Below, piece by piece: positions 1-64,000 of a stretch of 64,000 nt of DNA. Source of the DNA: Candidatus Woesearchaeota archaeon (GTDB lineage Archaea; Nanobdellota; Nanobdellia; Pacearchaeales; GW2011-AR1); contig CAYURQ010000003.1 of the NCBI GenBank assembly GCA_964447315.1, forward strand, positions 10,078 to 74,077, written 5' to 3'. How positions within the stretch are numbered: the first letter of the stretch is position 1; the number at the start of each line of letters is the position of its first letter. Position numbers and translations under genes: made by a program. The notes below the pieces were generated by a model. That model worked only from the letters and a program-made list of their open reading frames with translations. It was not told the DNA's origin and did not search any database.

Positions 1-8
1 ATATTTAT

Positions 9-2039
9 TTGATTAAACAAGAAAATGCTCTTTCTCATGATAAACTTGTTGGTGGTCATGAGGAGTTTTTTTCTAAAAGGTATAATGAGATTTTTTCTTT
101 TTTGTTTTTATTGAAAAAAGATCCTTTATCAGCACATGAAGAATTAAAAAAAATTATTATTGAAAATAAAATATTTTTAGAGAAATTAAGTTCAGATAAA
201 CAGGGAGACCAGAAAAATTATTTGAATTTCTTAGGAAAAATACTTAGTTTATTTGAAAAAACAAAAATTTATCGTGATTCTAGAAGATTTATTCAAGGAT
301 ATCAAAAAGGAAACAGGGATATTTATCATAATTTATTTCAACCAGATGTAATTCCTAATTTTACTTTTACTAGATTAGTTTCTGATTTACCAAGGGATGC
401 AGAGATTGTTGATCAATATGAGATAAATAATGGAGATTATGATGTTTCTCAAGTTACAATTCTTAAAACAGAAAATGATTCTAAATTATTATATCATTTA
501 ATTGCTCCTGAGAATTCTTTAAAAGAAGACCATAGTATTTTAATTAATCTTGCAAGGACAGTTTTAATTGATCACCAGCCAAAAGCAGAAGAATTTACTG
601 ATACTGAAAGAATAAGACAGGTTTTTTTTAATATTTCAAGAGATTTATTAAGAGACTTAAGTGAAACAAAAGGGATTAAATTAAATTATAATGATTTAAA
701 TAAACTTGCTACTATTCTTGTTAGACATACTATTGGATTTGGATTAATAGAAGTTTTATTGCAAGATAAAAATTTACAAGATATTTCTTTGAATGCCCCT
801 ATACCTATGACTCCTGTTTTTGTTAGACATCAAAAACATGATGAGTGCACTTCTAATATTTTGCCAAGTCAAGAAGATGCTGATTCATGGGCTGCTAAAT
901 TTAGAATGCTTTCTGGAAGGCCTTTAGATGAAGCAAATCCTATTTTAGACACTCAATTAGAGATTGGTAATTTACGTTCAAGAATTGCGATTATTCAAGA
1001 ACCTTTAAGCCCAGATGGTTTAGCTTATTCTATTAGAAGACATAGAGAAAGTCCTTGGACTTTGCCTTTATTTATTCAAAATAAAATGATTAATCCTTTT
1101 GCAGCTGGACTTTTAAGTTTTTTAATTGATGGTTCTAGAACAATGCTTGTTGCTGGAACAAGAAGTTCAGGTAAGACCTCTCTTTTAGGAAGTTTAATGC
1201 TTGAAATTATTCCTAAGTTTAGAATAATTGTTATTGAGGATTCTTTGGAATTGCCAGTGGAATCAATACGTAAATTAAAATATAATATTTTGAGGATGAA
1301 AGTTAGAAGTTCTTTACTTAAAACCTCAACAGAGGTTTCTGCTGATGATGGTATTAGAGCTAGTTTAAGATTGGGTGATAGTTGTTTAATCCTTGGAGAA
1401 GTAAGAAGTGTTGAGGCAAAAGCTCTTTATGAGGCAATGAGGGTTGGGGCTTTGGCAAATGTAGTAGCAGGTACAATTCATGGTGCTAGCCCTTATGGGA
1501 TTTTTGATAGGGTTGTTAATGATTTAGGTGTTCCAGCAACTTCTTTTAAAGCAACTGATATTATTTCTGTTGCAAATCCAATTAAATCTCCTGATGGATT
1601 GCATTCTTGGAGAAGATTGGTTCAAATATCTGAAGTAAGAAAACATTGGAAAGAAGATCCTTTACTTGAAAAAGGATTTGTTGATTTAATGAAATATAAT
1701 GTTGAAAAAGATGAACTTGAAGTAAGTGATGATTTAATGAATGGAGACTCAGAAATATTAAAAGGTATTGCTTCTAATGTAAAAGGATGGGCTGGAAATT
1801 GGGACGCTATTTATGATAATATTTTGCTTAGGGCTAAGATAAAAAAAGAACTTTTAGATACTGCTATTAAAACAAAGGATATGGATTTAATTGAAGCTGA
1901 ATTTAATACTTTATCTAATCATGCTTTTCATGAAATTTCAGATGAAGTAATTGAAGAAGTTGGGCTTCCTTTATCTAAGAGGGTTTTTCCTGAATGGCAG
2001 AAATGGTTGAACAAAGAAATAAAGAAAAGGAATATTTAA
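9..2039 (+). CDS. Type IV pilus/archaellum-family secretion ATPase (GspE/VirB11/FlaI-PilB superfamily); true 5' end may lie upstream of the window
   Basis: 676-aa ORF with no in-frame stop between the window edge and the TTG at 9. Walker A 'VAGTRSSGKTSLLGS', Walker B-like 'FRIIVIEDSLEL', and 'ILGEVRSVEAKALYEAMRVGA' typical of secretion NTPases. Heads a pilin/peptidase locus. Confidence 0.8.
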   Translation: MIKQENALSHDKLVGGHEEFFSKRYNEIFSFLFLLKKDPLSAHEELKKIIIENKIFLEKLSSDKQGDQKNYLNFLGKILSLFEKTKIYRDSRRFIQGYQKGNRDIYHNLFQPDVIPNFTFTRLVSDLPRDAEIVDQYEINNGDYDVSQVTILKTENDSKLLYHLIAPENSLKEDHSILINLARTVLIDHQPKAEEFTDTERIRQVFFNISRDLLRDLSETKGIKLNYNDLNKLATILVRHTIGFGLIEVLLQDKNLQDISLNAPIPMTPVFVRHQKHDECTSNILPSQEDADSWAAKFRMLSGRPLDEANPILDTQLEIGNLRSRIAIIQEPLSPDGLAYSIRRHRESPWTLPLFIQNKMINPFAAGLLSFLIDGSRTMLVAGTRSSGKTSLLGSLMLEIIPKFRIIVIEDSLELPVESIRKLKYNILRMKVRSSLLKTSTEVSADDGIRASLRLGDSCLILGEVRSVEAKALYEAMRVGALANVVAGTIHGASPYGIFDRVVNDLGVPATSFKATDIISVANPIKSPDGLHSWRRLVQISEVRKHWKEDPLLEKGFVDLMKYNVEKDELEVSDDLMNGDSEILKGIASNVKGWAGNWDAIYDNILLRAKIKKELLDTAIKTKDMDLIEAEFNTLSNHAFHEISDEVIEEVGLPLSKRVFPEWQKWLNKEIKKRNI

Positions 2040-2042
2040 GTA

Positions 2043-2681
2043 TTGATTTTTCTTTATTTTTTAATGTATCTTGGAATTGACTTTGAAGTATTTTTAGTTT
2101 CATATGCTAGTTTTGGTGGAAGTGGTGTTGGAAATATTCTTGCAAAAATGGAGCAAGCAGGAGTTTTTCAATACTTGTTACCTGGATTGATTATCTTTGC
2201 ATTGGTTTATACTGTTTTGAGTTTTATTAAAGTATTTAGAAATAGGGCAATAATTTCTGTTATTGCTTTAACAACAAGTCTTTTAGCTTTGCAATTTGAT
2301 CTTGTTGGATTGTGTTTTGCAGAAATATTTCCTAGACTTGGAATTGCTCTTTCAATTTTATTGATAATTATTATTTTAGGAGGAGTTTTCTTTGAACCTA
2401 AAGATGGAGAAAGCAAATGGATTAAAGTTGTTTTAACAATAATTACTATTGGAGCTATCATTTTTGTTTTGATTGGTTCTTTGGAGTGTATGGGATTTAG
2501 AGGAATAGGTTTTTTAGGAGGAGGATTTACTGTTTTTTATAATTTGAATTGGGCAAGAATTATAGGAATACTTTTAGTTGTAGGGGTATTTTTCTGGATA
2601 ATAAAAACTACAAATTCCAGAGAAGGTGGTTCTGGAAGAAGTGGAGGGTGGCATAGACCTTCAAGAGCAGTTAGCCATTAA
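2043..2681 (+). CDS. Polytopic membrane protein of unknown function, immediately downstream of the secretion ATPase
   Basis: 212-aa ORF starting 3 nt after the ATPase stop. Several long hydrophobic segments and a Gly/Arg-rich C-terminus. Start uncertain (TTG at 2043 or ATG at 2064). Confidence 0.5.
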   Translation: MIFLYFLMYLGIDFEVFLVSYASFGGSGVGNILAKMEQAGVFQYLLPGLIIFALVYTVLSFIKVFRNRAIISVIALTTSLLALQFDLVGLCFAEIFPRLGIALSILLIIIILGGVFFEPKDGESKWIKVVLTIITIGAIIFVLIGSLECMGFRGIGFLGGGFTVFYNLNWARIIGILLVVGVFFWIIKTTNSREGGSGRSGGWHRPSRAVSH

Positions 2682-2682
2682 T

Positions 2683-4008
2683 TTATTTTAATAATTTATT
2701 ATAAGAATTAATTTGATTTTCAATCATCTTTTCAAAAGAGTAATTATTTTTCACATATTCTTTTCCTTTTTTAACAATTTCATCATATTTTTCTGTATTG
2801 TCATGCTTTAGGATTTCATTCATTGTTTCTGCAATCCCTTTTCCATATCTTTTTTTAGGGTCAATTCCTAAACCAATTCCTTTTTCTATATATAAATCTT
2901 TTAATGCAGGTGTTGCAGTCATTACTGGAATTCTTCCATAATCTAATGCTTCACTTGCTGTTAATGAGAAACTTTCAGCATAGCTTGGAATTAAAACATA
3001 ATCTGCCCATTTGTAATGTTTTTCTAATTCTTTTTTATCAGAAATCCATCCTGTAAAAATAACTTTTGAAAGCATTTTTTCTAAATCACTTGGAGGCTTA
3101 TCTTTTAAATGATTTTTTAGTGTTTTTTTTAATTTTCTTTTATATTGTTCGACAATTTTTCCTTGTTTATCTCCTCCAACTAATTTTATTTCTGCATCTG
3201 GATTTTCCTGTAAAATATAAGGTATTGAATCAATTAGCTCATCAATTCCTTTTTCTTTTGAAAATCTTCCTACAAAGAGCATTCTTTTTTTCTTTGGTCT
3301 TGGAGAGTATTTTTCTTCTGATATTTTTATTCCGTTTGGAATTACTTTGTGCTTATGTTTATTTTCTTGAGCTTTGTATTCTTTTATAAGATTGTTCATG
3401 TAACTTTCATTCATGTGTTGAATTGAATCTCCTAAAGTCATTATTTTTTCTTGCCTATGTATTGCAGAACCCCAGAAATTTTCTCCAAATTTGGTGGGAT
3501 TATTTAATATATTATTTTTTAATAAATAATTAAGTGCATTAAATTCATCTTTATTTTCTTCTGATTTTGCATTTTCATATTGTGATAAAAATTCTTGTTT
3601 AACGCTTGAATGAGCAGTATTTACTATTTTAGGTTTTTTTTGTTTTGATTTTATTTTTTCTAAGTTTTCAATAATTCCATAGTGAGGAATTCCATGAACA
3701 TGTATTATGTCATATTCTTTCAGTCTTTCTTCTAAATTTTCGTGACTTATTTCCTGAGTTTTTTTTACTTTTCCTTTTTTATCATGCATATTTAGTCTTG
3801 AATCTAGTGGCTTAGAGATATATTTTTTGTTTCCTTTTTCATCTTCTCCAACTTTTTTTATTAAATATTCTGTTAATAAAGTATCTGAAGAAAATTCAGG
3901 ATGCTTATTTATTCCTTCTGTTAAATAATTTATAACTGTTCCTACTCCTCCACCAAGGGCATTTTCATTAACAATATTTAAAACCTTTTTTTCACCTTGT
4001 TCAACCAT
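2683..4008 (-). CDS. Glycosyltransferase, GT4/GT-B family
   Basis: 441 aa. 'MLFVGRFSKEKGIDELI' and 'PSYAESFSLTASEALDYGRIPV' (E-x7-E region) are the typical GT4 C-terminal domain motifs. Confidence 0.75.
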   Translation of the reverse strand: MVEQGEKKVLNIVNENALGGGVGTVINYLTEGINKHPEFSSDTLLTEYLIKKVGEDEKGNKKYISKPLDSRLNMHDKKGKVKKTQEISHENLEERLKEYDIIHVHGIPHYGIIENLEKIKSKQKKPKIVNTAHSSVKQEFLSQYENAKSEENKDEFNALNYLLKNNILNNPTKFGENFWGSAIHRQEKIMTLGDSIQHMNESYMNNLIKEYKAQENKHKHKVIPNGIKISEEKYSPRPKKKRMLFVGRFSKEKGIDELIDSIPYILQENPDAEIKLVGGDKQGKIVEQYKRKLKKTLKNHLKDKPPSDLEKMLSKVIFTGWISDKKELEKHYKWADYVLIPSYAESFSLTASEALDYGRIPVMTATPALKDLYIEKGIGLGIDPKKRYGKGIAETMNEILKHDNTEKYDEIVKKGKEYVKNNYSFEKMIENQINSYNKLLK

Positions 4009-4137
4009 TATTTTATTAACTTTTTTTATTATAAAAATTTATCTGGTATTGAATATTCTTTTTGTTGTTTTTTCTAAAGGTTTATTAATTAATTTTTATT
4101 GTTTATTTTAGGTAAAAATATAAGAAAGAGGTGTTTT

Positions 4138-6327
4138 ATGTCTGATAATAGAAAACCTACTGTAAATGAAATTTTAAGAAAATATGGAGGAAAGCTTGAA
4201 AGTCAGATTAGAAGTTCTGATTTGCAAGTAAGTAAAAGACGCAATAGTGATAGTAGAGATTACATTAGATTTAAACAGGAAAAAAGTCCGGAATTAAACA
4301 GATATGAAAGGCTTTGTAAGAGTGCTGGAAGTTTTGTTAAATTAAAAGTTTCTGAAAAAGATGCTAAAAAAGCTAAGAAATTTTTAGATATTGCTCATTT
4401 AGATATTGAACCTTGGCAGGCTGTTTCTTTTGGTGTTATGAGTTTTTTAGGAATTTTTTTAATTGGTTTGATGATTTCTTTAAGTATTGCTTTATTAAAC
4501 CCAAATGGTTTTGAGGCATTTCCAACTTTTTTATTTATTTTAATTACTCTTTTAGGAGTTTTTTTATTTTATTTTATTAATGGATATCCCGAGAGAATTG
4601 CAAATAAATGGAGATTAAAAGCTTCAAGTCAAATGGTTCCTGCAATACTTTATATTGTTGTTTATATGAGGCATACTTCTAATTTAGAAAAAGCAGTTGA
4701 GTTTGCATCAGAACATTTAGATTATCCTTTGGCATTGGATTTTAAAAAAGTTTTTTATGATGTAGCTCTTGGAAAATTTCCAACAATAAAAGAAAGTTTA
4801 GATAATTATTTAGAAAGGTGGAGAGATTATTCCACTGAGTTTATTGAAGCATTTCATTTAATTGAAAGTAGTTTATTTGAACCAGATAATGCTAGAAGAA
4901 TTTCTACTTTAGAAAAATCATTGCAAGTTGTTTTGGATGGAGTTTATGATAAAATGCTTAAATTTAGTCATGGTGTTAAAGCCCCTTTAACAAATGTTTA
5001 TATGTTGGCTATTATGCTTCCTATTTTAGGAATCGCCCTTATTCCTTTAGCTTCTGCAATGGTTGGAGGAGGATTAAGAGCCTCGCATATTTTTATTTTG
5101 TATAATTTGATAATTCCATTTATTTCTTTTTTTATGATGGATAAAATTATGTTTTTAAGGCCTGGTGGATACGGTGAAACAAATCTTCTTGAAAGAAATC
5201 CTCTTTATGGACAATTTAAGAATAAATCTGCTTTTATTGCAGCTGCATTTATTGCAATTCCTCTTATTTTGATTGGATTAATGCCTTTTATTTTTCAATT
5301 CACTGGACTTCCAGAAATTTTGGATTTACAACAAGATTATACTTTTGCAGAAATGGGTTTTAGCTTATTTGGAGATGCTAAGTTTTTTGATTTTAAATTA
5401 GATGGGGATAAAATAAAAGGTCCTTTTGGAGCAGGAGCTTTATTTTTAGGCTTGCTAATTCCTTTAGGTGTTTCTTTGTTTTTTTCAATTGCATATCGCG
5501 ATAAAACAGTTAATTTAATTAAAGAAAGGAAAAAAACAAAACAGCTTGAAAAAGAATTTAATAATTCTTTATTTCAATTAGGAAATAGATTAGGGAATGG
5601 GGTTCCTCCTGAACTTGTTTTTGGAAAAGTTGCTGAATCTTCAAAAGGATTAGTTACTGGAGAATTTTTTAGAAAAGTTAATTATAATGTTGCTAATTTG
5701 GGAATGAGTGTTGAAAAAGCAATTTTTGATCCTAAACGTGGGGCACTTATTTATTATCCTAGTAATTTAATTTCAACAAGTATGAGGATTTTAGTTGAGG
5801 CTTCTAAAAAAGGTCTTAAAATAGCGGCTATTAGTTTAATGAGTATCTCAGAATATGTCAAGAATTTACAAAAAATTACTGCTCGTTTGAAAGATTTGTT
5901 GGCTGAGATATCTGCTGAAATGAAAAGCAATATGACTTTTTTAGCGCCATTGCTTTCTGGAATTGTTGTGGGTTTGGCTTTAATGATTACAAGTATTTTA
6001 AACAAATTAGATTTGGCTAATCTTGCAGGAGAGAGCTCTGAATTTTTGGGGGGAAATATGGATACATTAACTGAATTATTTAGAGTAAAAGATATGATTC
6101 CTCCTTATTATTTGCAAATTGCTATTGGAATTTATTTAATTCAAATGATATTTATTTTAACTAGAACTTTGGTAACTGTTGATTCAGGCCAAGACAAACT
6201 TTCAACATTCCATTCAATTGCATTGAACTTAAAAAAAGGAATGACTTTTTATTTTATAACTGCATTATTTGCAACAGTTGCAATGTTTGTATTATCTAAC
6301 TTTGTTCTTAGGGATTTAGGAGGTTAG
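4138..6327 (+). CDS. Polytopic membrane protein, candidate pilus platform protein (FlaJ/TadC/PilC-like by context)
   Basis: Long ORF (track 4099-6327). ATG at 4138 is preceded by 'agaggtg'. Multiple paired TM segments are separated by soluble helical regions. It lies between the secretion ATPase and the pilin genes. No specific motif recognised. Confidence 0.5.
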   Translation: MSDNRKPTVNEILRKYGGKLESQIRSSDLQVSKRRNSDSRDYIRFKQEKSPELNRYERLCKSAGSFVKLKVSEKDAKKAKKFLDIAHLDIEPWQAVSFGVMSFLGIFLIGLMISLSIALLNPNGFEAFPTFLFILITLLGVFLFYFINGYPERIANKWRLKASSQMVPAILYIVVYMRHTSNLEKAVEFASEHLDYPLALDFKKVFYDVALGKFPTIKESLDNYLERWRDYSTEFIEAFHLIESSLFEPDNARRISTLEKSLQVVLDGVYDKMLKFSHGVKAPLTNVYMLAIMLPILGIALIPLASAMVGGGLRASHIFILYNLIIPFISFFMMDKIMFLRPGGYGETNLLERNPLYGQFKNKSAFIAAAFIAIPLILIGLMPFIFQFTGLPEILDLQQDYTFAEMGFSLFGDAKFFDFKLDGDKIKGPFGAGALFLGLLIPLGVSLFFSIAYRDKTVNLIKERKKTKQLEKEFNNSLFQLGNRLGNGVPPELVFGKVAESSKGLVTGEFFRKVNYNVANLGMSVEKAIFDPKRGALIYYPSNLISTSMRILVEASKKGLKIAAISLMSISEYVKNLQKITARLKDLLAEISAEMKSNMTFLAPLLSGIVVGLALMITSILNKLDLANLAGESSEFLGGNMDTLTELFRVKDMIPPYYLQIAIGIYLIQMIFILTRTLVTVDSGQDKLSTFHSIALNLKKGMTFYFITALFATVAMFVLSNFVLRDLGG

Positions 6328-6364
6328 GTAATTTTATAAATTTATAAAATTTGGTATATTTAAT

Positions 6365-6535
6365 ATGAAAATGAAAAAGAGTGTGAAAAGTAAAAAAGCA
6401 ATTGCCACAGAGTATTTACCTTGGATAATAATTGCTATTTTAGTTTTAGTTATAGTTTTTTTTGCAATTAATAAATACTCTCAAGAAGGAAGTGGTTTTA
6501 TTGATACAATTAAAAATTTATTTAGGAGGAGTTAA
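6365..6535 (+). CDS. Small pilin-like protein with class III signal peptide (56 aa)
   Basis: Hand-translated: MKMKKSVKSKKA|IATEYLPWIIIAILVLVIVFFAI... Basic N-terminus, 'KKA', then a hydrophobic helix. Its stop at 6533-6535 abuts the next ATG at 6536. Not in the ORF track (too short). Confidence 0.55.
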   Translation: MKMKKSVKSKKAIATEYLPWIIIAILVLVIVFFAINKYSQEGSGFIDTIKNLFRRS

Positions 6536-6697
6536 ATGGAATTAAGCATAGGAACTGTGATTAAGATTATCTTGGGCCTTCTTGTTGTTGCTGCTGTTGC
6601 ATATGGACTTTATCATTTTTTTAGTAACAATATCTCGGGATCTTTTAGTAATTTGGGATTGAATGACACTATTAAGATTTTCTTTCCTTTACTGTAA
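6536..6697 (+). CDS. Small single-TM protein (53 aa)
   Basis: Hand-translated MELSIGTVIKIILGLLVVAAVAYGLYHFF... Starts on the base after the previous stop. Coupling is the main support. Confidence 0.4.
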   Translation: MELSIGTVIKIILGLLVVAAVAYGLYHFFSNNISGSFSNLGLNDTIKIFFPLL

Positions 6698-6710
6698 AAT
6701 AAAAATTAAA

Positions 6711-7208
6711 ATGAGAACAATAAAGAATAAAAAAGGTTTTTTGTTAGCAACAGAGACTTTGAAAATTATAATTTCTGTAATATGTATTGGATTTTTAATT
6801 TATTTTTTAAGTATGATTTATTTTTCTAAATCTGGAATTCAGAAAAAAATTGATGCAGAAGGAAATTTAGAAAGAATTCAAGAAATAATTGATGCATTAA
6901 AAGTAGGAGAATCAGAAAAACAAGGTATTGGAAATCCTAGTGGATGGCATATTTTTAGTTTTGTTTCTGGAACAAAACCAAATTCTTGTGCTGGACAAAG
7001 TTGTTTATGTATATGTCCAAATGCCATTGATATTAATGGAAAATTTGATAGGCAAGTTAAAAAATGCGATAGTAAAGGAGTATGTAATGGGATAAGGGGA
7101 TTAAAAACTAATGGAGATTTAGATATAACAATAATGGGGGGTAATTCCTTGGTTTTTCTTGAAATAAGTAAAACTCCTAATGGAATTTATATTATTCAGA
7201 GAATATGA
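6711..7208 (+). CDS. Pilin-like protein with class III signal peptide and Cys-rich globular domain
   Basis: Internal ATG of track ORF 6663-7208 gives MRTIKNKKG|FLLATETLKIIISVICIGFLIYF. 'CAGQSCLCICPN...KKCDSKGVC' cysteine cluster. Confidence 0.65.
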   Translation: MRTIKNKKGFLLATETLKIIISVICIGFLIYFLSMIYFSKSGIQKKIDAEGNLERIQEIIDALKVGESEKQGIGNPSGWHIFSFVSGTKPNSCAGQSCLCICPNAIDINGKFDRQVKKCDSKGVCNGIRGLKTNGDLDITIMGGNSLVFLEISKTPNGIYIIQRI

Positions 7209-7306
7209 ACTTAGATGAATTTATAAAATATTTATTATGGATTATTTTGTTTGGTTTAATTTTATTTGGATTGTATAGTTTATTGAAAAAGTTAGGAATA
7301 ATGTAA
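7205..7306 (+). CDS. Micro-ORF encoding a 33-aa single-TM peptide
   Basis: ATG overlaps the TGA of the upstream gene (ATGA). MNLDEFIKYLLWIILFGLILFGLYSLLKKLGIM. Its stop lies 1 nt before the next ATG. Confidence 0.35.
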   Translation: MNLDEFIKYLLWIILFGLILFGLYSLLKKLGIM

Positions 7307-7307
7307 A

Positions 7308-8213
7308 ATGAAAAATATTGTAAAAATAAAAAAAGCAGAGTTAAGTACACAACAAATAGTTTTATTGATTATTTTGATTGCTAGTTTTTTGATTATTTTA
7401 TTTTTTTTGATTAAATTAAATTTAGATAATGAAACAGATATTCAAGCTTGCCATCAATCAGTTGTTTTGAGAGGAAACAAGGCAATTCCTGCTAATGGGA
7501 TTCCTTTGAATTGTCAAACAAAATATCTTTGTATAACTGAAGATGGTACTTGTGAAGGCGTTACTAAACCTGTTCTTAATAAAGTTAAAACAAAAGAAGA
7601 AATTTTTGATATTTTAGCTAGAGAAATGGCTGATTGTTGGTGGATGTTTGGAGAGGGACAAGTAAATTATGTTGGAAAAGATATGAAAGAAAAATTATAT
7701 TGCAGTATTTGCACTCAATTTGTTCTTGATGATAGTATTGCTAGTATTCAGGGAGTTAATAATGGGAAAATAAATGAAAAAGATTTTTACGAGTATCTTG
7801 AAAATACAAAAAGACCTCAATCAGAAGAAACTTATTTGCAATATCTTACGGGTGCTAAAAATATTAATAATTTACAGGCATCTATTAATCAAGCAGGAGG
7901 CTCTTTCAAAGAATACACTGTTACTGTTCCTTATTATATTATGATGGGGATTTATAGTAAAGTTGGTGCTGCAGGATGGATTGCCACTGGAGTTGGTGTT
8001 GCTGGAGCAATAGTTGCAATGCCTTTTGTTCCTGTTGCAAGTGTTTCAATTGCCTCTGCACTTATTTTGGGGTTTGGTGGAACAGGAGGATATTTTATTG
8101 GAACAACTGTTGCTGGTGAATCTGGCATGGATTATTTAACACCAGTGATAATTCCTGCTAATTCAAGAGAATTTGATATTTTTAATTGTAAAGATGTTAT
8201 GACTGTTTCATAA
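7308..8213 (+). CDS. Pilin-like protein with class III signal peptide, Cys-rich domain and Gly-rich hydrophobic C-terminal region
   Basis: MKNIVKIKKA|ELSTQQIVLLIILIASFLIILFF. Cysteines in 'CHQS','NCQTKYLCITEDGTCEG','DCWW','YCSIC'. C-terminal 'VGAAGWIATGVGVAGAIVAMPFVPVASVSIASALILGFGGTGGYFIG'. Confidence 0.65.
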   Translation: MKNIVKIKKAELSTQQIVLLIILIASFLIILFFLIKLNLDNETDIQACHQSVVLRGNKAIPANGIPLNCQTKYLCITEDGTCEGVTKPVLNKVKTKEEIFDILAREMADCWWMFGEGQVNYVGKDMKEKLYCSICTQFVLDDSIASIQGVNNGKINEKDFYEYLENTKRPQSEETYLQYLTGAKNINNLQASINQAGGSFKEYTVTVPYYIMMGIYSKVGAAGWIATGVGVAGAIVAMPFVPVASVSIASALILGFGGTGGYFIGTTVAGESGMDYLTPVIIPANSREFDIFNCKDVMTVS

Positions 8214-8214
8214 A

Positions 8215-8628
8215 ATGAAAGAAAATAATTTAAAAAATAAAAAAGCAGAAATTTTGGTTGGAAATATTGTTTTTATTTTACTTAATTTAATTTTTATTTT
8301 TATTTTAATTCTTTTTTTATTGAAACAAGGAAATGGTGCTGTTGTTTTAGAACAATCTTATGCAAAAAAAATATCTCTTTTAACAAATGCTGGTCAACCA
8401 GGAATGCAAATGCTTATTGATATGGAAAAAGGAATGAAAATTGCAGAAGAGAATGGTCTTGATTTTAAAGATGTTGTTAGCATAAATGGAAATATTGTTA
8501 ATGTAAAATTAGATAGTAATTCTGGGTATACTTATTCTTTTTTCAATGATGTTTCACTTTATGCTTATCCAGATAAATTAAATGGAAAATATACTGGGAT
8601 GTATGTTTTAAATATAGCTAATAAGTAA
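8215..8628 (+). CDS. Pilin-like protein with class III signal peptide
   Basis: MKENNLKNKKA|EILVGNIVFILLNLIFIFILILF. Starts 1 nt after the previous stop. Confidence 0.65.
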   Translation: MKENNLKNKKAEILVGNIVFILLNLIFIFILILFLLKQGNGAVVLEQSYAKKISLLTNAGQPGMQMLIDMEKGMKIAEENGLDFKDVVSINGNIVNVKLDSNSGYTYSFFNDVSLYAYPDKLNGKYTGMYVLNIANK

Positions 8629-8629
8629 A

Positions 8630-9181
8630 ATGTTTTCATTAAATAAAAAAAGTAAAAAAGCATCTGAAAAATTCCTTTCTTTATATTGGTTTGCAATTAT
8701 TTTGCTTGTTGCTGTTGGTATTTTTTCAATGGTTTATATTTTTTATTCAGCTCCTTATGAAGTTAGAGATATTGAATCTGAGATCCTTGCATATAAGGTA
8801 GGTGATTGCGTATCTAGTCAAGGAATAATTCATCCAGGGCTTATGCCAGGAGGTAAATTCAATGAAAATTTTAATATTTTAAGAGAGTGTGGTTTTAATT
8901 TTCAGACAGAAGATGAATATGATTGGAGACAAGAAGAACAGTATTTTGCTGAAATAAGTGTTTATAATGTTAGAGGTTTAGATAATTATTTAGGAAGGGT
9001 TCAAGAGGGTAATTTAAATTGGAAAGGAAATTGTTTTATTAAAGATAAGAGAAAAAAAGATTATGAAAGATTTGTTAAATGTAGTGAAAAAAGAATTTAT
9101 GTCTTGGGGCCTAATTCAGAGCAATATTTAATTAATATTTTAGTTGGAGTTGGTAAAATTGAGAAAAACGCTCATAAATAA
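8630..9181 (+). CDS. Pilin-like protein with class III signal peptide
   Basis: MFSLNKKSKKA|SEKFLSLYWFAIILLVAVGIF. Starts 1 nt after the previous stop. Confidence 0.65.
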   Translation: MFSLNKKSKKASEKFLSLYWFAIILLVAVGIFSMVYIFYSAPYEVRDIESEILAYKVGDCVSSQGIIHPGLMPGGKFNENFNILRECGFNFQTEDEYDWRQEEQYFAEISVYNVRGLDNYLGRVQEGNLNWKGNCFIKDKRKKDYERFVKCSEKRIYVLGPNSEQYLINILVGVGKIEKNAHK

Positions 9182-9452
9182 AAATAAAAAAGCACAAGTT
9201 GGTGAAACAATGACTTGGATAGTTGCAACTTTAGTTATAATTGGGACTTTACTTGTTTTTATTTATGGTTCAATATTTTTAGCAAATTCAAAATCTTTAG
9301 GCTCTGATGGAATAAATAATAAAATAAAGCAACAGATTGTTGGGACAGATGTTGATTGGATTGATTATAAAAATAAAATGGCTTTTGAAATAAGAGATGA
9401 TAATAGAATTAAAATTGAGAATTGGTTAAATGAAACTAGACAAAATCCATAA
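9159..9452 (+). CDS. Pilin-like protein with class III signal peptide (start uncertain)
   Basis: Track ORF 9144-9452. TTG candidates at 9144, 9150 and 9159. '...NKNKKA|QVGETMTWIVATLVIIGTLLVF' matches the motif shared by its neighbours. Confidence 0.55.
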   Translation: MRKTLINKNKKAQVGETMTWIVATLVIIGTLLVFIYGSIFLANSKSLGSDGINNKIKQQIVGTDVDWIDYKNKMAFEIRDDNRIKIENWLNETRQNP

Positions 9453-9744
9453 AAAAAGAAGTAATAGAGGAGATGTTCCTGTAACTGTCCTTGTTTTGGG
9501 AGTTTTTGTAGTATGTACTTTAGCAATGATTAGTTTTATTAATTCAGATAGAAATGTTGAAAAATCTTTTAATGGTGTTGAGCTTGTTGAAGAAGCTAAT
9601 ATTAAGATTGAGAGGGATAAACTAAATCATTATTATAAAGAAGAAATTAAAACAAAAATAGTTCCTAAATTGGGTGGGAGATGGGTTCAAGAAAAAGTTG
9701 TTTTTTCAGTTGAGTTTAATCCTAGTTTTTCTTCAAGACCCTAA
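9430..9744 (+). CDS. Pilin-like protein with class III signal peptide
   Basis: MKLDKIHKKRSNRG|DVPVTVLVLGVFVVCTLAMISF. Overlaps the previous ORF by 23 nt. Confidence 0.6.
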   Translation: MKLDKIHKKRSNRGDVPVTVLVLGVFVVCTLAMISFINSDRNVEKSFNGVELVEEANIKIERDKLNHYYKEEIKTKIVPKLGGRWVQEKVVFSVEFNPSFSSRP

Positions 9745-9783
9745 TAAAGAAAGGTTTTTAAATAAAAAACTATTATAATAATT

Positions 9784-10104
9784 ATGAGAAATAAAAGAGG
9801 TTCAAGTATGGCTACATCAACAATTGTTTTATTGGTTATTGCTGTATTGATTCTTGTAGTATTGGTATTGGGTTTTACTAAAGGATGGAGTACTTTTGCT
9901 CCTTGGTTAGCATCGGATAATATTGATAATATTGAAAAATCTTGTAGTGTTGCTTGTTCAACAAATAGTGAATTTGGATATTGTTCTAAAAAATTAACTG
10001 TTAAAGATGGGGAAAATGATCCTTTTGAGGCAACTTGTGAAGAATTATCGAATAATCCAAGGTATTCAAATTATGGAATAGACCCTTGCCCTGATTTATG
10101 TTAG
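9784..10104 (+). CDS. Short pilin-like protein (106 aa), candidate major pilin, six Cys
   Basis: MRNKRG|SSMATSTIVLLVIAVLILVVLVLGF, then a small domain with 6 Cys. It is the only pilin gene preceded by an AT-rich gap (9745-9783). Confidence 0.65.
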   Translation: MRNKRGSSMATSTIVLLVIAVLILVVLVLGFTKGWSTFAPWLASDNIDNIEKSCSVACSTNSEFGYCSKKLTVKDGENDPFEATCEELSNNPRYSNYGIDPCPDLC

Positions 10105-10315
10105 ATATTTTATTTTTAGTTAAATTTTTAAATTCAATTTAATTATTTTTTGTAAGTTAAAATGACATCTAATTCTGAAAGACGTAATAAGAAGAAAGAT
10201 AAGCAAAAAGAGAAAAAAAAGAATCCTTATAAGAGAGGTGGAAGAAATAGAGTCAATAAAAAAGTAAAAAATTAAATTCAAACAAGTTTATAAATTATAA
10301 TTTCTAATTTTTATT

Positions 10316-11167
10316 ATGAAAGAGGTTTTTTTAATTATTCTTGGAATTGCATGGATTGGATTTGCAATGCTTCAGGATTTAAAAAAAAGAGAGATTGCAA
10401 ATTGGTTGAATATTTCTTTGGTTGTTTTTGCATTATTTTTTAGATTTTTTTATAGTTTGTTTTTTGGAATTGATAATGGAGAGGGATTTAGTTTTTTAAT
10501 TCAAGGATTAATTGGTTTTGGGGTATTCTTTTTAATTGGAAATTTGTTTTACTATTCAAGGCTTTTTGCAGGAGGAGACGCAAACTTAATGGTTGCTTTG
10601 GGAGCTGTTTTACCATTTTCAATGAATTTAACTGAAAATATTAATTTAGGGGTTTTATTTTTGCTTTTATTCTTGCTTTGGGGTGCTATTTATGGAATCT
10701 CTTGGAGTATTTATTTAGGATTTAAAAATAAAAAGAATTTCAAGAAAGAATTTCAAGAAAGATTTAATGAAAATAAAAAAGTTGTTTATTTATCTTTAGT
10801 ATTAGGAATAATCTTCTTATTTTTTGGAATATTTGAAATTTCTTTTATTGCTCTTGGGATATTTATTTTTATTTTACCTTATTTTTGGTTTTTAGCTAAA
10901 TCAATTGATGAGGCTTCAATGGTTAAACTTGTAAATCCAATTAAGTTAACTGTTGGTGATTGGCTTTACAAAGATGTTGTTGTTAAAGGAAAAACAATAA
11001 AAGCTACTTGGGATGGATTAAATGAAAAAGATATTTCTTTATTGAAAAAGAATAAGAAAAAAGTTAAAGTAAGATATGGCATTCCTTATGCACCTGTATT
11101 TTTCTTGAGTTTTTTAACTTTAGTTGTTTTATGGTTGATGGGGTTTAAAGTATTTTTTATTTTTTAA
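10316..11167 (+). CDS. Prepilin/preflagellin peptidase, A24 family (PibD/FlaK/EppA-like)
   Basis: Two aspartyl motifs in the expected TM context: 'AMLQDLKKREIANW' and 'FAGGDANLMVALGA' (GxGD-type). Polytopic. Terminates the pilin operon. Confidence 0.8.
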   Translation: MKEVFLIILGIAWIGFAMLQDLKKREIANWLNISLVVFALFFRFFYSLFFGIDNGEGFSFLIQGLIGFGVFFLIGNLFYYSRLFAGGDANLMVALGAVLPFSMNLTENINLGVLFLLLFLLWGAIYGISWSIYLGFKNKKNFKKEFQERFNENKKVVYLSLVLGIIFLFFGIFEISFIALGIFIFILPYFWFLAKSIDEASMVKLVNPIKLTVGDWLYKDVVVKGKTIKATWDGLNEKDISLLKKNKKKVKVRYGIPYAPVFFLSFLTLVVLWLMGFKVFFIF

Positions 11168-11230
11168 AATAATTAAGTTTATTAATGATTATTTGTATAT
11201 TAAATTAATAATTTAAAGGAGGTTGAAATA

Positions 11231-11386
11231 ATGGATAAAAAAATTGTGGGATTTCTTGCATTGTTAGGAGGAGTGGCAACATTGTTAGGAAATTTTATTC
11301 CATCAATAAGCAAATATCCTCTTGTATTAATTGGAGGTATTGTTGCAACAGTTGCTGGTATTCTTGCTTTAGCTTCTAAATATTAA
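11231..11386 (+). CDS. Small two-TM membrane protein (51 aa)
   Basis: Strong SD 'aaggaggt' lies 7 nt upstream of the ATG. MDKKIVGFLALLGGVATLLGNFIPSISKYPLVLIGGIVATVAGILALASKY. Confidence 0.5.
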   Translation: MDKKIVGFLALLGGVATLLGNFIPSISKYPLVLIGGIVATVAGILALASKY

Positions 11387-11402
11387 TTTTATTTTATAAT
11401 TT

Positions 11403-12077
11403 TTAGGGGATTCTTTTTGGAATAATTATTTTTTTACTTTCTTTTGAGTCTACATATATTTTTTCTTTTTTTACTTCTGGTTTTTTTTCTGGTTTTTTTT
11501 CTGTTTTATTTAATACCTCTAATAAAGCTTGTAATTCTTCTGGTTTTCCTTGAGATCTTTGAGATTCTAATGTTTCTCCTTGATACTGTGGAAGAACATT
11601 AATTATTATTTCTCCTAATATACTAGAAGGTTTTACCATTACTTCTTTTGGATTTAATTTTTTTGCTAGAATTATTGAAATTTTTTCAGCTAATTCTAAA
11701 ACTTGTTTTGGTATATTAGAAGGTTCATAAACAGGCTTTTTAGGAATTATTATTGTATGCCCCATTGATATTGGATTTATTTCTAAAACAGCTATTGACT
11801 CTGAATTTTCATTTATTTTATAACTTGGTAAATTGCCACTAACTATTTGTCTAAACGGGGTTTCTTGTTCAATTTCTGAATTATTAGAATTGTTTAATTG
11901 TTCTGGCTCTGCAACTTGAACTATATTATTTATTTTTGCAAATTCAATAAATTCTGAATTACTCATTGAATTTATTTTTTCAATTAAAGGTTGTTTTTTA
12001 TCTTCTGGAAAATTAGAATTAATTTGATTTAGTAATTGTTGCTTTAATTCATTTATTTTTTCTTCTTGAATTTCCAT
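11403..12077 (-). CDS. HIT-fold-like protein with N-terminal extension; histidine triad not conserved
   Basis: 'PFRQIVSGNLPSYKINENSESIAVLEINPISMGHTIIIPKKP' matches the N-terminal half of HIT proteins. The position of HxHxHxx reads 'GEIIINVLPQY'. Confidence 0.5.
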   Translation of the reverse strand: MEIQEEKINELKQQLLNQINSNFPEDKKQPLIEKINSMSNSEFIEFAKINNIVQVAEPEQLNNSNNSEIEQETPFRQIVSGNLPSYKINENSESIAVLEINPISMGHTIIIPKKPVYEPSNIPKQVLELAEKISIILAKKLNPKEVMVKPSSILGEIIINVLPQYQGETLESQRSQGKPEELQALLEVLNKTEKKPEKKPEVKKEKIYVDSKESKKIIIPKRIP

Positions 12078-12115
12078 AAAATTATTTAGAGAAATTAGTT
12101 TATAATGATTTTGAT

Positions 12116-12388
12116 TTAAGCAACTTTTCTCATATCAATTAGTTGAGCTGATTGAACCTTTGGAATTTTAGAAAATTCTTCTTCTAAATGCTCTGTTTCT
12201 TTGTCATCTGGGTAGAAAAAGAATACAATTAGCGCTTTTAATCCAAAAGCAACTGGCTCAATAGCGTATTCCTTATTTTTTCCTCCAAAATCTTCAACTA
12301 TTTTTCTTGCAGATTCTTCAATTTCTTTTAAATCTACTTCTGGGGATTCAGGCATTAATTTATATTTTGCTCCATTTATTCCTGTCAT
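12116..12388 (-). CDS. ef1b: Translation elongation factor aEF-1 beta
   Basis: The internal ATG of the track ORF gives a 90-aa protein. 'KLMPESPEVDLKEIEE...IEPVAFGLKALIVFF...VQSAQLIDMRKV' is the archaeal EF-1beta pattern. Confidence 0.8.
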   Translation of the reverse strand: MTGINGAKYKLMPESPEVDLKEIEESARKIVEDFGGKNKEYAIEPVAFGLKALIVFFFYPDDKETEHLEEEFSKIPKVQSAQLIDMRKVA

Positions 12389-12475
12389 GTAATGAAAGTA
12401 CTTTAGTTGATTTATAAATTTTTGTATTATTAGTGTATCATAATTCTTATAAACTTGTTTTATTTTTTGTTTTTT

Positions 12476-13402
12476 ATGGTTAATGAAAATTATGAAAAGA
12501 TTGTTGAAAAAATTGCTCAAACAGCAGGAGTTGAAAAAGAAGAGGTTTTAAGAAAAATAGAAGCTAAAAGAGCTAAGTTATCTGGATTGATAAGTTATGA
12601 GGGTGCTGCACAAGTTGTTGCAGCTGAATTAGGGGTTAATTTTGATAATGAAAAACTTAAGATTGATGAATTGCTTCCTGGAATGAAAAAAGTAAATACA
12701 TCTGGACAAATAATTAATTTAGGTCCTGTTAGAACATTTAAAACTCAAAAAGGAGATGAAGGGAAGGTTTGTAATTTTTTTGTTGCTGATGATACTTCTA
12801 ATATTAAAATAGTTTTATGGGATACAAATCATATTTCTTTAATTGAAAAAGGAAATTTAAAGGAAGGAAGTGTTATTGAAATTTTTAATGCTTCTATGAG
12901 AGATAATGAATTGCATTTAGGTAGTTTTTCTGAATTAAAACCTAGTTCAGAAAGTTTTCCAAATTTGGTAACTGAAAAAGTTGTTAAAGAAAAATCAATT
13001 TCTGATTTCAAGATTGGGGATAGTGCTAGTGTTAGGGCTTTTGTTGTTCAGGGGTTTGAACCTAGATTTTTTGAAGTGAATAAAGAAACAGGAAGAAAAC
13101 CTACTGAGGATGAAAGAGCAAAAGGAGTTCCTCTTGAAAAACGGGCTTTAATAAATATTGTATTGGATGATGGAACAGAAACAATGAGAGCTGTTCTTTT
13201 TCATGAATCTTTGAAGGATATTGGATTAACTGCTTTAGATAATATTGAGCAATTAATTGTTCAAAGAGAAGAACTTTTAGGAAAGGAATTTGTTTTTTCT
13301 GGAAATGTGCGTAGAAATAATTTTTTTAATAATGAAGAATTTATAATTGAAAGTGCAAAACCAGTGGATTTGGATAGTTTAATTGCTAAGTTTGAAAAAT
13401 AA
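12476..13402 (+). CDS. rpa: Replication protein A-like ssDNA-binding protein (OB folds)
   Basis: 'AKLSGLISYEGAAQVVAAELGV' N-terminal helical domain, followed by two OB-like segments ('KVCNFFVADDTSNIKIVLWD', 'INIVLDDGTETMRAVLF'). Confidence 0.65.
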   Translation: MVNENYEKIVEKIAQTAGVEKEEVLRKIEAKRAKLSGLISYEGAAQVVAAELGVNFDNEKLKIDELLPGMKKVNTSGQIINLGPVRTFKTQKGDEGKVCNFFVADDTSNIKIVLWDTNHISLIEKGNLKEGSVIEIFNASMRDNELHLGSFSELKPSSESFPNLVTEKVVKEKSISDFKIGDSASVRAFVVQGFEPRFFEVNKETGRKPTEDERAKGVPLEKRALINIVLDDGTETMRAVLFHESLKDIGLTALDNIEQLIVQREELLGKEFVFSGNVRRNNFFNNEEFIIESAKPVDLDSLIAKFEK

Positions 13403-13465
13403 TAATTCCAATATATATTTTTTAATGATTAGTTTTATATATGATGTTTTATTATATGTTTTGTT

Positions 13466-16400
13466 ATGCGTAAAGAGAGGTTGATACTAGCTAGTCTAGT
13501 GATTGTATTAATTGTATTTGTAGGTTTAGCTTTTGCTTTACCTAACTTGCAGTTTTTATTTCCAAGTGTTCCAGATAATGGATATTCTTTAAAAGATTCT
13601 GTTACAATAAATGTAAGTATTAATAATACTGTTCCTAATTCTGTCTGGCTTGATTGGAACAATAGTTTAATGGTTTATTTGCCATTTGATTATTATAATG
13701 ATACTGGTGTTTTTGATAATTCGAGTTATGGAATGTTTGGAGAGTTTAAAGGGAATTTAAGTATTAACAATATAAGTTCTGGTATAAGAGGAAATAGTTT
13801 GGATTTTGATGGGGAGAGTGATTATTTTTTAATTAAGAATTCAGAATTGGTTAATACTGAAAACTATACTTTTAGTTTTTGGATTAAAACAGAGTCTTCT
13901 TCATTAGGAGATCAAGTAATTATTACTAATGGAAATGATAATGGGGAAGGAGTTATAGATAGTGTAGGTATAAGGCAAGGAAAAATAGGGTGGAATTATG
14001 TTAATGCAGGATCTTATAAAGAGGGAGCTACATCTACAGTAAATGATGGAGCTTGGCACCATGTTGTTATATCTGTAAATTCTACTAGAAATTCTTCTTT
14101 GTTTATTGATGGAGTTCAAGACATAATAACTACTACTTCTTTTTATAGGTCAGATTCTACAGGGAATTCTTATATTGGATGTAGGATTGCTTCAGAGTAT
14201 TTTTTTAATGGTTCAATTGATGAAGTTATGGTTTTTAATAGAAGTTTGAGTACAGAAGAAATTAGGGATTTATATAATCATACAGCTTCTTACTATAATA
14301 ATACTCAATCAAATCTTCAAGAAACTTTTTACAATTACAGTGTTTATGCAATGAGTTTAAATGGAGAATTAGAAAAAACTTCAAGGAGTTTTTGGGTTGA
14401 CTTAACTGGTGTTGGAACTGATTTTGTTTGGCCAACTCCTGTGGATTTAGGAAATCATCCTAATCGAGCAGCTTCAATAAATGTTAGTATTGGAAGTTTT
14501 AATCAAAATCATTCTGTTTTTGTTGATTTAAATAATGATTTACTTGGGTATTGGAGTTTTGATTATTACAACGAAACAGGGGTTTTTGATAATTCAAGTT
14601 ATGATAATTTTGGAGAATTTAATGAAAATTTAAGTTTGGATAATTTAACAGCAGGAGCTAGAGGAAGAGGTTTGGATTTTGATGCTTCTTTTGGTTATGT
14701 TGGTTTAAATGAAGAAGTAGTTATTACTGGAAATTCAACAATTTCTTTTTGGGCTAAAAAATCTGACTGGAGTGATAATAGAGTTGTTCTTGGAAATTCA
14801 GGAACTTCTATGTATAGTTTTGTTTACTTTAATTCAGTTAATAGACTGTATATTGAATCAGATTCAAGTGGAGATAACGCGTACGCAGTTTTAGATAATG
14901 TAGATAATGATATGCACCATTATATTATTGTTCTTGATAATTATAATGTTCAAATTTATCAAGATGGAGTTGCTTTATCTATGGGGGATGGAGATATTTC
15001 AGATGATGTTACTTTAAATAGAATTGGTGCTGCATCAGGCTCTTATAATTTCAATGGAACAATTGATGAAGTAATGATATTTAATAGAACTTTAAATAAT
15101 GATGAAATTCTTTATTTATATAATTCAACTGATAATTATTTTCAAGAAGCATATTCTGAATTAGAAGAAGGAAATAATTCTTTGAATGTTTATGCAATTG
15201 ATATTGCAGGAAACTTAGAAAAAATTTCAAGGAGTTTTGTTTTTGATTCAGTTGTTCCAGGAATTCAATTTCTTTACCCTACTCCAGGAAATCAACTACA
15301 AACTTCTGAATTAAACCATACAATAAATGTTACTTTAACAAATTCAACTAATTCTAGTCTTTGGATTGATTGGGAAAATGATTTGGTTGGATATTGGAGT
15401 TTTGATTATGCTAATGAAAATGGTATTTATGATAACTCTAGTAATAGTAATTTTGCTACTTTTAATGGAAATTTAGGAATAGATAATTTAAGTGTGGGTG
15501 TTAGAGGAAATGCTTTGGATTTTTATGGAGATGCCCCTTCTTATCTTTGGACTAGTAGAGTAAATTTTCACACTTATCCAGAAGGATGGAGTACTTTTGC
15601 ATGGGTGAAATATTATGATAATGGTGGTCTTTTAGCTAGTATATTTGGAGGAAATATGCTTTCTGTTAGAACTTCTGATGGTGCTTTAAGAATTTATGAT
15701 GGAATGGGTTATAAATATTCATCAGGAACTTTGTCAGAAGGAACTTGGATTCATGTTGGGGCAACTTGTGATAATGAAACTAATATTTTAAATTATTATA
15801 TTAATGGAGTTAATGATTCAGAACATCATAACTTTGATTGTGATTATTCATTATCAATTCGTTTTTATTCTATTGGAAATTATTATGTTTCTTCTTCTCC
15901 TTGGAATGGTTCAATTGATGAAGCAATTATTTTTAATAGGAGTTTAACTTTAGAAGATGTCCAAGCTCTTTATAATGGAACTGAAAGTTATCTTTCTTTT
16001 TCAAAAAATGATTTAATTGAAGGAACTTATAATTATGATATTTATGCAACTGATTTAGGAGGTAATATGGAAATTCTTTCTAGAAATTTAACAATTAATT
16101 CAACAACTTCTGAGATTGGTTTTGAAAAACCAACCCCTATTGATAATGTTTATTTTAATAATGAAAGTGCTTTAATTAATGTGAGCATTACAAACCCTAC
16201 AAATACTTCTGTTTTCATTGATTGGAATAAAAGTTTGATTGGATATTATAGTTTTGATTATTATAATTCAACAGGAGTTTTTGATAATTCAAGTTATGAT
16301 AATTTTGCTGGTTTTGGAGGTAATTTGGGTTTAGATAATTTAACAGGAGGAAGAAGTGGAAGTGCATTTGAATTTGATGGTGTTGGAGATTATATTCAAA

Positions 16401-17473
16401 CTCCAATTATTCCGGGAAATATGACTCAAGGAACAATTTCTATGTGGGTTTATCAAGAGAATCTTGGAGATTTAAATACTTTAATGGGTTCTAGACTTGG
16501 TGGTTCTACTCAAATAAAAATGGGTATTACAAGTAATAATTTTTATTTTTGGGTGGGTTCTAGTTCTGAAAATGTTGCTAGTATTTTAACTGAGGATTCT
16601 TGGCATCATGTTGTTTTAACTTGGAATGAAACCAATACTTTAGGTTATGTTAATTTAATCAATAGTGCTCAAGGAGATTCAAATGTTTCTAATCTTCCTG
16701 AAATTTCTAGTTTAGCTATGTCTATTGGTGCATTTAAAAGAACGAGTTCTTATGAAACATATTCAAAAGGAAAAATAGATGAGGTTTTAATCTTCAATAG
16801 AAGTTTAAGTTATGATGAAATTGCTTATTTGTATAATAATTCAAATCCCTACTTTAATTATCAAACACCTACTTTGAGCGAGGGAAATAATTATAGTTTT
16901 TCTATTTTTTCTATTGATGTAAGAGGAAATTTAAAAAAATTAGCAAGAAGCTTTTTACTTGATTTAGTTTCTCCAGGATTATCTTGGGTTTGGCCAACTC
17001 CTGATGATGATTTATATTCTAGAGATTCAACCCCTGTAATAAATGCAAGTTTAGCTAATAATACTGATACAAGTGTTTGGTTTGATTGGAATAATACTTT
17101 AGTTGGTTATTGGAGTATGGATTATTATAATTCAACAGGAGTTTTTGATAATTCAAGTTATGGAAGGTTTGCTACTTTTGCAGGGAACTTAACAAAGGAC
17201 AATATTACTGGGGGAATTAGGGGGGGTGCCCTTAAATTTGATGGAAAGGATAGTTATCTTAGATTTTCTAGAATTAATATTTCTACTTTTGCAGAGGGTT
17301 GGTCTGCCTTTGCTTGGGTAAAACATTATGGGGTTTCAGGCCAGAATGAAGCTATTTTTGGAGGATATTTTTTGCAGATTAATAGTGGGGATTATCGAGT
17401 ACAATCTTATGATGGTAGCGGATATAAATATTCAAATGTAAATATTTCAAAAGATATCTGGGCCCATGTTTGA
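13466..17473 (+). CDS. Giant surface protein, N-terminal part: signal/TM anchor plus LamG (concanavalin A-like lectin) repeat modules; ends at an in-frame TGA
   Basis: N-terminal hydrophobic 'LILASLVIVLIVFVGLAFALP'. The 'IDEVM[IV]FNRSL..EEI..LYN' LamG C-terminal strand motif recurs. Very dense N-x-S/T sequons. Confidence 0.8.
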   Translation: MRKERLILASLVIVLIVFVGLAFALPNLQFLFPSVPDNGYSLKDSVTINVSINNTVPNSVWLDWNNSLMVYLPFDYYNDTGVFDNSSYGMFGEFKGNLSINNISSGIRGNSLDFDGESDYFLIKNSELVNTENYTFSFWIKTESSSLGDQVIITNGNDNGEGVIDSVGIRQGKIGWNYVNAGSYKEGATSTVNDGAWHHVVISVNSTRNSSLFIDGVQDIITTTSFYRSDSTGNSYIGCRIASEYFFNGSIDEVMVFNRSLSTEEIRDLYNHTASYYNNTQSNLQETFYNYSVYAMSLNGELEKTSRSFWVDLTGVGTDFVWPTPVDLGNHPNRAASINVSIGSFNQNHSVFVDLNNDLLGYWSFDYYNETGVFDNSSYDNFGEFNENLSLDNLTAGARGRGLDFDASFGYVGLNEEVVITGNSTISFWAKKSDWSDNRVVLGNSGTSMYSFVYFNSVNRLYIESDSSGDNAYAVLDNVDNDMHHYIIVLDNYNVQIYQDGVALSMGDGDISDDVTLNRIGAASGSYNFNGTIDEVMIFNRTLNNDEILYLYNSTDNYFQEAYSELEEGNNSLNVYAIDIAGNLEKISRSFVFDSVVPGIQFLYPTPGNQLQTSELNHTINVTLTNSTNSSLWIDWENDLVGYWSFDYANENGIYDNSSNSNFATFNGNLGIDNLSVGVRGNALDFYGDAPSYLWTSRVNFHTYPEGWSTFAWVKYYDNGGLLASIFGGNMLSVRTSDGALRIYDGMGYKYSSGTLSEGTWIHVGATCDNETNILNYYINGVNDSEHHNFDCDYSLSIRFYSIGNYYVSSSPWNGSIDEAIIFNRSLTLEDVQALYNGTESYLSFSKNDLIEGTYNYDIYATDLGGNMEILSRNLTINSTTSEIGFEKPTPIDNVYFNNESALINVSITNPTNTSVFIDWNKSLIGYYSFDYYNSTGVFDNSSYDNFAGFGGNLGLDNLTGGRSGSAFEFDGVGDYIQTPIIPGNMTQGTISMWVYQENLGDLNTLMGSRLGGSTQIKMGITSNNFYFWVGSSSENVASILTEDSWHHVVLTWNETNTLGYVNLINSAQGDSNVSNLPEISSLAMSIGAFKRTSSYETYSKGKIDEVLIFNRSLSYDEIAYLYNNSNPYFNYQTPTLSEGNNYSFSIFSIDVRGNLKKLARSFLLDLVSPGLSWVWPTPDDDLYSRDSTPVINASLANNTDTSVWFDWNNTLVGYWSMDYYNSTGVFDNSSYGRFATFAGNLTKDNITGGIRGGALKFDGKDSYLRFSRINISTFAEGWSAFAWVKHYGVSGQNEAIFGGYFLQINSGDYRVQSYDGSGYKYSNVNISKDIWAHV
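17471..17473 (+). other. In-frame TGA interrupting the LamG giant ORF
   Basis: 13466 and 17636 are in the same frame. 'WAHV*AVCDNSTNILTYYINGVNDS' aligns with 'WIHVGATCDNETNILNYYINGVNDS' (GGG at 15758-15760). Confidence 0.9.
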
Positions 17474-17635
17474 GCTGTCTGTGATAATTCAACAAATATT
17501 TTAACTTATTATATTAATGGGGTAAATGATAGTTCTCAAAGTTATAATTGTGATTATTATAATGGAAATAGAATTATTTATATTGGATCTTATAATTCTA
17601 TTAGTTATTTTTTCAATGGAAGTATAGATGAAGTT

Positions 17636-20600
17636 ATGATTTTTAATAGAAGTTTAACTAATGAAGAAGTTAATAATTTATATAATGCAACAGATATTTA
17701 TTTTGAACAGCAAAAATCAAATCTTGAAGAAGGAACTTACAATTATTCAGTATATGCAAATGATAGAGGAGGAAATATGGAAATTCTTTCGAGAAATTTG
17801 ACTGTTGATAGAACTAATCCTGTTTTAATTTTTGTTGAACCAACTCCTGAAGAAGGAGGGGGAACAGATGGAAATTTACAATTTAATGTGAGTATTTTAG
17901 ATGAACAAGGATTTTCAATATGGTTTGAAGATAATAATTCTTTGCTTGGTTATTGGAGTTTTGATTATTATAATGAAACAGGAATTTTTGATAATTCAAG
18001 TTCTGAATTATTTGGAATGGCAGAATTTCAAAATGGAGTTGGATTGAATAATCTAACTAAAGGTAAAAGAGGATATGGTTTAGAGTTTGATGGAGATGAT
18101 GACTATCTTAATATTAGTGAGATAAGTGACTTTGATTTAGGAAATGAAACTAGCTTTACTGTTACTGCTTGGGCTTGGGATAAAGATCCTGGTGGAGGAA
18201 ATACTTGGATGAATATTGTTGAAAAGGGAAATTCTAGGGCAATTTATGGTTCAAGTGATTATGGAGCTGGTTTTGGATTTGGAAGATATAGTTCTACTGC
18301 AAATAGGTTTGCTTTTGGAATAAGTGATGGAAATAATGGTGGTTATTTTTCTTCTAATACTCTTTCATCTGGATATCATTTTTTAACAATGGTGGTTGAT
18401 AGAAATTCTGATTTAATGTATGGTTATGTTGATGGGGTTTTAGCAGATAGTTTAGATATTTCTTCTTATGGAGAAATTTCAAGTCCTGGAGAGCCTTTGA
18501 GAATTGGTTATGGTAATTTTAATTGGAATGGTTCAGTAGATGAAGTTATGATTTTTAACAGAAGTTTAACATTACAAGAAATCCAGGATTTATACAATGC
18601 AACAAGCTCTCAGTTTTTTGAAAGAACATATTCTAATGTGGATGCGGGTTATCATAATTATTCTGTAGGAGTTGTTGATAGAGCAGGAAACTTTGTAAGG
18701 TATTATAGGGGATTTGATGTTGATGATACTTTGCCTGAATATGAAATTGTTGACCCTAGTCCAGGAAATGCAACTTATACTGGAGATTTTGTCATAAATG
18801 TAAGTGTTAGTGAAGAACATTTAAACAATGTTACTTTTGATTGGAATGGAACAAATTATAGTTTGAATATAACAGATGATTATGCAAGAAATACCATCCA
18901 ATACACAAACATTTCAATTAATGCTACTAGAGTTGATAATTCAACAAATCTTTGGGAGGTCTTATTTGAAAATATTTATCTTGGAATAGGCCAAAGTTAT
19001 TGGTATAGAATGTTCTTTAAAGACAAGGGGGGTAATCAAAACTCAACCTCTCTTAGAGTTATTTATGGTAATAACCCCCCTGTTTTTAAGTTTGTAAATC
19101 AATTTCCTAATTTAAGTATAGAAGTTGATCCAAATATTACAATTAATATTACAACTAATGTTACTGATTCTGATTCTGATATTAGTATTGTTATTCTTCA
19201 ATGGAAAAAATGGGGAGAGAGTTATTCAAATATTACTATGGTAAATTATTCTGGAACAGAAAAATCTCAGCTTTTATGGATGAACTTTACTCCAACTCAA
19301 GAAGGAATTTATAATTATAGAATATTTGCAAATGATTCATATGGGGTTGAAAATTATTCTTCAGAATATAATGTTTCTGTTTATTGGGATTGTTCTTGGA
19401 CTGTTAATTCCAGTTTTGATGCTTTAGCAGGTTATAATGAAAATAAAAAAGTTGGAGTTTTAATTATTAATAATACTGGAGATAGTGAATATGCAACAAG
19501 TAGTTGTAGTTTAAACTTTAGGACTACATATAATTTAGTTGAAGGAAAAGTTTATTTTAATAATTATTACTTTAAAGATCAAACTTTTTTAGGAGTTGGA
19601 GCAGGGCAAACAGAAAGTATTTTAGTTAATTTTAGTTATGGTTCTGAAATAGCTCAAGATAATTTAATTATAACAACAACAGAGATAGGAGGAATATCAA
19701 ACAATAATACAATTAATACTACCTCTACATTAATAACTCTTAGGGATGGTCCTTATTTATATAATGAAATTACAACCTATCCTAGTAGTGTTTATTTAAT
19801 ATCTGACACTTTTATTTTAGATGGATATTTAAGAAATTTGATGGGTAGTGTAATTCCAAATGCAACAAATACTGCATATAATGTAAGTTCTTATTGGAGT
19901 TTGCCTAGTGGTTTTTCAGGAAATGCTTCTACTTTGGAATATGAAAATATAAGTGATAATGTTGTTAGAAATAATATTAATGTAATTTCTTTTAGTGATT
20001 TAGCGAGCATGACTCCTGGTTCTAAAACATTTACATTGTATTCTACTGGAGTTAATAATACTTCAGGAACAATAAAAGATGCTTCTGGAAACAGTGTTAT
20101 TAGTGATAGTGTAAGTATTAATTTTTTATGTTACTCAGTAAGTGATGGTTTTTGTGTTGAAGAATGTGGGAATTCTCAGGATCCTGATTGTCCTATTGAA
20201 ACAAGTGAGGTTGTTGTTGAAGTAAGTGGAGGAGGTGGTGGCGGAAGTTCTGGAGTAGGAAATACTGGTATTAGAGAAATTTCAGAAGAGAGATTTGAAC
20301 TTGTTATTGGAGAAAAACAAGAATTTCCTTTAATTATTGAAAATAAATTTACTGTTCCTAAAGAAGATATAATTATTGAAGCAAGCAATATTGATAGAAC
20401 AGAAATTAAAATAAATCCTTCAAAAATATCAAGGATTGATCCTAAATCTGAAAGAGAAATAAAAGTTATTTTATCAAGTAAAAAATATTTAACTCAAGGA
20501 ACTTATGATATTATTTTTACTATAAGCGGAGTTGTTAATGATAATGGAAAAAAGAGGAGCTTTACTGAAAAGAAAACAATGCAATTATATTTAATTGAAA

Positions 20601-21712
20601 TTCCAAGAGGGGAAGCAGAGTCTTTGATTAATGAAAGTATTAAAATAATTGAAAAAATGAAACAAAGTAATTTTTCAACTAAAGATGTGCAGGAATATCT
20701 CAATGAAATGAATTCCAGTTTAAATATTTTGGATTTTGGAGGCGTTGAAGAAAATTATCAGCAATTAAATGAATTATATGAAGTTGCTGAAAATTCAAAT
20801 AAATTAATTGAAGAACTTGGATTAAGCATTTCTAATTCAGAATATAAAGGTATTGAAGTTATTGAAGCAAAGAAAACTTTTTTAGTTGCTAAGAAGGCAT
20901 TTCAAAGAGGAGATTATCATATGGCTTATCAAAAAGTAAAAGAAGCTCAATTAACATATGCATTAGAAACCAAAGGAAAGTTTAATATTTTAAGATATGT
21001 TAAAAATCATCCATTTAATTCATTGATGTTTGTTTGGATATTTTTTACAATTTTCTTGGCTATTTTTATTTCTTCTAAATATGTTATTTATAAAAATAAA
21101 ATTAGAAATTTAAATTCAGAAGAAATATTGCTTTTAGATTTAATGAAAGTTGTTCAAAAACAATGTTTTGAGGAAAATAAACTTTCAATGGGACAATACG
21201 GAGAAGCAGTAGCACAATATGAAAATAAGTTAAGCAAGGCTGTTCAGAGAAGAGTTAATTATGAATCTAGGCTTGCAAATTTATTTAATATTAGAGGAAC
21301 AAAAAAAGCATTGAATTTAGAAAGAAAGAGACTTATTGAGTTAATTAAAGATATTCAAGAGGATTATATGCTTAAGGGGAAACTTGAGACTAGAATTTAT
21401 GAAGGTATGTTAAAAAGCTACTCTACTAGATTAACTGAAGTTGAAGAGGGCCTTGTATTTTTTGAGGCTCGTAAAGCACTTAGAGGAAAAGGATTTTTTA
21501 GTGCTTTATTTATTCAAGGAAATAAACAAGATAAAATAAATAAAGAAAAAATAAAAAGCGAAAAAGATATTATAACACAAAAAGAAAATAAACCTAAAAA
21601 TTCTTTTAATAAAAAGAAAAAACTAGAAAAAAGAGATATAAGAAAATTAAAAAAAAAAGCAAAACAAGAATATAAAAAAAGACTAAAACAAAAAAAAAAA
21701 CAAATTAAATAA
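17636..21712 (+). CDS. Giant surface protein, C-terminal part: last LamG modules, Ig-like region, poly-Gly linker, helical stalk, TM anchor, coiled-coil and poly-Lys tail
   Basis: The frame is open from 17474 (54 codons before the first ATG) and continues the interrupted LamG module. 'SGGGGGGSSG' near 20229. TM 'LMFVWIFFTIFLAIFISS' near 21022-21085. K-rich end. Confidence 0.8.
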   Translation: MIFNRSLTNEEVNNLYNATDIYFEQQKSNLEEGTYNYSVYANDRGGNMEILSRNLTVDRTNPVLIFVEPTPEEGGGTDGNLQFNVSILDEQGFSIWFEDNNSLLGYWSFDYYNETGIFDNSSSELFGMAEFQNGVGLNNLTKGKRGYGLEFDGDDDYLNISEISDFDLGNETSFTVTAWAWDKDPGGGNTWMNIVEKGNSRAIYGSSDYGAGFGFGRYSSTANRFAFGISDGNNGGYFSSNTLSSGYHFLTMVVDRNSDLMYGYVDGVLADSLDISSYGEISSPGEPLRIGYGNFNWNGSVDEVMIFNRSLTLQEIQDLYNATSSQFFERTYSNVDAGYHNYSVGVVDRAGNFVRYYRGFDVDDTLPEYEIVDPSPGNATYTGDFVINVSVSEEHLNNVTFDWNGTNYSLNITDDYARNTIQYTNISINATRVDNSTNLWEVLFENIYLGIGQSYWYRMFFKDKGGNQNSTSLRVIYGNNPPVFKFVNQFPNLSIEVDPNITINITTNVTDSDSDISIVILQWKKWGESYSNITMVNYSGTEKSQLLWMNFTPTQEGIYNYRIFANDSYGVENYSSEYNVSVYWDCSWTVNSSFDALAGYNENKKVGVLIINNTGDSEYATSSCSLNFRTTYNLVEGKVYFNNYYFKDQTFLGVGAGQTESILVNFSYGSEIAQDNLIITTTEIGGISNNNTINTTSTLITLRDGPYLYNEITTYPSSVYLISDTFILDGYLRNLMGSVIPNATNTAYNVSSYWSLPSGFSGNASTLEYENISDNVVRNNINVISFSDLASMTPGSKTFTLYSTGVNNTSGTIKDASGNSVISDSVSINFLCYSVSDGFCVEECGNSQDPDCPIETSEVVVEVSGGGGGGSSGVGNTGIREISEERFELVIGEKQEFPLIIENKFTVPKEDIIIEASNIDRTEIKINPSKISRIDPKSEREIKVILSSKKYLTQGTYDIIFTISGVVNDNGKKRSFTEKKTMQLYLIEIPRGEAESLINESIKIIEKMKQSNFSTKDVQEYLNEMNSSLNILDFGGVEENYQQLNELYEVAENSNKLIEELGLSISNSEYKGIEVIEAKKTFLVAKKAFQRGDYHMAYQKVKEAQLTYALETKGKFNILRYVKNHPFNSLMFVWIFFTIFLAIFISSKYVIYKNKIRNLNSEEILLLDLMKVVQKQCFEENKLSMGQYGEAVAQYENKLSKAVQRRVNYESRLANLFNIRGTKKALNLERKRLIELIKDIQEDYMLKGKLETRIYEGMLKSYSTRLTEVEEGLVFFEARKALRGKGFFSALFIQGNKQDKINKEKIKSEKDIITQKENKPKNSFNKKKKLEKRDIRKLKKKAKQEYKKRLKQKKKQIK

Positions 21713-21746
21713 TTTAAAAAAGAAATGCAAAAAAAAGAGGTTAAAA

Positions 21747-22829
21747 ATGATAAAAAATAAATTTAATTTTTTTACTTTTGTATATTTAATATTATTGTTT
21801 GGGGTATTCTCTTCTGCTGCTAATGTTAATTGGACTGAGCAAATAATGGCTAACGAATGTTTAAATGAGTCTCAAAAAATTATTTATGAAATGAACAATT
21901 CTGAAATACCAACTTTAAGGGTTATTGATTTGTATGAAACAATTAGAGATTCATATGATTCTCAAATGGTTCTTATTAATAGAGATACTGGTGCGAATTT
22001 TGATTTTATTATTAGAAATTGTGAGAATTTAAAGGAAATTGAAAGACTTGCTTTTTTAAGTAAGGATTTAATTGGAGGTTTAGAGGATTTTTATTCTGAA
22101 TTTTATGATGATATTTCTGATAGAACTGAAATTGGATTAAAATTTGATGAAATTTATCAAGAGTTTAATAATGAAAGATATGAGGAAATAGAGGATTTAG
22201 TTGATGAAGCATATGATTTAATTATTGAAGCTAAAACAAGTGAAACTGCTGTAAAGGTTTTTTATCAATCAACTACAAGAGGAATTAAAAATTTTATCTT
22301 TAATAATTATAAAATAATAATTTTTGTTGTGCTTATTTTATTTATTTTATTTTTAATATTTAGAAAATTATTAATTAAAATTTCTTTAAATGTTAAAAGT
22401 AAAAGACTTAAATTAAGAAAAGAAGTTTTAATGAATTTAATCAAAGAAGCTCAAAATAAATATTTTGAAAAAGGAGATATTTCAAAGGAGATTTATGAAA
22501 TTAGAGTTAGTAAATTTTCTGATTTAATAAGAGATATTGAAAGTGAAGAATTAAATATTAGAGAAGCTATTCTTAGAAATAAAAGAAAAAATAAGAATTA
22601 TAGTGATGAGTTGCTAATTAAAAATAAAAAATACCATAAAAAATTAAATAGAAAAAGAAAAAGGGCAGAGAGAAGAAAATTTAGAAAAAAAATAAAAGAA
22701 AAGAGAAAAAAACTTATATTAGAAAAAAAGAGAAAAAATAGCAAGAGAAAATTAATTAATAGAAAACAAAAAAATAAATCTAAAATAAAAAAAAGAGCTA
22801 AAACAAAAAAGAAAAAACATAAAAACTAA
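21747..22829 (+). CDS. Membrane protein paralogous to the stalk/TM/cytoplasmic tail of the upstream giant protein
   Basis: Signal peptide, helical ectodomain ('CLNESQKIIYEMNNS' vs 'LINESIKIIEKMKQS'), one TM, 'LMNLIKEAQNKYFEKGDISKEIYE' (vs 'LLDLMKVVQKQCFEENKLSMGQYG'), and a poly-Lys tail. Confidence 0.7.
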   Translation: MIKNKFNFFTFVYLILLFGVFSSAANVNWTEQIMANECLNESQKIIYEMNNSEIPTLRVIDLYETIRDSYDSQMVLINRDTGANFDFIIRNCENLKEIERLAFLSKDLIGGLEDFYSEFYDDISDRTEIGLKFDEIYQEFNNERYEEIEDLVDEAYDLIIEAKTSETAVKVFYQSTTRGIKNFIFNNYKIIIFVVLILFILFLIFRKLLIKISLNVKSKRLKLRKEVLMNLIKEAQNKYFEKGDISKEIYEIRVSKFSDLIRDIESEELNIREAILRNKRKNKNYSDELLIKNKKYHKKLNRKRKRAERRKFRKKIKEKRKKLILEKKRKNSKRKLINRKQKNKSKIKKRAKTKKKKHKN

Positions 22830-22857
22830 TGTTACTATTTAAGTTAATAAAAAACTG

Positions 22858-23754
22858 GTGAAAAATAAACCTTTTGAAAAGGTTTTCAAAAAAATGAAAA
22901 ATAAATCAAAGAAAAAGTCTTTAATTAAAAAAAAGAAAATTTCTGTTAAACAAGGAAGCACATCTCATAAAGATAATTCCAAGAAATTTGAAAAAGAAAT
23001 AGAATATATTAAGTTGAACGTCCCTGGTTTTGATAAATTATGCCCCCAAGGAGTTCCAGCTGGTAATTCAATATTAGTAGAAGGAAGTCCTGGAAGTGGC
23101 AAAACTATTTTTTGCTTAAATGTTTTGAAACAAATGTGTGAAAAAGGAAAAAAGGTTTTGTTTATGAGTTTTGAAGAACCAGAACATAGATTAAGGGCTC
23201 ACTTAAAGACTTTTGGAATTGACTCTGAGAAATATGAAAAAAAAGGAATTTTACATATTAAACGATTTAATGCTTTGGATATTTCAAGAAGTGTTGAGGC
23301 TTTGCTTTCTGAAGCTAAAAAAGAATTACTTATTGATGTTCAACCTGTACTTATTCCTCCTGGGTTTAGTCCAGATATTGTTTTAATTGATTCATTGACA
23401 AGTATTGGCTCTGCTTTTTCTGGAGAGGAAAATAGATTTAGAATTTATATGGAACAATTGTTTAGGTATTTAGAAGGGCATAATATAACTAGTTTTTTAA
23501 TTAGAGAAACTGTTACTCCTGGACATACTGGAACTGCTGCTGCAAGCCAGGGAGATGCTGTTAGTTTTTTATCAGATGGAATTATTGTTATTTATAATTT
23601 ATTTTATAGAAATGGTCCTAGGAAGAGAGCATTTGAAATTCTTAAGATGAGGGGTTCTAATATTCAAAGAAGAATTGTTGAATGTGATATTAAAGATAAA
23701 AAAGGTATTGTTATTTCTAATAAAATGATTTCTGGTAATTATACACTTGCATAA
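22858..23754 (+). CDS. KaiC-like RecA-superfamily ATPase with Lys-rich N-terminal extension
   Basis: 'GVPAGNSILVEGSPGSGKTIFCLN' (Walker A), 'FMSFEEPEH', 'DIVLIDSLTS' (Walker B). GTG start at 22858 or ATG at 22894. Confidence 0.75.
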   Translation: MKNKPFEKVFKKMKNKSKKKSLIKKKKISVKQGSTSHKDNSKKFEKEIEYIKLNVPGFDKLCPQGVPAGNSILVEGSPGSGKTIFCLNVLKQMCEKGKKVLFMSFEEPEHRLRAHLKTFGIDSEKYEKKGILHIKRFNALDISRSVEALLSEAKKELLIDVQPVLIPPGFSPDIVLIDSLTSIGSAFSGEENRFRIYMEQLFRYLEGHNITSFLIRETVTPGHTGTAAASQGDAVSFLSDGIIVIYNLFYRNGPRKRAFEILKMRGSNIQRRIVECDIKDKKGIVISNKMISGNYTLA

Positions 23755-23816
23755 AAAATTTAATTATTATTTTAAAATTCATAAATGCTTATAAATAGGG
23801 TTGGTTTTGGTTTTTA

Positions 23817-24818
23817 ATGGTTGAGGATAAAGAAGAAAAGAAATCAAGTAAAAAAGAGGCAAAAGAAGAAAAAGAACCAGAATTAATGGATTTGCCAGGA
23901 ATAGGTCCTGCTGTTGCTACTAAATTAGAAAATGCAGGAATTTTAGATTTGATGTCCTTGGCTGTTTCAAGTCCTGCAATTATTTCAGATGCTGCGGGAG
24001 TTAGTGCTGCTGTTGCACGTAAGGCAATTCAAGCAGCTCGTGAAATGCTTGATTTGGGATTTCAAGATGGGACTGAATTTGCTAAAAAAAGAGAAAATGT
24101 TTTTTATATAACTTCTGGAAGTCAAAATTTAAATGACCTTCTGGGTGGAAGAGGAATAGAATCCAGAGCTATTACTGAGGCCTTTGGGGCCTATGGTTCT
24201 GGTAAAACTCAGGTTGGCTCTACACTTGCTGTTAATGTTCAATTGCCTTTGGAAAAAGGAGGAGCAAATGGAAAATGTGTTTTTATTGATACAGAAGGAA
24301 CATTTAGGCCTGCAAGAATAAGACAAATTGCAGAAGCAAAAGGAGCAAATTCTGAAAAAGTTCTTAAGAATATTTTTGTTGCTAGAGCTTTTAATTCTGA
24401 CCATCAAATGTTACTTTTAGAAAAAGTACAGGAAATGATAAAAAATGGTGAACCAATTAAATTAGTTATTATTGATTCATTAACAGCACACTTTAGAGCA
24501 GAATTTTCTGGTAGAGGGCAACTTGCAGACCGTCAACAAAAACTTAATAGGTATATGCATGATTTAATGAAATTAGCAGAAACTTACAACCTTGCAGTTT
24601 ATGTAACAAACCAAGTTATGGCTAATCCAGCACAATTGTTTGGAGATCCTACAACTGCTATTGGAGGAAATATCGTTGGACATGCTAGCACTTATAGAAT
24701 GTATTTGAGACGTGGAAAGCAGGGAAGTAGAGTTGCAAAATTAATTGATAGTCCTAACTTGCCTGATAATGAAGCTGTTTATTTTGTAACAGATTTTGGC
24801 ATTGTTGATAAAGCTTAA
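23817..24818 (+). CDS. radA: DNA repair and recombination protein RadA
   Basis: HhH N-terminus 'LMDLPGIGPAVATKLENAGI', Walker A 'GAYGSGKTQ', 'LVIIDSLTAHFRAEF', 333 aa. Confidence 0.95.
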   Translation: MVEDKEEKKSSKKEAKEEKEPELMDLPGIGPAVATKLENAGILDLMSLAVSSPAIISDAAGVSAAVARKAIQAAREMLDLGFQDGTEFAKKRENVFYITSGSQNLNDLLGGRGIESRAITEAFGAYGSGKTQVGSTLAVNVQLPLEKGGANGKCVFIDTEGTFRPARIRQIAEAKGANSEKVLKNIFVARAFNSDHQMLLLEKVQEMIKNGEPIKLVIIDSLTAHFRAEFSGRGQLADRQQKLNRYMHDLMKLAETYNLAVYVTNQVMANPAQLFGDPTTAIGGNIVGHASTYRMYLRRGKQGSRVAKLIDSPNLPDNEAVYFVTDFGIVDKA

Positions 24819-24819
24819 A

Positions 24820-25125
24820 ATGGAAAAATCAAAAGAAGTATATTTTTATTATACTCCAAAAAATCCTAGTAAAAGAATGAGGATTGAGTTTGGTTTTGAA
24901 CACTTTAATAATTATACTTTCAGAGAAGAATATTTTTTAAAAGGAATTTTTTTACCAGAAAAAATATTTGAAATTCCAGAAAAAGGATATTATAAATTCA
25001 ATAAATCAGATATTAAAAATATTAAAGGAGAATTTTTTGAGTTTCCTTCTGAAGATAAAATAAATCTTGAATGGTTTATTGATTTAGGAGATGTTCCAGC
25101 AGAAGAAAATGTTCAATATTCTTAA
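24820..25125 (+). CDS. Hypothetical protein
   Basis: ORF with an ATG 1 nt after the radA stop (track start 24796 overlaps radA). No recognised motif. Confidence 0.45.
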   Translation: MEKSKEVYFYYTPKNPSKRMRIEFGFEHFNNYTFREEYFLKGIFLPEKIFEIPEKGYYKFNKSDIKNIKGEFFEFPSEDKINLEWFIDLGDVPAEENVQYS

Positions 25126-25131
25126 TTAAAA

Positions 25132-25623
25132 TTATAGTAAAAAATCTTGGACTGTTTTGTAATTATGCATTTCTTTTTTAGAGAACCATAGTTTCACTTC
25201 ATTTTCTGAATCTTCTTTATTTCCAGAAGCATGAATCAAATTTTTTACTGGAAGGTTATTTTTATCTGCATGCGCAAAACTTACATGGGCAAAATCTCCC
25301 CGAATTGTTCCTGGGGGTGAAGATTTTGGTTCTGTTCCTCCAACAATTTTTCTTGTATTTTCAATTGCATTAATTCCTTGAAGAACCATTGCAATTACTG
25401 GTCCTTCTGTTATATAATTTAAAAGCATTTCTCTTACTTTTTCACCTCTACGTTCTGCAATATCTTGTGTATAATGTTTTTTTGCAAATTCTTTGTCTAC
25501 CCAAACTTGTTTCATTGCAATTATTTTTAATCCAGCATCTTCAAATCTTGTAATTATTTTTCCAACTAAATGTCTTTGAACTCCCTCTGGTTTTATTAAA
25601 ACTAATGTTTTTTCCATTTCCAT
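25132..25623 (-). CDS. ndk: Nucleoside diphosphate kinase
   Basis: 'LVLIKPEGVQRHLVGKIITRFEDAGLKIIAMK', 'GTIRGDFA', 'NLIHASG'. Confidence 0.9.
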   Translation of the reverse strand: MEMEKTLVLIKPEGVQRHLVGKIITRFEDAGLKIIAMKQVWVDKEFAKKHYTQDIAERRGEKVREMLLNYITEGPVIAMVLQGINAIENTRKIVGGTEPKSSPPGTIRGDFAHVSFAHADKNNLPVKNLIHASGNKEDSENEVKLWFSKKEMHNYKTVQDFLL

Positions 25624-25678
25624 GTTTTTTATTTTACAATAGACTTTAAAAAGTTTTGTTTATTGTTTTTTATATAAA

Positions 25679-27643
25679 ATGAAAAAAAAGAAGGAGATTA
25701 TTTTTGTATTTTTATTTTTAATATTGTTAAATAGTTTTTTTATTTTTGCAGCACCGAGTGCTCCAATAAATTTGGTTTTAGAAGGAATTTCAAGTGCAGA
25801 TTATGATGAAGGTTACTTTAGTGTTAATTGGAGTTCTGGTGATGGAGATAGTGAAACAGAGTATAGGATTTATATTTTTCAAGATGAATCTTTTTTAATG
25901 GTTGCTCCTAATACCAGTGAAACAGGATATCAAGTTAATGGTCCTTCTGATGCAAAATATACTTTTATTGTTGAAGCATTGAATGGAACTTCTGGAAGTG
26001 AAAGTAGGGCAAATTCTTCTGGAAATGTTTCAATAAATATTGATTCTATTATTCCTTCTTTATTGATTGTTAATTCTTCTCATAATATTTATGTTTTAAA
26101 TTCAAATACTCTTTCTTTAAGTTTATATATTTCAGATGAAAATTCTGGAATTTCAAATAGTTTATGTTTAGTTAGTGTTGGGGGTTCTGAAACTATAATA
26201 GTTCCTTCTTTTGGATGGTGTAATTCTAGTAGCATTTCTTTATCTGAATCTAGTGAAGGAAACCAAAGTGTAATTATCTCAGTAAATGATAGTGCTGGAA
26301 ATATAGTTTCAGATGAGAGTAATTTTGTTTATATTGATTCAACTGGCCCTTCAATTACTTTTACATGTAGTCCTTCTAGTGTTTATTTAAATGAAAATGT
26401 TGTATGTAATTGTAGTGCTGTTGATGTTGGAGTTGGAGTTAATGAATCTAGTTTTGAGTTTTCTTTAAATCCAGATACTTCTGAACTTGGGACTTTTACA
26501 AGAACTTGCACTGTTAGTGATTTGCTGGGAAATCAAAATAATAAAAATTTTGATTATACTGTTGCAGCTGTTGGAGCTCCATTAGATATTATTCTTCCTG
26601 ATACAGATACAGATAGCAATGTTTCTTGGATTTATACTTATGAAATAAATCAAACAGAATTTTTAGATGGATATACTCAAAATCTTGCTGCTAAAAGAAG
26701 AATAAAAGCACCTATTGGTTCTGAAGAACATTCTATTGGAGTTTTAGAATTAAATGAAACCCATGCAAAAATAGAAATTGCAAGCACTCCTATTGAAAAA
26801 TTATTAGGTATTGGAGATTCAATTAAAATAGATATCTTGGATGATGGTTTTTATGATATTTATGTTATTTTAAATTCAATTATAAATAATAATACTGCTA
26901 ATTTAACTGTTAAAAATATTAGAGAAGAGATATCTCCTACTTTTATTCAGAATTTAGATTCTGAAAATGAAAGTATTGATTCTTCTGAAAATCAAACAGG
27001 ATTAAATAATACTAATTCAGATGATAAATTAGGACTTTTTTCAAAAATAAATAAAACTAGGTTTTTTATTTTTTTAGGAGCTGGTTTACTTGCTATTTTT
27101 TTATTTGTATTTATTTATTATATTTTTAAAAATAAAAATAAGATTAAAATAAAACCTATTAAGCAAAAAAATTCAGAGGTTGAATCTTCTTCTCAAGAGT
27201 ATGATACTTCTCAAGATTTAGAGGATATTCAAGAAAATAGCAATAAATCAGAGGAAATAAATGATTTAAAAAAATCTGATTCTGTTGATAATGAAAAAAT
27301 AAAAGACTCTACTGATTCTTTTTCAGAAAATAATAATATTGACAATAAAATTGATGATTCTGCAAGTTCTGAAGATTTAAAAGAAGAATCAGGAAGTATT
27401 GCATCTATTATTAAATCTCATCCAGATACTAAATCTAAGCCAAAATCTCAATCAGATGCTCTTTCAGGTACTTTAAAGAGTTCTAAACCTGTAAAAACTG
27501 CTCAATCTCAACCAGTTCCTAAAACAAAAATACCTCAGCAAGTTAAAAAATCCAAAAATACCAAAAATTTGCCTTTGTATAAACCTCCTCAAAAATCTGT
27601 TAAAAAGAATAATCAAAAAAATAATCAAAAAAAATATATTTAG
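25679..27643 (+). CDS. Surface protein: signal peptide, FN3/Ig-like domains, TM anchor, acidic Ser-rich then basic cytoplasmic tail
   Basis: 'IIFVFLFLILLNSFFIFAAPSAP' signal. 'FSVNWSSGDGDSETEYRIYIF' FN3-like. TM 'FFIFLGAGLLAIFLFVFIYYIF'. Low-complexity tail. Confidence 0.7.
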   Translation: MKKKKEIIFVFLFLILLNSFFIFAAPSAPINLVLEGISSADYDEGYFSVNWSSGDGDSETEYRIYIFQDESFLMVAPNTSETGYQVNGPSDAKYTFIVEALNGTSGSESRANSSGNVSINIDSIIPSLLIVNSSHNIYVLNSNTLSLSLYISDENSGISNSLCLVSVGGSETIIVPSFGWCNSSSISLSESSEGNQSVIISVNDSAGNIVSDESNFVYIDSTGPSITFTCSPSSVYLNENVVCNCSAVDVGVGVNESSFEFSLNPDTSELGTFTRTCTVSDLLGNQNNKNFDYTVAAVGAPLDIILPDTDTDSNVSWIYTYEINQTEFLDGYTQNLAAKRRIKAPIGSEEHSIGVLELNETHAKIEIASTPIEKLLGIGDSIKIDILDDGFYDIYVILNSIINNNTANLTVKNIREEISPTFIQNLDSENESIDSSENQTGLNNTNSDDKLGLFSKINKTRFFIFLGAGLLAIFLFVFIYYIFKNKNKIKIKPIKQKNSEVESSSQEYDTSQDLEDIQENSNKSEEINDLKKSDSVDNEKIKDSTDSFSENNNIDNKIDDSASSEDLKEESGSIASIIKSHPDTKSKPKSQSDALSGTLKSSKPVKTAQSQPVPKTKIPQQVKKSKNTKNLPLYKPPQKSVKKNNQKNNQKKYI

Positions 27644-27687
27644 TAATCAAAAGATATTTAACTAAAATATTTTTTATTTTAAATTAT

Positions 27688-28923
27688 ATGGAAATTAATG
27701 AAAAAGAAAACTGGTTTTTTGCAGACTTGCATTTGCATTCTAGATTCTCAAGAGCATGTTCAAAAGAAATTACTTTAGATAATTTAGCTAAATGGGGAAA
27801 AATAAAAGGTCTTGATTTACTTGGAACAGGAGATTTTACACATCCTATTTGGATAAAAGAAATAAAAGAAAAGCTTGTTGATAATGGAAAAGGAATTTAC
27901 CAATATAAAGATTTTAATTTTATTATTACAGGAGAAATATCATTAATATATACTCAAAATGGAAAAGGAAGAAAAGTTCATTTAGTTGTTTTAGTTCCTA
28001 ATATTCAGGTTGCTGAAGAAATTAATAATTATATTGATAATAAAGGATTTAGAAGAGATTATGATGGAAGACCAATATTTGGAATGTCTTGTATTGAATT
28101 TGTTAAGGATTTAAAAAATCTTAATGAGGATATTGAAATAATTCCTGCTCATATTTGGACTCCTTACTTTGGTGTTTTTGGAAGCATGAGTGGTTTTGAT
28201 TCATTGAAAGAAGCATTTGGAGAACAAGTTAAGAATATTTATGCAATTGAAACAGGAATTTCAAGTGACCCTCCAATGAATTTAAAAATAAATGAACTAA
28301 AAAATAAATCTATTGTTAGTTTTTCTGATAGTCACTCGTTTTGGCCTTGGAGATTAGGTAGAGAGTGCACTATTTTTAAGAAAATAGAATCTTATATTGA
28401 TTTAATAAATCAAATTCGTGAGAATGATTTTATTGGAACAATTGAAACAGAACCTGCTTATGGTAAATATCATTGGGATGGGCATTCAAAATGTAATTTT
28501 TCTTGTAGCCCTGAAAAAACAAAGCAACTTAATGGTATTTGTCCTAAATGCAAGGGAAAATTAATTATTGGAGTTGAAAATAGGGTTGAAAGTTTAGCTG
28601 ATAATAATGATTTTCAGAGTAAAATGTTTTATCGTATTTTGCCTTTGCATGAAATACTTAGTTTATATTATAGTGTTGGAATGAATTCTAAAAAAATATG
28701 GAATATTTATTGGAAGATTATTGAAGATTTTCAAAATGAATTTAATGTTCTTTTATATGTTAGAGAACAAGATTTTTTAAATAAACAATTGGAAAAAGGA
28801 TTAGTTGATTTAATTATAAAAAATAGATTAGGTGAAATTAAAGTAAAACCTGGTTTTGATGGAGAGTATGGGCAAGCTATTTTAGAGAATATTGCTTTTG
28901 AAAAACAGAGTAAGTTATTTTAA
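27688..28923 (+). CDS. Endonuclease Q-like PHP-domain nuclease with zinc finger
   Basis: 'FADLHLHSRFSRA', 'LLGTGDFTHP', 'PAHIWTP', 'SFSDSHSFWPWRLGREC', 'GKYHWDGH', 'CPKCKGKLIIGVENRVESLAD'. Order and spacing are as in archaeal EndoQ (recalled from memory). Confidence 0.75.
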   Translation: MEINEKENWFFADLHLHSRFSRACSKEITLDNLAKWGKIKGLDLLGTGDFTHPIWIKEIKEKLVDNGKGIYQYKDFNFIITGEISLIYTQNGKGRKVHLVVLVPNIQVAEEINNYIDNKGFRRDYDGRPIFGMSCIEFVKDLKNLNEDIEIIPAHIWTPYFGVFGSMSGFDSLKEAFGEQVKNIYAIETGISSDPPMNLKINELKNKSIVSFSDSHSFWPWRLGRECTIFKKIESYIDLINQIRENDFIGTIETEPAYGKYHWDGHSKCNFSCSPEKTKQLNGICPKCKGKLIIGVENRVESLADNNDFQSKMFYRILPLHEILSLYYSVGMNSKKIWNIYWKIIEDFQNEFNVLLYVREQDFLNKQLEKGLVDLIIKNRLGEIKVKPGFDGEYGQAILENIAFEKQSKLF

Positions 28924-28967
28924 TTTTTTTAATTAATTTTATATATTTAAGATATTTTATTGTTTTA

Positions 28968-29507
28968 ATGGTTTTTGAAAAAAGAGGTTCAAGTAGTACT
29001 GTATTTTGGAGTATATTTTTGTTTATTTTAATTATTGTAGTTGTTATTTTTATTTTTTTCTATGATTCATTTAAAGATCAAGGAATAGAAAGAATAAATT
29101 TGAGAAGCGAGGAAATTTTTGTTGATTTAAATAATATTAAATCAACTCAAGAAGGGGTTGAGTTTATTTTAAAAATTTCTCCTGAAGGAAGAAAAGTTAC
29201 TAGAGTTGAATTCTCTTTTGAAAATAATATCTTTTTAAAAGAAGTTTATTCTAGAAATGTTTCTTATATTCAAAATGGGCAATATCTTTATTCAATTGAA
29301 TTAAAAGAAATTAAGGTTTTAGATATAAGGAAGATATATATTTTACCTACTTTTGAAGGTGAAGAAATTTTTTCTATTGACGAATATAAGAAAATTATAA
29401 ATTATAAAGAAAAAAAAGATAAATCTAATGAAACAAGAAATCAGATTAATAAAAATATAAATGATTTTTCAATTAAAGTTAAGGAATTTTTCAATAAAAA
29501 TAAATAA
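28968..29507 (+). CDS. Protein with class III (prepilin-type) signal peptide, outside the pilus locus
   Basis: MVFEKRG|SSSTVFWSIFLFILIIVVVIFIFF, the same KRG|SS junction as the 9784 pilin. Confidence 0.6.
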   Translation: MVFEKRGSSSTVFWSIFLFILIIVVVIFIFFYDSFKDQGIERINLRSEEIFVDLNNIKSTQEGVEFILKISPEGRKVTRVEFSFENNIFLKEVYSRNVSYIQNGQYLYSIELKEIKVLDIRKIYILPTFEGEEIFSIDEYKKIINYKEKKDKSNETRNQINKNINDFSIKVKEFFNKNK

Positions 29508-29521
29508 AATTACTTTGTTTT

Positions 29522-29662
29522 TTATTTTTTACTAATTATTTTATTGTTTGATTTTGGAGCATCACGTACTTTTAAGAATTTATAATGTGCTGGTTTTGTA
29601 TTTTCATTTTCTTTTAAGGTATAAATCTTTTCATTATTTTTTATGAAAAATCTTAATTTCAT
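29522..29662 (-). CDS. nop10: Nop10-like H/ACA RNP subunit (46 aa, no zinc-ribbon cysteines)
   Basis: Hand-translated MKLRFFIKNNEKIYTLKENENTKPAHYKFLKVRDAPKSNNKIISKK. 'KIYTLKE....TKPAHYKF' resembles eukaryotic Nop10 'RIYTLKK....TKSAHPARF'. Its ATG overlaps the aIF2-alpha TGA. Not in the ORF track. Confidence 0.6.
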   Translation of the reverse strand: MKLRFFIKNNEKIYTLKENENTKPAHYKFLKVRDAPKSNNKIISKK

Positions 29663-30366
29663 TTTATTGATAAATCTATATTTTTTTGTTTTGAAAATTT
29701 TTCTAATTTTTCTATGATTTCTTTTATCTCTTTATCTGTTTTTTTTAAATCTTGAGTTTCTTTTTTTATTGAATATTTTCCTGCTGACAGATATTTAACA
29801 TCATATTCTTTTGGGATTTTTAAAAAAAGTTCTTTAATTAATTCAAGCCCATTTGATTCTTCACATGAAGCTTTTATTTGTTTTTTTATTGTAAATGTTT
29901 TTTGTTTTTGCTGAGAAACAATTTCAATTATTTTTTTTGCTGAATCTTTTGATGTCAATATCTCTAATTCTTTTAGCCCTTCGGGAGTTTTTGCTTTTTG
30001 TAGGAATTCATAAACAGAATTTTCTTTGATTATTTTTTTTATAACATCCTCTGCATTTTCTTTTAAAATTGTTTTTAATATTGATTGATAACTTTTTTCT
30101 TGCTTTTCTCTTTCTAAGACTTCTTTTTTTTCTTTTAGGGTAACTCTTCTAAGAGATAAATGAACATTTTCATTACTTGTTCTAAGAACTTTACATACAA
30201 TAGTTTTTTTAGGAACTACGTGATCACGTAAATTACGTATTCTACCTGGAGCAATTTCACTTAATACAATTGTTCCTTCTTTTCCATTCGGCATTATTAC
30301 GAATACTGTTGTTCCAATAATTCTGTCTACAGTACATAATAATGTATCTCCTTGTTCGTATTCCAT
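29659..30366 (-). CDS. eif2a: Translation initiation factor aIF2 alpha subunit (short form)
   Basis: S1 domain. 'GTIVLSEIAPGRIRNLRDHVVPKKTIVCKVLRTSNENVHLSLRRV' matches the aIF2-alpha N-terminal signature. Confidence 0.8.
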   Translation of the reverse strand: MEYEQGDTLLCTVDRIIGTTVFVIMPNGKEGTIVLSEIAPGRIRNLRDHVVPKKTIVCKVLRTSNENVHLSLRRVTLKEKKEVLEREKQEKSYQSILKTILKENAEDVIKKIIKENSVYEFLQKAKTPEGLKELEILTSKDSAKKIIEIVSQQKQKTFTIKKQIKASCEESNGLELIKELFLKIPKEYDVKYLSAGKYSIKKETQDLKKTDKEIKEIIEKLEKFSKQKNIDLSIK

Positions 30367-30403
30367 GAAATACTTAGAAATAAAGGTATTTTAAAGGTTA
30401 TTG

Positions 30404-31744
30404 TTATATTTTTATTGTTTCTACTTCAAGAACTTTTTTTAATAATTCAATAAATTGTTTTTCTTTTTGCTTTTTTATTATGCATCCTGCTGCAAATTCA
30501 TGCCCCCCTACTTCTCCTCCAATTTCATCTGTTACTTCTTTTAATGTTTCTCGAAGGTTTCTTCCTTGTTTTCCAACGATTCTTGCAGATACTTTTATTT
30601 TATCTTCATAGTCAGCCATTGTTATTATTGTTGTTCCTTCTTCATAAACAGAAGAGTTTGATAAAATACTTGCAACTGTTCCAATCATTGTATCTTTAAT
30701 ATATGATTGTGCATTAATTATTATGAAATTTTTTCCTTTAATCTTTTCTGAGGATTCTGCAAATTTTAAGCTTTCAATTAGTGTTTGTTTATATTTTACA
30801 TGTATTTGTTCTGATTTTTTCTTTGCTAAAGGAATTTCTAAACATAATTGTAAAGCTGTTTCTGGTTTTCCAGATCTTGAACATGCATTTATCTTTGCAC
30901 TTATTTCTCTGGCATCTTCTTGTTTGTTAAATAATTTAATTAAAAAAACATCCCCAATTATATTAGAGTTATTTACTTTCGGATTTCTTAATAATATTGC
31001 TGTTGTTAGTTTTTCCATTTCATCATGATTTAACTCAAGGAGGCTTTTATAACGTCCTGAATTTGGTGTTAATCCAATTTCTCTTAATAATTCTAAAACT
31101 CCTTTAATCTCTCCTGTAACTCCAGGAATATATGGGTTAGAGCAATATTCTAAAGTTCTGTTTAAAGGACGTGTTGAGGGAAAAATAAGTAATCCACGTT
31201 TCCTATTTATTTCACTGTCTTCTAATATTCCATTGTTTAAATGTTCAATTTCTCTTTCAAGACAATCTCCTACCATTCCTAATACAGCTAATTTTGCTAA
31301 ATCCTTATTTTTTTCATTAATTTCTTTGCATACTAAATAAACTAATCCAGATGCACTTATTTGTTGTTTATTTGTTATTTCTGGATTTATAATGGTTATG
31401 TTTTCAGGAATTTCTTTTTTAGAAAGTTCATGGTGGTCAATAATAAAAACTTGTTTTAATCTTGCTTCTTGAATGTGATGCAAGGAACCAGATGCTAAAT
31501 CTAGAAATAGAATTATTTTATCTTTTGGAAGTTTTTCTATAAATTCTGGTTCTAGTGATTTTTTTATTTTTAATGTAAAGGTTTTATCTAATCTTTGAAG
31601 AGCCTTTGTCATAATTGCTGCTGAAGATATGCCGTCTGTATCAAAATGACTTACAATATAAATTTCTTTGTTTTCAGAATCCTTTAAAAATTTTTTAACA
31701 AAAGGTTTTATTTCCTGTTCTTGAAACTTATTTATAATTTCCAT
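30404..31744 (-). CDS. RecJ/Cdc45-like DHH phosphoesterase (GAN-type)
   Basis: 'SHFDTDGISSAAIM' (motif I/II), 'FIIDHH' (DHH), 'GGHEFAAG' (DHHA1 motif). Confidence 0.8.
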   Translation of the reverse strand: MEIINKFQEQEIKPFVKKFLKDSENKEIYIVSHFDTDGISSAAIMTKALQRLDKTFTLKIKKSLEPEFIEKLPKDKIILFLDLASGSLHHIQEARLKQVFIIDHHELSKKEIPENITIINPEITNKQQISASGLVYLVCKEINEKNKDLAKLAVLGMVGDCLEREIEHLNNGILEDSEINRKRGLLIFPSTRPLNRTLEYCSNPYIPGVTGEIKGVLELLREIGLTPNSGRYKSLLELNHDEMEKLTTAILLRNPKVNNSNIIGDVFLIKLFNKQEDAREISAKINACSRSGKPETALQLCLEIPLAKKKSEQIHVKYKQTLIESLKFAESSEKIKGKNFIIINAQSYIKDTMIGTVASILSNSSVYEEGTTIITMADYEDKIKVSARIVGKQGRNLRETLKEVTDEIGGEVGGHEFAAGCIIKKQKEKQFIELLKKVLEVETIKI

Positions 31745-31789
31745 TTACCCTCTTTTAAAACTTTAAATTTTAATTAATAATTCTTAAGA

Positions 31790-32200
31790 TTATTTTAAAG
31801 GCATTTTTAAATACTTTTTTATTTTTCTTCTTTGTGAGAAAACACGACTTTTCTCACGAATTGCCCTTTTATCTTGTTTGTTTTTCTTAAGATGAATCTC
31901 AATTTTATCAAGTTTTTCTTGGATGTTTTTTAACTCTGCATCTTCATAAACATTATTCTCTTTTAAAATTTTTGATATTTTTTTATCATATTCTTTTGGG
32001 TGTATGCCTTGTTTTCTTAGATATTCTCCTATTTTTTCAGATGTTAATCCTTGCTTTGCTAAGCCTAAAATTTCTTTTTCATATTCTTTTTCAGATAATT
32101 TTTTTTGCTTTTTTTCTTTTTTTGGATTTTCTGATTTTTTTTGAGTTTCCACTGTTTCTTCTGTTTTTTCTTCTGTTTTTTCTTCTGATTTTTTTGGCAT
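31790..32200 (-). CDS. rps15: Ribosomal protein S15 (uS15, S13e-type) with Lys/Glu-rich N-terminal extension
   Basis: 'GLTSEKIGEYLRKQGIHP', 'LKKNKQDKRAIREKSRVFSQRRKIKKY'. Confidence 0.8.
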   Translation of the reverse strand: MPKKSEEKTEEKTEETVETQKKSENPKKEKKQKKLSEKEYEKEILGLAKQGLTSEKIGEYLRKQGIHPKEYDKKISKILKENNVYEDAELKNIQEKLDKIEIHLKKNKQDKRAIREKSRVFSQRRKIKKYLKMPLK

Positions 32201-32291
32201 TTTAATAGATTGTAAGATTGGTTTTTAAAGCTTGTTGTTACAATTGAAATCTGGGTGAAAAGTATTTAAACCCTGAAATTTTCTATTAGAT

Positions 32292-33086
32292 ATGGCAAAG
32301 ACAATTGGGGTGATATCTTTAAAAGGGGGTGTTGGGAAGACATCTATTGTATGTGCATTAGGATACGCTTTTTCTAATTTAGGAAAAAAAGTTCTTTTAA
32401 TCGACGGTAATTTGTCTGCTCCTAATTTAGGTATGCACTTGGATTTGTTTGATCCTGATAAAACTCTTCATAGTATTTTACGTAGAAAATCTAATCCAAG
32501 TGATGCTGTTTATTCTTTAGAGGATTTTGATGTTTTACCTGCTGATATTTTTGATGAGGCAAAAGTTCAACCACTTATGCTAAAAAAACGTATAAATCAT
32601 TTGAAAAGAAGTTATGATGTTATTTTAATTGATTCAAGTCCAAGATTAGATGATGAAACTTTGGCTGTAATGTTGGCTTCTGATGAATTAATTGTTGTTA
32701 CAACTCCTGATTTACCTACTCTTGGAACTACTATGAAAGCGGTTAAATTAGCTAGAATACGTGGAGCAAATATCTCTGGTTTGATTTTAAATAAAGTTCA
32801 TAAAAAGAATTTTGAAGTTTCTTTAGATGATATTGAGGAAACTTTGGATTTGCCTGTTTTGGCTGTTATTCCTCATGATATAAGTGTTTTAAAATCTTTA
32901 TCAGAGTTTCAACCAAGCACAAAATATAATCCTAAATCAAAAGCAAGTGATGAATATGTGAGATTAGCAGCTACACTTGTTGGTGAAAAAATACCTGATA
33001 AAGGATTAAGAAAATTTACTGGTTGGATAAATCCAGGAAAACAAGAAGTTAATAGAATTATTTTTTATGAAAGTTTGTTTGAATAA
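32292..33086 (+). CDS. MinD/ParA-family P-loop ATPase
   Basis: Deviant Walker A 'ISLKGGVGKTS'. 'VILIDSSP'. Confidence 0.8.
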   Translation: MAKTIGVISLKGGVGKTSIVCALGYAFSNLGKKVLLIDGNLSAPNLGMHLDLFDPDKTLHSILRRKSNPSDAVYSLEDFDVLPADIFDEAKVQPLMLKKRINHLKRSYDVILIDSSPRLDDETLAVMLASDELIVVTTPDLPTLGTTMKAVKLARIRGANISGLILNKVHKKNFEVSLDDIEETLDLPVLAVIPHDISVLKSLSEFQPSTKYNPKSKASDEYVRLAATLVGEKIPDKGLRKFTGWINPGKQEVNRIIFYESLFE

Positions 33087-33238
33087 CAGAATTAATATTA
33101 TTATTTTTTGATGTATATTTCAAGTAAGAGATAATAAAACTTTCAAGGGAAAATTTCTTTTAGTTAAGATAATTTTTATTATTAGGATTAACTCTTCATT
33201 ACAACAAATAATTTAAACTAGAATTTTTTATTAATGAT

Positions 33239-33619
33239 ATGATTTTGATGGATTTGCTCTTGCCTTATTATCGGTCTGAAAGGGTTTTAGAGGATCCGGT
33301 TTTTACAGCAGGACAAGGAATGTACTATGATGCAGAAAAAGGAAAAATATGTGATGGACAAAATTATTCAAATAAAGAAAAGTACAAGTTTTCTAAATTA
33401 ATGAAGTGGACTGGGATTACAGGAGCTGCTGTTTCTGGAACTTTACTTGCTACTTTGGCTTTTTCTAGTTTTAAATTTGATAAATCTGGTAATAAGATAA
33501 ACAAAATCCATAAGGGGTTGGCTGCTTTGTCTATTCCTGTTTTTTTGAGTTATACAAGAAATTTAGATAAAGCTGCAAAATGGGCAATAATGCAAGAAAA
33601 ATATTCTGAATTTAAATAA
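33239..33619 (+). CDS. Hypothetical membrane protein
   Basis: 126-aa ORF with two hydrophobic segments. No recognised motif. Confidence 0.4.
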   Translation: MILMDLLLPYYRSERVLEDPVFTAGQGMYYDAEKGKICDGQNYSNKEKYKFSKLMKWTGITGAAVSGTLLATLAFSSFKFDKSGNKINKIHKGLAALSIPVFLSYTRNLDKAAKWAIMQEKYSEFK

Positions 33620-33661
33620 AAAATTAAATAAAAGGGGATTTTCCCCATTTATTAAAAAAAA

Positions 33662-33886
33662 TTAATCAAGATTATTGGATTTAATCCATGCGATTTCTTT
33701 ACTCATCCCAAAAGGAAGTAATACTAGAGCTTTTTCGCCATGGTCTTCAATGACATTCACCTCTATTTGTTTTTCAGGTGCTACAAGAACTCCTGTTATT
33801 TCCTCTCCTCTCAGGTCAAACACAGAAACCCTATACTTTCCAAATTGTCTTGGAAAGGTTTGACAGTAGAGTTTTGCCTTTACCAT
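33662..33886 (-). CDS. Hypothetical small protein
   Basis: 74-aa ORF. No recognised motif. Confidence 0.4.
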   Translation of the reverse strand: MVKAKLYCQTFPRQFGKYRVSVFDLRGEEITGVLVAPEKQIEVNVIEDHGEKALVLLPFGMSKEIAWIKSNNLD

Positions 33887-34000
33887 AAATAAATACTGAA
33901 TTGTTTTGTTTATAATAAATTCCGAGTATTTTTCAATGATGAAGGGGTGTTTAATTTTAAAGTAAAACAGGATTGTTTCTAAGTGAAAATGACACTAGCA

Positions 34001-34016
34001 AAAAAGCTTATAAATT
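34001..34016 (+). promoter_or_regulatory. Candidate BRE/TATA element for tRNA-Gln
   Basis: 'aaaaagcttataaatt' has its TATA-like core about 33 nt upstream of the mature tRNA 5' end. Confidence 0.3.
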
Positions 34017-34044
34017 GATTAAAATTCTAATTTTTATTGATTAC

Positions 34045-34117
34045 AGCCCCATAGTCTAGTGGTCAAGGATACGGCCCTTTGGAGGCCGTGGCCCCGGTTC
34101 GAATCCGGGTGGGGCTA
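34045..34117 (+). tRNA. tRNA-Gln (anticodon UUG)
   Basis: Cloverleaf folded by hand: acceptor AGCCCCA/TGGGGCT (A1-U72), anticodon arm CGGCC-CTTTGGA-GGCCG, T arm CCCGG-TTCGAAT-CCGGG. Confidence 0.9.
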
Positions 34118-34199
34118 TTCTTCTTATGAGGGAAGAGAAAAAATATTCAGATGATTGGTATATAAACAAAGAAATTAATTTTTATATGAGTTTTGAGAA

Positions 34200-34835
34200 T
34201 TAATGCCTATACCTGCCACGCTTTTCTATTTCACGAATTCTTTGAAAGATTTTTTTTGCTTGAGAATATGTAAGAGTTCTTTCATACTGCTTTAATACTT
34301 CTTGTTCTAGAATTTTATGGTTTTTGAAGTGTTTTGCTTGAAGAGCTTGTTTAAGTAAATGTAAATCCACTGCTTTATCTTCAACTTTTCTTGAAATATA
34401 TCCTAAACCAAAATCAATGAAAAAGACTTTTTCATGACTTAAAATCATATTTGATGTGGTGAGGTCTCCATGGATTATATCATTTTTATGTAATAGTGCT
34501 ATTGATTTTCCTATTTTTCTACAAACTTCTTTTTGTTTTTCTAAACTAAATTCATTTAAATGTTCTGAAAGTATTTTTCCTTTAATATAAGAGAGATTTA
34601 TTTTGTCAAAGTCTCTTGAGTTTTTTTTATGAGGCATTTTTGGAATAGGAACATTAATTATTTTAGAAGCTTTTTCAAGAAGTTTTGTTTCTGCTTTTGT
34701 TCTACGTTTTCTGATTGCATAATCTAATTCAGGAATTCTATAGGATTTAGAAGTTCTTTTTTTTGTAATTAAGTTTAAAGATTTATTTAGAATTATTTTT
34801 GCTTCTGCTCCTTGTGAAATTAGTTTTTGTTCCAT
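34200..34835 (-). CDS. bud32: Bud32/PRPK-type Kae1-associated kinase (KEOPS subunit)
   Basis: 'LISQGAEAKI', 'IIHGDLTTSNMIL', 'FIDFGLG', C-terminal 'RGRYR'. Confidence 0.85.
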   Translation of the reverse strand: MEQKLISQGAEAKIILNKSLNLITKKRTSKSYRIPELDYAIRKRRTKAETKLLEKASKIINVPIPKMPHKKNSRDFDKINLSYIKGKILSEHLNEFSLEKQKEVCRKIGKSIALLHKNDIIHGDLTTSNMILSHEKVFFIDFGLGYISRKVEDKAVDLHLLKQALQAKHFKNHKILEQEVLKQYERTLTYSQAKKIFQRIREIEKRGRYRH

Positions 34836-34855
34836 TTTCTCTCTTTTAATTTATT

Positions 34856-35275
34856 TTATTCTTTCCATAAAAACATTATTCCTAGTGCTAATATGCTTCC
34901 TGTATCAACAACCATACAATATCTACAAATTGCATTTATTACAAAAAATTGCAAATAGAAAAAATAACTTGCAAATAATGCTCCTGCTATTATTCCATAT
35001 GAGAGTAGTTTTTTCACTCTTTTCTTTGGTTCATTTATTTGATAGATTGCAAGAATTCCTAGAATTGAAAATGCTATTAATCCAAAATAACTATTGTTTA
35101 CTCCAAGAGTTTCTTTATATCCTGATTCTTGTACAACATAACAAGAAGTTTCAATTCCTCCGCAAGCTTGTTCAGGAGTCATCAATGAAAGTATTGCAGA
35201 CATTATAAAACAAATTCCAAATATTATTGCAAGTAATCTATATTTTCTTTTTCTTGATTTTTCTTTTTTATTCAT
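34856..35275 (-). CDS. Vitamin K epoxide reductase (VKOR) family membrane oxidoreductase
   Basis: Loop cysteine pair 'CGGIETSC', 'NNSYFGL', and active-site 'CRYC' in the last TM helix. Four TM segments. Confidence 0.7.
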   Translation of the reverse strand: MNKKEKSRKRKYRLLAIIFGICFIMSAILSLMTPEQACGGIETSCYVVQESGYKETLGVNNSYFGLIAFSILGILAIYQINEPKKRVKKLLSYGIIAGALFASYFFYLQFFVINAICRYCMVVDTGSILALGIMFLWKE

Positions 35276-35277
35276 TT

Positions 35278-36651
35278 TTACATTCTCCTAATTTTTTTAC
35301 CACCAAATTTTTTCATCATTTTTTGCATTTGTTTTTGAGATAAACCCTTGCTCATGTCCATATCTTCAAATCCTCCAGAAGTCATTTCTTGTAACATTTT
35401 ATACTGTTTTAATAAGCTTCTAACATCTGAATTATTAACTCCTGCTCCTTTTGCAACTCTGCCTATTCTTTGGGTTTGTTTTTCAAATATTTCTGGATTA
35501 TTTTTTTCTGAATTTGTCATTGATTTGATTATATGTTCCCATTTTTTAATCTTGGATTCTTGAGTTCCTAACATGTTTTCTGGTATTTTTGCTTTGCTCA
35601 TTCCTGGAATTAATCCTTTTATTTTGTCTAGGCCTCCCATTTTGTTCATTGATTTTACTTGTTCTATAACATCATCAAGTGTTAATTTTCCTTGTTCAAG
35701 TCTTTTTTGAATTTCATCTTGCTTGTCTTCATTTGTTACTGAACGTATTTTTTCAACAAGCGTTTGTAAATCTCCCATTCCAAGTAATCTTGATAAAAAA
35801 CTTTCAGGATTGAATTCTTCAATATCATTTATTTTTTCACCTGTTGTAATATAATATACACCTGCATTAACTTCAGAACATGCTGTTAATGCCCCTCCTG
35901 CTTTTGCAGTTGAATCCATTCTTGTTATGATAACTCCTGAAATATTTAATGCATTTTTGAATTCTTGAGCTTGTTTTTTAGCTGCTTGACCAATATCTGC
36001 AGGCATTGTAAGAATTGTGTTTGTTGGATTAATCTCTGAATTTAGAGCTTTTATTTCAGAGATCAATTCTTTATCTAATGTATGACGTCCTGCTGTATCA
36101 ATTAAAACTAATTCAAATTTTTTTAAATCTTTTTTGAATTTTTTATATGTTGCAAGAGCATCATTGCTTTCATGATCAACAAAAACATTAAGGTTATTTT
36201 TTTTACCTAATTGTTCTAGTTGTTCTTTTGCAGCTGGTCTATGAACATCTAAACCAACTATCGCAACTTTTTTACCTCTTTTTCCAAACCAATTTGCTAG
36301 TTTAGCAATTGTTGTTGTTTTACCAACTCCATAAAGGCCTAAAAGCATTATTCTTTCTTGTTTTTTTGAGTCTAGTTCTAATTTTTTGTACTCTCCAAGA
36401 ATTGCAATAAGCTCATCATGAAGTAATTTAATCATGTGTTGTTTTTTCTCAATTCCCTTTATTCTTTCATCTAATGCAGCTTTTCTTATTTTGTCTGTTA
36501 ATTGTTTAATTAGAATTATATTCACGTCTGCTTCAATTAAAGCTCTTTGTAAATCACGGATTATTTGATCTACTAAGTTTTTATCAAGAAATATAGCATT
36601 AGCTATCTTATCTGTGGCTTTTTTTAATACATTTCCTAGTTTTTCTAACAT
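35278..36651 (-). CDS. srp54: Signal recognition particle protein SRP54
   Basis: 'GLYGVGKTTT', 'DTAGRH', 'TRMDSTAKAGGAL', Met-rich M domain. Start placed at 'MLEKLGNVLKKA' (track ORF extends to 36684). Confidence 0.93.
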   Translation of the reverse strand: MLEKLGNVLKKATDKIANAIFLDKNLVDQIIRDLQRALIEADVNIILIKQLTDKIRKAALDERIKGIEKKQHMIKLLHDELIAILGEYKKLELDSKKQERIMLLGLYGVGKTTTIAKLANWFGKRGKKVAIVGLDVHRPAAKEQLEQLGKKNNLNVFVDHESNDALATYKKFKKDLKKFELVLIDTAGRHTLDKELISEIKALNSEINPTNTILTMPADIGQAAKKQAQEFKNALNISGVIITRMDSTAKAGGALTACSEVNAGVYYITTGEKINDIEEFNPESFLSRLLGMGDLQTLVEKIRSVTNEDKQDEIQKRLEQGKLTLDDVIEQVKSMNKMGGLDKIKGLIPGMSKAKIPENMLGTQESKIKKWEHIIKSMTNSEKNNPEIFEKQTQRIGRVAKGAGVNNSDVRSLLKQYKMLQEMTSGGFEDMDMSKGLSQKQMQKMMKKFGGKKIRRM

Positions 36652-36905
36652 TTTTAAGGAAACCAAGGTTTCTTTGAAGTTCAATCTTCTTTTAAGAGAT
36701 TAAACTAAGTTCCTTGGAATTTAATTAATTCTAGAAGCATATTTGGGGTTATTAAGTTTTTGGGTTTATTGCTTTTTTTGAAAATTTTTCATAATCTTTT
36801 GAGGTATTTACTGAATTATTAGCATAATCTTTTCTGTTTTTAAATTACCTTGATATTTTAATAATGTTTATCATATAATTTTTTATTGATATTTTTTAGA
36901 GTTAA

Positions 36906-38273
36906 TTAATCTTCATCATTTAAGCCTAATTTATCTAGAAATTTTTCTTTATCAAAAGGTTGAATTTTATCATATTCTTGCCCTGTTCCTAAATATAGTA
37001 TTGGTTTTTTAGTTACATAACCAACACTAAGAGCTGTTCCACCTTTTTCATCAATATCTGCTTTACTTAAAATTATTCCATCTATTTGTACTGCCCAATC
37101 AAAACTTCTTACTTGTTCTAGAATATCATTTCCAGTAATGCTTTCTCCTACGAATATCTTTGTGTTGGGTTTTGTTACTCTTGCAACTTTTTCAATTTCA
37201 GCCATAAGGTTTTTTTCAGTGTGCATTCTTCCTGCTGTGTCAATTAAAACAACATCTAATTTATTTTTTTTAGCGTATTTTATTGCATCAAAACCTACTG
37301 CTGCAGGATCAGAACCATACTCATGAGCAATTACATTTAAATCTAATTTAGAAGCGTGTTTTTTTATTTGTTCTATAGAAGCTGCACGAAAGGTGTCTGC
37401 TGCTGCAAGAACTGGTTTTAAATTATTATCTTTAAAACTTTTGGCTAGTTTTGCAATACTTGTTGTTTTTCCTGTTCCATTTACTCCACAAAATAAAATT
37501 ACATAGGGTTCATCTTTGTTTTCAGGGTCTTTTTTAAAATTTTTTATTTTTTCAATTAAATCAAAAGGTTTGATTAAAATATTTCTAATTATGTCTTTGA
37601 AAGATTCTTGAATTTGTCCTTGGATTTCTTTTTTTAACATTTCTTTTCCAACAATCTCTTCACGTAATTGTTTAATCATTTTTTCAGCAACTTCTAATGC
37701 AACATTATTTTCAATTAAGAGCATTTCTAATTCTTCTGCATAAACATCAAAATCTTGTTCAGATATTTTTACTTTAGAAATTTTTACCCCTAGTTTTTGA
37801 AAAAAAGGTTTTTTTTCTTGTTGTTCTTTCTCTTGTTGTTCTTTCTCTTGTTGTTCTTTCTCTTGTATATTTTCTAGAACTTCTATAACTGTTTTTTTAT
37901 CTTGTTTTTCAGGCAAAGATTCAATTTCTTTGTGAATTTTTTTAATTATTTCAGGAACTTTTTCTAGGTCTGGTTCAACTTTTTGAGTTCCAACATTGAA
38001 TTTTTTAGGAATTTTAATATCTTTTATTTCTTCTTTCTTTGATTTTCTTTCTTGTTTTTCTTTTTTCTTAGATAACTTTTTCTCTTTAGCATCTTTTTTC
38101 TTTTTTTCTTTCTCTGCTTTTTTATCTGCTTTAGATTTTTTTTCTTTAATCTTTTCTTGTTCTTTTGGTTTTAAAACTACTTCTTGAGTTTCTTCTAATT
38201 CTTGAATTTCTTCTGCTTTTTTAGAAAGGTTTTTTGTCCAATCTTTTAACTTGTTTTTTAGTTTTCCAAACAT
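36906..38273 (-). CDS. ftsY: SRP receptor FtsY with Lys/Glu-rich N-terminal A domain
   Basis: 'GVNGTGKTTS', 'DTAGRMH', 'LSKADIDEKGGTALS'. Confidence 0.93.
   Translation of the reverse strand: MFGKLKNKLKDWTKNLSKKAEEIQELEETQEVVLKPKEQEKIKEKKSKADKKAEKEKKKKDAKEKKLSKKKEKQERKSKKEEIKDIKIPKKFNVGTQKVEPDLEKVPEIIKKIHKEIESLPEKQDKKTVIEVLENIQEKEQQEKEQQEKEQQEKKPFFQKLGVKISKVKISEQDFDVYAEELEMLLIENNVALEVAEKMIKQLREEIVGKEMLKKEIQGQIQESFKDIIRNILIKPFDLIEKIKNFKKDPENKDEPYVILFCGVNGTGKTTSIAKLAKSFKDNNLKPVLAAADTFRAASIEQIKKHASKLDLNVIAHEYGSDPAAVGFDAIKYAKKNKLDVVLIDTAGRMHTEKNLMAEIEKVARVTKPNTKIFVGESITGNDILEQVRSFDWAVQIDGIILSKADIDEKGGTALSVGYVTKKPILYLGTGQEYDKIQPFDKEKFLDKLGLNDED
37816..37866. repeat. Perfect 15-bp tandem repeat (3.4 copies) inside the ftsY A domain
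   Basis: 'tcttgttgttctttc' at 37816, 37831 and 37846, plus a partial copy. Encodes (EQQEK)n on the minus strand. Confidence 0.9.
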
Positions 38274-38476
38274 TTTTAAGACACCTACCGGAAGTTTCCG
38301 GGTTTCTTGACAGTCAACTTTCCTTAAATTAGGATTATTGCTAATATTTTTAGTTAAGAATTAGTTAATAAGGTTTTGGTTGTTGTTTAAAGGTATTTTT
38401 TGTGTTACTACTTTTAGTTTATCTAAATTTTTATAAATAGGGTATTCTTTGAATTTTTATATACTGGGAGGAAAAT

Positions 38477-39724
38477 ATGAAAGGAGTATTAGTTATTATA
38501 GATGGTATGGGTGACTTGCCTAATAAACAATTAGGAGATAAAACTCCTTTGGAAGCTGCGAATACCCCTAATCTTGATTTTTTTGCTGCTCGTAGTGAAC
38601 TTGGATATATGTATGCTGTTAAACCTGGTTTTATTCCTGAATCAGATGAAGCTCTTGTTTCAATTTTTGGAAATAAATTAATTAATAGCACTAGAGGTCA
38701 GCTAGAAGCTAGAGGAACTGATTTGAAACTTACAAGGGGGGATTTGGCTTTAAGAGCTAATTTTGCAAGTATTGATAGTTTAGAAAAAGAAAATATTCTT
38801 GATAGAAGAGTTGGAAGAACTCTTACTACAGCAGAAGCTCATAATTTAGCAAGGGCAATAAATAAAATTAATGTGCCTGTTAAATTTGAGTTTGTTCCTA
38901 CTCTTCAACATAGAGCAGTTTTAGTTTTTAGAGGGGGGTTTTCTGATAATTTTATTGGAAATGATGCAACTTACTCTCAAGGAAAATCAGAAGAAATTGA
39001 AAAAATAGTTAAGTGTAAGGGTTTAGATGATGATGAAAATACAATTTATACTGTGAACATTGTTAATGAGTTTATTGAAAAAGCTCATGAAGTTTTAAAA
39101 AACCATCCTGTTAATCAAGAACGTATTAAAAGAGGATTAATGCCTGCAAATTATCTTATGTTTAGAGGGGCTGGTATTGAACCTCCAAAACTCAAAAAAT
39201 ATAGGAAATGGGTATCAATGACTTATACTCCTTTAGAAAAAGGATTTGCAAAAACTTGTGAAATGAAAAATACAAGTTTTGAATATCCAAAACTTAAAAC
39301 ACTAGACGCTTATGAAAATTTATGGAAAGGATTGAAAAAAGCAATTAAATATTCAATTAAATTTTTAAAAAAGAATAAGAAAAAAGCAGATTATGCTTAT
39401 ATTCATATAAAAGAAACAGATTTGCCAGGACATGATAATAAACCTTTTGAAAAAAAATTAATGATAGAGTATTTGGATATTACTTTGTTTAAATATTTGA
39501 GAAGTTTTGCACCTCCAAATAAAATAAAAGTTGCTATAACCGCAGATCATTCAAGTCCCTGTAAATTTAAGAATCATTCTGCTGACCCTGTTCCAACAAT
39601 GCTTTATCAAGCAGAAGAAATTCCTTTGAAAGAACAAAGATTTTCTGAAAAAGATTGCAGGAAAGGAAGTTTAGGAAGAATAATTGGACAAGAATTTATG
39701 AAAAAAATTGGATTTCATCGTTAG
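38477..39724 (+). CDS. apgM: Cofactor-independent phosphoglycerate mutase, archaeal type
   Basis: 'VLVIIDGMGD', 'ANTPNLD', 'IHIKETDLPGHD', 'ITADHSSP'. Confidence 0.85.
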   Translation: MKGVLVIIDGMGDLPNKQLGDKTPLEAANTPNLDFFAARSELGYMYAVKPGFIPESDEALVSIFGNKLINSTRGQLEARGTDLKLTRGDLALRANFASIDSLEKENILDRRVGRTLTTAEAHNLARAINKINVPVKFEFVPTLQHRAVLVFRGGFSDNFIGNDATYSQGKSEEIEKIVKCKGLDDDENTIYTVNIVNEFIEKAHEVLKNHPVNQERIKRGLMPANYLMFRGAGIEPPKLKKYRKWVSMTYTPLEKGFAKTCEMKNTSFEYPKLKTLDAYENLWKGLKKAIKYSIKFLKKNKKKADYAYIHIKETDLPGHDNKPFEKKLMIEYLDITLFKYLRSFAPPNKIKVAITADHSSPCKFKNHSADPVPTMLYQAEEIPLKEQRFSEKDCRKGSLGRIIGQEFMKKIGFHR

Positions 39725-39830
39725 TTTTTATATAATTATTAAACAAGATAAGGGTTTTTATTATTTATTGGATATTTAGGGTTAATTAGAATATTCCTGC
39801 TAACATCCTAGGATTTTTTTGGTTTACTGT

Positions 39831-40187
39831 TTACATTCCTGCTTTTGTTAGTATTTTATCTAAATATTTATAATGTCCTTTTGTTGAAATATGGTTTTGG
39901 TATGTTTCTTGATAAAGCATTGTTTTTATTACTTTTTTCTTTGTTTTTTCATTACAATCTATAAAGCAAACATCTATATTTATCATTTCTTTTCCTTGGG
40001 GATTTTTATCTCTGTAAACTGTACTAGCTGTTATGTTTCCTCTTTCTATAACCAAGGCATTTATTCTAGAATTATTTTTTGGAGAATAGTATATTTTATC
40101 ATTTAAATTAATTTTTTTAAAATTTCTTGGATTTTTTAGATTTATTTTTTTAAATTCATTTTTTTTTCTAAATCCATTAATTTTCAT
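39831..40187 (-). CDS. Hypothetical protein
   Basis: 118-aa basic ORF. No recognised motif. Confidence 0.4.
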   Translation of the reverse strand: MKINGFRKKNEFKKINLKNPRNFKKINLNDKIYYSPKNNSRINALVIERGNITASTVYRDKNPQGKEMINIDVCFIDCNEKTKKKVIKTMLYQETYQNHISTKGHYKYLDKILTKAGM

Positions 40188-40323
40188 TTATTTTTATTAG
40201 ATAAAATTATTTAAAAAAATTGTGGTGTTTAAAGAAAACTTTTTTTCTTGTTAAACTAGAATTTAGTTTGAACTAGAAAAGTTTTGGATTGCCTGATATT
40301 TAGATATTCAATAATAATTAAAT

Positions 40324-40626
40324 TTATCCGAATAGAGCAGACAATCCTTCAGCTGCAGCTTCTTTCTTTTCTTCTTTTGGTTTTTCTTCTGCTTTCTTTT
40401 CTTCAGCAGCACCTGTATTCGGTGCGCTTCCACTAGGAGCAGCAGCAACCATTGTAGCGTTTTCTAGTTCTTTATCTATATCTACGCCATCTAAACTAGC
40501 CATCAAAGACTTGATTTTTGTATCATCAGCTTTGATACCAGCAGCTGCAACAACACTTTTCACACTTGCTTCATTAATTTCTTTTCCTGCTTTATGCAGT
40601 AAAAGCGCTGCGTATATGTTTTCCAT
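40324..40626 (-). CDS. rpl12: Ribosomal stalk protein P1 (L12e)
   Basis: '[19 protein letters not shown]...', Ala/Glu/Lys hinge, C-terminal 'GLSALFG'. Start at the internal ATG of the track ORF. Confidence 0.9.
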
Positions 40627-40627
40627 T

Positions 40628-41026
40628 TTATTTGTTTCCTCCCTCATTTTTATTCATGAGAGCATGATAATTTTCTGCCATTTTCTCTAGTCCTCCTTTT
40701 TCTAAAGCAAGATTTACTTTTGATAAATCCCTTGCTTTAATTATTAAATCTCTTGATTTTTTTCCAATTTCCATATTTGTAGCTTGTTTTAGGTATTTTA
40801 ATTTTTCTGATTCTAATTGTTCTTTTAAATATTTTTTCATATTTTCTTTAGCTTCTATTTGGTGCTTTCCATATAAAGAAATAGATTTTTCTTTTCCATT
40901 TAAAGGAATTGTAGTTGTTTGAAAATTTTTGAGTCTTTCATATTTTCCTTGACAATTACTTAATACAACACCTTTGATTTCTAAAAATTCAAATCCTGGT
41001 AATTCATATCTTTTTATTTCTGACAT
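40628..41026 (-). CDS. Hypothetical 132-aa protein inserted between the P0 and P1 genes
   Basis: The ORF fills the P0-P1 gap exactly (5 nt after the P0 stop, 1 nt before the P1 ATG). No recognised motif. Confidence 0.55.
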
Positions 41027-41031
41027 TTTGA

Positions 41032-41943
41032 TTAAAATAAGCTAGCGAGACCTGCACCAGCATCTGCTGCTTTTTCCTCCTTTGATTTAGTTTCTTGTTT
41101 TGGTTTTTCTTGATCTTTAGTATTTTCACTTTCAGTTGAAACAGGTTCAGGATCTGGCTCTCCTGTTAAGATTCTATTTATTTTATTGGCATGTGCATTT
41201 GCTTTACTTATCATGACTTTAACAGTGTCTTTAGTTGTGTATCCAATAGAAACTGCAAATGGTAACGCTTTTCCAGCAGCATATTTTATATTTGAAATTG
41301 CTTGTTCTTTATCTATTTTTAATTCTTCATAAAATAAATTTTCTTTTGTATCAAATGAGCATAAGGGAATAAAACCAATCTTAAATGGTTTAATGTTTAA
41401 TTTTGCCATTATATCTGCTGCTCCTTGAGAAATTTTTTTACCTTTTTCTGCAACAACTTTTGGTTCTTTAATTGTAATTTTACCTTTTTCAATTTGAATT
41501 TGAATTCCTAATGATCCTAATTCTGAAATTGCTGGTCCTGGAACTAATTCAGTTGGTCCGTCGGGTATTTCAATATCACTTAAAGCTTCTTGTCCTGCTT
41601 TTGCCTTTGCTGGACTTTGATTTTTAAGTAAAACTCCTGCTAACTCAAAAGAACCTAAATCAGAAAATAAAATTGCAAAAGCATCATCTATTTTTGTTTT
41701 TAATTTTTCAACCTGTTCTTTTAGTTCTTTATCTGTTGAATCAAGAGCACGAATAATTAAACTTTTTTTTGGAACTTTAACAATGGCTTTGCCTCTAAGT
41801 TTTTTAACAATTTCTTGAAATTGTCCCCCTGGAATATTTTTAATTGAAGCAATTAATATTGTTTTTTTATTTTTCACTAAATCTGTTAATTCTTTTACTG
41901 TTTGTTTTTTTACTTCTGAAACTTGTGCTTTTTGTTTTGCCAT
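41032..41943 (-). CDS. rplP0: Ribosomal stalk protein P0 (L10)
   Basis: 'VKELTDLVKNKKTILIASIKNIPGGQFQEI', C-terminal 'AGAGLASLF'. Confidence 0.9.
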   Translation of the reverse strand: MAKQKAQVSEVKKQTVKELTDLVKNKKTILIASIKNIPGGQFQEIVKKLRGKAIVKVPKKSLIIRALDSTDKELKEQVEKLKTKIDDAFAILFSDLGSFELAGVLLKNQSPAKAKAGQEALSDIEIPDGPTELVPGPAISELGSLGIQIQIEKGKITIKEPKVVAEKGKKISQGAADIMAKLNIKPFKIGFIPLCSFDTKENLFYEELKIDKEQAISNIKYAAGKALPFAVSIGYTTKDTVKVMISKANAHANKINRILTGEPDPEPVSTESENTKDQEKPKQETKSKEEKAADAGAGLASLF

Positions 41944-41944
41944 T

Positions 41945-42574
41945 TTATCTTATATTAATTTTAATTGGTTTAGTCATTGTAAATTTTAATTCAATGTTTT
42001 TGATATTTTCTTTATCACGAGGAAATTCTTTTATTAAAGAATTATAAATAGAAGTTATATTTTCAATAATATCTTTATCTAGCATACTTTGTTTTCCAAT
42101 TGGAAGCTTAATGCTAGCTTCTTTTACTTTTATTTTAATACTATTGTTTATTTTTTGTTTTAGTTCATTGATTGTTTTATCATCAGCATTCATAATTATT
42201 CCTAATTGTGGGCTTGGCATTTTTCCTGCAGGGCCTAATACACGTCCAAACGTTGATGCAACTTTTGGCATTATGCTTGCTTGCGCAATAAAAAAATCAT
42301 ATTTTTTCACAATGTTTTTTAATTGTTTTTTATCATTGTATTTTTTGAAATCATTTGGCGTGATAGTGTCTAGATTAGAGTTTTCTACTTCTAGAAATCC
42401 TGCAATTTTTTTATCTTTTACTTTGTGAGGTAAATTTGCAACAATATTTATGGTTGTTCTTTTTAAATCTAATTTTTGTAGATTTACAATTAAGTCTACT
42501 GTTTGGTTGAATTTTCTTTGTTTTTCTTTACGTAATTCTTGTAAAACTTGTTTTAATTGTTCTTGAAATTCCAT
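41945..42574 (-). CDS. rpl1: Ribosomal protein L1
   Basis: 'FNQTVDLIVNLQKLDLKR', 'RVLGPAGKMPSP'. Sits 1 nt upstream of P0. Confidence 0.9.
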   Translation of the reverse strand: MEFQEQLKQVLQELRKEKQRKFNQTVDLIVNLQKLDLKRTTINIVANLPHKVKDKKIAGFLEVENSNLDTITPNDFKKYNDKKQLKNIVKKYDFFIAQASIMPKVASTFGRVLGPAGKMPSPQLGIIMNADDKTINELKQKINNSIKIKVKEASIKLPIGKQSMLDKDIIENITSIYNSLIKEFPRDKENIKNIELKFTMTKPIKINIR

Positions 42575-42756
42575 TTTCTTTTCATTAAAATGTATTTATT
42601 TTAAGCCTCCCAAATTATGCGTCATAAGCATAGATTATATCTTATGGCGATATGGTTCAAACGACTTATTTTTTTGAGATGATTTTGCTTTATAAAGGTT
42701 TTGATTATTGTTTATTACATATATTTTTAAAAAGAAATAAGAATTTTTGAGTTATA

Positions 42757-43107
42757 ATGGAACTTATAGCATTACTTTCATCTGGAAAAGGAACTTGGGC
42801 ACAAGTATCTGGTCTTATGGCTCATGGTGAGTGGGATAAAATAATTATTTTAGGAAGTGATTTTGCAAAATCTTTTAGCCACCATAAGGAATTTGAATTT
42901 GTTAAAGTAGATTTAGACAAAAAAATTAAGGATCTTAAAGATGAATTCAGTAAAAAATTGCAAGGAAAAATTAAGGGAACAGAAGTTGCATTAAGTATTG
43001 CATCTGGTGATGGAAAAGAACATATGTCTTTAATTTCTGCTTTACTTGGATTGCCTGTTGGAATTAGATTTGCTGCCCTTACTAAAGATGGTGTTATTGA
43101 TTTGTGA
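42757..43107 (+). CDS. Small hypothetical protein, possible minimal Rossmann-like fold
   Basis: 'IALLSSGKGTW', 'KIIILGS', 'ALSIASGDGKEHMSLISALL'. No firm family assignment. Confidence 0.45.
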   Translation: MELIALLSSGKGTWAQVSGLMAHGEWDKIIILGSDFAKSFSHHKEFEFVKVDLDKKIKDLKDEFSKKLQGKIKGTEVALSIASGDGKEHMSLISALLGLPVGIRFAALTKDGVIDL

Positions 43108-43375
43108 GATTTAATTAAAAAGATATAATGGTTGTAATGCTTGTGGATATGAAATTGTTAATAAATTAACTTATAAGGAAATAAATTAAAAGAATTTTAC
43201 TTCTGGAAATTTTGTGTTATTATATATTTTTAGTGAACTTGAGAAAGAAACTTACTCAAGATTTTTCAAGTATTTTTTCATTTAAATAAGAAAACTATTA
43301 TTGGTTGTGAATAGATTTTGTAACTATTCTTTAAATTATAATAATGATTAAAAACAAGGTTTTCCCTGGATTATT

Positions 43376-44026
43376 ATGATAATTTTGGATATTGAAACAA
43401 CAGGATTAACAAGTGATTATGGAATTTATGAACTTGGTGCAATAAATTTAGATTATCCTATGCATTATTTTTTGCAGAATTGTAGAATTGATTTAAGTGA
43501 TATTGTTACAGAAGGGGCTTTAAAGGTTAATGGAAAAACAATTCAAGAACTAAATGATTCCAGTAAACAATCTCAAAAACAATTATTAGAGAATTATTTA
43601 TTTTGGGTTGAAAAACAACCTGAAAAAATATTTTTTGGACAGAATGTTGGATGGGATATTACAATGATACAATCTAAGGCAATAAAATACAATATTCATG
43701 ATATGTTTTTAAATATTCATGGACAAAGAGGATTTGATTTACATACTATTTCTCAGGATAAATATAAAGATATTCATGGGAAATATTATTTAGATGATAA
43801 AGGAAAAAGCTTAATGAAGTTAGGAAAGACTTTGGAATTTTGCGGAATCCAGGATAACAGAGTAAAGATTTTTGGAAATAAAGTTGTTAAAGAAGGTGAA
43901 TTTCATAATGCTTTGGAGGATTGTAAATTAGAAGGAGAGGCTTTGATTAGATTAAAATTTGGAATTAATCTTTTTCCTGAATATGCTCATTTTAAAATTC
44001 CAGATTACTTGAAAAAAATAAAATGA
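43376..44026 (+). CDS. DEDDh 3'-5' exonuclease (DnaQ-like)
   Basis: 'IILDIETTGL' (ExoI), 'GQNVGWDITM' (ExoII), 'FHNALEDC' (ExoIII, DEDDh). Confidence 0.75.
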   Translation: MIILDIETTGLTSDYGIYELGAINLDYPMHYFLQNCRIDLSDIVTEGALKVNGKTIQELNDSSKQSQKQLLENYLFWVEKQPEKIFFGQNVGWDITMIQSKAIKYNIHDMFLNIHGQRGFDLHTISQDKYKDIHGKYYLDDKGKSLMKLGKTLEFCGIQDNRVKIFGNKVVKEGEFHNALEDCKLEGEALIRLKFGINLFPEYAHFKIPDYLKKIK

Positions 44027-44577
44027 TATCTTATAATGAAATTTATGAAGCAGCTCGTAAGGAACGTTATTCAGAGCAATTGCAGCCAATTCAAAAAAAT
44101 TTTGTTTCAGAAGTTTCTAAATATCTTAAAGAAAAAAAAGAAATAGTTTCAAGAGAAGGTGAATTTTCAGATAATGTTCTTAAAATTAAGAAACAATTAG
44201 AGAATGCAATAACTCTTTTTAAAGAATTAGTTATAAGGCGTAGAAAAAAAATATTAAACTTGGTTTTAATTGCATCTGAAACAGGAATTTCAAAACAAGA
44301 TTTTGAAAATATGTTGAGTATTGAAAAAGAATTATTTGAGGATTTGATGAAATGTGCAGAAGGTTCTGATAAAAAATTAAGTGGTTTATTAAGCTCTGGT
44401 GAAGGAGAAATAGAATCAAAAAATGAAATGGTTTTATTTTTAGGAGATGTTGGAGAGTTTGTTGGTTTAAATGGAGAGATGATGGGGCCTTTTGAAAAAG
44501 GACAAATTGCTAACCTACCTAAGGAAGTTGTGAAAATTTTAATTGATGGTAAAAAAGTGGAAGTTATTGAAAAGTAA
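44023..44577 (+). CDS. GINS subunit-like protein (Gins51/15-type)
   Basis: 'YEAARKERYSEQLQPIQKNFVSEVSKYLKE', 'RRRKKILNLVLIA', C-terminal 'GPFEKGQIANLPKEVVKILIDGKKVEVIE'. ATGA overlap with the exonuclease gene. Confidence 0.55.
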   Translation: MISYNEIYEAARKERYSEQLQPIQKNFVSEVSKYLKEKKEIVSREGEFSDNVLKIKKQLENAITLFKELVIRRRKKILNLVLIASETGISKQDFENMLSIEKELFEDLMKCAEGSDKKLSGLLSSGEGEIESKNEMVLFLGDVGEFVGLNGEMMGPFEKGQIANLPKEVVKILIDGKKVEVIEK

Positions 44578-44608
44578 GATTTATTAAGTAAATATATTTA
44601 AATTGAAT

Positions 44609-44839
44609 ATGGCAAAACATCCTTTAAGCTCAATAATCGTTGGAATAATTTTAATTATTGGAGGTTTGGTTTTAATTAGTATTTCTTTATTTTCTTTTAA
44701 TAAGGAAATTCCATTGATTTTAATTTATGGAATTCCAATGTTAATAATTGGAATTGTTCTTTTATTATGGAAAAAAGAAGATGATATTGAACAAAGAAAG
44801 GATTTAATTAAATCTTTGAAAGGAGGAAATAAAAAATGA
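44609..44839 (+). CDS. Small two-TM membrane protein
   Basis: ATG at 44609 (track TTG at 44603). Hydrophobic 'IIVGIILIIGGLVLISISLF' and 'LIYGIPMLIIGIVLLLW'. Confidence 0.5.
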   Translation: MAKHPLSSIIVGIILIIGGLVLISISLFSFNKEIPLILIYGIPMLIIGIVLLLWKKEDDIEQRKDLIKSLKGGNKK

Positions 44840-45162
44840 AAAAACAAGTAATTGTTTTAACAACTGATAAAATTCCTGGAAAAGAAATTAAAGAAATTTT
44901 AGGTGTTGTTAAAGGAAATACGGTTCGTGCTAGAAATGTTGGAAGAGATATTGGTGCAGGTTTTAAGAATTTGATTGGAGGAGAGGTTAAAACTTATACT
45001 GATATGACTACTCAGTCTCGTGAAGAAGCTTTTAATAGAATGGTTAATCAAGCAGTTGACATGGGAGCAGATGCAATTGTGGGTTTTAGATTTATGACTT
45101 CAATGATTATGCAAGGAGCTGCAGAAATGTTGGCTTATGGAACAGCAGTTAAGTTGAAATAA
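44836..45162 (+). CDS. YbjQ/UPF0145 family protein
   Basis: 'VVKGNTVRARNVGRDIGAGFKNLIGGEV..YT', 'GADAIVGFRF'. ATGA overlap with the upstream ORF. Confidence 0.8.
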   Translation: MKKQVIVLTTDKIPGKEIKEILGVVKGNTVRARNVGRDIGAGFKNLIGGEVKTYTDMTTQSREEAFNRMVNQAVDMGADAIVGFRFMTSMIMQGAAEMLAYGTAVKLK

Positions 45163-45202
45163 TTTTGGAATATTTTAAATACCGAATTTTCATATTTTAT
45201 TT

Positions 45203-46048
45203 ATGAAAAAATATTTTCATAAAATTATAGGTGTGATAGGATTTTTTATATTTATTTTTAGTTTAGTTATAGCTTTTTTTTCAAATAATTCTTACTTTTA
45301 TGTTTTCTTTTTATTAGGGTCTTGGTTTATCTTAGATTATGTTAATTTTAAATTAACAAAAAAATCTATAATAAATTTTCTTTTTAAAAAAGGAAATGAA
45401 TATTTTATTTTCTTATTATTAATTTTTAATGCTTGTGGGGCTTTTTTAGTTGATTATCTTTATGGTGTTAAAATTGTGGGAATGTGGGAATGGACAAATT
45501 ATGGTATTTTAGAATGGATGGTTATGATTTTTTTAATGACTTTATTTTTTTGTTTTGTTGTTTATGAAACTTATAGATTTTTTTATTTTATTTTATCAAA
45601 AGAATTTAATGGAAGAGTAAAAAGAAAAAACCATAAAAAATTTGAACATATTTTAATATTAATTGGAGGGTTAATGATTTTTATTCCTTTTATTAATTAT
45701 TTGTTTTTTAATAATTTTTATTCAAATTATTTTCTTGTTTTTGCTTTTATTGGAATTTGGTTTATTTGTGATGGTTTTTCTAGTTATTTTCAAGGAAAAA
45801 CAATTATTTCAAAAATTTTAAATGGAAATAAAAAAGTTATATTTTCAATTCTTTTATCTACTTTATTTTTGATGGTTTTTCATGAATTTTTAAATTATTT
45901 TGCGGGTGAATGGACTTATATTAATGCTCCTTTTCAGAGTATTGCTATTTATGGAATTCCAATATCTGTTTTAATTGGATGGATTCCTTTAGTTATTTTT
46001 TGTATTTCTGTTGTTAATTTAATTAAAATAATTATTGATAAGAATTGA
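45203..46048 (+). CDS. Polytopic membrane protein, unknown function
   Basis: 281-aa ORF with about 8 hydrophobic segments. Confidence 0.55.
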   Translation: MKKYFHKIIGVIGFFIFIFSLVIAFFSNNSYFYVFFLLGSWFILDYVNFKLTKKSIINFLFKKGNEYFIFLLLIFNACGAFLVDYLYGVKIVGMWEWTNYGILEWMVMIFLMTLFFCFVVYETYRFFYFILSKEFNGRVKRKNHKKFEHILILIGGLMIFIPFINYLFFNNFYSNYFLVFAFIGIWFICDGFSSYFQGKTIISKILNGNKKVIFSILLSTLFLMVFHEFLNYFAGEWTYINAPFQSIAIYGIPISVLIGWIPLVIFCISVVNLIKIIIDKN

Positions 46049-46050
46049 AA

Positions 46051-46122
<72 letters not shown>

Positions 46123-46172
46123 GTAGCTAAATGTTATTAAAGTTTTGAGAATTATTTAGTTTAAAAGATTTG

Positions 46173-46778
46173 TTATTCTTCTTTTTTATCTTCAGATTTT
46201 TCTTTTTCTTTAGAATCTTCTTTTGTTTCAGATTTTTCTTCTTTAATTTCTTTGATTACTTTAAGAATTCTTATTTCACATAAGGATAGAGGATAAATTT
46301 TCTTTAATTTAATACTTAAAGATTTTTGTAATTTATTACGTAGTATTTCTTCAAAAATAATTTCAGATGTTTTTGTTTTGCAGTATTTTGTTAATTCTTT
46401 CTTAGCTTCTTTTCTTAATTCATTTTTCACTGCACGAGAAACTTTTCTTCTAGTAATTATAAATGGCTTAATTAATATTTCAGTATTTTTACAAGGAATT
46501 GTAAACGAATCTTCAACATAATCAGTTCCTTTCCTAACCATTCTTCTTAAATAATATGGCATTACTTTGATTTCTTTTGGAATAGAAATTGCTTTATCAT
46601 CTTTGACATGAACCTTAAAGTTCATTAAAATACTTTTTCCTTTTAATATTCTTGTTAAATCATATTTTATTTCTTTTTCTTGTAATTCAGAAATATCCAT
46701 TGCTAGTAACTGAGTTTCTTTTTTTATAAGTGGTATTTCTACATCAAAAAACTTTTTTTTCTTTTTTGCAATTGCCAT
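46173..46778 (-). CDS. rps3ae: Ribosomal protein S3Ae (eS1)
   Basis: 'KKKKFFDVEIP', 'YYLRRMVRKGTDYVED', 'KKIYPLSLCEIRILKV'. Confidence 0.85.
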   Translation of the reverse strand: MAIAKKKKKFFDVEIPLIKKETQLLAMDISELQEKEIKYDLTRILKGKSILMNFKVHVKDDKAISIPKEIKVMPYYLRRMVRKGTDYVEDSFTIPCKNTEILIKPFIITRRKVSRAVKNELRKEAKKELTKYCKTKTSEIIFEEILRNKLQKSLSIKLKKIYPLSLCEIRILKVIKEIKEEKSETKEDSKEKEKSEDKKEE

Positions 46779-46848
46779 TTAAAACAACCCCTGGTTTTTT
46801 TGGATTTTCCTTAAACCATTGAAATTTATTTTATTATTTGTTTTCATT

Positions 46849-47169
46849 TTATTCTTGTAATTGTTTACCTGCTCTTTTACCTGATTTTTGGTATTTTGAT
46901 TTCCCGCATTCGCTACATATATACATGATATTTGTTTTTTTAGTTGTTTTTGATTTTCTTTTATGCTTTGTTTGTGCTGGTTTAGAACCCCATTTTCCTT
47001 TATTTCCAATGCCTATTCCAAGTCCACGAAGGTTTGCTCTTACTCTTCCCCCTCCCCGAGTCATTACTCCTCTCGAAAATCCAGTTCCTACTAATTTTAT
47101 TTTTTGTTCTGTCTTTTTTTTACAATAAGGACAGTATCTTTTTGTTTTTTTTGGAAGTTTCATAGTCAA
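46849..47169 (-). CDS. rpl44e: Ribosomal protein L44e (eL42)
   Basis: 'KRYCPYCKKKT...' and 'CSECGKSK' zinc ribbon. Basic Gly-rich middle region. Confidence 0.8.
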   Translation of the reverse strand: MTMKLPKKTKRYCPYCKKKTEQKIKLVGTGFSRGVMTRGGGRVRANLRGLGIGIGNKGKWGSKPAQTKHKRKSKTTKKTNIMYICSECGKSKYQKSGKRAGKQLQE

Positions 47170-47240
47170 TAGTGTGAATGTTTGCTTTATAAAGTTTTTT
47201 ATAGTTTGGTCCCGCAGTTATACTGTTTAATTTCAATAAA

Positions 47241-47516
47241 ATGAGAATAAAATTTAAAGAAAAAGGGAATCAAAGAAAGTTTTTTAAATTAGTTTTACAA
47301 AAAACAAATTGTCCCTCTCTTGTGGAGTTAATTAATAGAGGAATTAGTATTAATTATTCTACTTTGAAAAATTATTATCTTGAAGAAAGATTAATGCCTT
47401 TAGATTTATTTGAAAATTTAATTGATTTAAGTGGAATAGATAAAAAAGGTTTGGATTTTCAAGTTGTTTTAGATAATTGGGGGCAGGTTATTGGGGGTAG
47501 AAATAGTAAAAAATAA
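47241..47516 (+). CDS. Hypothetical small protein
   Basis: 91-aa ORF. No recognised motif. Confidence 0.4.
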   Translation: MRIKFKEKGNQRKFFKLVLQKTNCPSLVELINRGISINYSTLKNYYLEERLMPLDLFENLIDLSGIDKKGLDFQVVLDNWGQVIGGRNSKK

Positions 47517-47520
47517 TTTA

Positions 47521-47592
47521 TGATCCTGCGCAGAATTGAACTGCAATCTCATCCATGTCAAGGATGCGTCTTAACCATTGGACTACAGGATC
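47521..47592 (-). tRNA. tRNA-Val (anticodon GAC)
   Basis: The reverse complement folds as GATCCTG...CATCC-TTGACAT-GGATG...TGCAG-TTCAATT-CTGCG-CAGGATC-A. Confidence 0.85.
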
Positions 47593-47683
47593 TCAAAAAT
47601 AAAAAAAACCTTGAGTTTCTTTTGAACTTTCTGGAATCCCTGAAAAATAAAATCCAAGAAATATTTAAATATGTTCTTTATTT

Positions 47684-47896
47684 GTGTTATTTATGATAAA
47701 TAGGCATGATAAAAGAAGAGGAGGTAATCATATATTTTTTTTTATTTATTTGATTTTAGCTTTATATTTGGTTAATTCAGGATTTAAATTTATTACAATG
47801 CCTGATTTTATATTAAATATTGAAAATTGGATAATTATTATTTCAGGTGGATTATTGTTTTTTGCAGGATTTAAATTTTTAAAAAGAAAATATTAA
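47684..47896 (+). CDS. Small two-TM membrane protein
   Basis: GTG at 47684 or ATG at 47693. Two hydrophobic helices. Confidence 0.4.
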   Translation: MLFMINRHDKRRGGNHIFFFIYLILALYLVNSGFKFITMPDFILNIENWIIIISGGLLFFAGFKFLKRKY

Positions 47897-48016
47897 TTTT
47901 TTAAATTATTTATAAATTATTTATACTTACTAAGTTAATAAATTACTAAGTAAGTTATTTAATAAGAAAACTTTATATACTTAAATTCTCTTAATTATTT
48001 TAGGAAAGAGGAGAGA

Positions 48017-48145
48017 ATGAAAAAATATTTACTTCTTATAGAAGATGAAAGGCTTTGGGAAAAGTTCAAAAAATCTATTAAAAAAGACATAAATACTGAA
48101 CTTATTGAACTAATAAAAGAAAAAGCAGAGGGTAAAAATGATTAG
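48017..48145 (+). CDS. 42-aa ribbon-helix-helix-like small protein (tentative)
   Basis: SD 'aggaaagaggagag' upstream. MKKYLLLIEDERLWEKFKKSIKKDINTELIELIKEKAEGKND has a strand-helix-helix pattern. Overlaps the next ATG by 8 nt. Not in the ORF track. Confidence 0.4.
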   Translation: MKKYLLLIEDERLWEKFKKSIKKDINTELIELIKEKAEGKND

Positions 48146-49967
48146 AGGCAAAAGAGGGCAATTAACAATATTTATTATATTAGCAATACTTATTGTAGCA
48201 ATTGTTTTATGGTTTTTTTTATTTAGGCAACCCTCTAGTCCAACTGTCTCCAGGGAATTTCAGCCTATTTATAATAATTTTATTAATTGTCTTGAAGAAG
48301 ATCTTTCTTTAGGAAGTTCTGCTTTACAAACGCAAGGAGGGTATATTGAATTACCAGATTATCAAGCAGGAACTCTTGCTTATCCTTTTTCATCTCAATT
48401 AAATTTTGTTGGAGCAGAAATTCCTTATTGGTATTATGTTTCTGGAGGAGGAATTCAAAAATCTCAAGTTCCGAATATAGAAAATATGGAATTGGAACTA
48501 GAGAATTTTGTACTAAGTAAATTTAATTCTTGTGAATTTCAGAGTTATTATGATCAAGGATATACTTTATTTTTAGAACAAGACCCAAAAGTAGATGTAA
48601 AAATAAAAGACCATGAAATTATTCTTGATTTAGATATGGATTTTGTTGCTTATTACGAAGATGATAGGATTGTGGTTGAGGTACATAAGATTTCAATTAA
48701 TTCTGATTTAGGGATTTTATATAAAGATGCTTTGAAAGTTTATGGATATGAGCAAGAAGAATTTTTCTTAGAAAAATATGGACTTGATATTCTTAATTTA
48801 TATGCTCCTGTTGATGGAGTTGAATTTACTTGTAGTCCAATGGTTTGGATTGCTGATAATGTATTTTCAGATTTACAAGAAGCAATTGAAGTTAATACAA
48901 TGGCTTTAAAAAATGGGAATGATAATGATTATTTTTCAATTGATGTTGGCACTGATAATGGTGTTAGATTTATTAATTCTCAAAATTGGACTAGGAGTTT
49001 TGAAGTTAATCCAACAGAAGGAAATGTTATGGTTGCTAATCCAATTGGAAATCAAGCAGGAATGGGAATTTTAGGATTTTGTTATGTTACTTATCATTTT
49101 GTTTATAATATGAATTATCCTGTTTTAGTTCAGATAACTTCTGATGATACTGGGGAGGTATTTCAATTTCCTATTGGAGTTGTTATTAAAGGAAATCAGC
49201 CAAGAGAAGCTTTAAAAGGAAGTGCTTCTGCTGGTCCTGAAGTTGAAATTTGTGAAGATATGAGTGTTCCTACAAGAGTTGAGGTTTTTAATAGTTATGG
49301 ACATATAATTGATGCAAACATTTCTTATAATTGTTTATATCAAACTTGTAGTATTGGAGAAACATATGCTGGTTCAATAGTAGAATATTTCCCTCAATGT
49401 GTAAATGGTTTTGTAATCGCTAATTCAGAAGGATATGAACAAGGAAGAGTTATGTATTCGAGTATTAATCAAGGACAAGTAAGTATTTTTTTGGATAAAG
49501 AATATGAAAAACCAATAAGATTATATGTAGATGGTAAAAGATATACTGGAGAAGCTTTGATTAATTTTATTACAGATGAAAAATCAATTGCTGTATCTTA
49601 TCCAAGTCAATCAAATATTAAGTTGAGTGAAGAAGAATATGAAGTCCATGTTTATGTTTATACTGATTCTTCTTTAACATTACCTGATTTTAATACAGAA
49701 CAGTGTGTTGAGGTTCCTAGAACTTTAGGGGGAATGTTTGGATTAACAAAAGAACAATGTTATGAAGTTGAAATTTCAGAACAAGCTGTTACAAATGCCT
49801 TAACTGCTGGAGGTAGAGGAAAAGTATTCATTACAGACAATCAACTATCTCTTTCAAATTTTATTGAAATTAAAGTTGAGAGTTTGCCTAGACCAGATTC
49901 CTTAACTCAATTACAAGAAAATTATATTTTATTTGATGAAAAAGATGTGGAGGTTAGTTTTATATGA
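48138..49967 (+). CDS. 609-aa extracellular protein with class III (prepilin-type) signal peptide
   Basis: MIRGKRG|QLTIFIILAILIVAIVLWFF. Large Cys-containing ectodomain. Its TGA overlaps the ATG of the giant gene (ATGA). Confidence 0.7.
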   Translation: MIRGKRGQLTIFIILAILIVAIVLWFFLFRQPSSPTVSREFQPIYNNFINCLEEDLSLGSSALQTQGGYIELPDYQAGTLAYPFSSQLNFVGAEIPYWYYVSGGGIQKSQVPNIENMELELENFVLSKFNSCEFQSYYDQGYTLFLEQDPKVDVKIKDHEIILDLDMDFVAYYEDDRIVVEVHKISINSDLGILYKDALKVYGYEQEEFFLEKYGLDILNLYAPVDGVEFTCSPMVWIADNVFSDLQEAIEVNTMALKNGNDNDYFSIDVGTDNGVRFINSQNWTRSFEVNPTEGNVMVANPIGNQAGMGILGFCYVTYHFVYNMNYPVLVQITSDDTGEVFQFPIGVVIKGNQPREALKGSASAGPEVEICEDMSVPTRVEVFNSYGHIIDANISYNCLYQTCSIGETYAGSIVEYFPQCVNGFVIANSEGYEQGRVMYSSINQGQVSIFLDKEYEKPIRLYVDGKRYTGEALINFITDEKSIAVSYPSQSNIKLSEEEYEVHVYVYTDSSLTLPDFNTEQCVEVPRTLGGMFGLTKEQCYEVEISEQAVTNALTAGGRGKVFITDNQLSLSNFIEIKVESLPRPDSLTQLQENYILFDEKDVEVSFI

Positions 49968-52900
49968 TAAATAAAGGAAAAAATATTTTTAATTTTGTTT
50001 TATTGTTTTTAATTTTGTTTTTAATAATTGGAGTGGTTAGTGCTTATAGTTCTTCTTGGATGGGATATAAATATAATGACATTGCTGGAACAGGAAGTTT
50101 TATGCAAAATAGTTTAAGATTTGACAAATCAATGTGTGAACAGGGTAGTGATTTTATTTTACAGATTGCTCCTTTTGGATGTGAGCCAGCTGTTGTTAGA
50201 AGTGATTTATTAGAGGAAAATGATGTTCCTGTTTTTTGTCAAATTGCTGGAACTAAAATAAATCCTTTAATTGATGTTGAAGCAATTAAAACAATGACTA
50301 TTTCTGGAAAGCATACTGGTGGTGTGAAAGGATTTGCTTATCATCCTTCTCAAGCTGCTTTAGGATTATTTCCAGATGGAACTATTGAAAATCCTGTTTT
50401 AGAAAATTTAGGATATGTTGTTGTAATTCTTAAAAGAAATCCAAATGAATCTGCAATGCCTGATTATGTTGAGGGTAATTTAACAGCTAGAATAAGATAT
50501 GATATTGATAAAACTTTTGGTGTTGGAAGAGCAGAATATTATTTGCCTGTTATGTCAGAAGCTGAATGGAAAGATTCTTTCTTAGGATATGGTTTTTGGA
50601 ATGGAAGGGGATTTTTAAGAGCAGATTATGTTGAAGGGGATAAAGCAAGAGTTTCAATTTATTCTGGTTCTCAAGTTAATACAGGAAGTTTTTCAGGAAT
50701 TAAAGATTATTCTCAATTAGGTTTTACAAGTCATGTTCTTAAAGTAGGAGAGAAAAGCAATGAAATTTTCTTACCTGGTTTTGATCCTTGTAGAGCTTCT
50801 TTAAGTTTAAGATTAAATTCACTAGAAGATCCAGATACAAGAGCAAGAATAACAGTTAATTCAGAAATTGTTGAAATTGGTCAAAATCAAGATTTCTTGG
50901 AAAATAAATGTGAAGTTTTAAAAATTGCAAAAAGAGGACTTTATCAGTCTGTTGAAATTAGTTGTTTGGAAGATGATGGAAAAAGAGATATATTTACATT
51001 AAGTATTTCCCCGAGAGTTGAATTAGAGATTTCAGATTCTAATGATGTTTCTAAAAAAGAAACCCATGAATATGAAATAGGTGATTATTTATTTGAAGAT
51101 AAAAGTGATTTAAGTAATATTAAACATATTTATTTAGGATATGTTGGAAGTGTATCTCAGTCAAAGGATATTCAAGACATGTTTGTTGTTTTAATATCTT
51201 CTCCTGATTTGAAAACTAAATTAGATTCAGCTCAATTAGATTCTGTTACTAATTATGTTAAATATAGAAAGGCAGAAGCTAATACTGGAGATGATTTTTT
51301 AGATAAAGCAATACAAGGTTTAGGAGCTGCAACATCTCAAGTTGTTGAAGCAGGTTATTATCTTTTTGAAGGAGAGGATTTTAAAGTAATTCCATTTCAA
51401 AAAAATGGTTTTGAGCATGATGAACTATATAGAGGAAAAATAATTAAAATTAAGGGATTTGCAAAAAATAGTGCTTATAATCCTGAGTATACTTTAAGTG
51501 GAGAAAAAGAATATGAAAAAGCAATGCAAGATTTTAACTTAGTTGCTGATTCTTATGGTGATGCAAAATCTAGTGAAAATGATTTAGAAACTTATGGTGA
51601 AAAGGCACTTTTTCAAGCAATAAAAACTTCAGTTAGGGCTGGAAAAAATTTAGATACTTCTGATTTATGTGTAAAGTTCAAACAATTATATCCTTTTTCT
51701 TTGAAAAATTATGAATTAAAGAATTATTGTGATAATAGTTATTTGGCCTCTAGTTCTGGTTTTCATACAAAAGAAGTTTTAGTTAATGGAAATTTAAGGC
51801 AACTTTCTTTTGATAAAATTATTGAACCTTCGTATCAAGAATATGGTATTGAAGTATTAGTAACTGGGCCTAGTGGTTCACAAACTTATAGACTTCCTAA
51901 ATCTAGTAGAATTTCTTTAAATGAAGTTAGGGGTGATGCTGTTAGTTTAGCTAGTGAAGAATATTTTACATTAGAGGATTTAGAAAAAGATTATGCTGAA
52001 ATAAGAGTTAGATTTGCTGAAAGTGTAACTGAAGTAAGTTTTGATGAGCAAAATGTTCGGCTTTATTTTAATCAGCCTCAAAGAGTTGGTGCATTTGAAT
52101 TTTTAATTAAAGAAATTAATTTGCAAAAAGTTGCGAGAGTTAGTGTTGAACCTTCTTTTAATAATCAATTTTCTAATTCAACATTTCCTTTTAAGATTGG
52201 AATTGAAAAAAGAGCAATTCAATTAACTCCTGAAAAGATTAATAAAAAAATTAATAGATTAGATAAATCTATAGAAGGTTTACAAGGTAAAGTTGATTTT
52301 TTAGGTCAGACAGTTGAATGGGGAAACAAAGCTTGTTTAGGAACAGGAGCTGCTTTAACTCTTAAAAATTTGATTAAGAATTTTAATGGAGACTCAATTG
52401 CAAGAAATATGATTATGACAGGAGATGGAGGGTATAATGAAATATGTGAAAAAGCAGTTATTAGAGAAGAATATGAAAGTATTGATCAGTGTTTCTTAGC
52501 AAAATCAAATGAAATTGATAGAAAAGTAAAGCAATATTCAGAGGTTATTAATGAGCAAAATAATTATATTAGTAAATTAAAAGATGATTCAAAAGAAACA
52601 AGTGGGACTGGAAATATTTTTGAGCAAGGAATTATTAACAATGAAGAAGTTGTTTCAGCATATTTGAAAAATGAATTAACTTATGAACAATTACAATCAA
52701 CTCTTAATGAAATTGGTTATGTTGAAGATGGATTTTTTTACTTGAGTAAGAATCAAGATGGAACTTTTGATAAAGAAAATGGAGGAATTAATTTAAATGA
52801 AATAAAAGCCACATTAGAAAAAGGTGAAGGATATTTCAGTGAAGGAACCCTTTCTTTAGATGATTTAAGAGATATTGAACTTTATAGAACAATTCTTCAA

Positions 52901-55900
52901 CAAAATGCAGATGATCCAAATATTGAAGTGGATGAAATGGCTAAAAAAGAATTATATGATGTTCTTTTTGATGTTAATTTAAATACAAAGCAATCAAAGA
53001 AGAGAAATACTCTAGCAGATAATCTTGGAATTGATCCAAGCTTGCTTGGATATATGGAAACTAAAGATCCTGAAAAAATAAAAAAATATAATTATTTAGG
53101 TTTAAAGGCTGGAGGATTGGGATTGGAATTAAAAGATGTAGATGGTAAAACTTCTTTAGATACAAATTCTCCTTTATATGCATTTAGAACAAATGAGGAT
53201 AAAGAATATATTCTTGTTTTAAATGATGCTGGAGATGGTAAAAATCTTCCTATAAAAACTTATGATTCTGATAATGATCCTTCAACAGATAACTCTATTT
53301 ATCTTTATTCTTCAAGTGGAGAATTAATTAAAAAGGATGATTCTAGATATGAGGATTTTCTTGATGATTTTTCAGATGGGGTTACTTTTGTTGTTTATGA
53401 TGAAGCTTCTTATCATAATAGATATTTAAATCCAGAAGTAAGATATTTTGAGGATGCTCCTTATAAAGGATATCCTGCTGTTGTTCCTGTTGAAAGAGAA
53501 ACTGGATGGTATGCTGCTACTAAACCTGTTTTACCTGTTGGAGCTAATATTGCTTCTTATGATACTTCTGGAAGAGTAAGTAGTTTTTGGTTATGTAATG
53601 TTGGTGAAAATGGTCTTGAAAATTATATTTCAGGAGATGATAATTGTCAAATGATTAATTTAAACACTGGAATGAGTTTTGATATGTTTTATGCATTAGG
53701 CATTGATAGAACAAAAGAATTAATTAATAAAGCTGTTAGAAATATTGAACTTGCTCAAAGGGCTTATAAAAATGGAGTAAGAGCTGTAAGAATTGAAGGA
53801 GAAAAATATACTGTTGGAAGTCCTGCTGCTGCAACTCCAACTGTTCAATGTCAAGAATTTATGTCTCCTAAGGATTGTAATATTTTGTTTAATGTTTGTG
53901 ATCCTTTTATTTGTCCTAGTTCAAGATGTGATTTAGGGGGAACTTATCCTGTTAGAGATGTTATTCAATCAGGAGTTATTGGAAGTATTGCTTTATGTTA
54001 TCCAAATGCTAAATGGCATGGGGGAGATGTTTATGTTCCTGTTTGTGTTTCAGGAGTTCATGCTGGTTTAGATGGGTGGTTGCAAGTTCAAAAAGCTTAT
54101 AGGGATTGCTTGCAAGAAAATTTAGAAACAGGTGAGACAGTTGGAATTTGTGATGAAATGCATAGCATTTATATGTGCGACTTTTTCTGGAGACAAGCTA
54201 GACCTCTTGCTCAATTAATATTACCTAAATTAATAAGTAAAATACTTGGACAAAGTTCTCGTGGTGGTGGAGAATATTTATCTGTTCAAGATGCATGGGA
54301 AACAGCTGGTAATTCAATTGATTATTTCAAACAATATTATGCTAATCATGTTTTTACTGCTTTTAAGAATAGAAATGTTGATGAGATTGGAGCAGAAGTC
54401 TGCAAGAGTTTTCCATCTATTTTATTTCCAGATGGAGCTAGTATTGTGGACTCATTAACTCAAGCTTATTCTCCTGTACAATTTCATGGTAAGTTCAGTG
54501 AAATACCTATGACAACTGCAACAAATCCCCCCTTATCTCATTATAAAGTAACTTATATTATATATGCAGGACAAGATAGAGGGGCTTATTATAGAGTTTA
54601 TTTGAGAGGAGATAGTACAAGTTCTTATTTTCAAGACACTTCTTTTAATAGATATGTTGCTTCTGGATATATTCCAGCTGGAGATTCAATCTCTGAATCA
54701 ATAGATGAGCAATGGCCTAGTGGGTATAGGCAGTTATGTATTTCTGTAAATGGGCAAGAAGAATGTGGTTTTAAACAGGTTTCAACTTCATTTGCAGTTG
54801 ATTATATGAATGATTTATATTTGCAACAACAAGCAAGTCAAACAGATATTAAAACAGAAAGTGAATGTGTTTCTGGTTCAACTAGTCTTTATAGTTTATT
54901 GAATCCTAATTTGCAAGAAGGAGTTGAAACTGCTATTAATCCAGAAATATATAATAAAGGAATAATAAGGGTTTGTGCAACTAATAATCCTGGAGTTGGA
55001 ACAGACATTCATGCAGAGGGAGAAGATGCAAGATGGGTTGCTGTTGGATATTGTGGAGATAAAAATATTAAATGTTGGCAAGACCAAAATAGTGTTAAAG
55101 ATGTTATTGAAAGTTATTCAATTGAAGAAAAAACATTAGATACAACTAGTCAACAAGCATTAGAACAATTATTTGCAGATGGAAATTATCTTGGTGCTGA
55201 AGAACTTAAACAAGAACTTGAAAAGATTCTTGGTTTAAATAATCCTAAAGATAAAATAGATCCTTTAACAGAATTACTAGATAAAACATTTTATAATAAA
55301 GATAAAGCAAATATTTATTTGGAAAGAGGAAAAGCATATGCTTCTCAAATTGTATATTGTCCTAGTTTTTGTCTTGATGGAGAACACTTGGTTAAAGGAT
55401 TATTTAATTATACTACTAGAAAATGTTTTCCTGGAAAAGATGTTATTGATGATTGCGATGGTAACGGGTGTTTTGAAACTTCTGCTGGAGGAGGGGCATT
55501 ATGTAATGCTGAAGAATGTACTTTTTGTGTTCCAGATGTAGAAAATGAAGTAGGTGCTTTTGGAGCTATTTATGAAGGAACTATTAATTCAACTGGGCAT
55601 TGTGTTGTTCCATTATTTTCAAAAGAATATTTATTTGAAAATTGTTTAAGTGGAACTATTCCTGGATGTGCTCCTGCAGGAAAGAGTGGAAAATGTTTAA
55701 GTAATACAAATGCTGGTTTTGTTAATATTGATGAATCTCCTATAATTAGATTTAAATATAATACTCTTCTTAGTTTTTTTCCAAATAATCTTTGTATTAA
55801 ATATTTTAATGGGGCTTGGAGATATAAACATACTTGTGGGTTATCAAATCCTAAAAAATGGCCTGTTGTTAATTCAAATCCTGGAGTGGATAAAAAGGCT

Positions 55901-58498
55901 GATGAAATAATTCAAGCAATGTCTCTTTATTCCACTGATTATATTCAAGGATTAGATGCTTTGATAACTGCTGTGGATATAATGGGTTCTAGAGATATTC
56001 AGGTTGGAAATAAATTTTTTAAGTTAACTGCTCCTAGATTATCTTTGCAAAATGGAGTAAGAGCATATCATGATAAAGGAAATGCAAATTTTAAATTTCA
56101 ACTTTTAGGTTATGGAAATTGGAATTCTTGGAAGTTTAAACCTGCTAAAGATGGGATTTATTTTCAGTATAACAAAAATACTAATAGTTGGGAGTGGGCA
56201 TTTACAGGATCATTTTATAGGCCAGTTAGTGATAAAACTTATGATGATATTGTTAAAGATACTTATGCAATTAATAAAGGAGCTAGTTTAGGTAAAAATG
56301 ATATAGAATTATTAAACTCTCTTACAAGATTAGATAGAGCCCAAGGAGCAAGTGTTTTATTTAATGTAGTTAAAGCAGATAATATAAATTATGTAGAGGA
56401 TTGCAAAGGATTTTTTGGAGGAACTTGTACTCAAGAAAGTAGATGTGATAAGGATAAAATTCTTAAAAATGTTTTGACTGATTGCGAAGAGAATGGTAGG
56501 GTTTGTTGTTTATCAGATATTACTAGTTGTGTTGATGATGTAGGTAGGGAATGTGTTGCAGTTGAGGATTGTCCCTCAGAAAGAATTCAAACTTCAAATA
56601 ATGATTGTGAGGCTTTAGGGAAAGTATGTTGTATTGATGAAGAACAACAGCAAATTATTTCAGAAGGAGAGTGTAGTGATTGTAAAGAAGATTATTTTGA
56701 AAGATGTACAAAAGAAGAATGTTTAGATCTTGGAAGACATTTAAATAAAAATTGTGTTTTTAAAAGAGATATTCTATCTGGAGGGTTTTTATTTGGAGGA
56801 ATATGTGTTGAAGAAGAGGAACAAAAGGAAACTTCTGTAGTTGTTTGTCCAACACCTCCTGGTTCAAATATTCCTGGAACTCAAAAATCATGTAAAAAGC
56901 AAGATTCAACTTCTACTAGTACTGGAAATAATAATCTTCAACCAGGACAGAGTACTTGCACTCCTTCTTCTACTGATTCAACAAAATCTCTTTGTGCTCC
57001 AAGCAATACCCCTGAACAACAGGAAATAGTAGAGGCTTGTACTCCTGATTCATGCAATATTCCTGAAGTTACTGAAGAAGAAGTTGAAGTTGAATGTGAA
57101 GATGCAACTAATTTGCAAAATGGAGATAGTGTTATTTGTACTGTTATTGATGTTACTAAACACATTATTTGTCCTTTTGTTCCTGATTTGCAACCTGGGG
57201 TAGATAGTCTGCCTTGTCGTATAACATCTGGAAATGAAGAAATAGAAAATGAGGATTATCTTTGTGAATTATCTGCTTTTGAAGATACAGGAGAATGTCA
57301 AAATGCAAAAGGAGAGGTTCTTGAAGTAGAAGCTGAAGAAGATTTAGTAGGTGATGAAACAAAAGGAGAGCAAGTAACTGTTAAAGTTAATGAAGTTAAA
57401 AATTCTGATTCTAGATATATTGGAGATAGTTGTGGAAATAATGGAAGATGTATTTCAATAAGTTCTGGAACTATTTGTGAGGGGATTATAAAAGATGGTT
57501 TATGTCTTGGAACAAATGATATAAAGTGTTGTGAACCTATTGAAGAGCCTTCTGGTGATTCAAAAATTGTTTGTCCTTATACTTATCCTTCACAAATGAC
57601 TTCTTCTCAACTTGCTTGGTCAATAACTGATTGTAATGTTAAAGATTCTTATTCTAATGATAATTTTAATATTCTTTGTGATGTTCCTTCTGTTGGAAGT
57701 TATGCAAAAGTATCTTGTGAATATTTGGGTTCTTCAACTGAAATGTGGTGTAATTTATTAGGAAGAGAAAACAATAAAAAAGCAACTTGTTATTTTCCTG
57801 GAGATTATGAATTAACAGATTATCCTGGAAAACCAAAGGTTTCTAATACTGATACTAATTCAAATATAAGAATAAGATTATTAGAAGAATTAGAGAGATT
57901 AGAAGGAACAATTGTTTCTGGTGAGGACTTTAAAACTTATGGGACTAATCAACAACCAAATCAACATTGTTCTAATGCTGTTTATGGTGCTTTAGGTACT
58001 GCTAATTGTGGATTGTCTAGTGTTTATTATTCTGATGAAATAGGAGCTTCTTACACATTTAATTATAAAGGAACTCAATATACTAAAGAAGTTGGAACTT
58101 TAAGTGATGGAGTTTGTGTGGGAGCATCTAGTGGGGGGACTCTTGGTTCTGAGGTTTCTTATGATGATTTTTTAGATACTTTAGTTCCAGGAGATATAAT
58201 TGATGTTTTTTACAGTGATAGACTTTGTCATGGAATAATTTTTGTTGGTTGGGAAGATAAATTAAATTATGAGGCAAGAATTTTTGATTGGAATGGTCAA
58301 ACTATTGATCAATTTCAAATGGATTCTGAAAGTGTAATGTGTGATGAGTCTGACGTAAAAGTTTATCGTGATAGACATTATTGTAAGATTTATAGATATG
58401 CAGATTTTTATGTTGGCCTTAATCCTGGGTCTAGAGAAAATACAAATCCAATATATAAATCATGGTATCCTGTAAATTCAGATATATACAGAATTTAA
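49964..58498 (+). CDS. Giant (2,844 aa) secreted Cys-rich protein with C-terminal papain-like (NlpC/P60-CHAP-type) candidate domain
   Basis: Uninterrupted 8.5-kb ORF in an AT-rich genome. Sec signal 'VLLFLILFLIIGVVSA|YSS'. Tandem CC-terminated Cys modules and an S/T/P linker. 'QHCSNAVYGAL' ... 'GDIIDVFYSDRLCHGIIFVGW'. Confidence 0.85.
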   Translation: MINKGKNIFNFVLLFLILFLIIGVVSAYSSSWMGYKYNDIAGTGSFMQNSLRFDKSMCEQGSDFILQIAPFGCEPAVVRSDLLEENDVPVFCQIAGTKINPLIDVEAIKTMTISGKHTGGVKGFAYHPSQAALGLFPDGTIENPVLENLGYVVVILKRNPNESAMPDYVEGNLTARIRYDIDKTFGVGRAEYYLPVMSEAEWKDSFLGYGFWNGRGFLRADYVEGDKARVSIYSGSQVNTGSFSGIKDYSQLGFTSHVLKVGEKSNEIFLPGFDPCRASLSLRLNSLEDPDTRARITVNSEIVEIGQNQDFLENKCEVLKIAKRGLYQSVEISCLEDDGKRDIFTLSISPRVELEISDSNDVSKKETHEYEIGDYLFEDKSDLSNIKHIYLGYVGSVSQSKDIQDMFVVLISSPDLKTKLDSAQLDSVTNYVKYRKAEANTGDDFLDKAIQGLGAATSQVVEAGYYLFEGEDFKVIPFQKNGFEHDELYRGKIIKIKGFAKNSAYNPEYTLSGEKEYEKAMQDFNLVADSYGDAKSSENDLETYGEKALFQAIKTSVRAGKNLDTSDLCVKFKQLYPFSLKNYELKNYCDNSYLASSSGFHTKEVLVNGNLRQLSFDKIIEPSYQEYGIEVLVTGPSGSQTYRLPKSSRISLNEVRGDAVSLASEEYFTLEDLEKDYAEIRVRFAESVTEVSFDEQNVRLYFNQPQRVGAFEFLIKEINLQKVARVSVEPSFNNQFSNSTFPFKIGIEKRAIQLTPEKINKKINRLDKSIEGLQGKVDFLGQTVEWGNKACLGTGAALTLKNLIKNFNGDSIARNMIMTGDGGYNEICEKAVIREEYESIDQCFLAKSNEIDRKVKQYSEVINEQNNYISKLKDDSKETSGTGNIFEQGIINNEEVVSAYLKNELTYEQLQSTLNEIGYVEDGFFYLSKNQDGTFDKENGGINLNEIKATLEKGEGYFSEGTLSLDDLRDIELYRTILQQNADDPNIEVDEMAKKELYDVLFDVNLNTKQSKKRNTLADNLGIDPSLLGYMETKDPEKIKKYNYLGLKAGGLGLELKDVDGKTSLDTNSPLYAFRTNEDKEYILVLNDAGDGKNLPIKTYDSDNDPSTDNSIYLYSSSGELIKKDDSRYEDFLDDFSDGVTFVVYDEASYHNRYLNPEVRYFEDAPYKGYPAVVPVERETGWYAATKPVLPVGANIASYDTSGRVSSFWLCNVGENGLENYISGDDNCQMINLNTGMSFDMFYALGIDRTKELINKAVRNIELAQRAYKNGVRAVRIEGEKYTVGSPAAATPTVQCQEFMSPKDCNILFNVCDPFICPSSRCDLGGTYPVRDVIQSGVIGSIALCYPNAKWHGGDVYVPVCVSGVHAGLDGWLQVQKAYRDCLQENLETGETVGICDEMHSIYMCDFFWRQARPLAQLILPKLISKILGQSSRGGGEYLSVQDAWETAGNSIDYFKQYYANHVFTAFKNRNVDEIGAEVCKSFPSILFPDGASIVDSLTQAYSPVQFHGKFSEIPMTTATNPPLSHYKVTYIIYAGQDRGAYYRVYLRGDSTSSYFQDTSFNRYVASGYIPAGDSISESIDEQWPSGYRQLCISVNGQEECGFKQVSTSFAVDYMNDLYLQQQASQTDIKTESECVSGSTSLYSLLNPNLQEGVETAINPEIYNKGIIRVCATNNPGVGTDIHAEGEDARWVAVGYCGDKNIKCWQDQNSVKDVIESYSIEEKTLDTTSQQALEQLFADGNYLGAEELKQELEKILGLNNPKDKIDPLTELLDKTFYNKDKANIYLERGKAYASQIVYCPSFCLDGEHLVKGLFNYTTRKCFPGKDVIDDCDGNGCFETSAGGGALCNAEECTFCVPDVENEVGAFGAIYEGTINSTGHCVVPLFSKEYLFENCLSGTIPGCAPAGKSGKCLSNTNAGFVNIDESPIIRFKYNTLLSFFPNNLCIKYFNGAWRYKHTCGLSNPKKWPVVNSNPGVDKKADEIIQAMSLYSTDYIQGLDALITAVDIMGSRDIQVGNKFFKLTAPRLSLQNGVRAYHDKGNANFKFQLLGYGNWNSWKFKPAKDGIYFQYNKNTNSWEWAFTGSFYRPVSDKTYDDIVKDTYAINKGASLGKNDIELLNSLTRLDRAQGASVLFNVVKADNINYVEDCKGFFGGTCTQESRCDKDKILKNVLTDCEENGRVCCLSDITSCVDDVGRECVAVEDCPSERIQTSNNDCEALGKVCCIDEEQQQIISEGECSDCKEDYFERCTKEECLDLGRHLNKNCVFKRDILSGGFLFGGICVEEEEQKETSVVVCPTPPGSNIPGTQKSCKKQDSTSTSTGNNNLQPGQSTCTPSSTDSTKSLCAPSNTPEQQEIVEACTPDSCNIPEVTEEEVEVECEDATNLQNGDSVICTVIDVTKHIICPFVPDLQPGVDSLPCRITSGNEEIENEDYLCELSAFEDTGECQNAKGEVLEVEAEEDLVGDETKGEQVTVKVNEVKNSDSRYIGDSCGNNGRCISISSGTICEGIIKDGLCLGTNDIKCCEPIEEPSGDSKIVCPYTYPSQMTSSQLAWSITDCNVKDSYSNDNFNILCDVPSVGSYAKVSCEYLGSSTEMWCNLLGRENNKKATCYFPGDYELTDYPGKPKVSNTDTNSNIRIRLLEELERLEGTIVSGEDFKTYGTNQQPNQHCSNAVYGALGTANCGLSSVYYSDEIGASYTFNYKGTQYTKEVGTLSDGVCVGASSGGTLGSEVSYDDFLDTLVPGDIIDVFYSDRLCHGIIFVGWEDKLNYEARIFDWNGQTIDQFQMDSESVMCDESDVKVYRDRHYCKIYRYADFYVGLNPGSRENTNPIYKSWYPVNSDIYRI

Positions 58499-58507
58499 TT
58501 TAAATGT

Positions 58508-58873
58508 TTATTTTAATTGGGGATTTAGTTTTTTATCAAGTTTTGATTCTGCTAAAGTACCCCTAAGATCTTTTGGATATCCCACAATAATTGTGTCTCC
58601 TTCTTTTAGATTATTCATATCTTTTGTTGGATTTAGTCTTTTTAAATAAGAATCATCTTTTGGATTGCTGTATAACCAGCCAGCTACTCCTTCTCCTGTT
58701 TCTCCTCCAGAAAGTATAATATATCTTAGTGCAGAATCTTGTTTAGCAATTTGTTTTGGTTGAGCTTCAATAGAATCATATTTGTTTTTTTGTATTTCTT
58801 TTGTATCTGCTTTATTTAAACAAGATACTAATCCTGCTCCTAATACCATTGAATATATTAATCCTTTTTTCAT
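58508..58873 (-). CDS. Small exported protein with lipobox-like signal
   Basis: 'MKKGLIYSMVLGAGLVSC' signal with Cys. Convergent with the giant gene. Confidence 0.5.
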   Translation of the reverse strand: MKKGLIYSMVLGAGLVSCLNKADTKEIQKNKYDSIEAQPKQIAKQDSALRYIILSGGETGEGVAGWLYSNPKDDSYLKRLNPTKDMNNLKEGDTIIVGYPKDLRGTLAESKLDKKLNPQLK

Positions 58874-58938
58874 ACTTTTTAGAATACTCTTTAGTTTATA
58901 AATCTTTCTATTTTGTTACTCCTTAATAATAACATTAA

Positions 58939-60267
58939 TTATTTTTTTAGCCGAGGGTTATATTCATTTGATATATTTTCAAGCATTAATTTTTTTACTT
59001 CTTGAGGTTTTTCAGTATGTCCAAGAACCCATCCTAATTTTACAAATGCTGTTTCAGAAAGCATATCTTCTAAATAAATCATTCCAGCATTTAATAATTT
59101 TCTTCCTGAGCTATAAACATAAGGATGTAATCTTCCATAAATTGTTTGACTTGCAGCGCAGATTATTAAACCTTTTTTTGTTAATTCCTGAATTTTTTTT
59201 ACCCAGGAATTTTTTGATTCTGTTGCAACTTGTCCTATACCAGCAACCTCTACAACAATTCCTTTATATCCTTGTTTGAAGTAGTAATCTAAAATATTTG
59301 GATTTTGTCCTGGATAAAATTTTATTAAAGCTATTTTCTCTTGAAATTTTGTATCTGCTTTTGTTTTTACATTATTTTTATTGTTTTTTGAAAGATATTC
59401 TGGATTTATTATTTCTATTTTATCTGGCCATGCTCTTGCAATTGGACTTGAATTTATTGGTTTAAAAGTGTCTCTTCTGGAAGTATGCATTTTTCTTGTT
59501 TTAGTTGCAATTAATACATTGCAAAAATTATCATCTTCTGAAGCATGTCCAACTAAAGTCACTTTTTTTATTTCAGAAGTTGCAACTCTTGCTGCACACA
59601 TTAAATTAAGTCTTGCATCAGAACTTCCACGGTCTATTGAACGTTGAGAATAGGTTAATACCACTGGTTTATTTAATTTTTTTAACATAAAACTCAAAGC
59701 AGATGCAGTGTAGTGTAAAAAGTCTGTTCCATGAGTTATTATAATTCCTTTAATATTTGAATCATTTAATAATTCTTGACAGGTTTTTGCAATTTGTTTC
59801 CAGTTTTTTGGAGACATGTCTTCACTCCAAGCCATAAATGGATTTTCTATTTTTACAATATTTGCTATTTCAGATATTTCTGGATAAAATTTCAGAAAAT
59901 CATTTATGCTAGTTAATGGTTTTGTTGCTCCTGTTTTTGAGTCATATTTTGAGGCTATTGTTCCTCCTGTTATAATCATTGCAATATTGGGTTTTTTAGG
60001 ATCTTTTTTAATTTCTAAATCTTGTTTTATTGATTTTGGGGTTGAGATTTTTTTTATTTTAATAATATCTTTTTTATTGAAACCAATATTATATCCATTT
60101 TCAAGTTTAAGTAATAGAATATTTTTATCTGAAGAAGAACTTTCCAATAAATATCCTTGATAAATTATTTTTGTTAAGTGTATTTCAACTAAATCACCTG
60201 GCTTAGCTTGTTTGTATTTAGATGAACTATCTAAATTTTTTTCATTTTGTTTTGTATTTGATTTCAT
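58939..60267 (-). CDS. gatD: Glu-tRNA(Gln) amidotransferase subunit D
   Basis: N-terminal GatD-specific domain plus an asparaginase fold. 'IAMIITGGTIASKYD', 'IITHGTDFLHYTASAL'. Confidence 0.85.
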   Translation of the reverse strand: MKSNTKQNEKNLDSSSKYKQAKPGDLVEIHLTKIIYQGYLLESSSSDKNILLLKLENGYNIGFNKKDIIKIKKISTPKSIKQDLEIKKDPKKPNIAMIITGGTIASKYDSKTGATKPLTSINDFLKFYPEISEIANIVKIENPFMAWSEDMSPKNWKQIAKTCQELLNDSNIKGIIITHGTDFLHYTASALSFMLKKLNKPVVLTYSQRSIDRGSSDARLNLMCAARVATSEIKKVTLVGHASEDDNFCNVLIATKTRKMHTSRRDTFKPINSSPIARAWPDKIEIINPEYLSKNNKNNVKTKADTKFQEKIALIKFYPGQNPNILDYYFKQGYKGIVVEVAGIGQVATESKNSWVKKIQELTKKGLIICAASQTIYGRLHPYVYSSGRKLLNAGMIYLEDMLSETAFVKLGWVLGHTEKPQEVKKLMLENISNEYNPRLKK

Positions 60268-60299
60268 AATTTAAAGAATGATGCTTAGGTTAAAAAGTT

Positions 60300-61418
60300 T
60301 TAGTTAAAGAATAATTGTGTTATAACACCAGTAATAAAAATTATGCTTAATAAAATTATTATAAAATTGTTTATTTTAAGGGAGTACTCTGGTTTTCTTT
60401 TTCCTTTCTTTTTTGCATGTTTGTTCATTTCTAAAATTAATATGCTTGCTAATCCTCCTGAAACAACACCTCCAATTCCAAGTATTTTTGTAAATGAAAA
60501 TATATCAAATATTTGAATAAATATAAATAAAATAACTGGAACCATTGAACTTAAAATCCATGATTTATTTTTTTTGAAATGTTCGTCAAAGATGAAATCA
60601 TCTTCTAATGATGTTCCTAATGAAAGATAAGAAGTGAACATGGTGAACATTCCAAGAACAACAAAAACTTTTCCTAATGCAAGTGTTGCTACTTCTGGTG
60701 TATTTTGTCCCATGAATCCTACAACTATTAATGAAAATAAAATATAAAATGAAACTGAAATTATTGTTCCTATTAAGATTATTTTTTTAAGCTTTTTTTT
60801 ATCTTTTCCAAGAATCATTCTTATTTCAGGTATGGAATCAATTGATTTTAATGCAAATAATATAATTCCAAAAGGAAGAAAAATATTTGCTGCATTAAAT
60901 CCCAATAAATTATTGAACTCTACATTTGGTATGAAAAATATTATTATTAATATTAAAAGTCCAAAAATGATTCCCACTCCTATTTTTTCATATTTTTTCA
61001 AAGAATTTTTTCCAGACCATAAAAGCCAAGACATTATAATTCCAAAAAATATGCCAAAAATAGTTGCATATTGTGTTGTTCCTGAAATTAAAAAACTTAT
61101 GCTTTCTCCAACACCTATCATATAAGCTATTATTGCAGAATATATTCCAAAAATAGTTGCAAATTCCATTAATCTTTTTCCTTTTTTTCCAATATATTTT
61201 TCAGCATACCCTATAATTTGGTGATTTTCTTTTGTTCTTAATGAAACTTCTCCAAGATATAAATTAATTAAATAAGTTATTAATCCAATTCCTATTATGT
61301 AAATTAAAGTAATGAAAAATCCTGCTTGTGCAGCTATGTAAGGGATTCCTAACACCCCTGCACCAATGCAGGTTCCCATTAATATAGAGACTCCAATTAT
61401 TGTTTTTTTATCAACCAC
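60300..61418 (-). CDS. Amino acid permease (HAAAP/aromatic amino acid transporter-like)
   Basis: 'GTCIGAGVLGIPY' N-terminal motif. About 11 TM segments. Confidence 0.65.
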   Translation of the reverse strand: MVDKKTIIGVSILMGTCIGAGVLGIPYIAAQAGFFITLIYIIGIGLITYLINLYLGEVSLRTKENHQIIGYAEKYIGKKGKRLMEFATIFGIYSAIIAYMIGVGESISFLISGTTQYATIFGIFFGIIMSWLLWSGKNSLKKYEKIGVGIIFGLLILIIIFFIPNVEFNNLLGFNAANIFLPFGIILFALKSIDSIPEIRMILGKDKKKLKKIILIGTIISVSFYILFSLIVVGFMGQNTPEVATLALGKVFVVLGMFTMFTSYLSLGTSLEDDFIFDEHFKKNKSWILSSMVPVILFIFIQIFDIFSFTKILGIGGVVSGGLASILILEMNKHAKKKGKRKPEYSLKINNFIIILLSIIFITGVITQLFFN

Positions 61419-61488
61419 TTTTTAATATTTTTTTGTTTAACAAATTCATAAAAATATCAAACTATAAAAAGGTTTTTTAAATTAAAAA

Positions 61489-61560
61489 CAGGCCCGGAGG
61501 GAATCGAACCCCCATTCTTTGGGCCGAAACCAAAAGGTCTATCCATTAACCTACGGGCCT
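61489..61560 (-). tRNA. tRNA-Arg (anticodon UCG)
   Basis: The reverse complement folds as AGGCCCG-TA-GGTT..GACC-T-TTTGG-TTTCGGC-CCAAA-GAAT-GGGGG-TTCGATT-CCCTC-CGGGCCT-G. Confidence 0.85.
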
Positions 61561-61759
61561 ATATTATTATTATCTAAATCTTCCTTTAAAATATCTTTCC
61601 TTTCTTGAAATATGGTTTTTTTACTTTTAATTATTTTCATATATTTGTCAATTCTTTGAATTTCATTGGTAATTTAACATAATTATTTAAATAAAAAAAA
61701 CCATATAAAATTAAATTGTAATTTTAAAGAGATTATAAAGAAAAGAGGTAAAAAATAAA

Positions 61760-62620
61760 ATGAGGAAGCATCATAAAATTGTTTTAGGGGGTTTTAGTGC
61801 AATTGTAATGGCATTTATGGTTATCGTTGGTATTTTACTTAATGGTTTAATTGTTAAGCAACAGATTAATCATAATGAAGTTGTTGATAGAATTGATAAT
61901 TTAAAAATTGATACTCAAAGTAAATTAAATGAATTATCAGAAAGTTTAATGCAAACTCGTTTAGATGTTGATATTATTAATGATAAAGTTGGAGTTATTG
62001 ATGAAGAATTTTCTTTGTTGAAAGATACAGTTAGTGATGATTTTTCAAATATTATTGAAGATGTAATTCCAAGTGTAGTAACAATTAAAACAGATATTAG
62101 TCAAGGAACAGGTTTTATTATCACTGGAGATGGATTTATTGTTACTAATGCACATATTTTGTCTGGGGGAAAACAAGTTGAAACTTTAAATTATGAGCAA
62201 TCTAAATTTAAGACTTCTTTTGTAGGATATAATTCTAATTTAGATTTAGCTTTACTTAAAATAAATGGGGAATTTAATCAATTAAATTTAGTTGAAAATT
62301 CTGATGATATAAAAGTTGGTGATAAAGTTGTTGCTATTGGAAATCCTTTAGGCTTGCAATATAGTGTTTCTCAAGGAATTGTTTCTGGTGTTAATAGAGT
62401 GGGTCCTAATGGTTTAAATGTTTATATTCAAACAGATGCTGCTTTAAATCCTGGAAATTCTGGAGGACCTTTGATTAATTCAAAAGGAAAGGTTATTGGA
62501 ATAAATAATTTTAAAAGTAGTTCTGGAGAAAGTTTAGGTTTTGCACTTGAATCAAATGAACTAAGAAACGTTGTTAATAATATTTCTTTACAAGAACTTA
62601 ATTTAACTGTTTTACCTTGA
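61760..62620 (+). CDS. Membrane-anchored trypsin-like serine protease (HtrA/S1C-like, no PDZ domain)
   Basis: N-terminal TM. 'VTNAHIL' (His), 'DLALLKI' (Asp), 'TDAALNPGNSGGPL' (Ser). Confidence 0.8.
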   Translation: MRKHHKIVLGGFSAIVMAFMVIVGILLNGLIVKQQINHNEVVDRIDNLKIDTQSKLNELSESLMQTRLDVDIINDKVGVIDEEFSLLKDTVSDDFSNIIEDVIPSVVTIKTDISQGTGFIITGDGFIVTNAHILSGGKQVETLNYEQSKFKTSFVGYNSNLDLALLKINGEFNQLNLVENSDDIKVGDKVVAIGNPLGLQYSVSQGIVSGVNRVGPNGLNVYIQTDAALNPGNSGGPLINSKGKVIGINNFKSSSGESLGFALESNELRNVVNNISLQELNLTVLP

Positions 62621-62667
62621 TTTTAAATAATTCTTATTTGAGTTAATCTTAAATAGTTTTAATTCTG

Positions 62668-64000
62668 GATATTAAATATGGCAAATAAGAAATCTACTGA
62701 AGGAATTACTTTTAAGAAAAATGAGAATTTTTCTGAATGGTTTACTCAAGTTATTGAAAATGCAGAACTTGTTGATGTTAGAAATGGAGTAAAAGGTTTT
62801 ACAATTATAAGACCTTGGGCTGCAATGACTATTGAAAATATGTTCGAATTTTTAGAAAAAGAATTGCAAAAAAAAGGACATAAACCTACTTTTATGCCGA
62901 GTGTTATACCTAAGGAAAATTTAATTAAAGAATCAGAGCATGTTCAAGGTTTTACTCCAGAAGTTTTTTGGCTTAAGAATATTAAAGAAGATAATGATTC
63001 AGAAAAAGAACAAGAACTTGCTTTAAGGCCTACTTCTGAAACTTTATATACTCCAATGTTTAAATATTGGGTTTCTGGACATAGAGATTTGCCTTTGAAA
63101 TTATATCAAAGAGGGCATGTTTTTAGGCTTGATACAAAAGCAACACGTCCTTTGATACGTGGTAGAGAGTTTATTTGGATTGAATGTCACGATGCCTTTG
63201 AATCAAAAGAAGATGCAGAAGCTCAAGTTCAAGAAGATATTGATACAACTGAAAAGGTAATGCATAAAATTTATGGTGTTCCTTTTTTGCCTATGAAAAG
63301 ACCTGAATGGGATAAATTTGCAGGAGCAGAATATACTGTTGGTAGTGATTGTTTTATGCCAGATGGAAAATTAATTCAACAACCTTCTACACATTTAATG
63401 GGACAGAAATTTTCAAAAGCATTTAATGCAACATTTAAGAATAAAGATGAAAAACGAGAATATTTATGGACAACTGCTTATGGTCCAGCCATCTCAAGAA
63501 TTCTTGCATCAGTAATAGCAACTCATGGGGATGATTCAGGAATGATTTTACCTTTTTCAATTTCTCCATTGCAAGTTATAATTGTTCCAATATTTAATGC
63601 ATCAAATAAAGAAAAAGTTTTGAAAAAAGCTACTGATATTATGAAAAGTTTTGAAAAATTAAATATTAGAGTTGAAATAGATGAGAGAGATTATAAAAGA
63701 CCAGGGGAAAAATATCATATCTGGGAAATTAAAGGAGTTCCTTTTAGAATTGAATTTGGTGAGAAAGAATTAATTAAAGACGAGATTATTGTTTTTACTA
63801 GAGATACGAAAAATAAAGAAACTCTTAAATTAAAAAATATAAAAGATATTGTTAAATGGGGCAAGGATTTTGATAAAAGGCTTTTAGAAAAAGCAGATAA
63901 AATGGCAAAAGGAAAAATTGTTGATTGTTCAAGTAAAAATGAAATAAAAAAAGCTTTAGATTCTGGAAAAGTTGCAAGGATTAATTTTTGTAGTGTAGGA
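62668..64000 (+). CDS. proS: Prolyl-tRNA synthetase, archaeal/eukaryotic type (3' end beyond the window)
   Basis: Hand-translated from the ATG at 62668: 'FSEWFTQVIENAELVD', 'EHVQGFTPEVFWL', 'RPLIRGREFIWIECHDAF'. The frame is open to the window end. Confidence 0.85.

What the first reader, a model, noticed from the sequence alone, without database searches (positions are those of the whole stretch)
17400..17640. A single in-frame TGA splits a ~2,748-codon LamG-repeat surface protein exactly where a paralogous repeat has Gly
ORFs 13466-17473 and 17636-21712 are in the same frame. The 54 codons between the TGA (17471-17473) and the first ATG are also open, and they continue the interrupted LamG module. 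'WAHV*AVCDNSTNILTYYINGVNDS' aligns with module 3 'WIHVGATCDNETNILNYYINGVNDS', where the codon is GGG (15758-15760). The interruption is therefore one substitution, GGN to TGA. In an AT-rich genome, 1,412 further open codons would not persist by chance. So the change is very recent, or an assembly or population variant, or the TGA is read through. If it terminates, the product is a 1,335-aa lectin-repeat fragment without its C-terminal TM anchor, and the anchored half has no signal peptide. That would act as an on/off or secreted/anchored switch for the main adhesin.
Basis: partly seen in the sequence, partly recalled or inferred. Interest (0 to 1): 0.72.

Follow-up and report, generated by a model that had tools for sequence, protein, structure and literature searches.

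The report
Giant archaeal adhesin gene, one stop
A very large surface-lectin gene of a small symbiotic-type (DPANN) archaeon is cut in two by one TGA stop codon, and the evidence points to an ordinary, very recent point mutation or base-call variant rather than a programmed switch.

Summary
Window 13466-21712 is one 2,748-codon frame with a single in-frame TGA at 17471-17473, in the middle of the fifth of six LamG (Laminin_G_3) modules. The host is a ~28% GC DPANN-type archaeon.

- **Intact relatives:** a syntenic ortholog (P0001, 3,842 aa) and a further homolog (P0002) are uninterrupted.
- **What the stop cuts off:** the part after the stop includes the best-conserved region of the protein (59% identity to P0001, against about 38% for the LamG repeats).
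- **No recoding:** TGA is a normal terminator here. Seven other genes in the window end in TGA, and this is the only in-frame TGA in about 19,000 codons.
- **No bypass signals:** there is no RNA structure after the stop, no room for a SECIS element, no nearby restart codon, no simple-sequence tract and no invertible element.
- **Age:** if the downstream half were decaying neutrally, the lack of a second stop limits its age to about 1.2% divergence or less.
- **Ancestral codon:** Gly (GGA) is likely but not certain. The ortholog has Ser at this site, and the family mostly has Val or Ala.

Best reading: a recent nonsense allele, or a base-call or strain variant. The proposed secreted/anchored switch is not supported. 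Only read-level data can separate these readings. Interest is low.

The parts
13466..17473 (+). Upstream ORF of the giant LamG-repeat surface protein. It has 1,335 codons, carries modules 1-4 and the first half of module 5, and ends at the in-frame TGA.
   Evidence: Pfam Laminin_G_3 E=2.2e-73 with 4 complete stretches.
13466..13564 (+). N-terminal hydrophobic signal or anchor segment (residues 1-33, MRKERLILASLVIVLIVFVGLAFALPNLQFLFP).
   Evidence: Hydropathy scan. A TATA-like ttttatatat box lies about 30 nt upstream of the ATG.
15758..15760 (+). GGG (Gly) codon of paralogous module 3, which aligns with the TGA.
   Evidence: Modules 3 and 5 are 51% identical in protein and 75% identical over 124 nt of DNA.
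17240..17674 (+). LamG (Laminin_G_3) domain of module 5, residues 1259-1403. The TGA interrupts it near its middle.
   Evidence: With the stop read as Gly, this module matches the Pfam Laminin_G_3 profile at positions 1-151 of 151, E=1.4e-19. The stop is at module residue 192, within the 115-259 match.
17471..17473 (+). The in-frame TGA (residue 1336), in the context GTT TGA GCT.
17474..21712 (+). Downstream open frame of 1,412 codons plus a TAA stop. It holds the rest of module 5, module 6, Ig-like and unique domains, a transmembrane segment and a charged tail.
17636..17638 (+). First in-frame start codon after the TGA. It is the conserved Met of the repeat motif IDEVMIFNR, not a recognisable gene start.
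   Evidence: The same motif occurs in all six modules. There is no TATA-like box or GGAGG-type Shine-Dalgarno motif upstream, unlike other genes in the window.
18746..21709 (+). C-terminal non-repeat region (residues 1761-2748). It is the most conserved part of the protein and lies entirely after the stop.
   Evidence: 59% identity over 925 aa to syntenic P0001 and 41% over 853 aa to P0002. The LamG-repeat part is about 38% identical to P0001.
21011..21088 (+). C-terminal transmembrane anchor (residues 2516-2541, PFNSLMFVWIFFTIFLAIFISSKYVI), followed by a Lys-rich charged tail of about 207 aa.
   Evidence: Hydropathy scan and translation.

Best explanation
The locus is a single gene for a giant, heavily N-glycosylated, membrane-anchored LamG-lectin repeat surface protein of a DPANN-type archaeon. 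It sits next to a type IV pilus-like gene cluster. By analogy with other DPANN LamG proteins, it is presumably an adhesin for a host or substrate surface. In the sequenced population, one base substitution has made a sense codon into TGA in the middle of LamG module 5. The most likely change is GGA (Gly) to TGA, a G-to-T change in line with the AT-biased composition. TGA is an ordinary terminator in this organism. Translation therefore stops at residue 1335 and gives a fragment that ends in half a beta-sandwich and lacks the conserved C-terminal region and anchor. The downstream 1,412 codons are not separately expressed. They are still open only because the mutation is very young, at or below about 1% neutral divergence. 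In short, this is a recent loss-of-function allele (a young pseudogene or strain variant) of a fast-evolving, probably dispensable surface protein. It is not a programmed device.

Shown directly: one gene, one stop, intact relatives, TGA is a stop here, and no bypass signals. Inferred: the mutation is real rather than a base-call error, the ancestral codon, and loss of function.
For: - **One gene, one stop:** 2,748 codons with a single TGA. The read-through module 5 is a complete Laminin_G_3 domain.
- **Intact syntenic ortholog:** L001 has the same gene order (HIT, EF-1beta, DUF2240/OB-fold, giant LamG, membrane protein, KaiC-like, RadA, NDK, eIF2alpha, DHH) with an uninterrupted 3,842-aa protein. 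Neighbouring proteins are 81%, 60% and 50% identical.
- **The stop removes the conserved part:** the C-terminal region after the stop is the best-conserved part of the protein (59% to P0001, 41% to P0002).
- **TGA is a normal stop:** 7 of the 52 other ORFs tabulated end in TGA, including ATGA stop-start overlaps at 44023 and 49964. This is the only in-frame TGA in about 19,000 codons.
- **No bypass signals:** downstream RNA folding gives z = -0.18. There is no start codon for 54 codons and no promoter or SD motif before ATG 17636. Rfam finds only four tRNAs.
- **Misassembly unlikely:** repeat modules are at most about 83% identical over 94 nt.
- **Good local sequence quality:** no other interrupted gene was seen, and the housekeeping genes give full or near-full-length Pfam matches.
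- **The hit gene is the fastest evolving:** it is 43% identical to its ortholog against 50-81% for its neighbours, which is where a tolerated nonsense allele is most expected.
- **Age bound:** the stop-mutation target of the downstream half is 249 per unit substitutions per site. No second stop therefore implies d <= 0.012 at 95%.
Against: - No reads and no near-identical genome were available. The window's proteins are not in the contig index, and the genome, metagenome and viral scans found only relatives of about 30% identity or nothing. A real mutation therefore cannot be told apart from a consensus or base-call error.
- Complete integrity of 1,412 downstream codons is also what continued selection would give, for example through read-through.
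- Loss of the most conserved region of a large conserved protein might be expected to be selected against.
Confidence: 0.55

Rival explanations
1. Base-call or consensus artefact, or a minority strain variant. The organism's gene is really intact (GGA or another sense codon at 17471-17473). The T comes from a sequencing or polishing error, or from a low-frequency allele picked up by the assembler.
For: - The lesion is a single substitution in an otherwise perfect 8.2-kb frame.
- The downstream part is the most conserved region of the protein and shows no decay.
- All detected relatives are intact.
- G-to-T is a known artefact class of oxidative damage (general knowledge, not tested here).
Against: - No other interrupted gene was seen among the other ORFs of the window, so the local error rate looks low.
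- A random error would fall in this gene only about 14% of the time, which is its share of the codons. A tolerated real nonsense allele is expected preferentially in this fast-evolving surface gene.
- There are no long near-identical repeats that could cause a chimeric consensus.
Confidence: 0.3
2. Functional stop-codon read-through. A fraction of ribosomes decode the UGA with a near-cognate tRNA (Trp, Cys or Arg). The cell then makes both a secreted 1,335-aa lectin fragment and the full-length anchored adhesin.
For: - The downstream frame is fully open and conserved.
- UGA is generally the leakiest stop codon (general knowledge).
- The window carries a tRNA-Arg(UCG) that could in principle misread UGA.
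Against: - The stop is not conserved. The syntenic ortholog and P0002 have sense codons throughout.
- There is no stable structure downstream (z = -0.18).
- The stop lies in the middle of a domain, so the short product would end in half a LamG fold.
- In archaea, read-through has been established only for Sec and Pyl (PMC8037382, PMC8211752).
Confidence: 0.05
3. A functional split gene. The upstream ORF gives a secreted lectin fragment. The downstream part is translated separately, by reinitiation or from an internal promoter at ATG 17636, as an anchored protein.
For: Both halves are long open frames. Split protein genes are known in some DPANN archaea such as Nanoarchaeum (general knowledge).
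Against: - The first start codon is 162 nt after the stop and is just the conserved Met of the IDEVMIFNR repeat motif.
- It has no TATA-like box or SD motif upstream, unlike bona fide genes in the window.
- The downstream product would start inside the last strands of a LamG domain and would have no signal peptide.
- Relatives are unsplit.
Confidence: 0.04
4. Codon reassignment or selenocysteine. TGA is read as Gly (code 25), Trp (code 4) or Sec at this site.
For: The TGA aligns with Gly in the closest paralogous module, which recalls code 25.
Against: - The gene content is archaeal: DUF2240, RadA, aEF-1beta, GINS51, ribosomal L10/P1 and S3Ae.
- Seven other genes terminate at TGA, and there is one in-frame TGA against 1,297 Gly codons.
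- None of the 4 tRNAs in the window has a UCA anticodon.
- Only 34 nt separate the gene's end from the next gene, so there is no room for an archaeal 3'-UTR SECIS. Rfam gives no SECIS hit.
- Aligned positions in the closest homologs are Gly or Ser, and family-wide mostly Val or Ala, with Cys in only 8 of 335.
Confidence: 0.01

Closest known systems
Giant LamG / ConA-like lectin surface proteins of DPANN archaea. Examples are the expanded LamG-like proteins of the ARMAN-related Mia14, some of them linked to type IV pili loci (PMC5498576), and the secreted LamG/PKD proteins of Ca. Nanohalobium (PMC7443923). The SPEARE proteins of Ca. Nanohaloarchaeum are a looser comparison.
   Same: - Multiple Laminin_G_3 domains.
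- Very large size, an N-terminal signal or anchor, and many N-x-S/T sequons (113).
- Homologs in Woesearchaeota, Pacearchaeota and Nanoarchaeia MAGs.
- Located beside a type IV pilus-like cluster: T2SSE ATPase, prepilin peptidase and small ORFs.
   Different: - This copy carries an in-frame TGA.
- It has a specific conserved C-terminal module (unique region, transmembrane segment, charged tail), shared at 59% and 41% identity with P0001 and P0002. That module matches no Pfam family above threshold.
- No protease or nuclease domains of the SPEARE type were found.
- No adhesion function has been shown for this protein.
Ordinary young pseudogenes and nonsense alleles of surface-protein genes in prokaryotic populations.
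   Same: A single disabling substitution, intact orthologs, no further lesions, and a fast-evolving and probably dispensable gene.
   Different: Nothing distinguishes this case, apart from the large size of the undecayed downstream frame.
Programmed recoding in archaea: Sec at UGA, Pyl at UAG, and -1 frameshifting in Saccharolobus fucA1 (PMC8211752, PMC8037382).
   Same: An annotated 'interrupted' gene whose two parts together encode one homolog-length protein.
   Different: - There is no SECIS element, no conserved recoding site in orthologs and no stimulatory structure.
- The aligned residues in the closest homologs are Gly or Ser, not Cys.
Phase-variable (contingency) adhesin genes of bacteria.
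   Same: The product is a surface adhesin, and its expression would be switched off by a premature stop.
   Different: There is no simple-sequence repeat, no invertible segment and no near-identical silent donor cassette at or near the site. A point substitution is not a reversible high-frequency switch.

Membership tests
DPANN giant LamG-repeat surface proteins | Several Laminin_G_3 / ConA-like lectin domains | tested here: met
   Pfam PF13385, E=2.2e-73 (4 stretches upstream of the stop) and E=4e-24 (2 stretches downstream). Six modules were found from the IDEVMIFNR anchors.
DPANN giant LamG-repeat surface proteins | Extracellular and anchored topology: an N-terminal signal or transmembrane segment and a C-terminal transmembrane segment | tested here: met
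   The hydropathy scan finds only two hydrophobic segments, residues 1-33 and 2516-2541. No dedicated signal-peptide predictor was available.
DPANN giant LamG-repeat surface proteins | Homologs in DPANN genomes, with a syntenic ortholog | tested here: met
   There are 102 hits, with named ones from Woesearchaeota, Pacearchaeota and Nanoarchaeia. L001 is syntenic.
DPANN giant LamG-repeat surface proteins | Mediates attachment to a host or to glycans | not testable with these tools
   This function is only inferred in the literature (PMC5498576, PMC7443923).
Young pseudogene / nonsense allele | A disabling lesion relative to intact orthologs | tested here: met
   TGA at residue 1336. P0001 and P0002 are uninterrupted.
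Young pseudogene / nonsense allele | The lesion is real in the DNA of the organism, not an artefact | not testable with these tools
   No reads and no near-identical contigs were available.
Young pseudogene / nonsense allele | No mechanism that bypasses the lesion | tested here: inconclusive
   No structure, restart signal or SECIS element was found. Low-level near-cognate read-through cannot be excluded from sequence alone.
Reassigned genetic code (TGA = Gly in code 25, or Trp in code 4) | TGA is not used as a terminator, and in-frame TGA is frequent | tested here: not met
   Seven other genes end in TGA. There is one in-frame TGA in about 19,000 codons.
Selenoprotein gene (UGA = Sec, archaeal type) | A SECIS hairpin in the untranslated region | tested here: not met
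   The gap to the next gene is 34 nt. Rfam at gathering thresholds finds only tRNAs.
Selenoprotein gene (UGA = Sec, archaeal type) | Cys (or Sec) at the aligned position in homologs | tested here: not met
   The subtype homologs have Gly or Ser. Family-wide the residue is Val or Ala in 70% of modules and Cys in 8 of 335.
Programmed stop-codon read-through | The stop codon is conserved in orthologs | tested here: not met
   P0001 has Ser (TCT) in the best-matching module and no internal stop. P0002 is also intact.
Programmed stop-codon read-through | A stimulatory downstream RNA structure or context | tested here: not met
   Folding 17465-17600 gives -20.3 kcal/mol against a shuffle mean of -19.7, z = -0.18. 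No archaeal leaky context is defined, so the context criterion is inconclusive.
Phase-variable contingency locus | A hypermutable repeat tract or invertible DNA at the switch point | tested here: not met
   The sequence around the stop is CATGTTTGAGCTG, with no repeat tract. Repeats within the gene are old and diverged (at most about 83% over 94 nt), and the inverted repeats found are at chance level.

The most novel reading that the evidence does not exclude
The UGA is partly read through by a near-cognate tRNA in this DPANN archaeon. One gene would then yield both a released lectin-repeat fragment and a full-length membrane-anchored adhesin. This would be a non-Sec, non-Pyl programmed read-through in Archaea, which has not been demonstrated so far.
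Probability: 0.04. Interest if true: 0.7.

Novelty: already known. Interest (0 to 1): 0.14.

Why it matters
As it stands, this matters mainly for annotation. The two ORFs 13466..17473 and 17636..21712 should be annotated as one interrupted giant LamG adhesin gene, either as a pseudogene or as 'internal stop, verify'. They should not be treated as two proteins, nor as evidence of an alternative genetic code.

If the allele is real, it is a small example of a DPANN archaeon losing a conserved, pilus-linked giant surface protein at strain level. That would be relevant to host-range variation.

It would be of general interest only if read-through were shown experimentally. In archaea, stop-codon read-through is established only for selenocysteine and pyrrolysine.

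Tried and rejected
- **Genome-wide TGA recoding (code 25 or 4).** Rejected. Seven other genes end in TGA, there is a single in-frame TGA in about 19,000 codons, and the gene content is archaeal.
- **Selenocysteine.** Rejected. There is no room for a SECIS element, no Rfam hit, and the aligned residues in the closest homologs are Gly or Ser, not Cys.
- **Other interrupted genes in the window as a sign of poor assembly or systematic recoding.** The only other same-frame pair (9..2039 | 2043..2681, split by TAA) is two unrelated genes, an ATPase and a membrane protein.
- **Same-frame pairs in related loci L002, L006 and L007.** These are ordinary adjacent genes.
- **Search for near-identical genomes or strains to read the allele at 17471.** This led nowhere. 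Exact-protein look-ups of four window proteins found nothing. The GTDB genome scan and the JGI metagenome scan returned only relatives of about 30% identity. The IMG/VR exact-pattern scan found nothing.
- **Recent duplication or gene conversion between modules 3 and 5, as a source of the stop or a way to repair it.** Rejected. The two modules are only 75% identical over 124 nt.
- **Diversity-generating retroelement or invertible element.** Pfam scans of most of the window's ORFs found no reverse transcriptase or recombinase. No template/variable repeat pair was found within the gene.
- **Read-through-stimulating RNA structure.** None was found.
The nearest ortholog is only 43% identical, so synonymous sites are saturated. 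Only the stop-target bound could be computed.


Full report
**1. Observation**

The window has about 28% GC. ORFs 13466..17473 (1,335 aa, ending in TGA) and 17636..21712 (1,358 aa) are in the same frame. Translating 13466-21712 gives 2,748 codons with one stop, TGA at 17471-17473, in the context GTT TGA GCT. The 54 codons between the TGA and ATG 17636 are open and contain no ATG, GTG or TTG.

At this base composition a random frame hits a stop at about 8.7% of codons. The chance that 1,412 codons stay open is therefore about 10^-56. This is the only place in the window where one stop codon splits a gene into two long same-frame ORFs. The other same-frame pair (9..2039 | 2043..2681) is an ATPase gene followed by a separate membrane-protein gene.

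**2. The gene and its host**

*Host.* The window encodes archaeal housekeeping genes:
- a DUF2240/OB-fold RPA-like protein, aEF-1beta, RadA and a KaiC-like ATPase;
- NDK, eIF2alpha, a DHH/RecJ-like nuclease, SRP54 and FtsY;
- ribosomal proteins L1, L10, P1, S3Ae and S15, plus GINS51 and GatD.

Named homologs of the giant protein come from Woesearchaeota, Pacearchaeota and Nanoarchaeia MAGs. The host is therefore a DPANN-type archaeon. Many genes have TTTATAAA- or TTTTTAAA-like boxes about 25-35 nt before the ATG, and others have GGAGG-like motifs.

*Protein.* The read-through product has these parts:
- an N-terminal hydrophobic segment (residues 1-33);
- six LamG modules of about 285 aa, each ending in the motif IDEVMIFNRSL;
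- a non-repeat region of about 990 aa;
- a transmembrane segment (residues 2516-2541) and a Lys-rich tail of about 207 aa;
- 113 N-x-S/T sequons in total.

Upstream lies a type IV pilus-like cluster: a T2SSE ATPase, a GT4 glycosyltransferase, several small ORFs and an A24 prepilin peptidase. [quoted passage not shown]

**3. Relatives**

The best hit, P0001, is 3,842 aa, 43% identical, and covers 97% of the query. It sits on a JGI metagenome contig (locus L001) with the same gene order on both sides. It has no internal stop. Neighbouring proteins are 81% (RadA), 60% (RPA-like) and 50% (downstream membrane protein) identical.

The giant gene is therefore a true ortholog and the fastest-evolving gene of the block. 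P0001 has 10 LamG modules against 6 here.

Within the protein, conservation is uneven. The LamG repeats are about 38% identical to P0001. The C-terminal non-repeat region (residues 1761-2748) lies entirely after the stop and is 59% identical to P0001 and 41% identical to P0002. The single-gene architecture, with LamG repeats fused to this anchor module, is therefore ancestral. The stop cuts off the best-conserved part.

**4. Position of the stop**

Read through, module 5 matches the whole Laminin_G_3 profile (positions 1-151 of 151). The match spans module residues 115-259, and the stop is at module residue 192. The stop therefore falls in the middle of a beta-sandwich, directly after the W-x-H-V strand. 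A terminated product would end in half a domain.

**5. Which codon was there before?**

- Module 3 is the closest paralog (51% aa identity) and has GGG (Gly) at this site.
- A module of the same narrow subtype in P0005 also has Gly. The best-matching module of the syntenic ortholog has Ser, codon TCT.
- Modules 1 and 4 of the window have Val.
- Over 335 W-x-H-[VILY] sites in the 102 homologs, the next residue is Val 40%, Ala 30%, Leu 8% and Gly 2%.

GGA is the dominant Gly codon here, 820 of 1,297, and G-to-T fits an AT-rich genome. GGA to TGA is therefore the most likely path. TCA to TGA is also a single step and is not excluded. The statement 'exactly where a paralog has Gly' is true, but it does not reflect a conserved Gly.

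**6. Is TGA decoded specially?**

No evidence supports this.
- Seven of the 52 other ORFs tabulated end in TGA, two of them in ATGA stop-start overlaps.
- There is one in-frame TGA in about 19,000 codons.
- The four tRNAs in the window are Gln(UUG), Thr(UGU), Val(GAC) and Arg(UCG).
- Rfam finds nothing else.
- The gene ends 34 nt before the next gene, which leaves no room for an archaeal 3'-UTR SECIS element.
- RNA folding of 17465-17600 is no more stable than shuffled sequence (z = -0.18).
- The stop is absent from the ortholog and from P0002.
- According to two papers on archaeal recoding (a review and a research article), read-through is established only for Sec and Pyl (PMC8211752, PMC8037382).

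**7. Is the downstream half expressed separately?**

This is unlikely. The first start codon is 162 nt downstream and is the conserved Met of the repeat motif. No TATA-like box or Shine-Dalgarno motif precedes it. The product would begin inside a LamG domain and would have no signal peptide.

**8. Is it a switch?**

There is no repeat tract at the site. There is no meaningful inverted repeat, and no near-identical donor sequence: modules are at most about 83% identical over 94 nt, and modules 3 and 5 are 75% identical over 124 nt. Pfam scans of most of the window's ORFs found no reverse transcriptase or recombinase. A point substitution is not a reversible high-frequency switch.

**9. Age**

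Summing over the 1,412 downstream codons, the mutational target for new stops is 249 per unit of substitutions per site. Under neutral decay, the absence of a second stop implies d <= 0.012 at 95%, with a median near 0.003. Indels are not counted. The lesion is therefore very young, or not real, or the downstream part is still under selection.

**10. Real mutation or artefact?**

No reads and no near-identical sequences could be found, so this cannot be decided here.

Two points mildly favour a real allele. First, no other interrupted gene was seen among the other ORFs of the window. Second, a random error would fall in this gene only about 14% of the time, whereas a tolerated nonsense allele is expected in the fastest-evolving, probably dispensable gene. 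Misassembly through the repeats is unlikely, because the repeats are too diverged.

My estimates:
- real recent nonsense allele: about 0.55;
- base-call error or minority variant: about 0.30;
- read-through: about 0.05;
- functional split gene: about 0.04;
- recoding or Sec: about 0.01.

**11. Verdict**

The ancestral Gly is plausible. The functional 'on/off or secreted/anchored switch' has no support.

This is an ordinary interrupted gene in a known kind of DPANN surface protein. It should be annotated as one gene with an internal stop, pending read-level verification. Novelty: already known. Interest: low.

Noticed in passing
window 9-11167: A type IV pilus-like cluster lies directly upstream of the giant LamG gene. 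It contains a T2SSE/PilB-like ATPase (9-2039), a polytopic membrane protein (2043-2681), a GT4 glycosyltransferase on the minus strand (2683-4008) and a 742-aa protein with no Pfam match (4099-6327). These are followed by seven small ORFs with no Pfam match (6663-10104; possible pilins) and an A24 prepilin peptidase (10316-11167). L001 has a comparable run of small genes in the same place.
   Followed up: partly
window 48138-58498: A second giant ORF (49964-58498, 2,844 aa) has no Pfam match at all. It is preceded by a 609-aa ORF, also without a match, that overlaps it by ATGA. The giant ORF is intact, and its function is unknown.
   Followed up: partly
window 18746-21709; L001 10001-21529: The C-terminal non-repeat module of the giant protein comprises a unique region, a Cys-rich CxxxCGxSxDPDC motif, a Gly run, a transmembrane segment and a charged coiled-coil-like tail. 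It is much better conserved (59% and 41% identity to P0001 and P0002) than the LamG repeats (about 38%) and matches no Pfam family above threshold. The number of LamG modules differs between orthologs: 6 here and 10 in P0001.
   Followed up: partly
window 25679-29507: Three ORFs without Pfam matches (654, 411 and 179 aa) lie between NDK and eIF2alpha. The syntenic contig L001 has different genes there (LMWPc, UDG, Nop10, NUDIX). This is a local break in synteny, possibly an inserted island.
   Followed up: no
whole window: The sign of the GC skew follows the direction of transcription. It is positive where genes are on the + strand and negative at 30-32 kb, 34-38 kb and 40-42 kb, where genes are on the - strand. 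This indicates a strong excess of G over C on the coding strand rather than a replication signal.
   Followed up: no
window, regions upstream of many genes (for example 9784, 10316, 11403-12077 on the minus strand, 13466, 23817, 58508-58873 on the minus strand): TTTATAAA- or TTTTTAAA-like boxes lie about 25-35 nt upstream of many ATG start codons. This suggests archaeal TATA promoters with very short or absent leaders. Genes inside operons instead show GGAGG- or GAGGT-like motifs.
   Followed up: no
window 12116-12520 (minus strand) and 12455-13402 (plus strand): The mechanically listed ORFs for aEF-1beta and the RPA-like protein overlap head to head by 66 nt, and both start at TTG. The homologs in L001 are shorter (90 aa and 306 aa), and the RPA alignment starts at residue 13. 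The true starts are therefore probably internal.
   Followed up: no

Follow-up and report, generated by a model that had tools for sequence, protein, structure and literature searches.

What might an archaeon of the Pacearchaeota/Woesearchaeota type do with a giant exported protein whose gene overlaps that of a pilin-like partner? This question is raised by three overlapping ORFs on the + strand of the window (the whole 64,000-nucleotide stretch of DNA analysed here), which encode proteins of 42 aa (48017-48145), 609 aa (48138-49967) and 2,844 aa (49964-58498). The 42-aa and 609-aa genes overlap by 8 nt, and the 609-aa and giant genes share ATGA at 49964-49967, so the overlapping same-strand trio described in the original prediction is present in full. 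Judging by these stop/start overlaps, the three genes may be translationally coupled. A chance origin of the two large ORFs is excluded by sequence comparison, because both proteins have hundreds of full-length homologues. In this study, we put at about an even chance the reading that the locus is a copy of a surface-anchored complex with which DPANN archaea of this type breach bacterial cell walls.

Layout, conservation and promoter of the locus

The locus is chromosomal and flanked by housekeeping genes, not carried on a mobile element. The genes 3' of the giant gene, GatD among them, lie on the opposite strand, and no immunity-like gene was found downstream of the giant at the locus. A 70-aa two-TM membrane protein (47684-47896, + strand) was found by tblastn in 38 related loci with a median identity of 38%. 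In many loci it is the gene immediately 5' of the pair, and it is a possible fourth conserved component. The 58-aa ORF at 47520-47696 was rejected as a gene, as it is really a tRNA-Val on the minus strand. Two LamG/Ig-like surface proteins of 1,335 and 1,358 aa are encoded in the window as well.

In 81 of the 82 loci, the next gene 3' of the 609-aa homologue encoded the giant core; in the lone exception the contig ended there, which makes adjacency complete in the 81 testable loci. Where both genes were called (79 loci), the junction was a 4-nt start/stop overlap in 47 and a gap of 0-49 nt in 13. Relatives of the 609-aa protein are encoded in at least 354 GTDB species genomes labelled Woese-, Pace- or Nanoarchaeota, and the identity of the pair among relatives was 47-54%, compared with 61% for ribosomal protein S3Ae. 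The original prediction had named absence of the pair and its coupling from related genomes as one refutation; the opposite was found, both being conserved.

A BRE/TATA-like promoter, AAGAAAACTTTATATA (47964-47979, + strand), precedes the mini-ORF. Among 43 sequences (the window and 42 related loci), most keep its consensus TTAAGAAACATTTATATAT at 29-63 nt 5' of the point where the mini-ORF starts. The sequence GGAGAG at 48010-48015 (+ strand) reads as a Shine-Dalgarno-like site. Upstream of the promoter lies the palindrome TTACTAAGTAA (47943-47953, + strand), a candidate operator, which reads TTACTNAGTAA upstream of the mini-ORF. The mini-ORF (MKKYLLLIEDERLWEKFKKSIKKDINTELIELIKEKAEGKND) was found in 36 of the 65 loci with enough upstream sequence, and its median identity among relatives was 78%. 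Its nucleotide entropy at codon positions 1, 2 and 3 was 0.43, 0.20 and 0.96, the pattern expected of coding sequence, and by this measure the mini-ORF is coding. Of 35 related loci that carry the mini-ORF, 26 have an exact copy of the palindrome and 34 have one with no more than one mismatch, whereas none of the 30 loci lacking the mini-ORF has an exact copy (Fisher p = 7.5e-11). The 1.02 Mb of loci contain just 27 exact copies. Because the palindrome strictly co-occurs with the mini-ORF, the 42-aa product is probably a small regulator, and this co-occurrence indirectly suggests a DNA-binding role. Neither Pfam nor hhalign nor a profile search of the PDB supported the ribbon-helix-helix (RHH)-like character first ascribed to it.

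The prepilin-signal protein and its giant partner

The 609-aa protein begins with MIRGKRG/QLTIFIILAILIVAIV, with cleavage predicted between G7 and Q8. The signal motif, [KR][GSA] followed by Q, is conserved in an alignment of 53 relatives, in which Q8 and 10 Cys are invariant; the class III signal originally read in one protein is thus a prepilin-type signal of the whole family. Its homologues number more than 1,590 and are about 605-640 aa long. The signal and N-terminal helix are followed by a globular part of approximately 580 aa, and the protein has no match in Pfam, NCBIfam or PDB and no similarity to known pilin domains.

As had been claimed, a prepilin peptidase (Peptidase_A24, 10316-11167, + strand; PF01478, E 4.9e-11) is encoded approximately 38 kb away, on the upstream side. 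It stands beside type IV pilus-like genes, and we presume that it processes the 609-aa protein. The pilus-like machinery (9-10104) includes, all on the + strand, a T2SSE ATPase (9-2039; Pfam T2SSE, E 4e-14), a polytopic membrane protein (4099-6327) and seven small pilin-like ORFs (6663-10104). All seven carry, like the 609-aa protein, a K/R-K/R-G/A motif followed by a hydrophobic stretch.

The giant begins with a Sec-type signal peptide, MINKGKNIFNFVLLFLILFLIIGVVSA/YSS (49964-50044, + strand; putative cleavage site at the slash), and S-x-A closes the signal-peptide consensus of its family. This N-terminal stretch is the sole hydrophobic or TM-like window of the protein, in agreement with the expected Sec signal without a TM anchor. 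The conserved scaffold (aa ~28-1800; 50045-55363, + strand) is covered by essentially all 119 homologues listed and contains 29 invariant Cys. By conservation profile, it is divided into module A (aa 50-350), module B (aa 520-870), a variable helical region (aa 870-1150) and module C (aa 1150-1720). The scaffold of approximately 1,800 aa matched nothing in Pfam, NCBIfam, PHROGs or PDB (profile of the core against PDB), and Pfam gave no match for any of the three proteins, even with the giant cut into 300-450-aa tiles. At least one Ig-like beta-sandwich is present in the scaffold. The most conserved stretch of the giant (aa 1296-1440; 53849-54283, + strand; column identity 0.62-0.88) is Cys-rich and partly hydrophobic, and AlphaFold2 gave it a pLDDT of 25-45 despite 34 aligned sequences.

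The scaffold is followed by a nearly unique Cys-rich insert of approximately 820 aa (aa 1801-2619; 55364-57820, + strand), which was aligned by at most 12 of the 119 homologues listed. Three units of approximately 35 aa with six Cys, starting at aa 2147, 2189 and 2490 (nt 56402-56509, 56528-56632 and 57431-57532, + strand), follow the pattern C-x5-7-C-x5-7-C-x8-12-C-x6-7-CC, which a shuffled tail matched 0.013 times on average. These units correspond to the tandem modules first described as "Cys-knot-like". The count of more than 100 cysteines in the giant was too high, the actual number being 92; the S/T/P-rich linker was recovered at about nt 56861-57163 (+ strand), with S/T/P making up 34% of residues 2301-2400.

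Exchangeable tails of the giant

The giant ends in a domain of approximately 220 aa (aa 2624-2841; 57833-58486, + strand) with the candidate triad C2669, H2756 and D2775. Across its family, the C, H, F and W positions do not vary, and conservation of D reaches at least 90%. In the AF2 model (pLDDT 82), a helix begins at the Cys and a strand begins at the His. The best Foldseek matches were MepS/Spr, and these were weak (E 0.14, TM 0.25-0.42). The hhalign probability against family A8 was 99.3%, and 6 of the 46 members of that family match Pfam NLPC_P60 (best E 6e-7). Through this transitive homology and the weak structural matches, the tail appears to be a divergent NlpC/P60-like Cys-His-Asp domain, and the papain-like Cys/His signature first noticed there falls within the NlpC/P60 superfamily.

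Other giants carry other enzymes at this place. The NlpC/P60-like domain was found in 62 of 120 giants, and a tail without a recognised hydrolase domain in about 37% of the 120. Precomputed Pfam domains on giant homologues include SLT, M23, VanY and Trypsin_2; SLT was found in 15 of the 119 homologues listed, and the closest relative listed has VanY at the place of the window's domain. Among 48 tails from GTDB genomes there were 13 SLT, 2 Amidase_2, 1 Amidase_3, 1 VanY/M15, 1 Glucosaminidase and 12 NlpC/P60-like domains. SLT, Amidase_2, Amidase_3, VanY/M15, M23 and glucosaminidase are murein-specific families, and at least seven murein-specific enzyme classes were gained repeatedly by the tails. 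The proposed "hydrolase warhead" for a bacterial envelope fits this variability.

Proposed role, known systems and rival explanations

We propose that a single BRE/TATA-like promoter, preceded by the palindromic operator, drives the three genes, and that the 42-aa protein probably binds the palindrome as a regulator. The 609-aa protein would be exported by its prepilin-type signal and cut before Gln8 by the A24 peptidase of the same genome, keeping a hydrophobic N-terminal helix of approximately 20 residues that may either serve as a membrane anchor or make the protein a component, perhaps the tip, of a type IV pilus-like fibre. The giant would exit via Sec and, having no anchor of its own, would be held at the surface by this pilin-like tether. 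Its disulfide-rich scaffold may serve as a stalk or adhesin, and its exchangeable tail would bear murein hydrolases, in the window a predicted peptidase or amidase of the NlpC/P60-like Cys-His-Asp type. Once a bacterium is touched, the tail would cut peptidoglycan locally, allowing the archaeon to attach to the host wall or to use the opening for access.

Several established systems resemble this arrangement. In type IV pilus minor-pilin/PilY1 tip complexes and modular pilins, a large Sec-signal non-pilin adhesin likewise adjoins a prepilin-signal gene, with peptidase, ATPase and other pilin-like genes in the same genome. In contrast, neither sequence comparison nor Pfam links the window's pair to PilY1/PilC or known pilin domains, and the 609-aa partner is far larger than ordinary pilins. 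CdiB/CdiA and Rhs polymorphic toxins also combine a surface giant of conserved N-terminal bulk and exchangeable C-terminal effector with a dedicated adjacent partner gene. The window's locus differs in having no downstream immunity gene, TpsB-type transporter, known pre-toxin motif or detected homology, and the giant's effectors are wall hydrolases instead of nucleases or pore formers. To our knowledge, murein is generally assumed to be absent from these archaeal lineages; if so, no immunity gene would be needed. The same murein hydrolase classes (SLT, M23/LytM and CHAP/NlpC-P60) are combined, likewise on a large structural protein, in the multi-hydrolase proteins by which phage tails and Gram-positive conjugation systems penetrate the bacterial wall locally, whereas the giant's scaffold is unrelated (no PHROGs match) and its locus is chromosomal amid housekeeping genes, not mobile.

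Earlier work proposed that large SLT-domain proteins encoded in these lineages bind bacterial walls or degrade them (PMC8204110, PMC9723730). These proteins share with the giant the lineages, a size of up to about 3,000 aa, an extracellular location and the proposed role; the window's giant differs in lacking SLT and ending in a cryptic NlpC/P60-like domain. The family fam00969 (PMC8204110) is likened to the giant family by its description there, not by sequence. The keyword-matched passages of both papers mention no 1,800-aa scaffold, exchangeable tails, obligate pilin-like partner or small regulator. The module is thus not wholly "undescribed": the giant family was already noted as large lytic-transglycosylase proteins, whereas for the pilin-like partner, the swappable tails and the hidden NlpC/P60-like domain no description was found in the portions of the literature covered.

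The pair could instead be a structural envelope complex, in which the giant would form an outer canopy, the 609-aa protein a membrane-anchored stalk and the hydrolases accessory decorations. The two-gene operon of Sulfolobales SlaA/SlaB likewise couples a very large protein exported by Sec with a smaller one anchored in the membrane, and this layout, the presence of the pair amid housekeeping genes in every testable related locus, its conservation approaching that of ribosomal proteins, the strongly conserved canonical promoter, the Ig-like beta-sandwich and the 37% of tails without a recognised hydrolase all suit such a role. We nevertheless believe it unlikely: S-layer proteins usually diverge much faster than this pair, the core profile matches no solved structure by sequence, a purely structural layer has no obvious use for the seven or more murein enzyme classes of the tails, and the window's LamG/Ig-like surface proteins could be the envelope proteins instead. 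The pair also has no sequence match to SlaA/SlaB, its anchor is N-terminal and prepilin-type instead of a C-terminal TM helix, and murein hydrolases sit on the tails of its giant family.

Alternatively, the giant might be a bacteriolytic exoenzyme set free as a weapon of predation or competition, with the 609-aa protein only aiding export or maturation. This would explain the Sec signal, the missing anchor and the polymorphic hydrolases, and bacteria are killed by archaeal peptidoglycan hydrolases (PMC12352652). We consider this distinctly improbable, as it is hard to see why a diffusible lysin should need a conserved scaffold of 1,800 aa in which 29 Cys are invariant, and strict adjacency and frequent translational coupling to a protein with a membrane/pilus helix argue for surface retention. 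We give very little credence to action on the archaeon's own envelope (division, wall remodelling) or on archaeal hosts, because the tail families are murein-specific; a weaker argument is that no murein or pseudomurein synthesis gene was found within the 64-kb window, which is part of the genome. Such action would suit the universal presence and vertical inheritance of the pair in the lineage, and the hosts of all DPANN archaea cultivated so far are archaeal (PMC11291902).

Some observations weigh against the wall-breaching reading. A core-genome place and 47-54% identity are uncommon in a protein engaged in an arms race with hosts and would also suit a structural envelope role, the scaffold has no recognisable fold and its best-conserved stretch modelled poorly, the window's own tail is assigned to NlpC/P60 through transitive homology and weak structural matches, and about 37% of tails have no recognised hydrolase. 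In its favour, studies have shown that the episymbiosis of Saccharibacteria is driven by type IV pili (PMC9894109), and the killing of bacteria by archaeal peptidoglycan hydrolases (PMC12352652) suits this reading too. For these archaea, we believe that the 609-aa protein and the giant are probably a tool for gripping and opening bacterial hosts.

Gene layout and conservation of the module

The module consists of three overlapping genes on the + strand: a mini-ORF of 42 aa (48017-48145), the gene of a 609-aa protein (48138-49967), and the gene of a 2,844-aa giant protein (49964-58498). The overlaps named in the original prediction, 8 nt between the mini-ORF and the 609-aa gene and ATGA between the 609-aa gene and the giant gene, were confirmed, and the reading of the three genes as chance ORFs was rejected. 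The G+C content of the window is approximately 28%. The nearby genes encode GINS51, YbjQ, ribosomal protein S3Ae, GatD, and an amino-acid permease, and SRP54, FtsY, L1, L10, aIF2-alpha, RadA, and a KaiC-like protein are also encoded in the window. These neighbors are archaeal housekeeping genes; the module therefore belongs to the core chromosome, and the archaeon is of the DPANN type. The relatives retain synteny with S3Ae, GINS, and YbjQ, and because the flanking housekeeping genes are syntenic, a mobile-element or viral origin was rejected.

The giant gene is followed at its 3' side by a 121-aa ORF and GatD, both on the opposite strand. No cognate immunity gene was found directly downstream of the giant in the window, and other genomes have TFIIB or GatD at this position. 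The Rfam search of the window returned only tRNAs, including a minus-strand tRNA-Val (GAC) at 47521-47592, and a 58-aa ORF called over it (47520-47696) was discarded as an artefact. The scan of the window for sigma-70-type promoters and terminators was uninformative for archaeal DNA. A 70-aa membrane protein with two TM segments (47684-47896; motifs ...LYLVN...W...GG...) is conserved in 38 related loci, where it immediately precedes the pair, and it could represent a fourth part of the module. A secreted-type trypsin-like protease is encoded near the module at 61760-62620, and the contig of the closest relative has the same protease layout downstream of GatD and the permease.

When one genome per GTDB species was scanned, at least 354 loci encoded a relative of the 609-aa protein, with record labels of Woese-, Pace- or Nanoarchaeota except for one "Bacillota" record. 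That locus, L032 (DATKUW010000047.1, labeled "Bacillota bacterium"), carries the full pair and the mini-ORF and is most likely a mis-binned archaeal contig. The scaffold part of the giant was encoded directly downstream of the 609-aa gene in 81 of 82 loci, the exception being a contig end, so the co-occurrence check supports the pairing. Among the 79 loci in which both genes were called, the genes share a 4-nt start/stop overlap in 47, are separated by 0-49 nt in 13 and by a spacer of 125-1,171 nt in 16, and seem to overlap further in two, probably as start-call artefacts. Several of the spacers are coding: a protein of approximately 57 aa with two TM segments (for example, MDEELLTWYGNVLNFVILIYLVLNT...) occupies spacers of approximately 300 nt in L007, L017, L038, L048, L059, L063, and other loci, and unrelated inserted genes of up to approximately 290 aa lie between the two genes elsewhere. 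Compared with the window, the 609-aa protein has a median identity of 47%; the values for modules A, B, and C of the scaffold are 48%, 34%, and 54%, respectively, and S3Ae and GINS51 reach 61% and 66%.

The pilin-like partner and the small upstream gene

The 609-aa protein begins with MIRGKRG and continues after the predicted cleavage site with QLTIFIILAILIVAIV. Its basic N-region ends in [KR]-[GAS] right before this site, which bears out the class III (prepilin-type) signal proposed for it. Across 53 aligned homologues, Gln8 (position +1) is invariant within a motif that reads [KR][GSA] before the cleavage site and Q-[LV]-T-I-F-I-I after it, and all 10 cysteines are invariant as well. The hydrophobic stretch of approximately 20 residues that directly follows the site, QLTIFIILAILIVAIVLWFFLF, is the sole TM-like window of the protein. 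More than 1,590 full-length homologues of approximately 605-640 aa were found at roughly 50% identity, all unnamed and all from Pace-, Woese- or Nanoarchaeota assemblies. The globular part of approximately 580 residues had no match in Pfam (pilin families included), NCBIfam, or the PDB, and PHROGs gave two marginal matches, both to families of unknown function.

Pilus-like machinery is encoded in the same window. A T2SSE ATPase (9-2039, Pfam) is accompanied by a polytopic membrane protein of 742 aa without a Pfam match (4099-6327), seven small pilin-like ORFs with the same signal type as the 609-aa protein (6663-10104), and a Peptidase_A24 prepilin peptidase (PF01478; 10316-11167). Because the A24 peptidase, the T2SSE ATPase, and the seven pilin-like ORFs are present, the genome is equipped to process, and possibly assemble, such proteins. 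The region 9-11167 is a complete type IV pilus-like locus, with a GT4 glycosyltransferase encoded at 2683-4008 on the other strand. Directly downstream of this locus, the window encodes two large proteins, of 1,335 aa (13466-17473) and 1,358 aa (17636-21712), which contain LamG (Laminin_G_3) and Ig-like (Big_13) domains and are candidate adhesins or envelope proteins.

The mini-ORF belongs to a family with the pattern MKKYLLLIEDEKLWEKFK..IKKDINTEI..LIKKK, which was found in 36 of the 65 loci with enough upstream sequence. The entropy of its nucleotides was 0.43, 0.20, and 0.96 at the first, second, and third codon positions, respectively; therefore, the protein is under selection, and no other protein of the neighborhood reaches its median identity of 78%. 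The RHH-like character first ascribed to it was not supported: Pfam at E up to 1 gave only Sda (E 0.063), a profile of 27 homologues retrieved no RHH protein from the PDB, and hhalign of the family against CopG (approximate reference sequence) gave a probability of 0.6%. A conserved BRE/TATA-like promoter, TTAAGAAACATTTATATAT, lies upstream of the mini-ORF, and upstream of its TATA box lies the palindrome TTACTNAGTAA (TTACT-N-AGTAA; 47943-47953), a candidate operator, TTACTAAGTAA; palindrome and promoter together span 47943-47979. Across loci, the palindrome precedes the TATA box by 24-44 nt, with spacings of only 24, 28, 32, 36, 40, and 44 nt, and is often accompanied by an extra TTACT half-site. 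It was exact in 26 of the 35 loci with the mini-ORF, present in 34 of them when at most one mismatch was allowed, and absent from all 30 loci that lack the mini-ORF (Fisher p = 7.5e-11). The palindrome is essentially unique per locus. In the related locus L001, it is at 3976-3986. This co-occurrence suggests that the 42-aa protein and the palindrome are a regulator-operator pair.

The scaffold and exchangeable tails of the giant protein

The giant starts with the Sec-like signal that had been predicted (MINKGKNIFNFVLLFLILFLIIGVVSA before the cleavage site and YSS after it) and shows no TM-like stretch elsewhere. A class III signal was rejected for the giant, as its N-terminus is Sec-like with an S-x-A site. 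Its cysteines, put at more than 100 in the original prediction, number 92 and lie mostly at aa 1200-1400 and 1800-2700, and the expected S/T/P-rich stretch was found at aa 2301-2400. Pfam gave no significant match for the mini-ORF, the 609-aa protein, or the giant as whole sequences, nor for nine tiles of the giant, in line with the original prediction, which recognised no named family in the two large genes apart from the C-terminal signature. The giant had no match in NCBIfam or PHROGs either. In the PDB, phmmer and profile searches gave chance-level matches only, whether run with the mini-ORF, the families of the 609-aa protein and of the whole giant, or the C-terminal domain. No large internal repeats were found in the giant, and comparison of the 609-aa family with the giant core revealed neither fusion proteins joining them nor paralogy.

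More than 615 homologues of the giant were found, with lengths of 1,657-3,108 aa among the matches listed and the GTDB genomes. Residues 1 to approximately 1800 are covered by essentially all of the 119 matches listed, and residues 1800-2620 by at most 12 of the 119. Coverage of residues approximately 2620-2844 comes from approximately 30 of the BLAST matches listed and, with an HMM, from 62 of 120 giants. In the near-unique insert (aa 1801-2619), three modules of six cysteines each end in CC, against a chance expectation of 0.013. The scaffold, with 29 invariant cysteines, has conserved modules at aa 50-350, 520-870, and 1150-1720 and a variable helical region between them. Conservation peaks at aa 1296-1440 (53849-54283), with column identity of up to 0.88 and 10 invariant cysteines. 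An AlphaFold2 model of aa 1140-1810 (module C) from 34 sequences had a mean pLDDT of 59, with 80-90 in the flanking beta-rich parts and 25-45 in the most conserved stretch. Foldseek with this model returned generic Ig/FnIII-like sandwiches only (ApaG, TRAP subunits, and GH3 C-terminal domains), and these model-based matches carry no functional information. The stretch aa 1296-1440 may represent a novel fold, or it may need a complex or a membrane in order to fold. Because these 150 or so residues, the most conserved of the scaffold, have no known match and yielded no usable model, they are a good target in the search for new folds.

The papain-like Cys/His signature claimed for the C-terminus is supported by the conservation of both residues and by an hhalign link to a family that matches NLPC_P60. 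Twenty homologous segments have a P-G-D motif in common, an invariant Cys in N-C-x-x-A...V-Y, and an invariant His in G-H-N-x-I-F-I-x-W, together with F-D-W-N-G; across the homologous domains, C2669 and H2756 never vary, and D2775 is retained in at least 90%. In the AlphaFold2 model of the domain (pLDDT 82), the Cys starts a helix (domain residues 50-60), the His starts a strand (136-146), and the Asp closes the strand 151-156. Five of the best six Foldseek matches in the PDB were MepS/Spr NlpC/P60 endopeptidases and the remaining one was a "bacterial peptidase"; Tse1 and the CHAP lysin PlyPy were also listed, all of them weak (E 0.14-1.1, TM 0.23-0.42). Among viral models (BFVD), a phage lysozyme and CHAP proteins appeared at weak E values of 0.015-0.3. 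The domain of the window itself had no match in Pfam, and NLPC_P60 was the commonest sub-threshold match among the homologous domains (3 of 20, best E 0.006).

When 1.84 billion representative proteins were searched with a profile, 164 relatives of this domain were found. The weaker ones form a family of stand-alone proteins of 130-510 aa (alignment A8, members P0313-P0375), in which C, G, H, F, and W are again invariant and the consensus is HCWDW..VY..AG ... PGDW ... GNHSVIF..W. By hhalign, the domain of the giant matched this family with 99.3% probability (E 2.5e-20), and Pfam detected NLPC_P60 in 6 of its 46 members (best E 6.3e-7) and Amidase_6 in two. Against approximate reference sequences, hhalign aligned only the PGD...H motif of E. 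coli MepS (5.7% probability) and, weakly, the WNG motif alone of the LysK CHAP domain; these two comparisons were given no weight. Based on sequence and model, we take aa 2624-2841 to be most probably a divergent domain of the NlpC/P60 superfamily, with the candidate triad C2669, H2756, and D2775 and a predicted enzymatic activity. One stand-alone member comes from a Patescibacteria (CPR) genome; therefore, this cryptic hydrolase may be one that these archaea share with episymbiotic bacteria.

Beyond the scaffold, the homologues differ in their murein hydrolase domains. Precomputed Pfam domains on the 119 matches listed included SLT (15), M23 (2), VanY (1), Trypsin_2 (1), ankyrin, and LRR. The 48 post-scaffold tails from GTDB species genomes contained SLT (13), Amidase_2 (2), Amidase_3 (1), VanY/M15 (1), and Glucosaminidase (1), and 12 of them contained the NlpC/P60-like domain, one with two copies (L053, 17083-19815). 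Tail length ranged from 6 to 1,026 aa, and approximately 63% of 120 giants carried at least one recognised or NlpC/P60-like hydrolase domain. The closest relative among the matches listed (52% identity) has VanY in place of the NlpC/P60-like domain of the window. Because SLT occurs in a minority of the homologues, it is a variable tail module and not a defining feature of the scaffold family; Pfam found no SLT domain in the giant of the window, either whole or in tiles. The conserved N-terminal bulk with exchangeable C-terminal domains resembles polymorphic toxin/CDI systems, but no immunity gene follows the giant gene in the loci examined, and the payloads are murein hydrolases.

Possible function of the module and its significance

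Giant proteins of this kind have been described before. Castelle et al. (PMC8204110) proposed that a Pace-/Woesearchaeota-specific family of large SLT-domain proteins mediates attachment to bacterial walls, and the family of the window fits its fam00969 by description, in size (up to approximately 3,000 aa) and in its restriction to Pace-/Woesearchaeota as judged from record titles. Vigneron et al. 2022 (PMC9723730) treat such proteins as large lytic murein transglycosylases and suggest predation, and a 2025 study (PMC12352652) reports that archaeal peptidoglycan hydrolases kill bacteria and are abundant in Nanoarchaeota. The observation behind the original prediction of an undescribed cell-interaction module is real and biologically coherent, and the prediction itself is supported in part; the giant family is already flagged in the literature and is therefore not categorically new. 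In a limited literature search, within the accessible text, no description was found of the scaffold and its tail exchange, of the pilin-like partner, of the small regulator, or of the cryptic NlpC/P60-like domain. What is new is the two-gene architecture, in which a pilin-like partner is combined with a 1,800-aa scaffold of unknown fold and plug-in hydrolases.

The best-supported reading, which we consider about an even call, is that the pair forms a surface complex acting on bacteria. The 609-aa protein would be processed at its prepilin-type signal and would then anchor or present the Sec-exported giant, whose disulfide-rich scaffold would bear the exchangeable murein hydrolases, and these tails would open the bacterial wall locally upon contact. 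The data establish how the genes are laid out and conserved, their adjacency, their signals, and their domains; the processing, the complex, the enzyme activity, and the target are inferred. The main rival is an S-layer-like structural pair of the SlaA/SlaB type, which would agree with the universality and conservation of the module; however, the tails are murein-specific, and the profiles of the scaffold core and the partner have no sequence match to any solved structure. We regard this rival as doubtful. That the giant is a freely released lysin appears decidedly unlikely to us, and we give very little credence to an action of the module on the archaeon's own envelope or on that of another archaeon.

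We speculate, while holding it to be unlikely, that the pair is the universal host-contact organelle of Pace-/Woesearchaeota, a "lance" at a pilus tip or on a pilin anchor whose exchangeable murein-hydrolase tip opens the wall of a bacterial host, and in which aa 1296-1440 acts as a new membrane-active bridge domain. If this were true, aa 1296-1440 would create a cross-domain cytoplasmic or nutrient bridge, the type of tail would predict the peptidoglycan chemotype of the host, and genomes would reveal the host range of a large group of archaea not yet in culture.

Few uncultivated archaea are as widespread as Pacearchaeota and Woesearchaeota, and, to our knowledge, nobody knows their hosts or their mode of attachment. 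This locus is a concrete molecular candidate for host attachment that is universal in the lineage. If the surface complex proves true, it would support cross-domain symbiosis or predation, with archaea living on bacteria. Experiments would then have well-defined parts to work with, namely the NlpC/P60-like domain, the peptidase together with the 609-aa protein, and the palindrome together with the 42-aa protein, and the type of tail would serve as a genomic read-out that could be matched with the wall chemistry of the host.
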